This document shows positions 1 through 64,000 of a stretch of 64,000 nt of DNA, piece by piece (positions within the stretch are counted from its first letter, which is position 1; the number at the start of each line of letters is the position of its first letter). The position numbers were made by a program, and so were the translations under genes. Below the pieces are notes generated by a model. That model was not told the DNA's origin and made no database searches. It saw nothing but the letters and a program-made list of their open reading frames with translations. Source of the stretch: Microthyrium microscopicum (Eukaryota). The stretch is taken from contig MU004245.1 of assembly GCA_010405405.1 (NCBI GenBank), positions 9,256-73,255 of the forward strand, read 5' to 3'.

Positions 1-2143
1 CTAAACTTTTAACCTTAGTTTTATATAGTATTCTTTAACTATATTTATTATAAGAGAATCTCTTTCTTTATCCTAAAGGAAGAGCCTATATAAGATACTA
101 CTAAAATATTTAAGAAAATATTTAAAAAAATCTAGTTTATTTATTATTACTCTTATTATTATAATTAACTAATATATTACTAAAAGTTCTATTATCTTAC
201 TTATTCTTAATATTATTACTATTTTATTTAGGTACTAAATATATCTAGATATAATAAAGATTACTAATAAGTAACGTTCCTATATATAATAATAACTCTT
301 AGATAACTATTATTACTTTAAGTATCTAATTTACCTACTTATAGATAGAGCTTAAAGTAGTTCTTAGCTACTTCTTTAACTAGTTAGAAGTATAGATATA
401 TTTATTAATATAATTACTTAATTTAACTATAAAGGCAATATACTACTTACTTAGTAAGGCGTAAGATATAGGAATAGTACTATTTTAATTAAGAAAGAAA
501 GGTTATTACTTCTTAGTAACTACTTTAATAACTACTAAGTCCTTAAATATAATCCTAGCTTTATATAATATTCTTTAACTATATTTATTATAAGGAAACT
601 CTTTTTATTATTTTAAAAGAAGAGCTTATATAGAATATTACTAAAATAATTAAAGAAATATTTACTTACTTAATACCTTTACTATATTACTTAAGTATTT
701 TTACCTAGTTTAATAGCTATATAATAGTATCTTTATTAAACTAGGAATAGTAAATAAATCTTTAACTCTACTAGTTATATAAAGGAGTAAGTAGTACTAT
801 ATAATTAAAATAATAACTAGGCTAGTTTTAGCTTAATTTATATACTACTTACTATTACTCTTATTATTATAGTTAACTAATATATTACTAAAGGTGCTAT
901 TACCTTACTTACTCTTAATATTATTACTACTTTATTTAGATACTAAATATATCTAGATATAATAAAGGTTACTAGTAAGTAATATTTCTATATATAGTAA
1001 TAACTTCTAAATAACTATTATTACTTTAAGTATCTAATCTACTTACCTATAAATAAAGCTTAAAGTAGTTTTTTCTTTATTATATTACTTAAGTATCCTT
1101 ATCTAGTTTAATAACTTATTAAAAGTATTTATAAAGGCTTATAGTATATTAAATATTTTTTCTTATTATTAAGTAAGATTATGCTAGAAATATATTCTAC
1201 TTAGTAAATTCTTTAGACTTTAAATCTAATATATATATAAACTACTAAAGTTAAAAATATTACTAGAAGCTTCTTAAGTTTAGCTTAATAAACTATATAA
1301 TAGTACTAGATATAGAAATTTTTAAAGGAAACTCTCTTATTCTTATAGAAAAGATAATTTAAAAAAGAAAAAAGTTAATAGCGCTCTTTAAATAGTATAA
1401 AGTAAGAAAGACTTTTTTAGTATATTATAACTAGTCTTTAATATTAATTTTTATTAAACTAGGAATAATAAATAAATCTTTAATTTTACTAGTTATATAA
1501 AGAAGTAAGTAATACTATATAATTAAAATAATAACTAGGCTACTTCTAGCTTAAGTTATATACTACTTACTATTACTCTTATTATTATAATTAACTAATA
1601 TACTACTAAAGGTACTATTACTTTGCCTACTCTTAATATTATTACTACTTTATTTAGGTACTAGATATATTTAAATATAATAAAGGTTACTAATAAATAA
1701 TATTTCTATATATAGTAATAACTTCTAAATAATATATAGTATTAAAGGTTATAAAGCTTTATATAAAATTTTTAAAGTATACTATAAATATAATTAAATA
1801 TACTAAATAAATTTACTATTATAGGTACTAATTATTATTCTAAGTATCTAATCTACTTACTTATAAATAAAACTTAAGGTAGTTTTTTCTTTACTATATT
1901 ACTTAAGTATCTTTACCTAGTTTAATAGCTATATAATAGTATTAGATATAGAAATTTTTAAAGGAAACTCTCTTATTCCTATAGGAAAGATAATTTAAGA
2001 AAGAAAGAAGTTAATAATACCTTTTAAGTAGTATAAAGTAAGAAAGACTTCTTTAGTATATTATAACTAGTTTTTAATATTAATCTCTATTAGACTAGGA
2101 ATAGTAAATAAATCTCTAACTCTACTAATTATATAAAGAGGTA

Positions 2144-3240
2144 TTATTATTAATTCTTGCTTAACGTCTAGTAGCAGGCGCGCTACGAGCCTATATAGAT
2201 AAATGCTAATATTGGACCGTAAAAACCTATCTAATCTAGCCGATCTACCTAATTACCTAAGTGTTCTAACTATTAGTATACTAAAGAACTAAATTATATA
2301 GGAAAACTAACCCCTTGTGTTGCCGTTTACCCCTTAGGCTAACGTCCTGCTACTATGCTAAGCTTTATTGGAAGCTTAATGCAGCTGTAGGTAATTATAT
2401 AATATTGCCTCTAAATTCTAAGTAATGGCTTTTAATCGGCCTAGCTGGGGCTCCTTCTATACAATGGTTTGTTAGCTATTTAGGTAGTTACTTTTGTAAG
2501 TAACGGTGTACTATATGTTCTATGCTGAGGCCGTAGCAACGTAGCTTTAGTCTGAGTTTTATTCCTATTGCTTGTTTTAATTTTACTGTTTGTGTGTGCT
2601 ATGTTTTTTAAGGAAGCGCCGTTAGTTTACTAAAAGCTCTCTAACTACGCTATACTTTGCTTTAAGCCGTGAATTCTAATTTAGTATTCTGAAGAATATT
2701 GGCTCTTTTAGTAGGACAAGGCTAGGCCGGCCGATGTAGACTCTATAGTTGCTAGGCTAAGAGTTACGTAATAACTAGTATCTTATCCTTTCGGACTATT
2801 AATTCTTAGACTAATTTAGCTTAGTTAGATTTAATAATAGCTGTCTAATCTTATTGCTAAGAGCTATAGTAGAGAATCTTAGTATACTAAGTAGGCTCTA
2901 TTAGGTTTCTGTAGCGTCTTATATAGTGCGCTTTATATTGTAAGCTAGGGTCGCTTAGGATGCTATAAAAATATGCGCTAGACTATTCTAAGTTTAGTAT
3001 AGGCTTAGTAAGGAGGATCTTGCTGTAGCTAGTAGCTATAATTACTACTTTAGCCGTCATTGCTGCTACTTCTAAAAATAATAGATGGCGTGCCTACTAC
3101 TTCTAGAAGTAACTATTGCTAATTTTAGTCGTAATAGTTGCTAAAATTAGGGGGAGGAGTATAGGAATTAAACCCGCGCCTTCTCGATTCGTAGTAGAAG
3201 CTATAGTGAGTTGAGATGTGCCTCACTATACTAACTCTCC
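2144..3240 (-). mobile_element. tRNA-headed SINE-like non-LTR retroposon (~1.1 kb)
   Basis: Flanked by the direct repeat tatataaagaggta (2130-2143 and 3241-3254), and uninterrupted paralogous empty sites exist at ~775-800 and ~1492-1515. The minus strand starts with a tRNA-like cloverleaf and ends in a stem-loop plus (TAA)n tail. It is less RIP-damaged than its flanks. Confidence 0.8.
3153..3240 (-). pseudogene. Degenerate intron-containing tRNA-like head of the SINE (A box and B box)
   Basis: The minus strand reads GGAGAGT-TA-GTAT-AGTGAG-GCAC-AT-CTCAA-CTCAC-[~16 nt]-A-TCGAG-AAGGC-GCGGG-TTTAATT-CCTAT-ACTCCTC. After reversing C>T/G>A the acceptor, anticodon and T stems pair, and 3174-3164 becomes the B box GGTTCGATTCC. 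The isotype is uncertain (CAC in the anticodon position). Confidence 0.75.
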
Positions 3241-4191
3241 TATATAAAGAGGTAAATAGTACTATATAATTAAAATAATAATTAGTCTATTCTTAGCTTA
3301 ATTTATATACTACTTACTATTACTTTTATTATTATAATTAATTAATATACTACTAAAGATACTATTATCTTATTTATTCTTAATATTATTACTACTTTAT
3401 CTAAGTACTAAATATGTCTAGATATAATAAAAGTTATTAATAAGTAACGTTCTTATATATAGTAATAACTTCTAGATAACTATTATTATTCTAAGTATCT
3501 AATCTACCTATTTATAAATAGAGCTTAAGGTAGTCCTTAGCTACTTCTTTAACTAGTTAGAAGTATAAACGTATTTATTAATATAATTACTTAATTTAAC
3601 TATAAAGATAATATATAGCTTACTTAATAAGGCGTAAAATATAGAAATAGCGCTATTTTAACTAAAAAAAAAAAGTTATTACTTCTTAGTAACTACTTAT
3701 AGTAATAACTACTAAGTCCTTAAATACCTCCTTAGTTAGCTATAATAAATATAAAAGATATATCTTTCTACTAAATCTAGGAGATAAAAGCTTAGTTATA
3801 TATCTTACTTATAATTTACTAAGACTAGAATAATAATATTAAAGGCTAATTAGAACGTTTAGAAAGAATAGACTATAAAGATAATATATAGCTTACTTAG
3901 GGCGTAAAATATAGAAATAGTAATATCTTAACTAATTAGAAAAAGCTATTACGCCTTAGTAGCTAGTTATATAGTAATCTTTAATTCCTTTTTCTAAAAA
4001 CTATATCTTTTACTTAAAGATTATAACTATTTTATCTAAGTACTAAATATATTTAGATACTAATATCTAGATATATTTAGATATATTTAAATATATCTAG
4101 ATATATAGAAAGCTATTAGTAAGTATTATTTATATTCTATTATATATAGCTCTAGCTATAATAAATTTACTTAAGTATAGTATAAGCTATA

Positions 4192-4745
4192 TTTAAATAA
4201 CTATAATATACTTAATAAGTTTAAAATATTTTAAATAGTTTTATAATATTTTTAATAAAGTATATAATATTTTATATATATTTAATATCTTTATAATAAG
4301 TCTTAAATAACTATAATATACCTAATAAGTTTAAAATATTTTAAATAGTTTTATAATATTTCTAATAAAGTATATATTATTTTATATATATTTAATATTT
4401 TTATAATAAGTTTTAAATAACTATAATATATCTAATAAGTTTAAAATATTTTAAATAGTTTTATAATATTTCTAATAAAAGATATATTATCTTATATATA
4501 TTTAATATCTTTATAATAAGTTTTAAATAACTATAATATACTTAATAAGTTTAAAATATTTTAAATAATTTTATAATATTTCTAATAAAGTATATATTAT
4601 CTTATATATATCTAATATTTTTATAATAAGTTTAAAATAACTATAATATACTTAATAAGTTTAAAATATTTTAAATACTTTTAAAATATTTCTAATAAAG
4701 TACGTAGTTATCTTATATATATCTAATATCTTTATAATAAGTTAA
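4192..4745. repeat. 110-bp tandem satellite, 5 copies
   Basis: ctataatata recurs at 4201, 4311, 4421, 4531 and 4641 with near-identical units between. Confidence 0.95.
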
Positions 4746-5707
4746 ATATAACTTTTCTAGTATAATACGTAGTCTAATTTATAATATATAATAATTTTTT
4801 TATAATATACTAGTAGGTCTATAAACTTATAGTTAATAAAATCTTATAATTTAATAATCTTTTTATGCTTAAATAGTTTTATATTTACTAAATTTATTAA
4901 GAAGTAGCTAATAAAGGCTTAAAGAATTTCTATATTTTTTATTTTAGTATTTAAGGACTTTAACTATACCTTAGTATTTTTAAAAGCGTTCTTAGAGTAA
5001 TAATATCTATCTAGGTCTACCTATATTTCTTCTATAGTACTATAAGGATCTTTTAACTTATAACCTCTATATATAACTATAATGCTATAGATAAAGCTAG
5101 TATAATAGATATAAATAAACTTAATCTTCTTCTTTTTAGTAAGGACGTAAAAGTATATATTCTTATTAAGAAGTATATTTAATATCTTCTTTTTTTACTA
5201 TTTATAGTATATAGGTTTACTTTTAAAATTACTAAGTTCTTTAAACTTTATAAGTATTACTAAAGAGTTACTATTAGTTACTAATAATAGTAAGATATAG
5301 TATATTTCTTAGGCTTAAAGCTATAAGTATAAAACTACTAAATATATTACTTATAGTATAGAGTAACTTAAAAAGATATTATCTTTTAAATTATTTAGGT
5401 TAATATAGGCTTAGTTTAAATTTATCTAAAGTCTATTTTTAAGTTCTTAGATTTAGTAGCAAAGGTTAATAACTAACTTATAATATTATAAATTAGTATT
5501 ATACTTCTTTACTAATTTAGTAAAAGTAGCTTATTTGTTTAAATAAGTAGTAGTTAGTACTAGTTTGTAATTATAATAGATTTAGCTAGTAAGCGCTTTA
5601 AGATTTATTATTATTTACTAATAGGTAGCTACCTCTTTCTATAGTATATTTACTAATTTATCTAATTAACCTACTTCTATATTAGTGTCTATAAGTTCTT
5701 CTATTAG

Positions 5708-5934
5708 TATAATAATTCCTCTTTATAGGCTTTATAGTAGTGTTGTAAGAGAGATCTTATTATAAGATCGCGCGCTAGACCCAAGGGGGTTAGCGCGCCT
5801 AAGGATCTGCTAAGCGGACTTACTTCCCTCGTAGATCTATAGCTCTTCTAAATCTTCTTTTTTCTCTTTCTTATTTATAGATTCTAGAATACAATCTAAT
5901 TATCTGTTCGCTCTAAGTTCTATAGCTCGTTATA
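5708..5934 (+). repeat. 5' LTR of Gypsy A
   Basis: Direct repeat of 13145-13371. Termini TA..TA are RIP products of TG..CA. Confidence 0.95.
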
Positions 5935-8900
5935 TAATCTACGAACTATTTAATAACCTACGCGCTTATACTACGTACCTTAGAATTTACTTCTAAAAGA
6001 AGCGCCTATATAGATTAATTTAATTTTACGCGCATAGTCTTAGACCTTATTAAAATCCTTTATTAAAAGGTTTACTAAATCTATTAGCCCTACTAACTCC
6101 TTAACTAATTAGAGCGTTAGGATTCCCTAATACTCCTTAACCTATTAATAGTCTAAGCGTTAATTGCCCTTCATCCTTAGTTCTATAGAACGCTAAAAGT
6201 TTGCCTTCTATACTACTACTAAATATTCGTAATTACGCTTAATATACTTACTATTAAAAACGCGCTAAATAAATAAGCGTTTTCTTCTAGTACTCTTTTT
6301 TATTATTTATAACTATAGCTAATAAGGCTTCTATCTAATAGACTTAAGTTAATAGCTATATAGCCTACTCACTATTCCTAGTTACTTATACTTAGCCTAA
6401 TAATTAGTGTTAATCTCTATCTCTTATATGCTTACGTTACTTATTTTTATTATATTACCTTTCTACTATATATACTAAGTATTAAAGCAGACTTAATACT
6501 TAGGATACAATGTAACTAAATACTATTTAGAAAGTAATAGACTTAGTAGAGAGCGTATTAGGACTATTAAAACCGCTAGAATTAGATTTAAAAGTATTAT
6601 TAGAAGATAAAGATAAGTTAGAAGATAACTATCTATTAGAACGAGGCCATAAAGGCAAAGAGAACCTTAAAGCGTTAGAAGACGCCCCTCTAAATGCTAG
6701 TTAAATAACTTTACTAAACTAAATAAATATAAGAGATAACTAACTTCTAGCTCCTTTTTAACCTAATAATAATACTAGACTTTCTTTTAGAATATATAAA
6801 TAGCTAATAGAACTACGCTAATAAGCTAAAGGCCTTAGAGTACTACCTATATTAATATCTTACTATCTTATAGTAGTAGACCTTAATTAACTAGTTACTC
6901 TAACTATTAATAAGAACCTTCTAATCTTCTAAGCTACTTAAGTATAAAAGATGCCTAATAAAAAAGGTAGTAAACTAAAAGACGTAGGAATTTACTTCTA
7001 TTATAAAGAGAAATAATTAGATCTTTACTACTACTCTTACTACTTAATTAAATTAAGCATAGACTTAGAATATCTACTAAAAGGAGAGTTTATATTAGAT
7101 AACTTAGTTATATAGCTCTACGTCTTATTATTAGCTTCCTAAACTATAGCTTACCTCTTTAAAATTAAGTAAAACATAAACGCTCATAATATAGACCTAC
7201 TCTTTACTCTTTAGGAAGAAGCTTTAGAAGCTTAAGGAGAGATATAGGACTTAACTAAAACTAATAATAAACGTATAAAGCAAATTATATACCTTAAAGC
7301 GTAAGTTTAAGATAATACTATTACCCTTATAGAAGTAGTAATTACTTATTAAAAAGCATAAGAATTATAATATAATAATAATCTACTTAAGAAAGTACTT
7401 ACTATACGCATTAATAAGATTAGTAAATATCGTAAAGCTTTATAAGAGAAGGTAGACAAAGTTATTATCCTTTAAGCTTAGGTTAACGCCCTTTAAAAGA
7501 AACCTTTATCTACTAAAGTAACTAATCTCTATCTTAATCTTAATAAGTTAGTAGATAATAACTTATTCTACTAGACTTCCTTAACCTAAGATATAGATTA
7601 ACTTAATTAGAATATACTTCTAGGAGCTCTAGATAGATATTAATTTACTCTCTTCTTTAATCTTAACTTAGTAGGTAATACTTTTCTTCTTAAAGTATAA
7701 GGTAATAAGCCTTTACTCTTCTTAAGAAAAGATAAATAGAAGTATTATACCTAAAAAGGTAAAGTATTAAACTACTTAGATAATAATACATAAGTCTACC
7801 TTATAAAAGCTTCTAAGATTTAAGTTATCTAAGGTATAATAGAAGACTAAGTATTTAGTATTATTAATAAGCAAAGTAACTATAAGTTAACTAACCTATA
7901 TTTATTTATAGTAAAGATATAGTCTAATCTAGATTATAAGTATAGTATTAAAGATAGCTATATTATTACTAAAACCTAGCTTAAAAGTTAAGAAGTTATA
8001 ATAAAGCCTACTAAGAAACTTAAATAATTCCTAGCTTACTTCTTAGAAAACTTATAAGAAGCTAAGCTTAGTAATTAAGATAAGATTATTAAAATACGTC
8101 CTCTTTTACTCTTAAAATTTATAAAGAGAGTACTCTTTATAGAATTAAAAATATTTATAAACTTTCTTAAGAGCCTATATACTATTACTTATTATATTAA
8201 ATACGTCCCTTCTACTAATCTATAAAGCTATAATAATAATAATTATCTAGTAGCTAAGGGTAGTAAACAAAAACCTAAGTATAATTGCTCTTTAGATATT
8301 TATAATACTTTAAGAGTTAATAATTATTATATAAAGTACAGAAAGAAAGGCTATAGCTATTAGTATAACTTAGTACTATATAAAGATAGAGATACCTTAT
8401 TAGACGCTAAAATCTAACTAAAAGTTATAGCTATTATTATAGAGTTTATTACTATTTATAATTAAATTACTACTTAATCTCCTTAGTCCCTAACTATAGA
8501 GGATAATTATAATAAGTATAATTATAGTAATAATACAAAAAACTAAAAGCTTCTCTATAAAGACGCGTAAAGGAGCTAAATAAGTAAGAAGTATATAATT
8601 AGTAACGAAAGAAGAATAAATTTAACCCTAAGCTAGTTCTCTCTAAAGAATAAATCTAATATAAGGTTAATAAGACTATTTAACGCTTAGAAGGCAATCT
8701 CTAATAAGTATTATCCCTAGAGCCTATTATATTTAATAATACTAAACTAGCTATTATTAAGATATTTCTTATCTTTATAGTATATAATTTTTATTCTTAA
8801 GAAATAGCTACTATACTTATAATAAGCAATTAGTAAACTACTTATAATACTATATTCTTTCTAAAATAAGGCTACTACTTAAAAATTAATATTCTTATAA

Positions 8901-11900
8901 ATACTAAGAGTAGAGTAATAAGAATTATCTACCTTAACTTTATTAAATAATATAGGATTCTTACTATTAATTTCTTTACCTCCTAAATTATATAATTAGC
9001 TAATAGTAAAGCTATTATAAAGGTTAATAAAGCTACTATAGTTAATATTTATTTAAGAGAATATATTAAATAAATCTACTACTTTGTTATAAATATTACT
9101 AATTACGACCTTATTCTTAGTAACTTATAGATTAACCTTTATAAGGTTATTCTTAAAGAAGGAAAAAAGTAAATCCTCTTTAATTTAAACTACTACTTAG
9201 TATACTACTTACTAGCTAGTTATCTAATCTTAATAGATTATAAAGGCTACTTAGTTAACCTAACTAATCCTTACTTTAAGAACGTTATTATAGTTAGTAC
9301 TATTACCTTTATTAAACTACTAGAATAAGGCTAGTAATTTAGTAAAATCTAGCTTAATAATTTTAAAGATAAAAAAGATAAGAAACTTCTAGATTTAGAT
9401 TCTATACTAAAAGAAGATATTACTATTAACTTAGGCAAAATTTTACCTAAGGACTTTAAAAAGTAGTAAGAGAAATATAATAAACTTCCTCTCTTATAAG
9501 AAGAGATTCTTAAATGCTTACTAAAAGAATATTACTATTATATAAATATCTTTAACTTAAAATTAGGTAATAAACTTATACTATACTATAACGAATAGGA
9601 TTACTTTATTAATATTATTCTAGACGCTATAATTCTTAAATACTACTATAATAGCTTAGGTTACTAAGAATTCTTTATTATTAAATAATACGTTAATTAG
9701 ATACTTAGTTAAAATTAAGTTTAGGCTAGTAAATTATATTACGCTATACTAATACTATATATGTATAAATTAGGAAAAAGAATTTAAGTTTATATTAATT
9801 ACTATAGACTTAATAAAATTACGTAAAAGAATTATAACGTTCTTTTATAGCTACTAGAAACTTTAATCTATATCTATTATATAAAATACTTCTCTAAGTT
9901 TAATGTTATTACTACCTTTATATATATCTATATTAAACCTAGTAATAAATATAAAACTATATTCTTAACTCATTATAGATTATATAAATTTAAAGTTATA
10001 CTCTTTAGCCTTACTAGAGCTTTAGAGACCTTCTAAGCTTATCTTAACTATATTCTAATTAATTACCTTAATAACTTTATTATAAGCTATATAGATAATC
10101 TATTAGTCTTTAGTAATACTAAAGCTAGCTATATTGCTTATATTTACTTAGTCTTAGAAGTAATAAGTAAAGTAGGATTATATTTAGATATTTAGAAGTA
10201 TAAATTTAATACTTAATAAGTTAAATACCTTAGCCTAATTATTACTACTAAAGGCATTAAGATAGACCTAAAGAAAGTTTAAAGTATAGTTAACTAATAA
10301 TGTCTCTTTTTAGTTAAAGACTTTTAAGCTTTTCTTAGCTTTACTAACTTCTATTACTAATTTATTCTTAAATATTTAAAGACTATAGTACTACTAATAA
10401 TATTTATAAAGAAGGATACTATAGTAATCTTTCCTTAGGACTCTAATAAACTAAAAGAACGCGTATTTAAGAAGCTAAAGATAAACTTTATATTTACTAA
10501 AATATTACGCTACTTTAACTATACTAAAGAAATATAGCTAAAGATAAATACCTTAGATTAGGTTTATACTATAGTTTTCTCTTAAAAAGGTAATAATAAG
10601 AAGCTTTACCTAGTTATATACTTCTTAAAGAAGATAACTTTAGTAAAATATAATTATAATATTTATAATAAAAAACTTCTAGCTATTATTTACGTATTTA
10701 AGGAATAGAAACTAGAGCTATTTAGCTCTATTAACCCTATTTAAGTATTCTTTAATTACTATAATCTTTAGACGTTTATAATAATAAAACGTTTCTCTTA
10801 ATAATAAGCTAAATAAGCTAAGTTCCTCTTTTAATTTTACTTTAAAATAAAGTACTAACTAGGTATAGCTAATAGAAAGATAAATACCCTTACCTATTAG
10901 TTATAAGATATCCTATAAAGTAATAATAATCCTTATATCTCTTAATAAGTCTAACCTTTACTATTCTTATACTAATTTAATATAGAGTATATAATAAAGC
11001 TAGCTATATTACTTATTAAACCTACCTATCTCTTAATACTATACTTAGCTACTATTACTTAAGATAAGTTAGATATTTCTAATCCTATAAGTAAGCTACT
11101 TAATCCTATAGAAGAGTCTCTTAGTAATAATAAGACGCCTAAGAGTAAGCTACTTAATCTCTTAAGAAATAACCTATTCCTAAATTTTAATAGTAACTAG
11201 TTTTTATAAGATATTATAAACATAGTAGAGTATAATAAAATAATAATTATTATCTACTACGCTAAAACTAACTACTAGTTCTTCTTACCCTTTAGTACTT
11301 TAGAATAAGAATAAATTAAGCTTAGAGACTATATAGTAGCTACTAATAAAATAATCCTTTACTATAACTAAATCTTTATTCCTTAAGGAAAGCTTTAGTA
11401 ACGCGTTATATAAAGTATATATAGCTATAAAGCTATAGGCTATAATAAAGCTATAATAACTTACTACTACCTATAAGAGAATTACTAGTAGCCTAAAATA
11501 TTATAGAACGTTAAAAGCTTTATTAAGGACTATAAATACGTATTTACTAAATTTATTTAGTAAAAGAAGTAAGGCTTTCTACGTTAATTCTCTCTTTTTA
11601 AGTACGTATAGTCTAATATCTCTATTAATTTTACTATCTTACTACTTTACTATTTATACTAAGGCGTAATCTACTAGTACATTATAGTAGTCATTAACTA
11701 ATATATATAGATCTAACGCTTTATTTTGCTATTAGACTTATTTATAGACTTAATAATACTAGCCTTTATTAACTATATATAGAAGCTTATTAACTAGCTA
11801 TTAATAATTCTTTTAGATTATAGTAGTTAATTTACTTCTATATTTTAGAAACGCTTATATAAATACGTAGGTATAGTACTCTATCTTAGTATAGTATTTT

Positions 11901-13144
11901 ACCCTAAAACTAATAGTATAATAGAAATCTTAGTTACTATACTTAAGTAATTCTTACGCGTATTTATTAATTAGAATTAAGATAATTAGGTAGCTTTTTT
12001 ACTCTTTACTAAATTTATAGTTAATTCTACTATAAACGCTACTATAGGAGTTATACCTTTTAAAGCTTAAAATAGATTTAATCCTTAATTAGGCCTTAAG
12101 TCCTTATATTGCCTTCTAAAACCTATAAATACCTTTATAGCTACTAATAAGGAAGCTATTAATATAGATATAATATAGAAGGGTTATACTAAGATATACA
12201 ATTATTTAATAGAGTAACTAATCTAGGCATAAGCTTAGTAGGCAGAATACGTTAATTATTATTACTACGTAGCTCTAGATTTATTACTAGGCAACTAGGT
12301 TTACTTAAATATATAGAACTACCCTACTTTATATTCCTTAAAGACTTTAGATAATAAGAATATAGGCCCCTTCTATATAATTAAGAAAATTAATATTATT
12401 ATCTATAAACTTAATCTCTTTATTTTTATAAAGATATATAATATCTTCTACGCCTAGGTCCTTTACTATATCGTAAATAACACTAAGCTACTTAAGTATA
12501 CTAATTTACTACTAATAGTTATTAAAGAAACTATAGATAATAATAAATAGTCTATTAATGCTATTATTAATAGCTACTTTACTAGTTAATATAAGAAGCT
12601 ATAATATAAAATTAAGTATACTAGTTATAATAAAGCTAAATAGTATAATTAAATAGCTACTAAGAATATACTAGAGCTTATTACTAAGTTTTACGCTTAG
12701 TACCTTAGTAAGCTAGGCCTATATCCTACCTAAATATTACTAATACTAGAGCTTACTAGTAATAATATTAATTATAACTCTAATAGCATTCCTACTAATT
12801 AGGAGGCATAAATAATTATACTACTAATTTCTTTATATTAATAGGATTACTAACTACTAGACTACTAAGACTTAAGAACTAGAGTATTCTAAAGACATTT
12901 TAGGGTTTATTAATATTTCTTAATAGTTGCCTTAGTAGGCTAGAGGTTAAGATACTTTAAACAACTAGTAATTAGTATTATACTATAAAAGGATTAAAAT
13001 ATTATTTATTACTAAAAGTTTATTAGACTAGATTAGACTAGACTAGACTAGATTAAACTAGACTAGATTAGAATAGAATAGATTAGGAAAGTAAATATAA
13101 TTAGTAGTTTATAGCCTAGAGAGCTATACTAAAGAAGAGGATTA

Positions 13145-13371
13145 TATAATAATTCCTCTTTATAGGCTTTATAGCAATATTATAAGAGAGATCTTATTAT
13201 AAGATCACGCGCTAGACCTAAGGAAGTTAATACGCCTAAGGATCTACTAAGCGGACTTACTTCCTTTATAGATCTATAGCTCTTCTAAATCTTCTTCTCT
13301 CTCTCTCTCGTTTATAGATTCTAGAATATAATCTAATTATCTACTTGCTCTAAGTTCCGTAGCTCGTTATA
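13145..13371 (+). repeat. 3' LTR of Gypsy A
   Basis: Direct repeat of 5708-5934, preceded by the PPT and followed by the TSD. Confidence 0.95.
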
Positions 13372-14683
13372 ATTAGCTAATCTTAAAGTTTTTAAGTAGA
13401 CTAGTAACGTAATGCTATAGTTTAATTAATTACTAATATAGTATATAGTTATTTAAAGAATTAATCTTTTTTTATAAACTTAATATATTAATCTAGATAC
13501 TTACTATTAGATATTAATATATAGTATTTTTAAAGAGTAATAGAATTATTAGGATTATTCTAAAGAACTATTAATATCTACTTTCTTGCCTTTAGTCTTA
13601 CTTTATATAATATTTATATAAATAAAGGCTTCGTACTAGTAAGTAAGGCGACTTTACTATTAAGGTCTACTAGTTCTAAGAGTAGATAGGGTAAAAATAA
13701 TATAAGAATATTATAAGGTTCTTTTTTATATACTAGTAATTCTAGCTAGTAGCGAATATTAATAAGTAATCTTACTTTTAATATACCTTTATCTAGTAGA
13801 CTACTAATAATAGTACTAGAGGTTACTACTTCTTTACTTTTTAATTCTAGCTTTTTTATTATACTTATTAACGTAATAGGTACTATAGTTAATAGTTTAG
13901 TAATAATCTTATAAGGTTATTAGGTATTAATACTAATTTAAGTATTTTAATAAAAGAATTCCTTATCTTTATTATCTAAAGCTACTTCTAGTAATAGAGG
14001 TTACTTTTTAATAGATTTAACTACTAGAATACTCTCTTACTATAACATTAACGTAATAGTTAACTATTAATTAGTTCCTATATTTAGAATAACTAGCTTC
14101 TTAGCAAAGTAGCTATTTCTATTATAATAAGGTAAAGATGCGTAGCTTTTACTATAGTAAGGTAAAGATAAATAGCTTTAAATACTAATGCTACTACGCT
14201 TATAAGCAATATAAGAGTTACTTAATACTAGTTTAAGACTAGGAATATATAGTGCCTTACTTATAGTAGTACGTAGCTAAAAGATATAATATTTCTTAAT
14301 AATTTAGAACTAATTTAATAGATTTAATAGATACGAGTTAATAAGGAATAAGGTAAGTATATTTTATAGTTAGTAGAGGGTAAGTAATATAAATGCTTCT
14401 ACGAATCTAAGAAGAATACTATAGAATAAAGCTTAGGCCTCTAAGTAGTCTTTATTTTAGTAAATAGTACTAAATTTATATTACTCTAGTTAGTATTTAT
14501 AAATTTGCTAATACCTTTAATAATACTAATCTTAATTAAGGATAGTATTACTAAATACTAATTAGTTAGATCTATAGTATAACTATAGTAATTATAATAG
14601 AATTACTAAACGCCTCTATATATTTATTAATAATGCGTAAAATATATATAGAGCGTAAATTTAATATAGAGGTACTTAGATTA

Positions 14684-14906
14684 TATAAGGAGCTAATAGG
14701 TACGATAGGGTAAGTAGAAAGTAGCTAGTATTATAGGATCTAAATATAGAGAGAAGAAATCTAGGAATATAGCTATAGATGTAAAGATATAGAGCCTAGA
14801 GGATTCTTAGACATACTAACTCTAAATAGGATAAAGAGATCTTATCTATAAGATTAGATCTCTATATCTAAACACTATAACACTAAACCTATAAGGATTC
14901 CTTATA
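14684..14906 (-). repeat. 5' LTR of Gypsy B copy 2
   Basis: 223 bp, reverse complement of 37922-38144, with the same PBS adjacent. Confidence 0.93.
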
Positions 14907-14987
14907 CTCTCTCTTTAGATTCTTTGTATTAGTTTTCTTAAATTACATCTACTATTAGCTTATACCCTTACGCCTATAGGTCCCTAA

Positions 14988-17900
14988 TACTAGTAGTCTA
15001 TCTAAGTACTAATAAATATAAGTCTTTCTTTAGTCTACTAGTTTTAGCTTTTATTTATTTATTTATTCTTTATAAGCTTTAATTCTTATAATATTTATAA
15101 TCTTTTATAATTTCTTTTATAAAAATCTATTAGAATACTACTTTATTCTAGTATAGAGATTTTTTTAGCTAAATTATAATTAACTTATATATATACTTAT
15201 TCTAATTAGTCTTTATTTAGAAATATCTTTATTTTATATAGTACTTCTCTTATATTAATAAAGTAATTATAAGTAACTATTTATATAAAGCTTACTTTAA
15301 AAGTTTTATTTTTAGATAATAAATCTTTAGTACTTTTATTATTACTCTATATAGAGTTTCTATTAGTATATTTTTAGTATCTTATAAGCTATTATTTATA
15401 TATTTAATAAATTATTTTATATCTAGTTTTTATATATTATATTATACTTTTAATATATACTTCTCTTATTCTAAGGTTAGCTAGATTAGTACTAGAATAT
15501 AATCTTCTATTAGTACCTAAGTATTAATTAAGTTATAGAACTTTAATCTTTCTTAAAAAAACTAAAATAGGAATATAAAGTTAATTACTATTTTTACTAT
15601 TCTTACTTTCCTTTTTTTATATAATCTATAAGTTAGTTCTTTTTTTAGTATATATAAATAGAGCCTTTACTTAATTATATTATAAGATAAGGTATTTACT
15701 TAAAGTTTAGTAATTAATACTATACTTTCTTATTAATAATAATAGTAGTTAAAGTTTTATATTAATAAGATTTTTCTTTTTACTTTATTAATTACTTTTA
15801 TTAATATTAAGTATTTAATAATATAATTATAGTTACTTACTATTAGGCTTTTATTATATATATTAATAATTATTAATATTATATACCTATACTAAAAGCG
15901 TAGTATTAAAATAAATTAGTTATAATATTTTACTTATTAATCCTTTATATTAAGTATCTTATTTATTATAAAGTATACTCTTAATTAATTATCCTAGTTA
16001 TATATTAGTATATAATTAGAAAAATAGTATATTTTCTTTAACTTTATAATTTCTTTAAGATCTTAAATTACTATAATTAGTTACTTAGTATTATTTAGTA
16101 TATTAAAGAATAACTTTACTTTCCTTCTATTTAACTTTTTATAATTATATTATATAATATTAATACTATTTATTTAAGTCTATTATTTAGATTTTATTTA
16201 TTTTATTACTAAAAATTAACTTAGAGTTATTTATAGTTTATCTTACTTTTTTATAGTTATTCTCTTATTAGTCTTTTAAAATATTATCTTTTATAGTTTA
16301 TAAGCTATTATTACTTTTATTAAAGTTAAATATACTTATAGTTAATCTCTAAGTATCTTAAACTAAATTATTATATACTTTATTTTTTACTTTTTATAAT
16401 ATTAATAGTCTTTTAAAATTCTTAGTTTCTACTTTTCTTTTCTTTATACTATTTACTATAATATATTTATTACTATTTATAAACTAAATTAGTATAGTTT
16501 AAGTAAGTATTATAGCTCTTATTTATTTTATATATTTTTTATTTACTACTTAGAATCTTTTTATACTCTTAAAATAGATTTAGTATACTTTATATATATT
16601 CTTTTACTATATATAGTATTTTTAGCTTTACTTTTTCTTTTTCTTTTTTTTTTTCTTATTATCTTTATAGTTAAAGTATTAAACTAAGTTTATTTTAATA
16701 TAATTTCTAGTATTATAATTATCTATATATTTACTATAGTTTAGTTTATACTAAGTATAAGCTATTTATATATAGCTTTAAACTTAATAATAAAAGTACT
16801 ATTTAATAATATATTTTAGTTTATATAATTTAATAAAGAGCTTCTTTACTTTAATAATAAACTTCTTTTAAATAACTTTATTTCTTATTACTATTATTAA
16901 GTAGTATAATATAAATAATCCTTTAGTATATATTTTTTTATACTTTTTTAATTCTTTTTTTATTTATTTATACTCTATACTTTTATAAAGCTATTAGACT
17001 ATTTTTATTTTTAGATATTTAAACTTTATCTTATTCCTATTAATTAGTTCTTTAATTAGTTTACTATTATTTATATTCTTATTATAAATTACGTCTAGTT
17101 TAAATAGAGTTTCTAAGATCTTTATTAAATAGTTTTATTATAAAACTTAAACTTTATTTAAGCCTATCTAGTATAGCCTATTTTAGATATAGTCCTTATT
17201 TAATTATATATTAACTAAAACGTTAATATTTCTATTAAATAGCGGCCTAATAGCTATTACTTAAAGAATAGTTTCCTTAATCCTTTTAAATAGCTTTACT
17301 TTATTTTATTTATCTTTCTCTAATATATTTTTAACTACTTTTATAATATTAATTTAGACTATTAAGCTTATAAAGAGAGCCTTTTAGTTAAGGATTAGTA
17401 GATTAAATCTTTTTATAACTTTTATTTAGAAGTTAGAGATTATTTTAATTTTAATAATTTACTTTATAATTATATTAAGTTTTTAGTTAAGACGTGCTTT
17501 AAGGCGCATTAATAAAGAAGCTTTATTTATAGTTAGAGCTAAGTAAAATACTAGTTTCTTAATATAATCTTATATTATAATAAAGAACGTATAGTATTAT
17601 ATAAAATTAGTTATTAGTTAATTAAGAAATAATTATATTAGATTCTTTTCTTTAAATATAAGTTTTTTTAATAGTACTTTAATTCCTCTTTATACTTTTA
17701 TAAGTAATAGTTTTAGATTATTTTTTTATTTCTATATTACTATATTTTTAATATAGGTAGCCTCTATAGTAATAATAGCTATTTACTATAAATCTTTATT
17801 TATCTCTATAATAGTAGCTATTACTTACGTCTAGTTAAAAGTTATACTATTATAATAGTCTTAATAAGATAAATCTAATAATAATAACTTTATAAAATAA

Positions 17901-19150
17901 TTCTAAGAAATTAATCTTTTAGTACAATAATACTTTATTTATATTAAATATAAGTTATTTATATATAGCTTTAAACTTAGTAATATAAGTACTACTTAGT
18001 AATATATTTTAAGTTATATAATTTAATAAAGAGCTTTTTTATTTTAATAATAAATTTCTTTTAAATAATTTTATTCTTTATTATTATTATTAAATAGAAT
18101 AGTATAAATAATTTCTTAGTATATATTTTCTCTTACTTTTTTAGTTCTTTTTTTACTTATTTATACTCTATACTTTTATAAAACTATTAAACTATTCTTA
18201 TTTTTAGATATTTAAATCTTATTTTATTTCTATTAACTAATTCTTTAATTAGTTTATTATTATTTATATTTTTATTATAGGCTACGTCTAGTTTAAATAA
18301 AGCTTTTAAGATTTCTATTAAATAGTCTTATTATAGAACTTAAATCTTATTTAAGCTTATTTAGTATAGCTTATTTTAAATATAGTTCTTATTTAATTAT
18401 ATATTAATTATAATATTAATATTCTTATTAAGTAGTAGCTTAATAGTTATTACCTAAGAAATAGTTTCCTTAATTTTTTTAAATAGCTTTATTTTTTTTT
18501 ATTTATTTTTTTTTAATATATTTTTAGTTACTCTTATAATTAATTATATTTATAGTATTAATTTAAACTATTAGGCTTATAAAGGAAGCTTAGTAGTTAA
18601 GGATTAGTAAGTTAGGTTCTTTTATAATCTTTACTTAGAAGTTAGAAGTTATTTAAATTTTAGTAATTTATTTTATAATTATATTAAGTTTTTAGTTAAA
18701 ACGTACTTTAAGATATATTAGTAAAAGAGCCTTATTTATAATTAAAGCTAGGTAGAATATAAGGTTCTTAATGTAGTTTTATATTATAATAAAGAATATA
18801 TAGTATTATATAAAATTAGCTATTAGGTAGTTAAGAAATAGTTATATTAGATTTTTTTCTTTAAATATAAGTCCTTTTAATAGTACTTTAATTTCTTTCT
18901 ATACTCTTATAAGTAGTAATTTTAAGTTATTTTTTTATTCTTATACTACTATATTTTTAATATAGGTAGCCTTTATAATAATAATAACTATCTACTATAA
19001 ATCTTTATTTATTTTTATAGTACTAGCTATTACTTATATTTAGTTAAAAGTTATACTATTATAATAGTTTTAATAAAATAAATTTAATAATAATAGTTTT
19101 ATAAAATAATTCTAAGAAATTAATCTTTTAGTATAATAATACTTTTTATA
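14988..19150 (-). mobile_element. Tad1-like LINE copy 2 (5' UTR, ORF1, APE endonuclease; 3' half missing; 5' 1.2 kb tandemly duplicated)
   Basis: 14988-17937 aligns with ~33962-36910 of LINE copy 1, and ~17938-19150 repeats ~16746-17937. The 5' boundary (...ataatactttttata|) matches that of copy 1. Confidence 0.9.
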
Positions 19151-19700
19151 TAGTATTAGAATAAATAATATAAGTTATATTAATAAAGTTATAGAAAACC
19201 TAGTTAATATATATTTAGAAAGTAATAAAAATATTAGTAAGTTTAAAAAGTATTACTTAGTACTTAAAGAACTTATATTTAATTTAGAATACTATTTTCT
19301 ACTTATTACTAGTATAAATATAAATATAATAGTATACTTTATAAAGATTTAAGCTTATAAAAATCTTAGCTCTTAATAATTAATTTAATAACTTTTTAAT
19401 TAGTTATAAAGTATAGTAATTCTTAATTATAATATTATTTAAGTCTTTATAGTCTATATATAAATATAAAATACTATTTTTCTTTTTTAATAAAAATAAT
19501 TAAAGCTTTAATAGAAAACTAAGATTTATAAATAAACTTTTTCTTAAGGTTTTTCTTAAAATATTTATATAGAATAACTAATTCTACTTTTAATAAGCTA
19601 TAAATAGGTTTATAAAATATACTTATATCTAGTTTAAAGTTAATAGCTAGGTTTTATAAACTATATTTTATTAAATCTTATACTTTATTCTTATTAAAAG

Positions 19701-19862
19701 TGTTAGGAGTTAAACTCCCTAAAGCTATACCCATTCGGGCTACCCCTATTATATATAAATACCTTAACTAAAGAGTCTCTTAACTCTTCTTTCTCTCTAA
19801 GTTACCTTCCTATTTAGTAGGCTTATAATATAACTTATCTCTTTATTATTTAACTTATAATA
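19701..19862 (+). repeat. 5' LTR of Gypsy C
   Basis: Direct repeat of 28298-28459, containing TATA-like tatataaata and a CT tract. Confidence 0.95.
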
Positions 19863-22800
19863 TTAAGTAACTTTAAAACTAACCCCTCTTTTTACTTATT
19901 CTCTCTTTATCTATTAATAAATAGCTAGAATAGTAGACTAAGATCCCTCTTACTTAATAATTACTAGACAAGATAGAGAAACGTCTTCTAAGGGCTTTAC
20001 TTACAAAAACGTAAAAGCATACTTTATATATATTAACTAATAATAGATAGAGCTATAGAGACATCTAAATGTATCTTAGGAGGTAACTAATAATAGCTTG
20101 TAATAAGTAATAAATAGTATTTTACTACTTAGCAATACGCTAGGTTTATTTATCTTATAATTATATATAGCTACTACTAATTATAAATAAGCTCTTAAGT
20201 AGCTAAATACTTTAAATAGCGAAATTTATATATAATTAAATAAGAATACATAATAGATTATAGTAGTTTATACTAAACTCTAAGCCTAAGTTAATAACTA
20301 GAATAAATAACTTACTAATATCTATATTAGTAGTAAAATCCTTACGTAGTAAGTAAATAATACTATCTATAATATATTATTCTAGGGGAGTAGTATAGTA
20401 ATAGTACTTACAATCTTGTAGTAGGCCCTACCTACTTAAGATCCGTAGGGCACGGGTTTAATTCCTATCTTCTCTACTACCCTAAAAAGGTAATCGTTAC
20501 TCGCTTTTAAAGCTATATTTACCCTTTTTTAGGAAAGGTTATCCTTCCTTTTTTAGTAGATATAGAGAATAAGCTATAGCTTTTTTTAATACGTTATAAA
20601 AAGTATAAATTTTTATATTATATAACTACTATATATAGCTATAAGATTATCCTTATTAAAGCCTTACTAACTAATAATAAACTAGCGTTAAATTATATAA
20701 TTAAAAACTAGCTACGCAAAGTTATACTAAAAATAAGCTATAATACTACTAAAGCGTAATAAAATTAGTATACTAAGATAACTCTTTTATAGCTCTTAGT
20801 AACTAGATTAAAGGATTAGCCCTAGCTTAGTAAGCTTAAAATCTAGCTACGTAAAGTAAAATTAGACTAAATAATATAGTAGTAAATTATAATATCTAAG
20901 GATACTATAGCTTAGTAAGTATAGTACCTATAGGTTAGTATAAATAATGCTATAAGATAAGTTAGTAAACTTAGGAAAGATAACCTAGAATACGCTAAGC
21001 TAAAGAACTCTAGATCTTAGCTTAAAAGTAAAGCATAGCGTAGCGAATAGTTTTTAATAGACTAATAACGCTACCTTAGATTTAGTATTAAATAGTAAGA
21101 ATAGAAGAATCTAATATAATAATAAAGAAGGAATCTTAGCCCTTTAAGGAATAATAATATTAGCAACTTTAAGAACTTAAAGTAGTAGACTAAACAAAAG
21201 AATAATAACTTATAATAAAACTAGCTTAGAGAAGTACTAATAAGCTAAATACTTCCTAGAATTTAGCTTTCTAACTTACTAAAGCTTTTATAGCTTAGGG
21301 AGCTAATAAGGTTTAGTAGAGTATAATATTAGCCTTAGTATAGATTAGTATATAGAATATAATAGTAGGGTTTTCCTTTATATAGTTAGCGCCTTAGTTT
21401 GCTAAATATATAAAGGTTAGCTAAAGCTAGACTAGGCCTTAGGCCTAGAGTAAGCTAGCTTAGCTAGATTTAGGTAGATTAGCTAATTAGATAAGGGTTT
21501 TTACTTATTTATTAAGAGTAGCGTCTATATAGCCTATTAGCGTAGCTAAAAGATAATAAATAAGATTTAATAATAATATATTATTCTAATAATAATAATA
21601 AGAATAAAAATAACTTTAGAAGGAATCTATAATGCCTAGTATAACTTTTTCTTTAATACTAGCTATACCCTTTATTAAGAAAACCTTTAATTATAGCTAC
21701 TACCCTTCTCTAATTCTAAGAGCTAATCCTCCTTAGACTCTAATTATAATAGCTAGACTAATAAGCTCTTCTCTACTTTCTTTAATAAATCCTTTAGCTA
21801 CTTAGTATAAACTACTTTAACTACTACTATAAAACCTCTAACTAGCTCTTCTAAATTTAGAATAATATTCTTATAAGAATTTAATTCTCTACCTTAACTT
21901 TTACTAAATAATTAAAGTAAAATTATATATTAATAAATAGATTTATATAGATAATTATGCTTAAATTTATTAAATATTTAGCTAGCTAACTAAAGACGCT
22001 ACTTAATAAGTCCTCTTCTAAATCTAGAATCCTACTAGCTATAGTATTATAAGTTTTAGTAAATTTATAAAATAGATAAACCTTCTCTTCTATAATTTAT
22101 ATAAAAAAATAAGAACTTTAGTAAACCTCTAAGAGATTTAGTAAAGAAGTAAAAAATAAAGAATCTTTTAGGCTAAGTTTTAGTAGTATCTTATCTATAT
22201 TAAAGTATAATTTTAAGCTACTCTTATCTAGATATAATTCTTAGAAAACGCTATAGATTTAAGCCTTAGAATAGCTCTAATTACTTACCCTTAGCTTAAT
22301 AACTTAGATATCTTTACTTAAGAAGCTTTAGAAACCTAGGATTAAATAGTTTAAGCTTATATAAGCTATTATAGCCTAAGAAGCCTAAGTACTAAAATAA
22401 GTACTTAATAAACTTAGCTATTTAGAAATTAGGACTTAGATATAATAAAAAGCGTCTAGGTTAAAGCTAGCTAAGCTTAGTATAATTACTATAAGTAAAA
22501 TAACCTTTATTTTTACTATAGCTTAGCTAATTATAGAATTTAGGATTATAAATAAGCGCCCTAAGTATTATTTAGAAGTTAGAATTTTTTTTATAGCTAA
22601 GCTAGCTATAAATAAGAATAAGATAGAGAAAGTACTACTAAAAATAAATATCTATAAAATAATACTAGTAAATTTTAAGCTAGTGCTACTAATACTTTAG
22701 ATGCTCCTTAAAGTAGCTAGCTAATAAAGGCTACTACTACTTAGCTAAGAAATAATAATCTTTATAATAATCTATATAATATTACTAATATAGAATTAGA

Positions 22801-25800
22801 AAACTAGTAAGCTTAGATTAAAGATATAATACTAAGCTAGAAAATTATAAAAATATTATTTTAGAATAGTATTAGAAGTTCTTTACTTAGAATATAATTA
22901 TAAAGCTCTTTTTAATATCTTTAATAGTAAATTAACTTTCTTTATATATAAACTTTATTAATAATAGCTACTTAACCTATTTCTTTATAAGTCTTTACTT
23001 TACTTAAAGACGTAAACTTAAATATATATTATTACTTTAAGTAATTTCTATTAAAAGAATAAATAATAAGGCTAAAGAAATTTATAAAATAGTAATTATA
23101 AAGATTAATATTAAAGGCTATAAAGAAACTATTTAAGCCTTTATAATAAAAGAGACCTTAAGCTATAACGTAATCCTTAGCCTATCTTAAATAAAGAAAT
23201 AAGATATTATTCTTTATATAAAACTTAAGAAGCTAATCTTTAATAAAATAAATTATATAGTTATAAGTCTAAAGACTTCTTAAAAGAAGTATAACTATAT
23301 AATAATTAGAGCTATAATATTTAAGATACTTACTTAATAAGCTAAAAAGTAGGTAAGATAGTCTTAAGAAGGCTTAATACTAATTGTATAAGTCTTTATT
23401 ATAAGTCTTTATAACTTATAAAAAGCTTTTACTCTAAAGAAGTATATTAACTTTTATAGAAAGCTTCTTAAATAATATTTAAATTACCTTAATCTCTTTT
23501 AAAGAGAACTAGCTAATAAATAGCTATCTATTTAAAGCTCTTTTATAAACTATAAGATTAACTTAATTTTAGACGCTAATAAAAAAGAACCTTAGTTACC
23601 TTAGTAGATATTATACTCTATAAATTAAGATAAGTTACTAGCCCTTAGAAGAATCCTTAATAATCTATTAGAAAGTAGGTTTATTTAAGTAAATAACTTA
23701 CTTACTAAAATACTAGTTCTCTTTATTTATAAAGTAGATAGATTAATTTAGTTTTATTATAATTACTATATATTAAATAAGTTAATTATAAAGAACTATT
23801 ACTCCTTACTACTTATTTATAAGATACTAAATACTTTAAGAAAGATATAATAGTTTACTAAACTAGATATATCTTAAGTATTCTATAAAATTTAGATATA
23901 TAAGAGTAATAAATAGAAAATAACCTTTTAAATATAATATAGCTTATTTAAATAGATAGTAATACTATTTAAGTTATTAAATACTTTAAGTACCTTTTAA
24001 AGATTTATTAACTTTACTCTTTAAAATATCTTAGATAACTATGTTTTTATATACTTAGATAACGTCTTAATCTTTAGCTTAGGTACTAAGAAGTAATATA
24101 AGGCTTATATTTATAAAGTTCTTAAATAGCTATAAAAAATAGAACTCTATTTTAATATTTAGAAGTATAAATTTATAATTACTTAGATAATATACTTAAG
24201 CTATATTATTAAGACTAAATAAGGAATCTTAATAGACTTAGCTAAAGTTAAAGTAATCTAAGAATAAGAGGCTCTTAAGAATATTTATAGAATTTAAGCT
24301 TTCTTTAGCTTTACTAATTTCTATTATAAGTTTATACTAAACTTTTAAATAATTATAGAAACTTTTATTTAACTTACTTAAAAGGATATTTCCTTTTTAT
24401 TTAAAGACCTAGAGAGAGCTATATTTAAGGAGCTAAAATAGCTCTTTATTACTAACTAAATACTAGCCTTATTTAACTATAATAAAGAGATTCTTATCTA
24501 TATTAACTTCTTTAGTTACTTTTTAGGAGCTATATTAGTATAAAAGAATAAGATAAGTAAGTTTTAACTAATAGCCTATTTCTTTAAAAAGTATAACTCT
24601 ACTTAAAGTAACTACTTAATTTATAATAAAGAGATATTTATAATTATACTTACTCTAAAAGAATAAAGCTTAAAGCTATAAATAGTAAAGAAGTTTAAAA
24701 TAATATCTAATTACAAAAACCTAGAGTATTTTATAAAACTATAAAAGCTTATAAAAAAGTATATCTAATAGTCTATTAAACTTATAAAGTATAATATAAT
24801 AATTAAGTACTAATTAAGTCTATAGAATAATATAATAGATAGTCTTTCTTATTATAAATAAAATATATTCTAAAATATAACTAATAAAAAAATTTAGGTT
24901 AGAACTTTTTAACTACTTTATACTTAAGAAAATTAATTACTTAAATTACTATAAGCTTTACTTATTTATATTATTACTCTTTCTATAGTAGTTAAAGATA
25001 AATTAGTAAAGACTCTACTAGCTAATAAAACTTTAATTCTTAGCTTACTATTATTAATACTAAACGTCTCTAAACTATTAGTAACTTAGTAGAATAAAGT
25101 AATATAAGCTAATAATACTTATTAAGTAGCTTATTAGATAATTAAAGCTAGTAGATAAAAGTTTCTTCTATTAATTATAGGTATTAAGATCTTTATTTCT
25201 AATTATTTAATTAATAGTAAGAATTACCTTTACTAAAAAGGATAACTATAGATCTTAAATCTAGAATCTTTATAAATAGTAATACTATAAGTAGCTTATA
25301 TATCTTTAACTTAAAGCTATTCTAGCTATAAAGGTACTTACTAAGCTCTATAGCTATACTTCTTCTAGCCTAGAATTATAGCTAATATAAGGCGTTTTAT
25401 AAGAAATTATAGTATATATAGCTAATTAAAGATTAGTTATAAGTAGAAAAGAAGCTTCTTAAAGCCTTTACTTATCCTAAGCTAATAATAGTAAGAACTA
25501 TCTATAGATTTTATAATAGACCTCTTTTTATTAAATAAATATATAATCTTAATAGTTATTATTAATTAGCTAAGTAAAGAAGTAATCCTAATTCTTCTTA
25601 CTTAAAGAGAAACTAAAGACGTTATAGTTATTTTCTTATAATACGTCTATTCTCTTTATAATATTCTTAACGTAATTATTTATAATTATAACCTAGTATT
25701 TATAAGAAACTTCTAAATAAAGTTCTATGCGCTACTATAAATAGAGCTATAGCTATTAATTATATTTTACTTCTAAATAGATAGCTCTATAAAATAGTAA

Positions 25801-28297
25801 AACTTAAATATTAAAGCTAAAGTATAAATATATATAAATTATATATAATTAAACTAGTTTCTACTAATACTAGTACTTTAACTTATACTTAATTTATAAT
25901 ACTTATTTATAATAGAACTCTTATTCTTCTTTCTATCTTATAGCTTTAAAAACTCTACTTTCTTAGACTTTCCTAAGTAAGCTCTTTTATTTAAATAGAA
26001 GAATACTCTAAAAGAAAGAAAAGAAGAAGCTACTTATATAATTTTAAAAGCTATAAAATAGGCTTAAGATACTATAATCCTTACCTAAGAAAAGATATAG
26101 AAATAAGCTAATTAAATAAGGATCTAAACGCCTAAGTATAAAGTTAGTAATTAGGTTTAGCTAAACCTAAAGAATACTAAGACTAAATAAGTAAAGAAAA
26201 AGTTTAATTATTATTACTTTAAGTTCTAAGTTATAAAGGTAGTAAGCTTATATATAATTATACTAAATATGCTATAAAGAACTAAGAAATTCTATATTAA
26301 CCTACTTAGACTAGTAATAGATAACCTATTTCTAAGTTAAAATACTAATAATTCTTATCTACTACTAATCTTAGTTAAGAACTTAAATAGAGAAGAATAA
26401 AAGGAGTAACTAATAAAAGAGATTATAACTAAAAAATATAAGAAGATAATAAATGGCAAACTCTATATAGTTTACGTTATTAAATAGGTAAGTTATCTAG
26501 ATATAATAGAAGAACTAATTAACTTTATTAAATAGTTAGAAGCTTATATAAAGTAGATAGAGAAGATAAAGTATATATAAGATAATTATAAAAGATTAGT
26601 ACTAAACTAGTCTATTCTTTAAGTATAACTAAGATTAAAAACTAGCTCTCTTATTATAGTAATTAACTCTATAGAGATATAATTAAAGGTACTATCTATA
26701 ATCTATATATAGAAATACTTTTCTTTTATCTATATTAAGACTTTCTTTTTTACTAAATAAAACTAGAAAATTATAAAAATATAAGAAAACTAAAGAAATA
26801 AGATATACTTAATAAACCTTTACTATTAAGGAAGAAAAACCTAATTAGTATCTTAAGGCATAAGAGAACTAAAGTAGATAGTTAAAAATAAAGGATTCTT
26901 ATCCTTCTTAGTAATCTTCTCCTTATTATTATAAAGATACTTCTTAGCTAAGCTAATATTATTATTATAGACGTAGTTTAAATATATATTATTATAAAAT
27001 CCTAGAAACTAAACGTAACCTATATATTATAGCTAATTCTTTAAATTAGAATAGTTAATATAATAAGTATAATACTACTTCTTATAAGTCTTATTCTACT
27101 TATTTTTAGTAGAGAACTATAAGATACTTATATAATAAATACCTAAGGCTTTAAGATAACTAACCTAGCTACTAGTTAACTAAATCGTATTAAAAAAACT
27201 CTAATAAATTATAATATTATAAACGTTAAGCTATAAATTATTAGTAAACTCCTTAGAGAAGACGTTTAATAAGTTAAGATAATCGTTAGAAAAGTTAAAA
27301 AGATAGTTAGCTATAATATAAAAGACCTTACTCTATAAATATATTAGTATAAATTAAGAAAGGTAAGAAAAGTATATATAGTCTAGTTAATATAAAGTAC
27401 CTTAAATAAAGTATAGTTTTATAGATTATAATAGTTAATAACTATATATACCTTCTTATATTAGAAAGTAGTTAGTAGATAGAAATAAGGATTATAAATA
27501 ATGTTATTCTAGTAATAAAGTAGAACTTAGTTAAGAAGGTAAAGGCCCTTATTTATATTATTCTAGTAGGCCTTATATATAGCTACCTCGTGTATAGTAA
27601 GTAGACAAGGTAGAGGAGTATTATAGTTAATAATAAATATATAAGTAGAAATAATAGTAATAAGAATATAATTATTAAAGCTAACAATATAGTTAAAAGC
27701 GTTAATAATTAGAGTAGCTATTTCTATATAGTTAGTAAGGCTATAGCTATTATAACGAACAACTTACCTAATTAATTAATTAATTAGGTAAGGAAGAAGA
27801 AACTTAATAAGAACTAATTAGAAGAGAAGAAGCTTATTTAAAGTATAATAAAGAAAGAATAGTTAACTCTATAGAATAATATTACTTTATACCTTCTAAA
27901 TATATAGATAGAAGCATAGTAACTTAATTATAGTTACGTTCTTTTAATCTTATCTCTTAATATTATAATAGAGCTCTAACTAAGTATAAATAAGACGACC
28001 TACTAATTAAGTAACCTTTACAAAATTATAACTAAAAAGAACTAATATTATATACTAAGAAAGAAGCCTTATACTTAGAATTTAGTCTAAAATAGGTAAA
28101 ATACTAGTATAGAACTAATAATTAATAACCTAAGCTTTATATTTTGTACTTAAAAGTAAATATATAGATCTATACGTTATAAATAAAAGCTCTATTATAA
28201 ACTATAAGAATAGTAAGCGTTAAATATAGCTAGATAAGATTAAGATCTTATAATTAACTTAGTATTTTAGCTAGAATTTTTTAGATAAGGAAGGTAA

Positions 28298-28459
28298 TAT
28301 TAAGAATTAAACCCCCTAAAGCTATACCTATTTAGGCTACCCTTATTATATATAAATACCTTAACTAAAAAGTCTCTTAACTCTTCTTTCTCTCTAAGTT
28401 ATCTTCCTATTTAGTAGGCTTATAATATAACTTATCTCTTCGTTATCTAACCTATAATA
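28298..28459 (+). repeat. 3' LTR of Gypsy C
   Basis: Direct repeat of 19701-19862. Confidence 0.95.
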
Positions 28460-30009
28460 AAAAGCCTTTATAAGTTTCTTATAGTAATAAAGTAAGTCTT
28501 ATAGATTAATATAGTTTAATAAATTTATTAAATATTTAAAGAGCTAAGTAAATCTATTTTAACTTAATTAAATTAACTTTTCTAAAAAAATAAAACTAAT
28601 TTTACTATAATAATTATTTTCTAAATAGATAAAAAATAAAGTCTTAGCTTTAAAGGTTAGTAATAAATCCTAGTTTTTAAACTAGAATATTTTTATAATA
28701 ATTCTATAGTATAATAAATTTATAATATAAAATAATACTTTATTAGTCTTTAAAATTCTATTAAAGTTAACTATTATTACTTTAATAGTTACTACTTTAT
28801 AAATAGCTAGAACTATACTATTTAGATACTTAGCTAGCATTTTTAAGAAATAATATATTTCTAATTAAAGCTTTTTAGTTAAAATATAATTTATAATATT
28901 AAAATAGGTCTTACTATCTACTAATATACTCTATAATATATAATTTTAGCTTACTTAATTCTAAGTAGTTTCTTATATAATAATTTAGTATAATTTCTTT
29001 ATTTAATATATTTTCTTATTTAAAAATTCTTTTATTTTTTACTATTTTTAAGACTTAAATAATAATAACTTTATAATAATTACTAAAGAAATTAAGAATT
29101 AGAATATTTATAATAAAAGCTATAAGATTTTAGTTAGCTACTTTATAATTTTTTTATTTTTAGATTAAAGTAATTATAAACTATATAGCTTATCTTATTA
29201 TAGTTTTAGTACTTATCTTTACTAGGATTACTAAGAAAGAGCTATTTAAATTTAACTTTTATACTACTCTTTAGTTTATTTAGCTTTAAAACTCTATTAA
29301 AAGAACTTAACTTAAGTTTCTTTAACTTATTTTTCTAAAAGCTTTATTAAGACTTATTCTTTAGATTTATAAATATTAAATATTATTTAAAGAATTTACT
29401 ATCTTTAGTATCTTTCTTTAAAATAGCTAGTATTTTTTAGTTATTAATAAGTCTTACGTATTTTAAAATATATTAAGATAAAGCTTTTTTAGTTATTTTA
29501 ACTATATAGTCTAAGTTAAAGATTATATTATTTCTTAAATAAGTAGATAGCTTATTACTAAAGAATAATAAATAAATAAATATATTATTAATCTTATATT
29601 TATAAAAGAAAGGTATAAGCTTATTAAAGTATTCTTAGAGAATCTTTTTTTTATAGTAATTAAGAAGCTTTAAAAAGCTTTATAGTACTTCTTAATAAGT
29701 AAACTAAGAAGTTTAAAAGTTTATTATTTTATAAAAGTCTATATAGATTTATATTAGCCTAGTTTAGCTAGCTAGGTCTAAAAATTAATATAATTATTTT
29801 AAGTAAATTATATAATCTTTTTATTAAAGTAATTATAAGCTTAAAAGATTACTAAGTATAAGTTTTTCTTTTATTTCTTTATAGTAAGTATATTAGTTAT
29901 ATTAAAGACTTAATTCTTATATTCTTATAGACTTTTAGCTTTATATATTTATAATTTATTACTACTATAAACTAATTTAGAACTATTATATTTAATATAA
30001 ATTAAAATA

Positions 30010-33000
30010 TATATATAAATCTTATTTATTATCTTTTAGCTACACTAATAGGCTATATAGATGCTATTCTTACTTTTAGAAAAACCCCTATAGAGAAACC
30101 TATAGTATTCCTTTAGTTGCCTTCTAGTAGCTTTATTCTATTATTATTATAATACCTTCTTAGTCTACTACTTCTAAATAAAAGGACTTATATTATCTCT
30201 CTATAAACTATAAGCTTACTAAAAGAATTCTAGTTAGTAGGTTAATATAGTAGGTAACTAGTAGTTACTAATTATTAGGAGCCCTATATAGCTTAAGTAT
30301 ACTATATATTATATAAATTCTATACTATACGTTAGAATCTTAATCCTTAATATTATCTCTATTATTAGTTTTCCTTTTAGGACTTATTTATTACTTAATT
30401 ACTTAAAGCTATAGCGTTTCTTAGGATAGGTTAGATTTAGCTTCTTAGTACCTATTTCTATTTAGTATTACCTTATTATTAAGTTTTACTATTATACTTT
30501 AATAAGTTCTTATTAATCTTCTCTTTTCTAGAAGCTTATAGCTATTATCTTTATATAGTTAACTTTTTATATAGTTTTATAATAAGCGTATATAATATAT
30601 ATTTTTAAGTTTTTATAATTAATTTCTACTTTTAATAGGCTTTAATATTACTATAGCCTTTAGCTATATTAAGCCCTTTCTTTTAATACTTATTAAGTAG
30701 AGTATCTATAATACTTTTTAGCTAAGTTTTCTTTATTAATCTATACTCTTTAATACTATATAATAAGCTACTAAATAGCTACTTCTAAGTTTTTAATAGT
30801 CTATATAGTCTACTTCTAAGATATAAAGTATTTTAAATTTATATAGTTTTAATTACTTTTTCCTCTTTAAGTTTTTATTATACTTCCTACTTTTCTTAAT
30901 TCTTTTTCTAAAAGTAAGTTCTTTATAGGCTTTTCTTCTCTCTCTCTTTCTTACCTTTAGGTACCTAATAAACGTCTTATACCTATAAGTATCTCTCTTT
31001 TATTATCTTTAAAAAAGGTAAAAACTACTTTATTTATAGATATTAAAAATACTACTTTATTCTTAAATATAAAATTAGCTAGTTTTATTCTAGCTCTTAT
31101 TATAAGTCTTTTAGTATTCTTTTATATATAGTATTAACTATTATAATATAGACTATATATATTCTTAGTATAAGAATTTATTTATACTATTTTTAAGTAT
31201 TATACTATTATATAAAGTTACTTAATAGTAAGTACTTAATTAATCTTAGCGTACTTACTATAGTAATTACTTATATCTATAGTTAGGCTAGTCCTAACTA
31301 ATATTTTTACTTTTATTATAAAGAGTAATATTTTAAATATAAAGCTATAAGTATATCCTTACTCTTAATTTTTTATCTTTTCTAATATTATAGTAAGATA
31401 CTAATAAAGTTAAAAAAGTAAGGTAAGTATCTCTAATATGCCTTTAATAAAGTAATAGCTAACTTAGTTAACCCTTATTAAGGTATTAAAGAGTATATAT
31501 TATTAAGTATAGATAAAGAGGCTACTAAGTAAGTAAAGGTTATAAAGGATTTAATAAGTAAGTTTACTAACTATAAGATCTAGTTTACTTCTACTATAGC
31601 CTTATTAATATAGTAAAAGAAAAAAAAGCTAAAGATTAATATAACTATACTAGCTACTAATTTAGCTTACTTATAAGCTATCTTGCTAGAGCTTTATACT
31701 TAAAGCATAAAGATAAATTTATTAATAAAGATATTCTAGTTATTAAGTAAAGTAGTATTATTATTTAATAAAGAGTAGTAAATAGATATAGAATAAAATT
31801 AATTATATTCTTAGACTTAGCTATTTCCTTTATAATTATATATTGCTAGCTTATTAGTACTATAGTATTATAGTTAGTTATTTATAAGATCCTTAAGTTT
31901 TAGTAGTTCTCTATATGCCTTAAGGTTTATTTCTATAATTTTTTTAGTTAGTCTAAATTACTAAAGAGCTTTACTTTTTAATAGCTATTTAGCTACTACT
32001 TAGATATTCCTTAGATTAGAGAGTATATAGACCTTATTTAGTATTATTGCTTATTCTAGTAATCTTTCTTTATAATATTATAAGTAGTTTAATAGTATAT
32101 AGTAAACTATTTATTACTAGTAACTATATAGATACTATAATAGAAGGACTATTAATACCTATATGCTATATAGCTAGTTATTAAGTCTAATAACTTCTAA
32201 TTATATAAGAAAAAGCGCTATTACTTATACTTTATTAAGATTATTATAAAGCTTAATTAGTTAGTTACTTTATAATATTCTCTATACTATAGTAGTATAC
32301 TACTATATTCTTATAAGCTATATCTAAATATTTATCTAGAGCCTATAGTAATATACTCTAATTAGGAATATCTCTAACTCTAATTTAGTTTTTACCTTCT
32401 TCTTTTTCTATAATATACTATCTATTAGTTATATTACTTATCTATAATTAGTATCCTACTTCTATTTTATTTCTAATCTCTTTTTTTATTACTTTAGTAT
32501 ATTAACTCCTTAAGCTATAATCTTAGTTATATATATCTATACTAATTTAAGTATTACTAAGCTTCTTAGTTATTATTACTAGAGAAGTATCCTTTAGTTC
32601 TTTAAAAGGTTTACTTAGTATATTTTAGTAATAATTTTACTTATCTTTTATATTACTATTAAGTCTTTATTCTTATTAATATATTTCTCTATTAAAACTA
32701 TAGCGTTTATTTAAAGTAGTTTAATCCCTATTTCCTTATTTAATAAAGTAATAAAAGTTCTTTAGTACTTTCTTATTATCTTATAGAGTATATTATTCTA
32801 AACTACTACTAGTAGTTTATAATAATCCTTTAGTACCTTAAGAAATAGTAATCCTAGACTTTATACTTATACTCTATATATAAAGGTTAGCCTAATAATT
32901 ACTATATAAAGGAGTTTTATCTTTCTAAAGACTAGTCTCTATCTTAACTACGCTATTTTTAAAAATACTACTACTTACTTAAATCCTTTAGTTCTAGTTT

Positions 33001-36000
33001 TTTTAATATAATCTTTTTAGTTTATCTTCTTATCTATTTATATACTTAATATCTTAATATTCTTTAGCATAAGCTTAGTAGATATATTATTTATTATTAC
33101 TATAAATTATAAGTCTATTTCTAAGTAGTAAATATTCTAAGTAAAGTATATTACTTAATACTTATTAGAAGTAAACTTTACTCTATATTTATTTACCTAA
33201 TTAGTATACTTCTAGTAGGCCTCTTCTAGTCTTATATAGTTCTTTTAAGTAGTATTGCTCTATATAACTAATATAGTATTATCTATAAAGCTAAATCTAA
33301 AGATATTATTACTTACGTCCTAAAAATATTCTAATAGTTCTAATATAAAAAAGAGAAAGAGGATAAATAAGAAAAAAGATCTCTAAAGGATCCTTATATT
33401 AGTTATTATTACTAAGCTTTANNNNNNNNNNNNNNNNNNNNNNNNNNNNNNNNNNNNNNNNNNNNNNNNNNNNNNNNNNNNNNNNNNNNNNNNNNNNNNN
33501 NNNNNNNNNNNNNNNNNNNNNNNNNNNNNNNNNNNNNNNNNNNNNNNNNNNNNNNNNNNNNNNNNNNNNNNNNNNNNNNNNNNNNNNNNNNNNNNNNNNN
33601 NNNNNNNNNNNNNNNNNNNNNNNNNNNNNNNNNNNNNNNNNNNNNNNNNNNNNNNNNNNNNNNNNNNNNNNNNNNNNNNNNNNNNNTATTAGTTTTAGAT
33701 TATTACTCTTCTTTTCTAGTTACGCCTTAAGCCTAAAAGCCTTTAGGACCTTATTTAGTATATTAATAAGTCCTATTGCCTTATAATTTAGGAGGCTACT
33801 AATTATATAATCTATCTCTTCTACTATTATCTTATAGTCTATCTTTAATTCTAGAAGTAAAATAGTATTCTCTATATTACTAAGGTTTACTACCTCTATT
33901 TAAGAAAAGAACTTTATAGATAGTATATTTACCTTACCTTAGTTATTATAGATATAATTATTACTAGTAGTCTATCTAAGTATTAATAGGTATAGGTCTT
34001 TTTTTAGTCTACTAGCTTTAGCTCTTATCTATTTACTTATTCTTTATAGGCCTTAGTTCTTATAACGTTTATAATTCTTTATAATCTCTTCTATAAAGGT
34101 CTACTAGGATATTACTTTATTCTAGTATAGAGATTTTCTTAGCTAAGCTATAATTAACTTATATATATACTTATCCTAGTTAGTCCTTATTTAAAAGTAT
34201 CTTTATTTTATATAATACTTTCTTTATATTAGTAGGATAGTTATAAGTAACTATCTATATAAAGCTTACTTTAAGGGTTTTACTTTTAAGTAGTAAATTT
34301 TTAATACTTCTATTATTACTCTATATAAGGCCTCTATTAGTATATCTTTAGTATTTTATAAGCTATTATTTACGTATTTAATAAATTATTCTATATTTAG
34401 TTTTTATATATTATACTATACTTTTAGTATATATTTCTCTTATCTTAGAGTTAGCTAAATTAGTATTAGGATATAATCTTCTATTAGTACTTAGGTATTA
34501 ACTAGGCTATAGAACTCTAATCTTTCTTAAAAGAATTAAGATAGGAACGTAAAGTTAATTACTATTTCTATTACTCTTACTCTTTTTTCTTTACGTAATT
34601 TATAAGTTAGTTCTTCTTCTAGTATATATAAATAGAGCCCTTACCTAATTATATTTTAGAGTAAGGTATTTATTTAGAGTTTAGTAGCTAATACTACGCC
34701 TTCCTATTAATAATAGTAATAGTTAAAGTCTCTTACTAATAAGATCTCTTCTTTTACCTTATTAATTACCTTTATTAGTATTAGGTATTTAGTAATATAG
34801 TTATAGTTACTTATTACTAGGCCTTTGCTATATATATTAATAATTATTAGTATTATATACCTATACTAAAGGCGTAGTATTAAGATAAATTAGTTATAAT
34901 GTCTTACTTATTAGTCTTCTATATTAAGCGCTTTACTTATTATAAAGTATACTCTTAATTAATTGTCCTAGTTATATACTAGTATATAGCTAAAGAGGTA
35001 GTATATTCCTTTTAGCTTTATAATTCCTTTAAGGTCTTAAATTACTATAATTAGTTACTTAATATTATTTAGTATATTAAAGAATAGCCTTACTTCCCTC
35101 CTATTTAATCTTTTATAGTTATATTATATAATATTAATACTATTTATTTAAGTCTATTATTTAGATTTTATTTATTTTATTACTAAAGGTTAGCCTAGAG
35201 TTATCTATAGCTTATTCTACTCTTCTATAGTTATTTCCTTATTAGTCTTTTAGGATACTATCTCTTATAGTTTATAAGCTATTATTACTTTTATTAAAGT
35301 TAAATATACTTATAATTAATCTCTAAGTACCTTAGACTAGATTATTACGTACTTTATTCTTTACCTCTTATAATACTAATAGTCTTTTAAAGTTCTTAGT
35401 TTCTACTTTTCTTTTCTTTATACTATTTACTATAGTATATCTATTATTATTTATAAGCTAAATTAGTATAATTTAGGTAAGTATTATAGCTCTTATCTAT
35501 TTTATATATCTTTTATTTATTACCTAGAATCTTTTTATATTCTTAAAATAGATTTAGTATACTTTATATATATTCTTTTATTATATATAGTATTTCTAGT
35601 TTTACTCTTTCTTTCTTCTTCTTCTTTTTTTATTATCTTTATAGTTAGAGTACTAAACTAGGCTTATCTTAGTATAGTTCCTAGTATTATAATTACTTAT
35701 ATATTTACTATAGTTTAATTTATACTAGGTATAAGCTATTTACGTATAGCTTTAAACTTAGTAATAATAGTACTATTTAGTAGTATATTTTAGGTTATAT
35801 AATCTAATAAAGAGCTCTTCTACTCTAATAATAAACTTCTTTTAAATAACTTTATCTCTTATTACTATTATTAAGTAGTATAATATAAGTAATCTCTTAG
35901 TATATATCTTTCTATACTTTTCTAATTCTTCTTTTACCTATTTATACTCTATATCTCTATAAAGCTACTAAACTACTCCTATCTCTAGACATTTAAACTT

Positions 36001-36915
36001 TATTTTATTTCTATTAACTAGTTCTTTAATTAGTTTATTATTATCTATATTCTTATTATAGGCTATATCTAGTTTAAGTAGAGCCCTTAGGATCTCTATT
36101 AGATAGTCTTATTATAAGACCTAGACTTTATTTAAGTCTACTTAGCGTAGCCTATTTTAGATATAGTCCTTATCTAATTATATATTAACTATAATGTTAA
36201 CGTTCTTATTAAGTAGTAGCTTAATAGCTATTGCCTATAGGATAGTTTCCTTAATTTTTTTAAATAGCTTTACTCTATTTTACTTATCTTTCTTTAATAT
36301 ATTTTTAACTACTTTTATAATATTAATTTAGATTATTAAGCTTATAAAGAGGGCCCTTTAGTTAGGGATTAGTAGATTAAGTCCTTTTATAACCTTTGCC
36401 TAGGAGTTAGAGGTTATTTTAATTTTAGTAATTTACTTTATAATTATATTAAGTTTTTAATTAAGGTATACCTTAAAGCATATTAGCAAAGAGGCTTTAT
36501 TTATAATTAGAGCTAGGTAGAATACTAGTTATTTAATATAGTCTTATGCTATAATAAAGAACGCATAGTATTATATAAAATTAGCTATTAGCTAGTTAAG
36601 GAATAGTCGTATTAGATCCTCCTTTTTAGATATAAGTCCTCCTAATAGTACTTTAATTCTTTTCTATACTCTTACAAGTAGTAGTTTTAGGTCATCTTTT
36701 TATTTCTATATTACTTTGTTTTTAATATAGGTGGCCTCTATAGTAATAATAGCTATCTACTATAAATCTTTATTTATCTCTATAGCGCTAGCTATTACTT
36801 ACGTCTAGTTAAAAGTTATACTATTATAATAGTCTTAATGAGATGAATCTAATAATAATAGTTTTATAGAATAATTCTAAGAAATTAATCTTTTAGTACA
36901 ATAATGCTCTCTATA
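30010..36915 (-). mobile_element. Tad1-like LINE copy 1, near full length, RIP-inactivated
   Basis: De-RIP minus-strand motifs: APE GDFNxHHxxWG (~34700-34735), RT GIPQGSPLSPILF and FVDD (~33275-33400), KILGVWID (~33020-33060) and C-terminal CPCG..H..C (~32075-32130). ORF2 ends at ~31870. Candidate 10-bp TSD aattaaaata (30000-30009) / gattaaaata (36916-36925); the 3' boundary is less certain. Confidence 0.85.
33422..33686. other. Assembly gap (265 N) inside the LINE RT region
   Basis: Run of N. Confidence 1.
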
Positions 36916-37921
36916 GATTAAAATAATTAAGCTAAAGTTATATTAGCTTTATTTATTAATTTATTTAATTAAGTAAAGTTCTTTATATTTATTAGCTACT
37001 TTTATTACTTTAAGTTATTTATATTTAAGTATATTATATATTTACTATATTTTAGCTTATAGCTATTTTAGTATTTTTTTTATATTTACTACTAGTTTTA
37101 AATAAACTTATTTTATATTAGTAGAATTATTTATAGTACTACTTAGTTCTACTAAATTTAGTATAGTTAAAGTTAATATAGCTAGATTTAATATAGCTAA
37201 ATTTAATATAAAAGTTTTAGCTTTACGTATTAGTATATTATTACTTATAATTAATTATAGTATTTTAAAAAGAAAGCTTTATAGGTACTTTATAAATAAA
37301 AAGTAATTAAAATATTAAAAATTAGAATTATAAAGTAAGTAAAAAAGTTATAAAATACTTAATAAATTAGATATATAAAAATAAAAATAAAAGTAATTAC
37401 TAAGAAACTACTTAGTAATTTCTTAGCTTCTATTTTATTACTTAAGAACTTCTAAGGTTTTTTTTTAAGCTAGAGTAGTTTATTTATAACCTAAGCTACT
37501 TAGAAAATATACTTAGCTACTAGTTACTATAGTTAGAAACTTATTAGCTTTCTTAATTATAAAATATACTAAAGCTAAAAAAGTAGCTTTACTAGCTTTT
37601 AATAGCTATTAGACTAAGGTACTTAGATTATAATACTTACTCTAGAAGGTTTATTAAGTTTAATTTCTAATACTTTATTTATACTATTTAAAAATAAAAT
37701 TAAGTATAATTAAAGAGACTTAAATTTAAATTAAGTATAATTATACTAGCTTACGCTAGCTTACGTTTACTTAGAATAAGCTTATAAGTACTTAGCTATA
37801 GCTTAAGTTACTTACTAATAGCTTATATTATACTTTAGTATTATAAAATCTTTTTTATCAATTTAAGCTATCTAATAGTACTAATAATACCTATAACTAT
37901 TATACGTAGTACTTTATCTAA

Positions 37922-38144
37922 TATAAGGAATTCTTATAGGTTTAGTGTTATAGTATTTAGATACTAAGATCTAATCTTATAGATAAGATCTCTTTATTCT
38001 ATTTAGGGTTAGTATATTTAAGGATATTCTAGGCTTCTATTTCTTTGTATCTATAGCTATATCTCTAGATCTCTTCTCTTCGTACTTAGATTCTATAATA
38101 CTAGCTACTTTCTACTTGCCTATTACGCCTATTAGCTCCTTATA
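37922..38144 (+). repeat. 5' LTR of Gypsy B1
   Basis: Direct repeat of 45418-45640. Confidence 0.95.
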
Positions 38145-41100
38145 TAATCTAAGTACCTCTATATTAAATTTTATACTCTATGTATATTTTATATATTATT
38201 AATAAACGCGTAGAGGCGTTTAATAATTTCTATTAGATTACTATAGTTATGCTATAGATTTAACTAATTAGTATTTAGTAATACTATCCTTAATTAGGAT
38301 TAGCGTTACTAAAGGTACTAGCAAATTTATAAATACTAACTAGAGTAACGTAAATTTAGCGTTATTTATTAGAATAAAGACTACTTAGAGGCTTAAGCTT
38401 TACTTCGTAGTATTCTTCTTAGATCTATAGAGGCGTTTATACTACTTCCTCTCTACTAACTATAAATTATACTTACCTTATTTCTTATTAATTCGTATTT
38501 ATTAAATCTATTAAATTAGTTTTAATTTATTAAAAAATACTATATTATTTAGCTACGTATTACTATAAGTAAGACGCTACTTATTCCTAGTCTTAAATTA
38601 GCATTCTTAAGTAACTCTTATATTGTTTATAAACGTAGTAGCATTAGTATTTAAAGCTATTTAGTTTTACTCTATTATAGTAAAGATAGCTACTTTACTA
38701 AGAAGCTAGTCGTCCTAGATATAGGAACTAATTAATAGTCTACTATTGCGTTAATGCTATAGTAAGAGAATATTTTAGTAGTTAAATCTATTAAAAAGTT
38801 ACTTTTATTACCTAAAGTAGTTTTAGATAATAAAGACAAAGAATTCTTTTATTAGAATACTTAAGTTAGTATTAATATTTAATAACCTCGTAAGATTGTT
38901 ACTAAACTATTAACTATAGTACCTATTACGCTAATAAGCGTAATAAAAGAGCTAGGATTAAAAGGTAAAGAGGTATTAACCTCTAGTACTATTATTAGTA
39001 ATTTATTAAATAAAGACGTATTAGAAGCAAGATTACTTATTAATATCTACTATTAGTTAGAATTGCTAATATACAAAAAAGAACTTTATAACGTTTTTAT
39101 ATTATTTCTATTCTATCTACTTTTAGAACTAGTAGACCTTAATAGTAAAGTCGCCTTACTTATTAGCATAAAGTCTTTATTTATATAGGTATTATATAGA
39201 ATAGAACTAGAGGTAAGGAAGTAGATATTAGTAATTCTTTAGGATAATCCTAATAATTTTATTACTTTCTAGAAATATTATATATTAATATCTAATAGTA
39301 AGCATCTAGATTAATATATTAAGTTTATAGAAGAAGATTAATTCTTTAAATAACTATATACTACGTTAGTAATTAATTAAACTATAGTATTATGTTACTA
39401 GTCTACTTAAAAACTTTAAAATTAGCTAGTAGGAGAACTTATAGACACTAACGTAGAAGTAGATTAATTAGGTAAATTAGTAGATATATTATAGGAAGAG
39501 GTAGCTATCTATTAGTAGATAATAATAGATTTTAAAGTACTTACTAGCTAAATTTGCTATAACTATAAGTTAGTACTAATTATTATTTATTTAAATAAAT
39601 AAGCTACTCTTACTAAATTAGTAAAAAAGTATAATATTAATCTATAATATTACGAGTTAGTTATTAATCTTTACTACTAAATCTAAAAACTTAAGAATAG
39701 ACTTTAAATAAATTTAAACTAAGCTTACGTTAACTTAGATAATTTAAAAAATAATATCTTTTTAGGTTACTCTATACTATAAGTAACGTATCTAGTAGTT
39801 TTATACTTATAGCTTTAAGCCTAAGAAATATACTATATTTTATTATTATTAATAGCTAATAGTAGCTTCTTAGTAATATTCGTAAAGTTTAAAGAACTTA
39901 GTAATTTTAAAAGTAAACTTATATACTATAAATAGTAAAAGAAAAAGATATTAGATATACTTCTTAATAAGAATATATATCTTTATATCTTTACTAAAAA
40001 GAAGAAGATTAAGTTTATTTATATCTATTATACTAGCTTTACTTATAGTATTATAGTTATATATAAAGGTTATAAATTAAAGAACCTTTATAGTACTATA
40101 GAAGAGATATAGGTAGACTTAAATAGATATTATTACTCTAAGAACGCTTTTAAGGATACTAAAGTATAGTTAAAGTCTTTAAATACTAAAATAAAAGATA
40201 TAAAAGGTCTTTAAGCCTTTATTAGCCGCTTCTTAATAAATTTAGTAGATATAGAACTATCTAAGCGTAAGAAGATTATTAAATTATAAGATCTTATTAA
40301 TTATAAGTTTATAGACTTACTAGTAGGTTAGCATTTTAGTAGCTTTACTATATTTTACGCTTAACTTTACTTAGTTATACGTTAAATTAACTATAAGCCT
40401 ATAGCTATAAATAATAACTTTTATAGCTATAATAATAATTAGTCTACTAATAAGGGAGCTTAAAATAATAAAACTAGTAACGTTAATAATTCTATAGACG
40501 TCTTTAATACCTTAAAAATAGATAAACGTTATATCTATTATAATTAAAAGGGTTACTACTACTTTAATAAGACTACTCTATATAAAGATTAGAAATCCTT
40601 ATCTAATAATAAAATTAAAGCCTTAGTTATATTTTTAGTAGCAATGTTTATAAAAGTTTAAAAAGAATAATAACCCTTTATAAAGGATACTGCTAAGAAT
40701 AATAACTATTAATCTTTAAACTAGACGCTTCTTTACTAAGTTGTAAGAAAGAGCTAAATAAGACTAAAGTATATAATAAAAGAAAGAAACGTATTTTTAA
40801 TACTATAACTAAGTATATAAAAAAAATATTTTATTAATATAATAAGAAATAGTACTAAAATATTAAGAAAGCTAAAGAGATATTTTATTAAGTAAAAGAA
40901 GACTATAAGAATATTAAAGAAAAAGCTTAAGAGAAGATTAAGAAAATACTTAGTTATCTTTATTAGTATATTTAGCGCCTTAAGTATAAAAATACTATTT
41001 ATAAAGAATATATCTCTTTAGTATATTTATATGCTATTTATATTTTACTAGCCTCTATTATACTAGTAGTATAACCTTAAGATATTAAAAAGAAAGATTC

Positions 41101-44100
41101 TATTATTAGATTATAATAGACTACTATTAGCTTAGTATTTATACTATAGCATTTAATTTACTTTAATGCTAGTATTTTAATTAATACTAGTAATAGTATA
41201 ATAGGAATTATTAACTCTTATTATCTTTAATAATATAGTATTCTTATTTTTTAACTTACATATTTATACTTAGTAATACTTATTAATAGTAAGTTAATAT
41301 CTATAGTTAATAAAGCTACTATCCTTAACTTATATATTAGATACTATATTAAGTAGATTAGCTATTTTATTATAGAAGTAGCTTCTTATAATTTAATTCT
41401 AAGAGCATCCTAGCTAGATTAATATAAAGTTAACTTATATAAAGGTTTAAGAATATTAATCTTCTATAGTATAAGATATATTATAAATTATATTATATTA
41501 TAACGCTTAATTATTATAAACCTAAAAGAATAATTTATAAACTTAGAATTACCTAAAGAATTAGATATTACTTTTATATCTATAGTAGCGTTTAAGAAAC
41601 TAATAAAGCATAAAAACGCTATAGTTAATATATTCTAGCTTAAAGATTTTAATAATAATAAAAAAAAGAAATCTCCTAATAGTAATAAAGATAATAATAA
41701 TAGATTCGTTATAAACTTTACTATATATATTATATTAAAAGAAGATTATCTTAAATAGTAAGATAAGCAAAATTGCCCTTACCTATTAAAAAAAGAGATC
41801 TTAAAACTTATCTTAGAACGTTTTTATTAATATTTTAAAGTCTTTAATTTAAAGCGTTTAGATATTCTTACGCCTTATTATAGTAAATATAACTACGTTA
41901 TTAACCTTATTCTTAACACCAAAATTCTAAAATACTAACTTATATTAATATTACTAAAATAAGCCTTAGTTATTAAATAATATATTAAGAGTTTACTCTA
42001 ACGTAGTTTTGCTATAGGTTTAAAGTCTTAATATACTATACCTATACTTTATATAAGCAAGCTAAGAAGAGGTATCTACATCTATATTAATTACTATAAG
42101 TTAAATAATATTACTATTAAAAATAGTAACGTCCTACTACTTATTAATAAGACGCTTATATGCCTTATAAAAACAAAGTATTACTCTAAGTTTAACGTTA
42201 TTACTACCTTTAAACGTATTTATATTAAACCTAAAAATAAATATAAGATAGTATTCTTAATATGCTATAGCCTATTTAAGTTTAAAATGCTACCCTTTAG
42301 CCTTATAAAGGAACTAGAGATATTCTAAGTATATACTAATTATATGCTAATATAGTTTTTAGATAATTTTATAATTATTTATTTAGATAATATTCTAGTA
42401 TTTAGTAAGATATTAGAAGAATATAACGCCTATATATATTTAATACTAAATATATTAGAACGTATAGGCTTATTTCTTAATATTAATAAGTTAGAGTTCA
42501 TTATCTAAGAAATAAAATACCTTAGTCTAATTATTACTATAAAAGGTATTAAGATAAACTCCTTAAAGGTTAATATTATAGTTAACTAGGAATAACTAAG
42601 TTATCTTAAGGATATATAAGCATTCCTTAGATTTACTAACTTCTATTAATAATTTATCTTTAATTACTCTACTATAGTAGTATTATTAATAAATCTTACT
42701 TAAAAGGATACTCTAGCTATATTTCTCTAAGACCCTAATAGGCCTAAGAAATAAGCTTTTAAGAAGCTAAAAGTAGACTTTACTAGTATACTAATTCTAT
42801 AATACTTTAATTATATTAAGGAAACTTAAATAAAGACGAACGTATTAGATTAGGCTTACGCTACTATATTATTATAAAAAGATACAAATAACAATCTAAG
42901 ACTAGTTACCTTCCTCTCTAAGAAAATATTACTAGTAAAATATAATTATAATATTTATAATAAAGAACTATTTACTATCGTCTATACCTTTAAGGAGTAG
43001 GAACCTAAGTTATTTAGTACTAAAAATATTATAAAAGTATTCTTAAATTATTAGAATCTTTAAACCTTTATAAAGACTAAGAAGCTTATACGCTATTAAA
43101 TACGTTAGGCTAAATTCCTATTATAATTCTACTTTTTAATTAAATACTACCTTAGTAAGAATAATAGTAAAGCTAACGCTTTAACCTAAAGATTATAGGA
43201 CGTACTATAAAATAATAAAGACTTATAAGTTAAGTAATAGTATTAACTACTTCTATTCTTATATTAATTTAGTACTAAATAAGCTATTAAGCTAACTATA
43301 ATCCTTATTAACTTAATTACCTTATCCTTTATATAAATAGCTACGCTTATATTAAATAAGCTAAATATTACTATAGTAGGAGAGTCTAATTTAGAACCTA
43401 TTATAGAAAGCTCTTAGAATAAAGCTTTAGCTAGTTTAGATAATTTGCTACTAGTTAATACTAAATCCCTAGATTTTAACCTAGAGTAGTTTATATAGGA
43501 AGTAATAAAGATAAGTAAGAAAGATAAGTTACTAATCATAATTTAACTAGTAAAGGCATAGAAAGACTACTTCTTGCCCTTTAGAGTACTAGATTAAGAT
43601 TAAATTAAATTAATAAATTATAAGGCTTTACTAAATAGTACTATCCTTTATTAATAAAAGTTATTTATACTAATAATATATTTATAAAATAAAGTAATAA
43701 AATAAGCGTATTAATATAAAGTTATAGGCTATAAAGAAACTATAATAACCTACTATTATCTTTAATAAGATTATTAGTAGCTAAGAATATTAGAATATAT
43801 TAAAAAATATATTAAAGGTTATTACTATATCTTTTTAAAGTTAGTACGCTAAAAGAAATAAGGGCTTTTTTACTTATTCTCTCTATTAGATTAAGCTTAA
43901 TCTAATATCTTTATAAACTTTACTATCTTACTACTATATTATATTTATTAGAGTATAGTTTATTAGTATATTATAGTTATTATTAATTATTTAACGTAAT
44001 TATAATAGTTTATTACTCTTTTAAGTCTTTTAGTAAAAACGATAGTTATAGTATTTATTAATTAAGTATAGAAGCTATATAGTTAGCTAGACTCTATTCT

Positions 44101-45417
44101 TTTAGATTAGAGAACTTAATTTATATCTACCTTTTAGAATTACTTATATAAATATATAAGTATTATATTAAGATTAAGTACTATATAGCATCTAGAGTCT
44201 AATAGTATTACTAAAATAACTATTACTATCTTAAAATAGTATCTTAGATCCTTTATTAATTAGGATTAGAATAATTAGGTAGCCCTATTATTATTTATTA
44301 AATTTATAGTAAATTCTACTATAAGTACTACTACTAGTTTCGTACTTTTTAAGGTATAAAATAGTTTTCTATTAAAATTAGAACTTAAATTTACTTATTA
44401 TTTACTATCTAAAGCATCGTACGCTTCTATTATAATACGTAAAGAAGTTATTATTACTAATTAAGTATAAGATAGTTAAAAGAAGCTTTATAAGTTTTTA
44501 AAGAAGTAATTAGTATAAGCTTAGGCTTAATAAAAGCTCTATGCTAATAAGTATTAACGTCTAGTACTAGATCTTTATCTTAGAGACTAGGTATAACTTA
44601 ACGTTTAAAATTATAATACAACTTACTTTTTAAAAATACTTAATAGTAAAAGTATTAATCTTTTTAAGATATTATATAAAATTAATAAAGTAATCTATAA
44701 ATTAGATCTTCTTAAATTAATAAAAATATACTTAGTATTTTATACTTAGTTATTATATCTAATTAATAATAACGTATATCTATTATAGGAATTAAACCTA
44801 CCCCTAATAGTTATTAATAAAAAAGAAAGCAAAGAAGAATAGCTTATTAATACTATTATTAATAGTAAATAGAATAATAAAGGTAAGAATAAGATACTTA
44901 AATATAAGATTAAATAGATAAGATTTTATAATAAAACTTAGTAGCCTTAGAAGAATGCTATTAACGTACTTAATACTATATTAGAATTCTATAGACTTTA
45001 TTCTTAAAAGCTTAGTCTATACCTTTCTTAGTCCCTATTAGTAAATAAAGTTAAAGAAGAAGATTATAATACTAATAAACTATTCGTAAATTAGGATTAT
45101 ATAGTATAAAAAGCGTTATATTTATTTATTTTTATTAATAGTATTATACTTTTAGTTTAGTTTTTAATTTACGCTACTAAAAGGATTATAGAATACTATA
45201 AACTAGTTTAAATAAATATCCTTTTCTTTATTAAATAGATTTAGATAGTACTAAGGTAAGTAGATAGTATATTACTATATCCCTTAGTAGTAATATATAT
45301 AAAGGAGTTTTATATTTATATAGACTAGCCTAGCCTAGCCTAGATTAACCTAGACTAGACTAGAACGAATTAGATTAGAATATAGCCTATAAGGTCTATT
45401 TTAGAGAAGAGGAGTTA

Positions 45418-45640
45418 TATAAGGAATCCTTATAGGTTTAGTATTATAGTATTTAGATGCTAAGATCTAATTCTATAAATAAGATTTCTTTATCTTATTT
45501 AGGGTTAGTATATTTAAGGATATCTTAGGCTCTTACTTCTTTGTATTTATAGCTATATCTCTAGATCTCTTCTCTTCGTACTTAGATCCTATAATACTAG
45601 CTACTTTCTGCTTGCCTGTTGCGCCCGTTAGCTCCTTACA
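45418..45640 (+). repeat. 3' LTR of Gypsy B1
   Basis: Direct repeat of 37922-38144; the last ~40 bp are barely RIP-mutated. Confidence 0.95.
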
Positions 45641-48147
45641 TCTAAGGAGTTAGAAATAACTTTAAAATAACTATAATAACTTACAATAACTTTAGAAATA
45701 ATAAAATAGATAAGAGGATTTTACTAAAGTCTTAAGTTAAATAACTAAGTAACTAATCTAGCTATGCGCCTAAACGTCTTACTATAGGTTAAAATATAGG
45801 ATTTAGTACCTTTAATTTAATCTAGAAATAAAAAGATTAAAAACTATAGAGTTAGTAAGGATTCTAGAAATAAATAAAAAAAGGAATATTAAAATCTAAA
45901 AAACTTTTTTAGGCTACAACTAGTAATAGCTTAATAGTAAATTCTAATTTAAATTATAACTTACGTATCTAAACGAGGGCTATCTTGCAGTATACTTTTT
46001 ACTATTATAGCAATTATATTTAAAAAGTTATTAATAGAAATTAAAGAGTAAAAAATATATTTATCTTTAAATAATTATAACTTAATTAACTTTTAAGATA
46101 TAAAAATAATAACAATATATCTAGATAGAGCTTAATAAGCTCTAAATATTAATTTAAAAATTATACCTAAAAGTTACCTATTTAGGTTACAAGGTCTCTA
46201 ATAACTACAATAAATTTTAAATAATTATAATAGATTTTAAATAATTATAATAGATTTTTAATATATTTTAAATAACTATAATAAGTTTAAAATAACTAGA
46301 ATAATAAGAATTATTTAGTACTTTATTTAATATATATCTAATACGTATCTAATATCTTTAAAATAACTAAAATAATTATTTTACTATTAAATATATAGTC
46401 TAATTTATAATATATAATAATTTTTTTATAATAAGTATAACTTATATCTTAAAATAGAAATAGTTACTATATCAAAATATTTTATTTTTATATATAATAT
46501 ACTATAATCTAAGTATAGAGTTTTAACCTAAATTTACTAGATATTTCTATAAGTTTTACTTAAAAACTAATAGTTATAATTCTTTCTATTTTTTATAGTA
46601 TAGAAAGTAATAATTTTTAAAGATAGTAAATATAAGTAATATAAACTCTAGATTATTTATTTTATAATATTAAATAAATATATAAAATATATAGAAGCTA
46701 TAAGTATTACTACTAAAACTACGTAGAGCTTAATAGTTACTAGTAAACTTAATTTAACTTAGATGTAGCTATATTAAAACTAAGTTATATAAATTTTTAC
46801 TTATTCTATATACTAAAATTAAGTATCTAGATAAGTAAAGAAGTAGAGTAGACGTAATAATAAATTAAAAGTTACTAAAGAAAAGTAAAATTATTATAAC
46901 TTAAAGTATAATATAATTTTTATAAGAAAAGTATTAAATAATACTATATAAGCTATTTAGATATTAGTCTAATATATAAATTATAATACTTATTATAATA
47001 GTTTACTTTACTTAGATAATACTCTAGAAAATACTTTAGTAATATAGTCTAGTTTATAAGCTAGTAAAAATTAAGAGAGTAATAGATAATAGTTTTAGCT
47101 TAATAAGAAAAAGCTTATATATTCTCTAACTATTAATTATAATGTAGCATATATCTTAATTTATAACTCTAAATATATATAGTCTAATACAAAGCTCGCG
47201 CAAAGAAACTTTAGAAGCCGTAGTTTAAAGGTTAAATTGCGTTAAATAGAAACCCTATACACACACCTCTTTCGCGCAGAAGAAGCCTATTAAAGCTTTA
47301 CCTTAACGAGCTTAGTAAGCAGGAATTTTTCGAGTCAAAAGGGAAAAAGTCTGCTCTTAACTCTGGTGACTCTAAAGTGCGTGAAATGACAATATAGATA
47401 CTAATGCTTTTAATAACCAAAGCCTGGAGAAAATGCCGCATTTGCGGTAAGGTAGGTAGGTAGGTACCTTGACCGTTGACGCCACCCTAACAACCAGAGT
47501 TAGATATATGTATCTAAAAACTTGTTGGCTTTGAAGCTGTGCTCCGTAGGCAGAAGTGAGTTACTTGGTGAAGCCTTAAGAAACTTCAATTGTTTAGTGA
47601 TAGGGGATTGGTGGAGGTAGAGTTAGGCTGACCACAAGGCTGAAGAGGCAAACCTAGTTCGCAGATTAAGCGCTACCTCCGGAATGCGGTGGTGTTTTTG
47701 GTAAGGCAGCGGTGAATGGTAAAAGTCAACGAGTTGCTGCTGGAATGTTCTTTGTGTAAGAAAGGTGGGCTTACAGGGCAGGCACGGATCGCACCCTGGT
47801 CTTTTTGCCGCGAGATGTTAAGGCTGCAATAGGTCTACGTGGTGAACATTTGAAGCTCTGGCTCAACTTCTCAAGTGGCAGGACCATCCCAAGGTTGAAG
47901 GTTCCTTCCTTCACCATCTCAACCAGCTTCACCACAACTCTTTCACTCTCCAACATCTCCAACATCGTCTCGCTAGTCTGTCACTCTACCATTCATCCAA
48001 CACTACAAAACCTCGTCCTCCTTCTCCCTCCTCTCTTGCTATCCTCAACTCTCTTACACCAACTCTCCATCTACTCGCTGTCCCAACCACTGTCATCTGT
48101 TCCGTCCAAAACACCACTTAATCACATCAAAGCTCCAAGCTGCCAAT

Positions 48148-50874
<2,727 letters not shown>

Positions 50875-52485
50875 GTGCTTACAGGCTCTTGGTTTGTTTG
50901 TGCATTCGGATCGGTAAACTCGCCATGGGTGGAGTTTTATGTGTTGGTGCTTGCTGTCTTGAAGTGTCATGTTTGCCTTGTGTCGAGTCGGTCGGTTTCA
51001 TCACGGTCGATTAGATTGGGTTAATGTTAGTTGCTTTTGTTGACTTACTCACCCCTTGTTGCTGCTTTTTGATGAAGAAAAATCACCATTGCTTGATAGA
51101 GTTTTTGTGGGCATACGGGACGGGCTAGGTTAGACTTGTAGTAGCTTTGGGCCTTGTAGTGTATGTACTTCATAAATATAAAGGCATTAGGTTCTCAAGT
51201 ATTGTCTAGTTTATGCTTTCGCTGCCGTGATATATGTACATTATTTTTGGGCAATATCAAGTGGACTCTTTATATTATCACTTTGATTCTGTAGAGTAGC
51301 CTCTCTTCAACTGCGATTTTATGACTCTCCTTTGACTATCAGACACTTTTCATGCTGAATACTCTTTTCATGTGCTCCTCTCTGATGTCGAAATGAGTGA
51401 TCCTTTTGGACACTGATGGAATTTACAGCTCAACTACGATGTCTTTTATCTACCGTGCTCCGGCACCAAGTGCTGTTTTCCCTAGAGGACGTCTAATTCC
51501 TAGCGACTTATCCAATAACGTAAAAAATACCATTCTTTTAATATTAAGATAGTATGGTAAATATCGTTATGAGGTATTGCGCGAGTTGATACCTCGTCTA
51601 TTTTGACGCCGCAGACGCGGAGCGCAACTAAGGTTGCATGAGAGGCAGTGGCGTATGAAATCTATCCGGACACTCCGGATTGGCTTAACAGGTGAAGGCT
51701 TAGCATATTCCAGATCTCTTCCAACTACCTTACAAACAGCGTAGGCGAGCAATCAATCCGTCAACCAGGTTGTGACATTGCGCATCCCTCAAAGATCCAG
51801 ATGTTGTCAAGGTCCTTTCGTCAGTTCAAACGTTCCCTTTTAAGAGACAAACTTCAACAACCTAGGATTTGATCCATTACTCGTGTGCCGTTCTGCATGA
51901 GGTTCTGTCAAAAGCAAGTGGATTTCTCCCATCTCACTATCTCTAGGATCGCCATGCATGCAATGCTACCGTAGATCCAGCCGATTCCCAATCAGGGAGG
52001 TCAAATTCAACATTGCAGTCCAACCACCAGCATAGCACTACCAACTTGTAGACGCTTCTCTACCCGAACATGTCCATAATTATCGGTTAGTGGGCATCAC
52101 GCTTGAACGTCTGTGGTTCTGGCGGAGTGGCTATCATGCCCAGTTCTCAGTCGCCCGGCTAAGTGACGAGTTTACTATTCGCTCTGCTAGCTACTTATCA
52201 GCTAGAGCTAGAGAGTGGAATTCATCCTGCGAGCATGACGATCACCCGGTCAATCCATGATGGATTCCTCCAAGATTCCGGGAATGATTCAAAAACAAAA
52301 GCATTCGCCTCGAGGCCATGCTGCAAGGGTTACATTCTCCCACGTTAGGTAGGTACATTAGATGTATATATGGACACTGAGAAGCGGACTTCGATCTTAG
52401 TTGGATCGAACTCTTTCTCATTCAGGGAAGAAATCACACCTTGACAACGCTTAGTCCCTCTCGTTTTCCGTGAGCTCCAAGCAAG

Positions 52486-54261
52486 ATGAGGAGTACAATG
52501 CGTTTCGTTACCAGTGCCGTCAGCCTTCTATCCCTTACAGCGGCCCAGTTTGTACCAGCACCAACCGATCTACTAACGAAAGTCGGCTATGCAAACGTCA
52601 CAATCCGCTATAAGGAAGTACCGGCGGGTATTTGCGAACTAGATCCAAATGTGAAGTCTTATTCGGGTTATGCGGACATAGCAGCCAACCAGAGCATCTT
52701 CTTCTGGTTCTTTGAGACCAGAAACGACGACCCTTCGGATGCTCCGCTGACCGTCTGGATAAATGGAGGACCTGGAAGTAGTTCTATGATTGGTATGTAT
52801 TGGTCATGCCACCTCCTTCGCAAGTCAAGTCTAGCAGAAGTGTACTAATGCTCGCGACAGGTTTGTTCCAAGAAAACGGACCTTGTACTGTGGATGCGAA
52901 TTATAACCCAGTAAACAATCCATACTCGTGGTCAAATGTTACAAATATGCTATTCATAGGTTTGTGAAGAAATCATCGCTATGTATCAAGAACTGTCTAA
53001 TTCTGCTGAAGATCAACCTGCGCAAACAGGACACTCCTACTCGATACCTGTTCCAGGCTATCTTGATGATTCTGGATCAATTGTTGAATTGCCGAACAAT
53101 ACCTGCCCTGATATCGCCAATGGCACCTGTGGAACATTCTCCAAGCCCGATACTTCTCTCACTGCAAACTCAACAGATGCTGCTGCCTCGGGAATGTGGA
53201 AAACACTTCAAGGCTTCATGGGAGTGTTTCCTCAGTACGACCGGAAAGAATTCTTTTTCACGACCGAGTCCTATGGTGGTCACTACGGACCAGTGTTCAA
53301 CGAGTACATTGAGAAACAAAATGCAAATCTACCAGAAGGTGCAAAGGAGATCGCTCTAGAAGCAGTCCTAATCGGCAACGGATGGTACGATCCACTTCTA
53401 CAATATCAAGCATACTACAACTATACCGTATTCCCAGGAGCAACCTACGACATTGAATTCTTCAACAAAACCATCCAAGACCAGATGTACGACAACCTCT
53501 ACGGCCCTACAGGATGTGTACCACAGCTCCTAAACTGCTCCAGCACAGGCTCCAACAAAATCTGCTCCGACGCAGATAACTTCTGCTACGAGCAAGTCGA
53601 AAACTACTACGACATCTACGCCGGCCGCGACGAATACGACTCGCGCGAACTAGTCCCCGATCCCTTCCCACCAGAGTACTACGTGCAATACCTCAACACG
53701 CCAACAGTGCAAGAAGCCATTGGCGCCTTTGTCAACTTCACCGAGGGCAGCAACACTGTCGGCGACGCCTTCGGCAGCACTGGCGATGATGCTCGCGTAT
53801 TAAGCATCATTCAAGATATGCAAGACCTCATCAACAAAGGCATATATGTTGTCATGTATACCGGTGATGCAGACTATAACTGCAATTGGCTTGGTGGCGA
53901 AGCTGTGGCGGAGGAGATTTGTGCGCCTGGATTCGATGATGCGGGATACACTGATATCAAGACATCTGATGGTATTTCACATGGGCAGGTGAAGCAAGCG
54001 GCCAACTTTGCGTTCCTGCGGATCTATGAGAGTGGACATGAAGTTCCGTTCTACCAGCCGTTGGCGGCGTTGACTATGCTTTGGAGAGTTTTGAATGGGA
54101 AAGATGTCGCTACGGGGAAAACTGCTATTAGTGATAGCTATATCACTGTGGGAACACCGAAAAGCACGTATCGTGAAGGGAACGCTACGGTCCAGTTTGG
54201 TCTGGTTCCTACGAATGCGACGTACAATACTACGACGAACGAGCCGAATCCTTTTAGATAA
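52486..54261 (+). CDS. Secreted serine carboxypeptidase, family S10 (carboxypeptidase S1-like; exons 52486-52792, 52861-52959, 53012-54261; start may be 52498)
   Basis: Signal-peptide-like N-terminus; WINGGPGSSS, spliced FIDQP, ESYGGHY (catalytic Ser), GDADYNC (Asp) and SGHEVP (His); many NxS/T sites. Confidence 0.96.
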
Positions 54262-54747
54262 GTAGCGGATGGGGCTTTTAATACTGGGAGACCAAATTTA
54301 ATGTTATACTTTAATGATATTACATCTTACCAACCTGATTTGAGTCTTCAAATGGTGAAGTTCTGAGCCAGGTTATCTCATTGTCTTGTAGCCATAAAGC
54401 ACTCCGCCACAGAGAGAAAGGCTCAAATAATTTGCTCATTGATAAGTTGAATCACTCGTCTTCAAGAGGAAGATATAGAGACAATAGCGAATTGATATTG
54501 GGGTATAGACAGTGAACACTAAAATTAGTTGATCGAATCATCATTCGTGAATGATGAAGCACCATATTTTTAACAATAAACGACAGAATCAGCGAGATCA
54601 GACAGCGAAATGTATCTCTCCTATACTTCTCCACCTCCACATTTACCGCATCCAAATCTTCCATTACGTTTTGTATCATATCCAAAACTCAAATATGCCA
54701 CGACATAAAAGTGTAGCATCGCTCTAGGTCTTTTGAGAACCTTTGAT

Positions 54748-57240
54748 CTAAACCGTCTCCACACCCGTCGAATTACCCGTCGCTGGCTTATCCTTAACCA
54801 TCACATCCGCCAACGTCTTTGGTGGCGTGACATCCTCAAACTTATACAACGATGGCTCTGGCATGCCCTTTCGTCGAAGAATGTAGCGCTTGACCCAGTA
54901 TGGCGCAACAGTACCGGTCTGGTATTTCATATGTGTGCGCGTTGGCACGGCAAAGACATAGTCGAGTTCTTCGAGTGTACGCTGCTTGGTCTCCGGTAGC
55001 CAGAAGAAGATCATCCAGAAAGCGAGGAAGTTCATGCCGGCGTAGAAGCCAAAGACACCGACAGGCTTGAAGGCGCGAAGCATACGGGGGAGGGTGAGGG
55101 AGAGGATGGAGCCCCAGAAGTTGTTGGTGGCGACGGCCCAGGACATGCCGACTTCTCTGTGAGATAGGGGGAAGACTTCGGCTGAGTAGGTGAAGGGCAC
55201 GGGTCCTATTATGTGTTAGTCTTGATACTAAATTGATTGTTCAGTTAGAGTATTTGTTTACCTTCTCCGGGGCTGTAGAATGCATCGAAAATGTAGATGA
55301 AGAAGGCGATCATTCCAAGATGAGCCCTTGAGTCTGTGGGGATGTAGAAACAGAAGCCGGCTGCGAGAAGACTCCAACACATATTAGGGAAAGTGAATAG
55401 AAGGAGCTAGAAATATGTTAGTAACTGGGTCAAACATGAGAGTTTAAGGTAAGGAATGACATACAGCTCGTCGTCCAAAGGTATCAATTGTCCATACAGC
55501 TGGCCAAGCGAAAACGAAATTGATCAATCCGAATCCCCATGAAGCAAGTAGAGATGTAGTGGGACTACCTCCAGCCTGTTCGAAGATTGTGGTGCTGTAA
55601 AAGGCAATGATGTTGACTATTCAATGGTCAGCCGAATACCTTGCATAATCCTCAGGTATTTATACTTACTTCCGCACATCTGCTGAGCAATCATGACAAT
55701 ACCCGAAGCTTGAGTGGCGCGTCGAATACGTGGAATGGTGAAAAGTTCGCCAAATCGAGTAAAGAAGTTGCTGTTTGGCGATAGACCAGACTCGATGATA
55801 AGAAGTTCCTCTTGTCGGAGCAGAGCATGTGCATAGTAAAGATCTCTTGCAGCTTGAACCTCCGAAGATCGTAATCTCTTGAATGACCTATCGATATTAG
55901 TTGGTTTTCTGCGATCAAAGTTTGCATGAACTTACGCAAAAGCCTCTGTATAGCGTTTTTTCTGCATAAGCCATCGAGGCGACTCAGGACAGAAGAAGAT
56001 GCCGATGACAAGAGGTACAGCAGGCAAAAACGCGCTTCCCAGTTGAAGACGCCATGCTGCCACTTTGGTAGAATCCTTCACAATGAGATTTGCACAAGTG
56101 CCGAGGAAAATCCCAAAAGCTGTCCAAATTTGCCTGCGAGCACATTAGATATTGATATGTTGAAGGGCGGCCGAGAACTTACCATGTCATGACCAGGCCA
56201 CCGCGCACAAGAGGTGGTGCGACTTCTGCGGAGAACACAGGGACAGTGACTTCTTTCAAGCCCATGCCTATAATGCGGTCAGTACCAAGAAGCAAAAAAG
56301 GTGCCTACATGATTCTTACCAATCCCAAGAAGCATACGACAGGCCAGAAGTTGACCCCATGTCTGAGAACAGGCCATACCGAATGGCGCGCACAAGGAGA
56401 AGACTGCGCCAATGAAGATAGTAATACGTCGACCGAACAAGTGGTTAAGAGGGTCTGAAAGCCATCCAGCACTGCAAACTGTTAGCTAGCTCCAAGTAGC
56501 GTCAATATTGTATACGGCTTACAAAACGCAGATAGTGATATATGGCATGGCATTGATTACTCCCACGATCCAGTTGTTTTTATCGCACAGAGCGGACGCT
56601 GCAGGACTCGCATCGCATTGGGTGCCGGAGTCTGGAATACCCAAAGCCAATGGGAAGGAGATGTTCGCGCCATTAGAACCTGATTAGTTGTAAGTATGTT
56701 AATCGTGGTGCCATCCTCTCGAAACTGACCTGTTTGATCCCATCCTTGGATCGCAGCTGCGATGGAGTTGAGAATGATGGTGAAATAAAGAGTCCTTGGG
56801 TGTCTCCATCTATGAGCCTGCTCCTGGCGCAAAGACTCTACTTCACCCGCATCGAGTTCGCCAATGGTGTCGTACGCGAAGGGACTTTGGGCCACCAGTG
56901 CGCCTTTGCGGAGTAAGGGAAGTTGATCGGTTAAACCGCCTTCGGAAGCAAATCGTTCAACGTCGGCGAAAAGTTCATCTTTGGGGATTCCAATCAGTGG
57001 GTTGCGAATTCTTGGTAATAGTTAGCGCTACAATTAGACAATGGTGTGTATTTTTTACTTACTCTCCAGTTACATTAGAAGACAGCTCTTGGCCAATACT
57101 GCTACGCCGTCTCGCAAAGGAATCAGAGCGAGGTACGTCTTGCCCGGTCCTACGTTGTGGTTAGTATCACCGAATACGTCAAAGCTCGAGTCAACGAGTC
57201 GCAATACTAACTTCTCGGGAATTTCTGCCTTCTCGGCCAT
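54748..57240 (-). CDS. MFS sugar porter, polyol/inositol-transporter-like (~11 exons)
   Basis: The spliced product begins [10 protein letters not shown] and contains [50 protein letters not shown] and [12 protein letters not shown]. About ten short GT-AG introns. Confidence 0.94.
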
Positions 57241-60200
57241 TGTGGGTGGCTGGACAAGTCAGAGCAAAGTAGCAATGAGGTACAAATATACAATGGATAA
57301 TGCGAACAACCAGATCAACTACAGCGACTTATCCTGTGTAAAGAAGTAAGACGCGCAGGAAGGGTTTCGATAAAGGGAACCAAGAAACAAAGGTCGGGGC
57401 TCTGCTTACTTTTAACAGGCCATATTAAGAAGAAGAGGCTTTGGCTTGTTCGGAGCATATTCATGCTGTCCAGTGCAGGTTATTGCCCCAGATCCCAGTT
57501 CTCTCCACCACCACCGGCGTTGGCTATGCTTCCCTGCATCTTGGTCTGCTTTCTTAACCCTGCCGCCAATGGAAAAGATATGCGGGGTTACGATCATCAC
57601 TCCACGATTTTGCATATCCTCTGTACTCTTGCCGTTTCTTACAATTGGGCTGTGAGCCGTCTTACTCGCCTCCGTGCAGACGATCGACACTGACTCATCC
57701 TGTTTAGGCAATGTTACAGCGAGACCAGTGGTTATTACGCTCTTCATCCCCAGGCCACTTGACCGTCGCGAGCAATGGCGGGTAGTAACTTGTAGTTAGT
57801 AGCAAAAAGATAATCGGATCCAGGAGATGTTTGGAAGACGCCACTGGTTGTGTCGTTCATTCATCACTTGTACGCATGACTCTTTATTCTTGGTGGCTTT
57901 CGCGTTCACAAGACAAAATGTTGCTTTCCCAGCCCCGCGTAGAAGACACCAAACAAGACCAGGCGTTCGGTCGTACAATAATGGACACCAAAGGCCTAAA
58001 ACAAGAGCTCCAAAAGGTAACGTACCCAAAGGGTCGACGCCAAGAACCGGTCGCAAAAAACGCGGAGCCCCGTAAGGAGTTTCATGTAATGTCGATCATA
58101 TCATATTGGATATTGAGTAGCTAATCACAATTAGACAGCCTTGTACATTGCAACCGCAGGCCGACTGTACCGTTCATCTATGGGACGAGGCAGACCACAC
58201 TGTGTCCATTTTACTCCAACGTAAGCCCGCTCATCTACGCAATGTTAATGGATGGCAAAGAGCACAATAATTGTTGCAGGTGAGGTTGGAACATTTCTGA
58301 GCATTGTTTTAGCGCGAGGCGGACCACGGGTTCAGCGCAACAGTTCTGTGCAATGACAGCATCAGCGCTGTGTCGGCGCTCTGAATGGTTCATTTCTCAT
58401 GCATCTCATTCTTTCGATGCGGTTAAAAGCCCACTAGGAACCGGCAACACCGCTCCCCTTAGGAACAAGGGCCGATCAGCTTTCCTACCATCTCTTCCTC
58501 AAGGGGCCGGCGATTATTGGTTGACTGATCAGCTTTTGATGGTCAAGTCAGGTCATGTGCAGAATTGGCGGACAAGGACAAGCTTTGTACAGTCGGCTTA
58601 GAAAGCTTAGGATGAGCTGTTGTTTCCGGGGTCGTTCGTGACTTGGCTGTAACCTTACATCAATGTCAAGTGGCTCGTGGAGAACGAGTTGCTGCAGGAG
58701 AGCAAGGGCGGGCTCGCGCATGTATAGTCATCTTATTTGTATCCCAAGTCATCGGAAGCGGGGCACTTTTCCACGAGCGAAATATCGTGGAGTTGTCGTG
58801 TCGATCTCCAAGTTTGTGGAAAAAGGGTTCTGGAGGGCACATGGGCATTCCCTGGAGATGTTAAGCTGTCAAGATGTCTTTCGGCAATGATCTGTACCAC
58901 AGACTTGAAGATGCTACAAAAACTCCCACCACGAACTTGTCGCGAAATTGTGGCGGGAGAATCCACAAGCGGAGGAATGGATTCCGCAATATTCAATGTC
59001 ATCACGCGATATTCAAAAATCATTACAACCGGCAGTAATTTTGTATGCAATGCTTTTGTATACCTATCACTATCGCCTCTTCCATCCACCTTCCAGAAGT
59101 CTCGGCTGCTGATGGTCTGTCCATCCATGTATGTCTTGGTATGTGTTTGTCTTATGCCGCTGTTTATAATCTGGTACCAATGTTTCGAGGCTCTTTCATC
59201 AAATGGCAAGGCACTCTTCGTTTTGACGCAGGAGTGCCCGAAGCACAAGATGTAGCGCGGAATCATGCTGTGTACCACGTAGCACCCACCACTTAAGAGG
59301 ACCTTATTCGCTCTGGTATAGATGCTACGCTAGTCTGCGGAGTGCCTCGTGAGTGCCTCGTTTAAGAATGGTCAGAATGTGGGGTAGCGTAGAGACGATC
59401 ATTGTTCAGGCCCATCAATTTTTTATGCCAGTACAGTTAAAAGTGGATATACGAAGGCAATCTGATTGAAAGGAGAGGATGCGATGTACTTGTAGATAAT
59501 ATTTGGAATCAGACTGGAAGTAAGACGTTCGTTTAGCTGGCTTGATCAATATAGAGATGGTCAGAGTCTTGGTGAGAGCAGAGGTGATGCATACGGTATT
59601 TGATCGTGGATGAGAGGTCGTGATCAGAGAACTGTGCTTCATGTGGAGACCAGTGGATTATTTGAGCATCATTGATTTTGCACGTTGTGTAATCAATGGT
59701 CTCACATAGTATGCTACCTTCACAGTACTGGTGGCAGCTGACAACATAATGTTTATGCGGAGAATGATACCTAAACACGAAGTAGACAGAATATCAACTG
59801 AGGGACATATATATCGCACATTTCGGGCTCAGACGATGGCATCCGTTGCTTCTCAGAAATGACAGACATTGATATCTCCTCGCGCTTATTCAATCCTTAA
59901 CCATGCCCCAACATTGCAAGGTCAACAAACACTCAAAAACCATGACGTGGTATGGAGTAGATGGCAGCTTATCAAATATCAAGTACATAGTTAGTGAGCA
60001 CACGAGATACCTTGTTCATCAGGCCAAACTGCCCTGTCTGAGTTGACGTCCCAAAGAAAAAATTGCGGTAGCGGATGAGACGAAATGAGGGATCTTGAAC
60101 TGACAACTAAAAGATCGTGAAACTCGATCAAGGGCTGTCTAGTGTGGGTTCATATCAGGGAATGTTATCAGATGCATCCTAGCACGATACTTGACACGGT

Positions 60201-61507
60201 CTCCCGTCCCGTTCAAAAGCTAAGACACGCGGAAGCGAATAGAGACTCTTGGATAGAGCAACTGCTGTTGAAGGTTTGGTTCTGGAGGGTTGGACCTAGA
60301 TTTTGTGCCAAAAAAGTACTCTACAGACACCAAAGCTGGAGGAAATTAAATAAAGTCCAGAGGACCTGTGGCGCATAAGTTCAAGCGATTGAGGCGCTGC
60401 TTAATTTTGGATGGAAGGTTTAGACGAGGAGCTGAAGTTGTCTTGGACTGTTGGTGAAGAATCACGAGCACACAAGCAGCTGGAGAAGAAGGCTGAAAGA
60501 GTGGATAGAAGATCTGATATGGGCTAGGAGATGAACAGATTGATGGTTGAATATAAAACAAAAGAAGACATGGGAGAAGTGTTGAATGTTTAGAAACTGT
60601 CTCAAGAAGATCAAAGAAGTGATGGGTATGATAGGGGTGCAGGCTGAAGCAAGGCTGTAAGGCATGAGTGGGCTGGTAGCTCAAGAAGGAAAAAGGCAGG
60701 AACGATGGAAGCAAATTTGGGGTTGGCCTACCGTTCTGGGAAACATTGAACGGAGAGAGAGTGCAGTGTGCCTGCCAGCCTGCCGCTGTTGTACTGTAGA
60801 TAGTGCCTGGGTGCCTGGGGTCTCGGTTCTTGGGGTATTCAGCGATTTTTGGCAGCATTGGCAGGCGCGACTCCACTTGACCCAGCTCGAGCGAGCCAAC
60901 ATTGAAAGCCTGAACTTTGAAGGCACAAATTTCCCCTGGATCACCCCTTGCAAAAAGAGACGATTGCTTGGTTGGCTAGAGTAGAGTACTCCCAACGCCC
61001 AGCCGTCTACTCCAGATTCCAGTTGCAACAATTCTACAAATCCCTTTCCATTTTCATTATCGCTCAATTTCCCCTAAGTTTGTGCTGATACTGCTTTTCC
61101 CACGCTCTGGAAGCACCATTCTTTTCCCTCTTCCACTTTCCCGAATCCCGACACATTGTTTCCGCTTCCTCGCATACGCTTGCCAACTGCTTCTCCATTG
61201 GCCCGTCCTCAACTTCGTCTACACATTCTGCGACGCTTCGCTTCTGCTCCCCCCGGACTCCATTTGATTCGAAGCTGGCTGGCCGGCCTGTCTTCATCCT
61301 TTTCACAACTACATCCTCGTGCTCGCCCTCCATTGCTTTCTTCACCACCAACAACCCATTCATCTCTATCAGCTGTGCTGCCAACTGCCGTCCGCCTGGC
61401 TGAGGCTTTGCGCCCACTGCGGATCGGCAGATTTCCACCGCTGAACACGCCAACGAGTCCATAATCCACGCGACAACCGCCCGTTTCAAGCCTATCTCAA
61501 TTTCAAA

Positions 61508-64000
61508 ATGACACGACCTTCCATCGTCCGAGCAGGTACACATTGTTTCCCTCGTGTCAACACACAAACTTATTGTTTCCCCCACTTATCTCACGTCTAC
61601 AGATACCATCGATCTTCAAGATCAAAACTCTCCTTCTGCGCAAGATCACTCCAAATCTCATCTTAACGGTGGTCCCGTTGGCCAAGCCGCTCCTCATCAA
61701 GCCGCCGAGTTACGACACGTCCAAAACGAACGTCACGCCGAAGAAGTGGCCTTATCAAACGCCTGGAGTCATAATGGTCAAGGTCTAAGTGACGAACCCC
61801 CATCGGAGGACGACGACATGTATGCTCGCGCCGAGCAACTAACTGGTGATACTCTTGTACATCATAATGGAGACCTCTTGGGGCCATCAGAAGGCTCGGA
61901 CACTGGTGATGATGAAGATCCCCTCGGAGACGATATGGAAAGAGCTTCAAGTTCCCCGTCAATAACTGATGGTGGGTTACCCCAATTTCTCTGGCCTCGT
62001 CGGTCTTCTTCTTTGACGCCAATTCAAACACCAGTGGGAACTCCCACTCGCGATTCGTTTGGCGCTTCTGTTCGCAACTCTCTTCTCAATTCTTCTTCGC
62101 CTTTTCCAAATTCTCTTTCGCGCGATACAGTTCCACGTTATTCGTCGCCAATTTTCGGTTCGGATACCGACCTATGTAGTGATGAGGTCCCGGACCAGTC
62201 ATCATCGCCTTTTGTGTCCTCTCCCGAAGATCTTTCATGTTTTCTTTCAAGATCAACCTCTCTTTCTTCTCCGCGTCATCATCATTGGGGTGAGTATACA
62301 ACCTTTAAAACAACAAACGATCTTACGGCCCTACTTTCTCCGGAAAATGACAACGACTTCGCTGGTCAAGGTAAGCCATCCGCCGAGGAACAGGCTCTAG
62401 CGGACGAGGAGCGAGACGAACTTACTCCACTGCTCTCTGAACAAGAGGAATACTTTTCTAATGGCCTACAACATCGCCGATCTCTCTCACGATCGCCCAC
62501 GGACAAGCCACTGCCACGTTTGCCATCGCCAACAAAGGAGGGATACGTAGGTATGGACCATACGGTAGCCAAGGAGAGGATCACCGAGAATGAAGTCTTT
62601 GAACGCGACCAGGAAACTCCGACGAAAAAAAGCGCTGCTGGCACTAGCGAGGCCGCTTCACTAATTGCAGAAAACGACTCAGAGGACGATTCGGACTGGC
62701 TCACGGAATCCGAAGATGGTGACAGTTTTGATTCCCTTCTCTTCAATGATGATGAAGCAAAAGTTTTTAAACGTTCCTTAACTTCTGCGTTATATTTTAC
62801 GACTGGCTGGAATGCACAAAGCTTACAAGAAACAGAAGATATTGATTTTGATTTGGTTTATGCTCTGCATAGCTTCGTTGCTACTGTGGAGGGACAAGCC
62901 AATGCCGCCAAAGGAGATACCATGGTATTATTAGACGATAGTAATAGCTATTGGTGGCTCGTCCGAGTTATGAAAGACAGTACCATTGGTAAGTCAAAAG
63001 CGCCCACAAGGAAGACAACTTCTAACAATCTTTAGGATACTTACCGGCGGAGCATATTGAAACCCCTACAGAACGATTAGCACGACTCAATAAACACAGA
63101 AATATCGACGTAAGATGATTTGAGCATTTCAAATCTTTATGCTAATCATATCAGGCCACAAAAATGCATTTTGAGGATTCATTAGAGAAACCTAGGAATC
63201 CCTTGAAACGGGCGATGCGAAGAAGAAATCAGAAACAGGTCGCCTTCGCAGAACCTACATACAGAGATGCACCCGTGTACGACTATACATCGGACGAAGA
63301 AGAAGAGGACGAGGAAGGCGAAATGCAAGCACAGACTAATGGTCAGACGAATGAAGCTCAAATGACTCAAGAGGAAGACTATGAAGACGAAGACGAAATA
63401 ACCGCTGTTGCCCCTCTGAATGTTCGCTCAACAGTCAAAGATCCACAACAGCCTGTCGAAGAATTGGCACAAGAAGTCGATCAAAATATGGGTCTGGCAG
63501 AAGAACAACAGTTTAATGAAGACGGGGAGCGAGGTAAAACACACTTTTCGGCACATTCGTTTCTGTTTACTGACGGTGAATTAGTGGGACCTTCACGATC
63601 AAGGAACGGAACTGTCAGAAATACAGACTCATTCTTCAAGGACGATACGGCTGAAACTAGAAAGATCACCATAACTCCTAAGCTATTACGCGATGAAAAT
63701 GGTTCCACCATGGAAGTTACCCGAGCAAGCAATAGTATGGATCGAGGAAGCAGCTTTGACTTTTCCGACAAGCCTGACAGAAAAGAAGACAAGAACACCA
63801 AAAAGAAAAAGGGCATGTTCAACATATTCAAGAGAAGTAAAAGCGATAAGAAATACAAGGAGGAGTCAGTCAATTCGACCAAGACGTCCTCGGAATTCTC
63901 TCGTGAATCTCCTGCGCCTACGTCTGGCACGGTTTCTCCAGCTGAAAAGATATCTCTTGACAATGGCGTCCAACGCAAGGGAAGCAAAGGAGGCAAACTA
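61508..64000 (+). CDS. tea4: Tea4/TeaC/Bud14-like SH3-domain cell-polarity protein (3' end outside window)
   Basis: ATG at 61508; removing intron 61536-61602 gives MTRPSIVRADTIDLQD. SH3 domain VYALHSFVATVEGQ...DDSNSYWWLVR...GYLPAEHIETPTERLARLNKHRN, RVxF-type PP1 motif KQVAF (63233-63247), and RNTDSFFKDD block. Further introns at 62989-63035, 63110-63154 and 63534-63584. Confidence 0.9.

Follow-up and report, generated by a model that had tools for sequence, protein, structure and literature searches.

What is the 1097-bp segment that lies within a tandem repeat array of Microthyrium microscopicum, a Dothideomycete, and how did it get there? The segment is part of a window of 64,000 nucleotides (the whole stretch of DNA analysed here), and an earlier note on it, made from the letters, had proposed an unusually long SINE with a head derived from an unspliced pre-tRNA, leaving a one-off chimera between a tRNA and a retro-RNA as the alternative. 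To our knowledge, few SINEs have been described in fungi; automatic annotation misses fungal SINEs, especially those blurred by repeat-induced point mutation (RIP). The element data used here are those of the 64-kb window and comprise two full copies, called A and B, and one fragment, called C.

Genomic setting of the locus

The window consists of an AT-rich part, from position 1 to about 47,000, with a GC content of 0.12-0.33 per kb, and of a gene-bearing part after about 47,000, where the GC content is about 0.40-0.54. Two genes lie in the GC-richer genic part:

48742-50874, gene for a CDC48-type AAA ATPase
52960-54261, gene for an S10 carboxypeptidase

The carboxypeptidase frame has 100% identity to a protein assigned to Microthyrium microscopicum, with the second-best match at 69%; a protein atlas likewise indicates Ascomycota, while a piece of the CDC48 protein was uninformative, being 96-97% identical to proteins of distant fungi. 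Four DNA sequencing runs, all from one study, contain the stretch, three of them marked as possible sources of the DNA, and no RNA run is listed. The TpA/ApT ratio is 1.68-2.02 in the AT-rich part versus 0.70 in the genic part, and the ratio (CpA+TpG)/(ApC+GpT) is 0.02-0.56 versus 1.23, so that by both dinucleotide indices the AT-rich part bears the signature of RIP. Its beginning, from 1 to about 3560, is filled by a tandem array of modules, each roughly 640-720 bp long.

Copy A is a precise insertion into the array

The features that delimit copy A are the following:

2144-3240, minus strand, copy A, full-length element of 1097 bp, with exact 14-bp repeats on both sides and empty paralogous sites
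2130-2143, target-site duplication of copy A on the tail side, TATATAAAGAGGTA (plus strand), exact
3241-3254, target-site duplication of copy A on the head side, identical 14-mer TATATAAAGAGGTA
722-870, plus strand, empty paralogous site for copy A in module 1, matching the joined flanks at 90.7% over 150 positions across the junction
1428-1588, plus strand, empty paralogous site for copy A in module 2, matching the joined flanks at 88.2% over 161 positions across the junction

Two exact occurrences of the 14-mer TATATAAAGAGGTA, at 2130 and at 3241, are all that the window contains; they set the insert at 2144-3240 and reproduce exactly the boundaries that had been claimed for a 1097-bp insert between 14-bp direct repeats. 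A bare 14-mer repeat is weak evidence in this DNA, since the AT-rich 47 kb contains 283 exact 14-mer pairs at a spacing of 800-1500 bp, mostly contributed by the tandem modules. The decisive evidence that copy A is a precise insertion comes from the empty sites. The two flanks of copy A were joined by a script and the joined sequence was aligned to the window; as had been reported for the neighbouring modules, two of them run uninterrupted through the site (722-870 and 1428-1588), and each holds one variant of the copy A 14-mer, at 776 and at 1494, respectively.

The 5′ edge of copy A is uncertain by 1 nt: the closing A of the repeat may already belong to the element, and in copy B the Rfam tRNA match begins on the final A of the duplication. 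As for the suggestion that microhomology may have guided the 5′ junction, the 7-nt match in question (GAGTTAG, near 2116-2123) sits 8-14 nt off the duplicated target and not at the junction.

Copy A has a GC content of 0.36. TpA/ApT is 1.97 in copy A and 2.02 in copy B, against the 0.70 of the genic part, and RIP mutated both copies after insertion. The index (CpA+TpG)/(ApC+GpT) is 0.56 in copy A and 0.02 in its flanks, and from this contrast we infer that copy A probably arrived after most of the RIP damage to the array.

A second full-length copy and a 3′ fragment

When the copy A insert was compared with the window by blastn, collinear matches were obtained at 20432-21576 (E 3.5e-21, 1e-08 and 0.029). 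The further members of the family in the window are the following:

20385-21576, plus strand, copy B, full-length element of 1192 bp, second subfamily (blastn, MAFFT alignment, nhmmer)
20373-20384, target-site duplication of copy B on the head side, 12-mer TATATTATTCTA
21577-21588, target-site duplication of copy B on the tail side, same 12-mer TATATTATTCTA
30016-30105, minus strand, fragment C, only the last ~85 nt of a B-type 3′ end (nhmmer)

Copy B starts with GGGGAGTAGTATAGT. The 5′ starts of the two copies correspond (GGAGAG in copy A and GGGGAG in copy B), and each copy begins within 1 nt of tRNA position +1. The 12-mer TATATTATTCTA has four occurrences in the window, and the repeat around copy B can be extended to 16 bp, the extra 4 nt overlapping the tail; the target-site duplications, of 14 bp in A and 12-16 bp in B, have different sequences. 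The earlier note had named in advance what would speak against a family, namely the lack of any other copy that shares the 5′ end and differs in the duplication. Copy B agrees with A at both ends and lies within a duplication of its own, and so upholds the claim that this is a family and not a one-off.

Over 1053 aligned positions, copies A and B share 632 identical ones (60%) and differ by 187 transitions and 234 transversions, with 183 gap columns in addition; at 60% identity in AT-rich DNA, parts of this alignment may be unreliable. RIP gives only C-to-T and G-to-A changes, yet transversions outnumber transitions, and RIP alone therefore cannot explain the difference between the copies. By their sequences, A and B look like two subfamilies and not like recent twins.

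Fragment C was found both with the full A+B profile (nhmmer E 9.9e-08) and with the tail profile (7.3e-09). Almost every letter of it agrees with the B-type end, after which it reads TATATATA instead of TAATAATAA. Its similarity starts about 10 nt before a T-run shared by the copies, a position that suits a module boundary and proves nothing. Fragment C may be a 5′-truncated copy, or else it may represent the tail of another element, either the partner LINE or a sister family. In the window, the next best match of the whole-length A+B profile after A, B and C had an E value of 0.056, and the head, tail and three body-segment profiles retrieved nothing beyond A, B and C (next E at least 0.23). 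Neither a 27-nt pattern taken from the 3′ end of B and C nor a 31-base pattern common to A and B had any match in metagenome scans.

Copies A and B were inserted independently

The flanks of copy B proved to be a diverged copy of the module family that houses copy A, in the same relative orientation. In a transition-tolerant alignment, the joined flanks of B scored 244 against the A module from which copy A had been removed, while 100 shuffles scored 168.6 +/- 9.4 and never exceeded 194. By this alignment the junctions of A and B lie about 98 bp apart; the A module runs on unbroken through the B site, as does the B module through the A site. Together, the distance between the junctions, the reciprocal continuity and the different duplications imply that A and B entered two copies of one repeat separately, with the same orientation, and did not arise by duplication of a single insertion.

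A 12-nt likeness upstream of both duplications (ATAGTACTATTT and ATAATACTATCT) was considered as a target motif and discarded; the two stretches are not homologous in the module alignment, and the chance of such a likeness was put, as a rough estimate, at a few per cent.

The head resembles a tRNA and carries box A-like and box B-like motifs

The earlier note had placed a tRNA-like head at the first base after the target-site duplication. The features of this region are the following:

3153-3240, minus strand, tRNA-like head of copy A, Rfam RF00005, model positions 1-71 of 71, 16.9 bits, E 2.4
20384-20476, plus strand, tRNA-like head of copy B, Rfam RF00005, model positions 1-71 of 71, 25.9 bits, E 0.0013 (201-base search)
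3223-3233, minus strand, box A-like motif TAGTATAGTGA of copy A, fitting the consensus at 9 of 11 positions
3164-3174, minus strand, box B-like motif GGTTTAATTCC of copy A, fitting the consensus at 9 of 11 positions and identical in copy B

Both heads are covered by the tRNA model over its full length, with scores below the RF00005 cut-off of 29 bits, and a scan of the whole window at that cut-off returned 0 matches. ARAGORN called no tRNA over the 64-kb window and, with introns allowed, neither of the two native heads; a de-RIP consensus of the heads, made by a script, was called as a tRNA solely at a lowered threshold. The lowest-energy folds of the heads contain no cloverleaf and are no better than those of shuffled sequences (z -0.99 and -0.74). 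Non-standard pairs number 3 among the 20 aligned pairs of the copy A head and 1 among the 18 of the copy B head, and every one of them can be derived from a G-C pair through a G-to-A change, that is, a transition of the RIP type.

The consensus sequences used for the boxes are TRGCNNAGTGG for box A and GGTTCGANNCC for box B. All misfits to them in copy A are C-to-T or G-to-A, again of the RIP type. A putative internal Pol III promoter, made of box A and box B, is thus present as a sequence match. The claim of a tRNA-like head stands as far as the full-length model match (1-71) and both boxes go, and it is weakened by the scores below the cut-off and by the failure of ARAGORN on both heads; with these reservations, the evidence leans towards derivation of the head from a tRNA.

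The extra segment of the head may be an intron or a long variable arm

Both heads are longer than the tRNA model in the same region:

3186-3212, minus strand, extra segment in the anticodon/variable region of copy A, 27 nt against 9 in the tRNA model, closed by UCUC/GAGA

The head of copy B has 35 nt where the model has 13, and the surplus over the model is 18-22 nt across the two copies. In the Rfam register, the extra segment is closed by a stem that reads UCUC/GAGA in A and UAC/GUA in B, the pairing being kept despite changes on both sides. Read as an intron, the segment of copy B gives the loop AUCUUGU and then an insert of about 24 nt, which pairs at its end with that loop; such pairing between intron and anticodon loop is typical of nuclear pre-tRNAs. 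Read as a variable arm, the same letters give a perfect 7-bp stem (GCCCUAC/GUAGGGC); ARAGORN drew the de-RIP consensus with a long variable arm, at the lowered threshold and with an odd anticodon loop. The segment may be a retained intron or, equally readable, a long variable arm. The insertion of about 16 nt that had been described just after the anticodon appears here as an extra segment of 18-22 nt in the anticodon or variable region, and its naming as a retained intron is not established, as the long variable arm fits equally. The two RIP-damaged copies are too little to assign an anticodon.

The 3′ end and the T-runs of the body

The following features were located at the 3′ end of copy A:

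2144-2153, minus strand, 3′ tail TTAATAATAA, about three TAA units, identical in copy B
2168-2189, minus strand, small 3′ hairpin, 7 consensus pairs in A, B and C, one of them compensatory

In both copies, TTAATAATAA directly adjoins the target-site duplication. The (TAA)n tail claimed earlier is there at the end of the element, with merely about three units; I-type LINEs can end in TAA repeats. The hairpin lies 15 nt upstream of the tail and ends 25 nt before the last base of copy A. A 3′ stem-loop had also been claimed, and a hairpin of seven pairs with one compensatory pair in three sequences is indeed present, a weak one that shows no gain in stability over shuffled sequence (z +0.69 and +0.51). 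Over 30 nt at either end, the element shows neither inverted nor direct similarity between its ends, and it has no terminal inverted repeats.

Runs of at least four T number six in copy A and ten in copy B, and four positions are common to both, the longest of the shared runs being T5 in A and T7 in B. One of the shared runs, GGTTTTTAC, lies about 75 nt before the 3′ end and takes the form GGGGTTTTT in fragment C; one run of copy A reads TCGTT in copy B. T-runs of this kind terminate Pol III. Some of them may have been made or lengthened by the C-to-T changes of RIP, and those common to A and B are probably old. In view of the shared T4-T7 runs inside the body, a full-length Pol III transcript is doubtful, and either Pol III may read through them or another polymerase may make the full-length RNA.

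Coding capacity and search for a LINE

The longest stop-free runs of the two copies are 48 and 49 codons, and a Pfam search of all three sense frames, with the stops written as X, returned 0 families for either copy. From these frames, the element is predicted to be non-coding and non-autonomous. A LINE domain was sought in 70 of the 75 stop-free runs of at least 45 codons in 1-47200 and none was detected; the other five runs lie within or next to copy A, whose sense frames are covered by the search above. Four matches in stop-free runs were obtained with Pfam:

10037-10192, RVT_1 match
12317-12454, SH3_Tf2-1 match
42356-42505, RVT_1 match
44609-44746, SH3_Tf2-1 match

These two RVT_1 and two SH3_Tf2-1 matches are two Ty3/gypsy remnants and not LINEs. 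A protein search with the frame that bears the SH3 domain gave no match at an E value of 1e-120. Weak Pfam matches to PBP2, GDH_2nd, DUF4321, TypeIII_RM_meth and TM225 (E 0.0016-0.047) were treated as chance. The 3 kb upstream of fragment C contain 0 Pfam families, and within the window no element other than fragment C shares the 3′ module.

Other classes of mobile element were considered for the insert and rejected: a DNA transposon or MITE, in view of the lack of inverted ends and of the long and variable duplication; a Helitron, as the element has a target duplication; and a solo LTR, on account of the 14-bp duplication and the lack of TG..CA ends.

Discussion

We consider it probable that copies A and B belong to a family of non-autonomous, tRNA-headed retroposons of SINE-like build, 1.1-1.2 kb long, which was mobilised by a LINE and later damaged by RIP. 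In the proposed layout, a tRNA-derived head with box A and box B would be followed by a unique body of about 1 kb, a conserved 3′ module of about 85 nt with the hairpin, and the short TAA tail. A LINE would provide the endonuclease and the reverse transcriptase, and target-primed reverse transcription would turn the RNA of the element into a new genomic copy. It is the anatomy that argues for LINE-mediated insertion, namely the fixed 5′ end at the head, the conserved 3′ module, the simple-repeat tail and the target-site duplication of variable length. The mobiliser would probably be a LINE of the I/Tad1 group, which is common in Dothideomycetes.

The name SINE, as used in the earlier note, suits part of this picture. 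The boxes, the non-coding body and the presence of at least two copies with their own target-site duplications speak for it, and so, with the reservations made above, does the tRNA-like head. The strict label is not established: SINEs usually measure about 80-700 bp, and the two copies measure 1097 and 1192 bp; a SINE would have no internal T-run, and both copies have them, including the T4-T7 runs that they share.

The same T-runs in the body common to both copies, and the length of 1.1-1.2 kb, are what recommends an alternative in which the family is real and its head is not a working promoter. The RNA would then come from Pol II or from read-through, and the tRNA-like fold would serve, for example, as a substrate for an RNase P cut at +1, which would agree with the start of both copies within 1 nt of that position. 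Long fungal elements of 700-900 bp that are called SINEs exist according to the excerpted text of a published account (PMC5063351). On the other side, box A and box B can both be made out, and the two subfamilies do not differ in box B; the C-to-T changes of RIP can create or lengthen T-runs, as the TCGTT of copy B at the place of one A run illustrates; and a working tRNA fold would also invite cleavage on its 3′ side. On balance we hold a head without promoter function to be unlikely.

The remaining alternatives deny that there is a family that inserted more than once, or that A and B are elements of their own. That a single ancestral insertion was followed by segmental or tandem duplication together with the host repeat might be suggested by the flanks of B, homologous to the repeat family of A and in the same relative orientation, yet it is contradicted by the junctions about 98 bp apart, by the differing duplications and by the continuity of each module at the site of the other, and the two modules beside A are empty; this course of events is highly improbable. 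We think it very unlikely that A and B are the tails of 5′-truncated LINEs: fragment C, holding merely the last ~85 nt, would suit such an origin, but truncation would scatter the 5′ ends, and A and B share one 5′ end in tRNA-like sequence, with 0 Pfam families in their sense frames or in the 3 kb upstream of C. The LINE-tail reading fails for A and B and is possible for C. As for a one-off chimera of a tRNA and a retro-RNA, nothing beyond copy A itself speaks for it, and copy B, which repeats the head-body-tail layout elsewhere, contradicts it, so that it is scarcely credible for these copies; a chimera could still be the origin of the family.

Within a LINE-mobilised family with a tRNA head, such an origin can be pictured, tentatively and with considerable doubt, as the birth of a SINE in which Pol III transcription of a tRNA gene with an intron continued for about 1 kb as far as a terminating T-run, and the RNA was joined, by template switching of a LINE reverse transcriptase, to the last ~85 nt of that LINE. 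Were this true, the head would keep a pre-tRNA intron, the shared T5 run would be expected within about 10 nt of the point where the similarity to fragment C starts, and C would not be a truncated copy but would represent a tail, either that of the donor LINE or that of a sister family.

Several fungal retroposons invite comparison. The excerpted text of one account lists as fungal SINEs Mg-SINE (472 bp, tRNA-derived), mgsr1 (800 bp), Egr1 (700 bp), EGH24 (900 bp), nrs1 (500 bp), Foxy and SINE2-1_BG, and gives target duplications of 4-14 bp for the AfuSINE2 families of Aspergillus fumigatus (PMC5063351). As these excerpts describe them, Mg-SINE of Magnaporthe, Foxy of Fusarium oxysporum and AfuSINE2 have a tRNA-related 5′ head, are non-coding, are bounded by short terminal direct repeats and are dispersed, and the present family, with its tRNA-like head, is of the same build. 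Compared by description only, the present family differs from these three in its length of 1.1-1.2 kb (more than twice that of Mg-SINE), in the extra 18-22 nt, in the short TAA tail and in its degradation by RIP. With mgsr1, Egr1 and EGH24 it shares the character of a non-coding, dispersed retroposon far longer than animal SINEs (PMC5063351); it is longer still, and comes from a different fungal class. That the element is unusually long is right in so far as it exceeds every fungal SINE listed there with a length (472-900 bp), and has to be tempered, since long "SINEs" seem somewhat habitual in fungi on the evidence of that list (PMC5063351).

On the side of the mobiliser, the portions consulted of a transposon survey of another Dothideomycete, Cochliobolus heterostrophus, report 101 copies of I-superfamily LINEs with endonuclease, reverse-transcriptase and RNase H domains, and name no SINE among the classes found (PMC4112212). 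I-superfamily (Tad1-like) LINEs such as I-1_CH and I-2_CH of that species are the likely kind of mobiliser, and none was found in the present window. The tails of 5′-truncated LINEs resemble fragment C, which is a headless 3′ piece of about 85 nt, and differ from A and B, which have a fixed tRNA-like 5′ end and no reverse-transcriptase remnant.

A description of the present family was not found in the published papers searched. Work on transposons was not found among the titles listed for Microthyrium microscopicum, and for tRNA-derived SINEs in combination with a tRNA intron the matches listed were just tRNA-database or theory papers.

The present family leaves knowledge of how such elements work unchanged. 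Now that it has been checked, and with its tRNA head, its known ends and its two subfamilies, it is a seed for the annotation of Dothideomycete genomes, and insertions can be dated with it against RIP. Should the reading as an intron or that as a composite origin be true, the family would in addition show clearly how a new mobile element arises from a tRNA gene combined with a LINE tail.

Repeats and borders around the retroposon copies

The following features were listed in the window.

4192-4743: tandem repeat, 5.0 copies of a 110-bp unit with 94% matches
10037-12454, plus strand: Ty3/gypsy remnant (RVT_1, E 0.0034; Tf2-1-type SH3, E 2.3e-05)
30120-30150, minus strand: TAA-type run, ATAATAATAATA
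33422-33686: run of ~265 N marking a gap in the assembly, within the AT-rich block
42356-44746, plus strand: Ty3/gypsy remnant (RVT_1, E 0.00012; Tf2-1-type SH3, E 2.9e-05)

In both Ty3/gypsy remnants an RVT_1 piece is followed ~2.2 kb further on by the Tf2-1-type SH3 piece. The 110-bp repeat is far less diverged than the DNA around it, which is damaged by repeat-induced point mutation (RIP). The TAA-type run is located ~25 nt upstream of the start of fragment C (a minus-strand match to the 3′ end of the retroposon) and could belong to a different retroposed element as its tail. The N run appears in the reading-frame list as open in all six frames. The AT-rich, RIP-marked DNA changes abruptly in composition to gene-bearing DNA at ~47000-47500, with a GC of 0.14 at 46-47 kb on the AT-rich side vs 0.40-0.54 in the gene-bearing DNA, and the gene for a CDC48-type ATPase starts at most ~1.5 kb from this border.

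Insertion of both full-length copies in one host repeat

The two full-length copies of the tRNA-headed, SINE-like retroposon, copy A (2144-3240, minus strand) and copy B (20385-21576, plus strand), were both found inserted in a single repeat family, at 1-3560 and ~20190-21790, respectively. At 1-3560 this host repeat consists of tandem modules of roughly 640-720 bp each, with variants of copy A's 14-mer target site duplication at 776, 1494 and 2130, and the sequence surrounding copy B is a diverged copy of it, about 67% alike. The two elements have identical orientation within the host repeat, and their insertion points are ~98 bp apart in module coordinates. The shared host repeat and orientation could reflect a target preference or else chance.

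Follow-up and report, generated by a model that had tools for sequence, protein, structure and literature searches.

In the Tea4/Bud14-type gene at the end of the analysed window (64,000 nt of Microthyrium microscopicum contig MU004245.1), an 864-nt segment (61972..62835) is probably a true spliceosomal intron, located at an ancient position in phase 1. Because selection has apparently kept this intron translatable, it is regarded here as an exitron. The intron is mostly removed and yet has been kept readable as protein in many fungi; therefore, the gene probably gives rise to two proteins, one short and one long. The first-pass annotation had proposed two isoforms of this kind. Splicing, a retained RNA and conserved splice sites and frame now speak for this proposal, whereas the suggested binding of the long form to its own SH3 domain was not supported, and the long protein itself is one that we infer.

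The host gene occupies positions 61508..64000 and extends past the window end; like all features described here, it lies on the forward strand. Its model, read from the sequence, comprises exons at 61508-61535, 61603-62988, 63036-63109, 63155-63533 and from 63585 onward, and is identical, letter for letter, to the annotated product P0001 (1083 aa). Four ordinary introns of 67 nt (61536..61602), 47 nt (62989-63035, interrupting the SH3 coding region), 45 nt (63110..63154) and 51 nt (63534..63584, absent from P0001) are skipped in RNA contigs. The last of these is by chance also a multiple of three in length and free of stops, the frame being open through it.

An SH3 domain is encoded at 62862..63049 (P0001 residues 430-476; Pfam SH3_1 25.3 bits, cut-off 22.9), and K-Q-V-A-F, an RVxF-type motif, follows C-terminal of it (63233..63247, residues 523-527). 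K523, V525 and F527 were invariant in 14 sequences compared; in 97 sequences V525 was invariant, and K523 and F527 were at least 90% conserved. K-Q-V-A-F is a putative PP1 docking motif, and an RVxF-type motif after the SH3 domain is presumably the defining trait of the Tea4/TeaC/Bud14 family. Tea4/Wsh3 of fission yeast, TeaC of Aspergillus nidulans and Bud14 of budding yeast are cell-end or polarity scaffolds that target type 1 phosphatase; in them, as in the gene in the window, an RVxF-type motif comes after the SH3 domain. Matches to exon 2 reached E values down to 1e-59 over 100% of the exon, and their names include Tea4, protein phosphatase regulator and Bcbud14. Judged from the SH3 domain, the conserved K-x-V-x-F behind it and the named homologues, the host gene encodes a Tea4/Bud14-type SH3 protein.

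The segment lies within one open frame (61512..63035), is in phase 1, has GT..AG ends and corresponds to residues 133-420 of P0001, the genome's annotated protein, which reads through it. As first described, the donor GTGGGT starts at 61972 behind G 61971, GCTTAC is located at 62821-62826 and ACAG ends at 62835; the 864 nt are 288 codons of one continuous ORF without an in-frame stop. Joining 61971 to 62836 indeed gives SSSPSITD-E-DIDFDLVYALH, and retention adds 288 residues including DKPLPRLPSP. With 864 nt, the segment compares with 67, 47, 45 and 51 nt for the other four introns of the gene. A GT..AG pair at a spacing divisible by three is uninformative by itself, since 889 of the 2442 GT..AG pairs of at least 40 nt in exon 2 have such a spacing. 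The absence of stops carries more information: none occurs in the coding frame, as against 6, 18, 17, 6 and 11 in the other five frames, and the probability of 288 open codons was 1.7e-6 from composition, with none of 200,000 shuffles open. The open frame is not due to chance. The GC content of the segment (0.484) lies within the range of the exon parts (0.42-0.51), while the four small introns have 0.29-0.43, and conserved peptide motifs flank the segment on both sides.

The RNA data consist of contigs, not reads, of a single public run (X1), the type of which was only guessed ('RNA?'); since all four small introns are missing from its contigs, it was taken as RNA-derived. In one of these contigs (4674 nt, mean word depth 290.5), a joint with one ambiguous letter connects 61970/1 with 62835/6; it was scored as 'skips 864, GT..AG'. 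A second contig (735 nt, depth 28.5) covers 62130 to 62864 without a break and thereby crosses the acceptor. The joined contig extends 30 letters past the joint and the retained contig 29-30 letters past the acceptor, the bridging rule being 31 letters. The contigs of this run leave a gap over 61971-62129 (159 nt at the 5' end of the segment), which is uninformative. By contig depth, spliced and retained RNA occur at about 10:1 in run X1, which is a rough ratio because the depths are contig means. The spliced form is the main RNA in this run and the retained form a minority, which could be unspliced precursor. The expected junction from 61971 to 62836 and the expected through-coverage were thus both recovered from the same run, as a joined and an acceptor-crossing contig with short sides of 29-30 letters. 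The predicted splice sites proved exact, and spliced and unspliced RNA are both present among these contigs. The spliced message encodes 795 aa, in which SSSPSI.D leads straight into EDIDF and the SH3 domain.

Both forms also occur among database proteins, as the first-pass annotation had suggested. With a junction-spanning query, the spliced junction SSSPSI..-E-DIDF was exact in 118 of 120 proteins among the matches listed, including Botrytis cinerea Bcbud14 and proteins of Fusarium, Zymoseptoria and Aspergillus. With exon 2 as query, at least 100 residues were retained at the junction in 118 of 120 other proteins among the matches listed, and at least 180 residues in 97 of those listed. The annotated form varies even between congeners (B. 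cinerea short, B. deweyae long), and in Plenodomus and Pseudocercospora both forms are annotated within the genus. Database records named 'variant' were seen for Verruconis, Phialophora, Cladophialophora, Exophiala and Blastomyces. It is the spliced form, not the retained one, that predominates in the RNA and is commonly annotated as protein.

Orthologous DNA was available from 80 loci of relatives, of which 11 are joined-form cDNA-like contigs and 58 are genomic with the long segment. Clustering at 95% identity gave 40 lineages, namely 39 from metagenome DNA and the window. The length of the segment is divisible by three in 40/40 lineages, with 34 distinct lengths from 420 to 882 nt, and 34/40 segments are free of stops. 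Some lineages have let the frame decay: one stop was found in five lineages and ten stops in a sixth. All 11 cDNA-like contigs of other fungi represent the short form. None of the 80 loci was recognised as a long-form cDNA, but the test is weak because the intron in the SH3 region is missing from many genomic loci. Some lineages have a plain intron of 52-53 nt or about 110 nt, or no intron, at the same site; the 52-53-nt intron occurs in Eurotiales-like loci, and some of the short introns at the site are filled with stops. The site is an old phase-1 intron position in the Tea4/TeaC/Bud14 orthologues of filamentous ascomycetes.

The splice signals are frozen at synonymous sites of the coding sequence. 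GT and AG are invariant in 40/40 lineages. The 5' splice site G/GTGGGT (61972..61977) lies within the codons GGT GGG T.. (Gly-Gly), and the donor Gly codon is GGT in 40/40 lineages, as against 3-4 different codons in the other invariant columns for Gly; the hexamers were GTGGGT (25), GTGCGT (6), GTAAAT (4), GTAATT (2) and others (3). The presumed branch site AGCTTAC (62820..62826; branch A 62825, 10 nt before the AG) covers the codons AGC TTA C.. (Ser-Leu-Gln). Across the 40 lineages this heptamer, (T/A)(G/A)CTTAC, is TGCTTAC in 38 and TACTTAC and AGCTTAC in one each, and it is located 8-14 nt before the 3' splice site. Its Leu codon is TTA in 40/40, whereas other invariant Leu columns use at least four codons, and the third base of the Cys codon is C in 40/40. 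At the 3' splice site (CAG, 62833..62835), a variable codon ends with the A, and the invariant Glu codon begins with the G. The codon before Glu ends in A in 40/40 lineages although the residue varies (ACA 18, ATA 12, GCA 3, TCA 3, others), and the segment ends with CAG in 25 and TAG in 15 lineages. The heptamer departs from the consensus CTRAC. CTTAC is probably the nearest stop-free version of it, as CTAAC or CTGAC would read TAA or TGA in this frame; lineages with a plain short intron use CTGAC, CTGAT or CTAAT. It is likely that the signals are imperfect, deliberately so, and thereby make retention possible.

The interior of the segment evolves like coding sequence. W, P, R, S, F, D and G columns are conserved, while third positions vary freely (entropy 1.7-1.9 bits), and the motifs WP.R..SL, SSSPF..P.HFPL, LP.DDPLLDN and RFIDSGWGG recur. 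When the nucleotides were aligned without translation, 41 of 43 indels were multiples of three and third-position changes were most frequent in 11 of 15 pairs. dN/dS was 0.23-0.61 in 11/11 usable pairs, values that the protein-guided alignment biases downward. The proposed comparison of orthologues thus gave kept splice sites, a length divisible by three in 40/40, an open frame in 34/40 and dN/dS below 1. Conservation of the peptide is limited to short motifs, since the exitron peptide alone found only 8 matches at E<=1e-3 among 1.84 billion representatives, all of them fragments of 162-497 aa.

AlphaFold2 modelled P0001 poorly (97 sequences; mean pLDDT 45.1), including the SH3 domain itself, and gave residues 133-420 no confident structure. 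RFIDSGWGGECL is a conserved motif, and the poor model (pLDDT 45.1) is uninformative on its packing against the SH3 domain. The possibility that the long form carries a conserved ligand for its own SH3 domain was rejected. KPLPRLP is peculiar to this organism, and its PxxP stretch aligns with the non-PxxP motif LP.DDPLLDN; a class I motif occurs in the segment of 11/97 long-form homologues and a class II motif in 28/97.

Translation of the retained RNA into the 1083-aa isoform is suggested by the conservation at the protein level. In this isoform, a disordered insert of 288 residues, with short linear motifs, would separate the SH3 domain from the conserved N-terminal region, and the insert would change the regulation or anchoring of the scaffold. 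Alternatively, the segment might be a constitutive, long and inefficiently removed intron, the open frame of which only keeps unspliced transcripts harmless or working, with a long form that has no function of its own. We consider this rather unlikely, even if it accommodates the dominance of the short form in RNA, in the cDNA-like contigs (11/11) and in many curated annotations. It would also fit the loss of the frame in 6/40 lineages and in Pyricularia oryzae, the shrinkage to a plain intron elsewhere, the insert predicted without structure (in a poor model) and the weak conservation of the whole peptide. However, several residues are conserved across fungal classes while their synonymous sites are free to vary, dN/dS was 0.23-0.61, and harmlessness alone would not conserve motifs such as the four named above. 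Furthermore, it leaves unexplained why an intron of 420-882 nt is kept when 52 nt suffice elsewhere.

It is very improbable that the segment is a plain intron misannotated as coding, with an open frame by accident or as a relic and a retained RNA that is only precursor. Splicing is the major outcome, as this explanation would have it, and retention in P. oryzae was called aberrant in the available part of the respective report (PMC8475275). The comparative data nevertheless contradict it already: to the chance of about 1.7e-6 in this genome alone are added 34/40 open lineages, lengths divisible by three in 40/40 with 34 different values, 41/43 indels in multiples of three and substitutions following a coding pattern. 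Least credible of all is a plain coding exon, in which case the joined contig would have arisen artificially during reverse transcription or assembly and the short proteins through faulty gene prediction: the annotated protein does retain the segment, and the joint was seen in one contig of one run with a shorter side of 30 letters, but it has exact GT..AG ends and an overlap of only one letter, which leaves no repeat for template switching, it recurs in 118/120 proteins among the matches listed (from many pipelines) and in 11 independent cDNA-like contigs, GT, branch-like heptamer and AG are invariant at synonymous sites in 40/40 lineages, and stop-filled short introns occupy the same site in other lineages.

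Within the exitron, two further elements were detected. The first is a putative conserved second donor, G/GTGAGT (62290..62295, codons GGT GAG TAT, phase 1), from which 546 nt or 182 codons extend to the acceptor (62290-62835). Its GT is present in 35/40 lineages and GTRRGT in 33/40; the amino acid encoded there is variable (E 22, R 8, G 5, K 3), but the RRG pattern persists. A medium isoform arising from this donor was not found among 239 proteins examined, and the corresponding joint did not occur in the RNA contigs of run X1.

The second is a putative covarying long-range RNA helix. Its 5' arm, the 'H-box' GCGTCATCATCATTG (62273..62287), ends just before the internal donor, and its 3' arm, the 'D-box' CAATGATGATGAAGC (62744..62758), lies about 90 nt before the 3' splice site; together they form the inverted repeat I2 (15 nt, 93% complementary). 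Further inverted repeats in the window are I1 and I3-I9, of which I7 is topologically incompatible with I2. His codons at the H-box are CAT in 73 and CAC in 4 cases, as against 18 and 22 in a control column. The distance from the start of the D-box partner site to the 3' splice site is 83-93 nt in most of the 40 lineages, and compensatory changes connect the arms (e.g. CGU with ACG). Cognate arms paired with a mean of -22.7 kcal/mol versus -17.3 for non-cognate arms and were the better partners in 36/40 lineages; in a permutation test, 0/5000 reached the observed total. RNAalifold returned 0 consensus pairs on the MAFFT alignment of the 40 sequences (A3), and the helix therefore rests on custom duplex and permutation scripts. 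Slippage could account for part of the (CAT)n and (GAT)n tracts. The helix (62273-62287/62744-62758) and the internal donor would loop out about half of the intron and probably adjust how efficiently it is spliced or which donor is chosen.

Intronic stems in budding yeast reportedly shorten the distance between 5' splice site and branch point (attributed to Goguel and Rosbash 1993 and Libri et al. 1995). As in these stems, complementary segments in a long fungal intron would loop out sequence and be kept by compensatory change. Here, however, both arms are also coding (His and Asp codons), and the 5' arm, separated from the used donor by about 300 nt, abuts an internal donor without observed use; an effect on splicing is hypothetical.

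Exitrons (class EIx3) are known from Arabidopsis and human, as presented in the available part of Marquez et al. (2015; PMC4484396). In agreement with the features given there, the segment is internal to a coding exon and has canonical 5' and 3' splice sites, no stop, a length divisible by three, exon-like GC content and predominantly synonymous substitutions. It also encodes a disordered region with short motifs, and its splicing deletes an internal piece with the frame unchanged. In contrast to the exitrons in that part of the paper, the spliced RNA is the major one here and the retained RNA the minor one. The position is an old intron position, filled by a plain short intron in other lineages, conservation reaches across fungal classes rather than staying at species level, and an internal second donor and a long-range helix are likely present. 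Among the literature matches listed for exitrons and fungi, judged from titles and abstract openings, no fungal exitron was found.

The PTC7 intron of yeasts is reportedly treated by Juneau et al. in 2009 as well. Its phylogenetic span differs from that of the exitron described here, which is wider (Pezizomycotina). According to the accessible text of Marshall et al. (2013; PMC3597508), the PTC7 intron of Saccharomycetaceae is a multiple of three in length, free of in-frame stops and conserved, and both mRNAs encode protein. Both cases are thus stop-free fungal introns conserved among species, with the capacity lost in some lineages. In the same text, the PTC7 intron is short (a related one has 103 nt), encodes a transmembrane helix altering localisation and has an established two-isoform function. 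Here, the intron comprises 420-882 nt and encodes a disordered insert, and distinct functions of the two isoforms are hypothetical.

Of the same gene family is TEA4 of P. oryzae (MGG_06439), for which the available part of a study (PMC8475275) reports a transcript retaining the 579-bp second intron beside the normal one. The spliced form encodes 812 aa; retention leads to a premature stop after 263 aa and was treated as aberrant. Position and size make it very probable that this second intron, also a multiple of three in length, corresponds to the one described here; that part of the paper does not address whether frame or signals are conserved. Among the literature matches for Tea4 with alternative splicing and for TeaC with intron (the latter judged from titles and abstract openings), only the P. 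oryzae study was relevant, and neither a conserved frame nor isoforms from a translatable intron were described.

It is conceivable, if rather doubtful, that the elements found form an ancient three-way splicing switch in coding sequence, from which short, medium and long Tea4 arise and by which the disordered region re-tunes PP1 delivery at the tip. Its parts would be a weak outer donor, a strong internal donor abutting the covarying helix of His and Asp codons, and a branch site that avoids stops. Such a switch would be common to several classes of filamentous ascomycetes, and the additional disordered stretch and the conserved motifs in it would adjust the place or the time at which the polarity scaffold delivers type 1 phosphatase to the tip of the cell.

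Alternative splicing that leads to two working proteins is rare in fungi, with SKI7/HBS1 and PTC7 in yeasts as textbook cases according to the accessible part of PMC3597508. If the exitron reading is true, a core polarity gene would be a further case, extending across Dothideomycetes, Leotiomycetes and Sordariomycetes, which include many plant pathogens and model moulds. Donor, branch site, acceptor, second donor and RNA helix would then be overlapping codes inside one ORF, with a branch site that visibly compromises in order to avoid a stop codon. Since annotations disagree between close relatives, orthologue tables, deletion designs and tagging constructs may target different isoforms unnoticed. 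Strains locked in one isoform should differ in polarity, septation or development.

The Tea4/TeaC/Bud14-type gene is located on the + strand in the final 2.5 kb of the window, which contains only its 5' two-thirds. As read from the sequence, its exons comprise positions 61508-61535, 61603-62988, 63036-63109, 63155-63533 and 63585 onward, separated by ordinary introns of 67, 47, 45 and 51 nt. This gene model was identical, letter for letter, to P0001, the 1083-aa entry for the same genome in the protein collection, in which residues 430-476 form the SH3 domain (Pfam; 25.3 bits vs. a cut-off of 22.9). The genes of the window lie in its last 16 kb (48000-64000), where the G+C content in 2-kb windows is 45-50% vs. 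15-29% over the first ~47 kb (1-47500). This sharp boundary resembles the AT-rich, repeat-mutated isochores of some ascomycete genomes.

Within exon 2, the first-pass annotation had proposed the segment 61972-62835, directly before the SH3 domain, as an in-frame exitron. All sequence features named for it are present: the donor G|GTGGGT at 61972, GCTTAC at 62821, the end ACAG| at 62835, a length of 864 nt or 288 codons with zero stops, the reading SSSPSITD-E-DIDFDLVYALH upon joining, and DKPLPRLPSP inside the insert. A GT..AG pair with a length divisible by three is in itself no evidence, because exon 2 contains 2442 GT..AG pairs of at least 40 nt, of which 889 fulfill this. The open frame of the segment is not due to chance; its coding frame is free of stops vs. 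6-18 in the other five frames, the probability of an open frame is ~1.7e-6, and none of 200,000 shuffles was open. Another intron of this gene, that of 51 nt (63534-63584), is likewise a multiple of three and stop-free (17 codons), which is not unlikely by chance given its length; both the RNA contig and the annotated protein lack it.

Contigs of one public run, the kind of which was guessed, were compared with window positions 60900-64000. All four small introns, with GT..AG borders, are missing from them, and they therefore originate in processed RNA. In addition, Record 1 (4674 nt, mean word depth 290.5) omits exactly 864 nt with GT..AG borders, joining 61970/1 to 62835/6 with one ambiguous letter, and the predicted splice sites are thereby confirmed by contigs of this run. 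Record 2 (735 nt, depth 28.5) is unbroken from 62130 to 62864 and crosses the acceptor, and Record 3 (depth 665.2) carries on downstream from 62835. We read this layout as a de Bruijn branch at the 30-mer 62835-62864, entered by a joined and by a retained path; the shorter sides of the joined and retained contigs are 30 and 29-30 letters long, one letter short of the 31-letter bridging rule. Splicing was favoured over retention by about 10:1 in this one run, which is only a rough ratio because the depths are contig means. The segment is a genuine intron that is spliced out where predicted. RNA with the segment unspliced exists, although this RNA could be precursor. The joined contig also spans the whole of 60900-61507, ahead of the start codon, and ~3.6 kb further (1034 of its 4674 nt lie within the compared stretch), so that either the 5' leader is very long or the transcript overlaps a neighbouring one.

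Using the exon-2 translation as query, 842 longer proteins were found at E ≤ 1e-3, and the 120 matches listed were aligned. At least 100 residues lie between the two anchors in 118 of these 120 and at least 180 in 97, and both segment ends sit within strongly conserved peptide motifs, namely DKISSSPSIDD|GGY.LP..WP.R..SL.TP at the 5' end and SW.TDSDADSW...DDD..D.SFSDD.RFIDSGWGGECLRET|EDIDFEFVYALH at the 3' end. An exception is a Verruconis gallopava record named 'variant', which reads SSSPSISD-E-DIDFEF, exactly the predicted junction. The junction region as query matched 1305 proteins. Of the 120 matches listed, which are other proteins than the former, 118 show the joined junction, including those of Botrytis cinerea (Bcbud14), Fusarium verticillioides, Zymoseptoria tritici, Parastagonospora, Trichoderma, Podospora, Aspergillus, Talaromyces, Trichophyton and Blastomyces. 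The statement of the first-pass annotation that database homologues occur in short and long forms was right, because close relatives carry different annotated forms: short in B. cinerea and long in B. deweyae, short in Plenodomus biglobosus and P. lindquistii and long in P. tracheiphilus, short in Pseudocercospora fijiensis and long in P. eumusae. Partial removal from the same donor to differing internal acceptors was seen in the homologues P0072-P0076 and P0084 (Alternaria), P0032, P0036, P0051, P0095 and P0115; six Alternaria records (five A. alternata/A. gaisen, one Alternaria sp.) read SIDD|EIKSTEHHRGEY. These proteins may reflect gene-prediction choices or additional isoforms.

A scan of metagenome contigs revealed 80 homologous loci, of which 58 are genomic and contain a long segment between the anchors, 11 are cDNA-like contigs in the joined form, one combines a long open segment and a variant motif, and three lack the 5' part. 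Three Eurotiales-like loci (L013:2134-2260, L018:610-740, L027:4276-4400), with the SH3 motif ALHN or similar, possess, at this position and in this phase, a frame-shifting ordinary intron of 52-53 nt (donors GTATGG, GTACGC or GTCAGT; branch CTGAC or CTGAT). In three others, from another lineage (L028:3926-4100, L029, L030), a T-rich intron of ~110 nt, filled with stops, occupies the site (G|GTGTGT ... ACTAAT ... CTAG|; SH3 motif EDIDFEMVYALHTFTATVKGQ). The remaining locus (L075:38-330), reading SSSPSIPDTEIDFEFVYALH, lacks an intron both here and in the SH3 domain and represents either a yeast-like lineage poor in introns or a contig derived from cDNA. The position of the intron is ancient.

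The 58 long loci and the window formed 40 clusters at 95% nucleotide identity, referred to as lineages. The segment has 34 distinct lengths between 420 and 882 nt, and its length is divisible by three in all 40, as looked for in orthologues by the first-pass annotation; the open frame also looked for is found in 34 lineages and broken in six, with one stop in five and ten in one. In the latter (L047/L048:4480-5113; 609 nt, still a multiple of three) GTGGGT, TGCTTAC and CAG are kept, and the internal donor and helix arm described below are lost; judged by its sequence, the translatable state appears to have decayed with splicing retained.

The splice signals are fixed at synonymous sites. The first Gly codon of the segment is GGT in 40 of 40 lineages, while three or four codons are used at other invariant Gly columns; the donor hexamers are GTGGGT (25), GTGCGT (6), GTAAAT (4), GTAATT (2) and three others once each. 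At 8-14 bases before the segment end, 38 lineages carry TGCTTAC, one TACTTAC and the window AGCTTAC. The Leu codon of this heptamer is TTA in all 40, and the following codon always starts with C; at least four codons occur at other invariant Leu columns. The codon preceding the invariant Glu ends with A in 40 of 40, with a varying residue (T, I, A, S, L, V, P), and the acceptor is CAG| in 25 and TAG| in 15. Orthologues thus keep the splice sites, as looked for by the first-pass annotation. CTTAC would be the nearest stop-free branch version, because the fungal consensus CTRAC in this frame yields TAA or TGA; the short, non-translatable introns of other lineages carry CTGAC, CTGAT or CTAAT.

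The main rival explanation is a 'fail-safe' intron, the frame of which is kept solely so that unspliced messages stay harmless. The dominance of the short form, the short state of 11 of 11 cDNA-like contigs and the decayed frame in 6 of 40 lineages are in accordance with it, as is a remark on Pyricularia oryzae TEA4, where retention of the 579-bp second intron leads to a 263-aa truncation (PMC8475275). However, conserved residues with free synonymous sites inside the segment argue against it: in alignment columns W71, P72, R88, S148, P149, F150, P161, R530, D533, S534 and G535 the third positions are free (entropy 1.7-1.9 bits). For the interior, with signal codons excluded, dN/dS was 0.23-0.61 in all 11 pairs with usable divergence (of 780 possible), below 1 as looked for by the first-pass annotation; dN of the adjacent SH3 codons was ~0-0.02. 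Because the protein-guided alignment used biases this ratio, 15 pairs were re-aligned as nucleotides: 41 of 43 indels were multiples of three, both exceptions coming from the most diverged pair, and third positions were most changed in 11 of the 15. The segment is divisible by three, open and under purifying selection in most lineages. For the 288-residue window peptide alone, a search of 1.84 billion proteins gave only 8 matches at E ≤ 1e-3, which counts against strong conservation, and AlphaFold2 produced a model that was poor overall and contained no confident structure for the region. The picture is that of a disordered insert with a handful of short conserved motifs.

About one third into the segment an internal phase-1 donor-like site, G|GTGAGTAT, occurs with its GT at 62290; being also in phase 1, it delimits 546 nt or 182 codons (62290-62835). 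Of the 40 lineages, 35 have GT at this position and 33 the full GTRRGT. Because the RRG pattern persists although different residues are encoded (E 22, R 8, G 5, K 3), the constraint acts on the nucleotides and not on the protein. Use of this donor was found neither in the RNA contigs of the run nor in the homologous proteins. A third phase-1 donor-like site, G|GTAAGC (62371-62376; codons GGT AAG CCA), is read through by the retained RNA contig.

Directly before the internal donor, 15 nt of His codons (62273-62287) are 93% complementary to Asp codons at 62744-62758, 456 nt downstream. For the 27 nt preceding the internal GU, the best pairing partner in most of the 40 lineages begins 83-93 nt upstream of the 3' splice site; the predicted stems have 12-19 bp and show compensatory changes such as CGU with ACG and CUUC with GAAG. 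Cognate arms averaged -22.7 kcal/mol vs. -17.3 for arms from different lineages and were better in 36 of 40; 0 of 5000 permutations reached the observed total, and the mean z against shuffled arms was -3.7. His codons in the arm were CAT 73 times vs. CAC 4 times (control column 18 vs. 22). RNAalifold predicted zero pairs on a gappy MAFFT alignment, which counts against the helix, and (CAT)n and (GAT)n tracts, which are prone to slippage, could add to the complementarity.

Translation of the retained RNA would yield a long Tea4 isoform in which a predicted disordered insert of 288 residues separates the SH3 domain from the conserved N-terminal part, and the suboptimal signals GTGGGT and CTTAC may allow the partial retention. 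The putative helix would loop out about half of an intron unusually long for a fungus and adjoin the internal donor, and would thus either help removal from the outer donor or gate the internal one. The exitron interpretation was largely right with regard to splicing and retention in RNA, length, open frame and conservation; the idea that the long form carries its own SH3 ligand did not hold, as KPLPRLP is not conserved among homologues.

The papers listed on exitrons and fungi, judged by titles and abstract openings, included none on a fungal exitron, and those on Tea4 or TeaC and splicing or introns nothing beyond the P. oryzae remark (PMC8475275); subscription journals and supplements were outside the scope of both searches. 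In contrast to the exitrons of Marquez et al. 2015 (PMC4484396), splicing is the major outcome in this gene and conservation is deeper. The segment is a well-supported further case of a known kind of element, in which the overlapping codes are unusually clear and the long protein is predicted.
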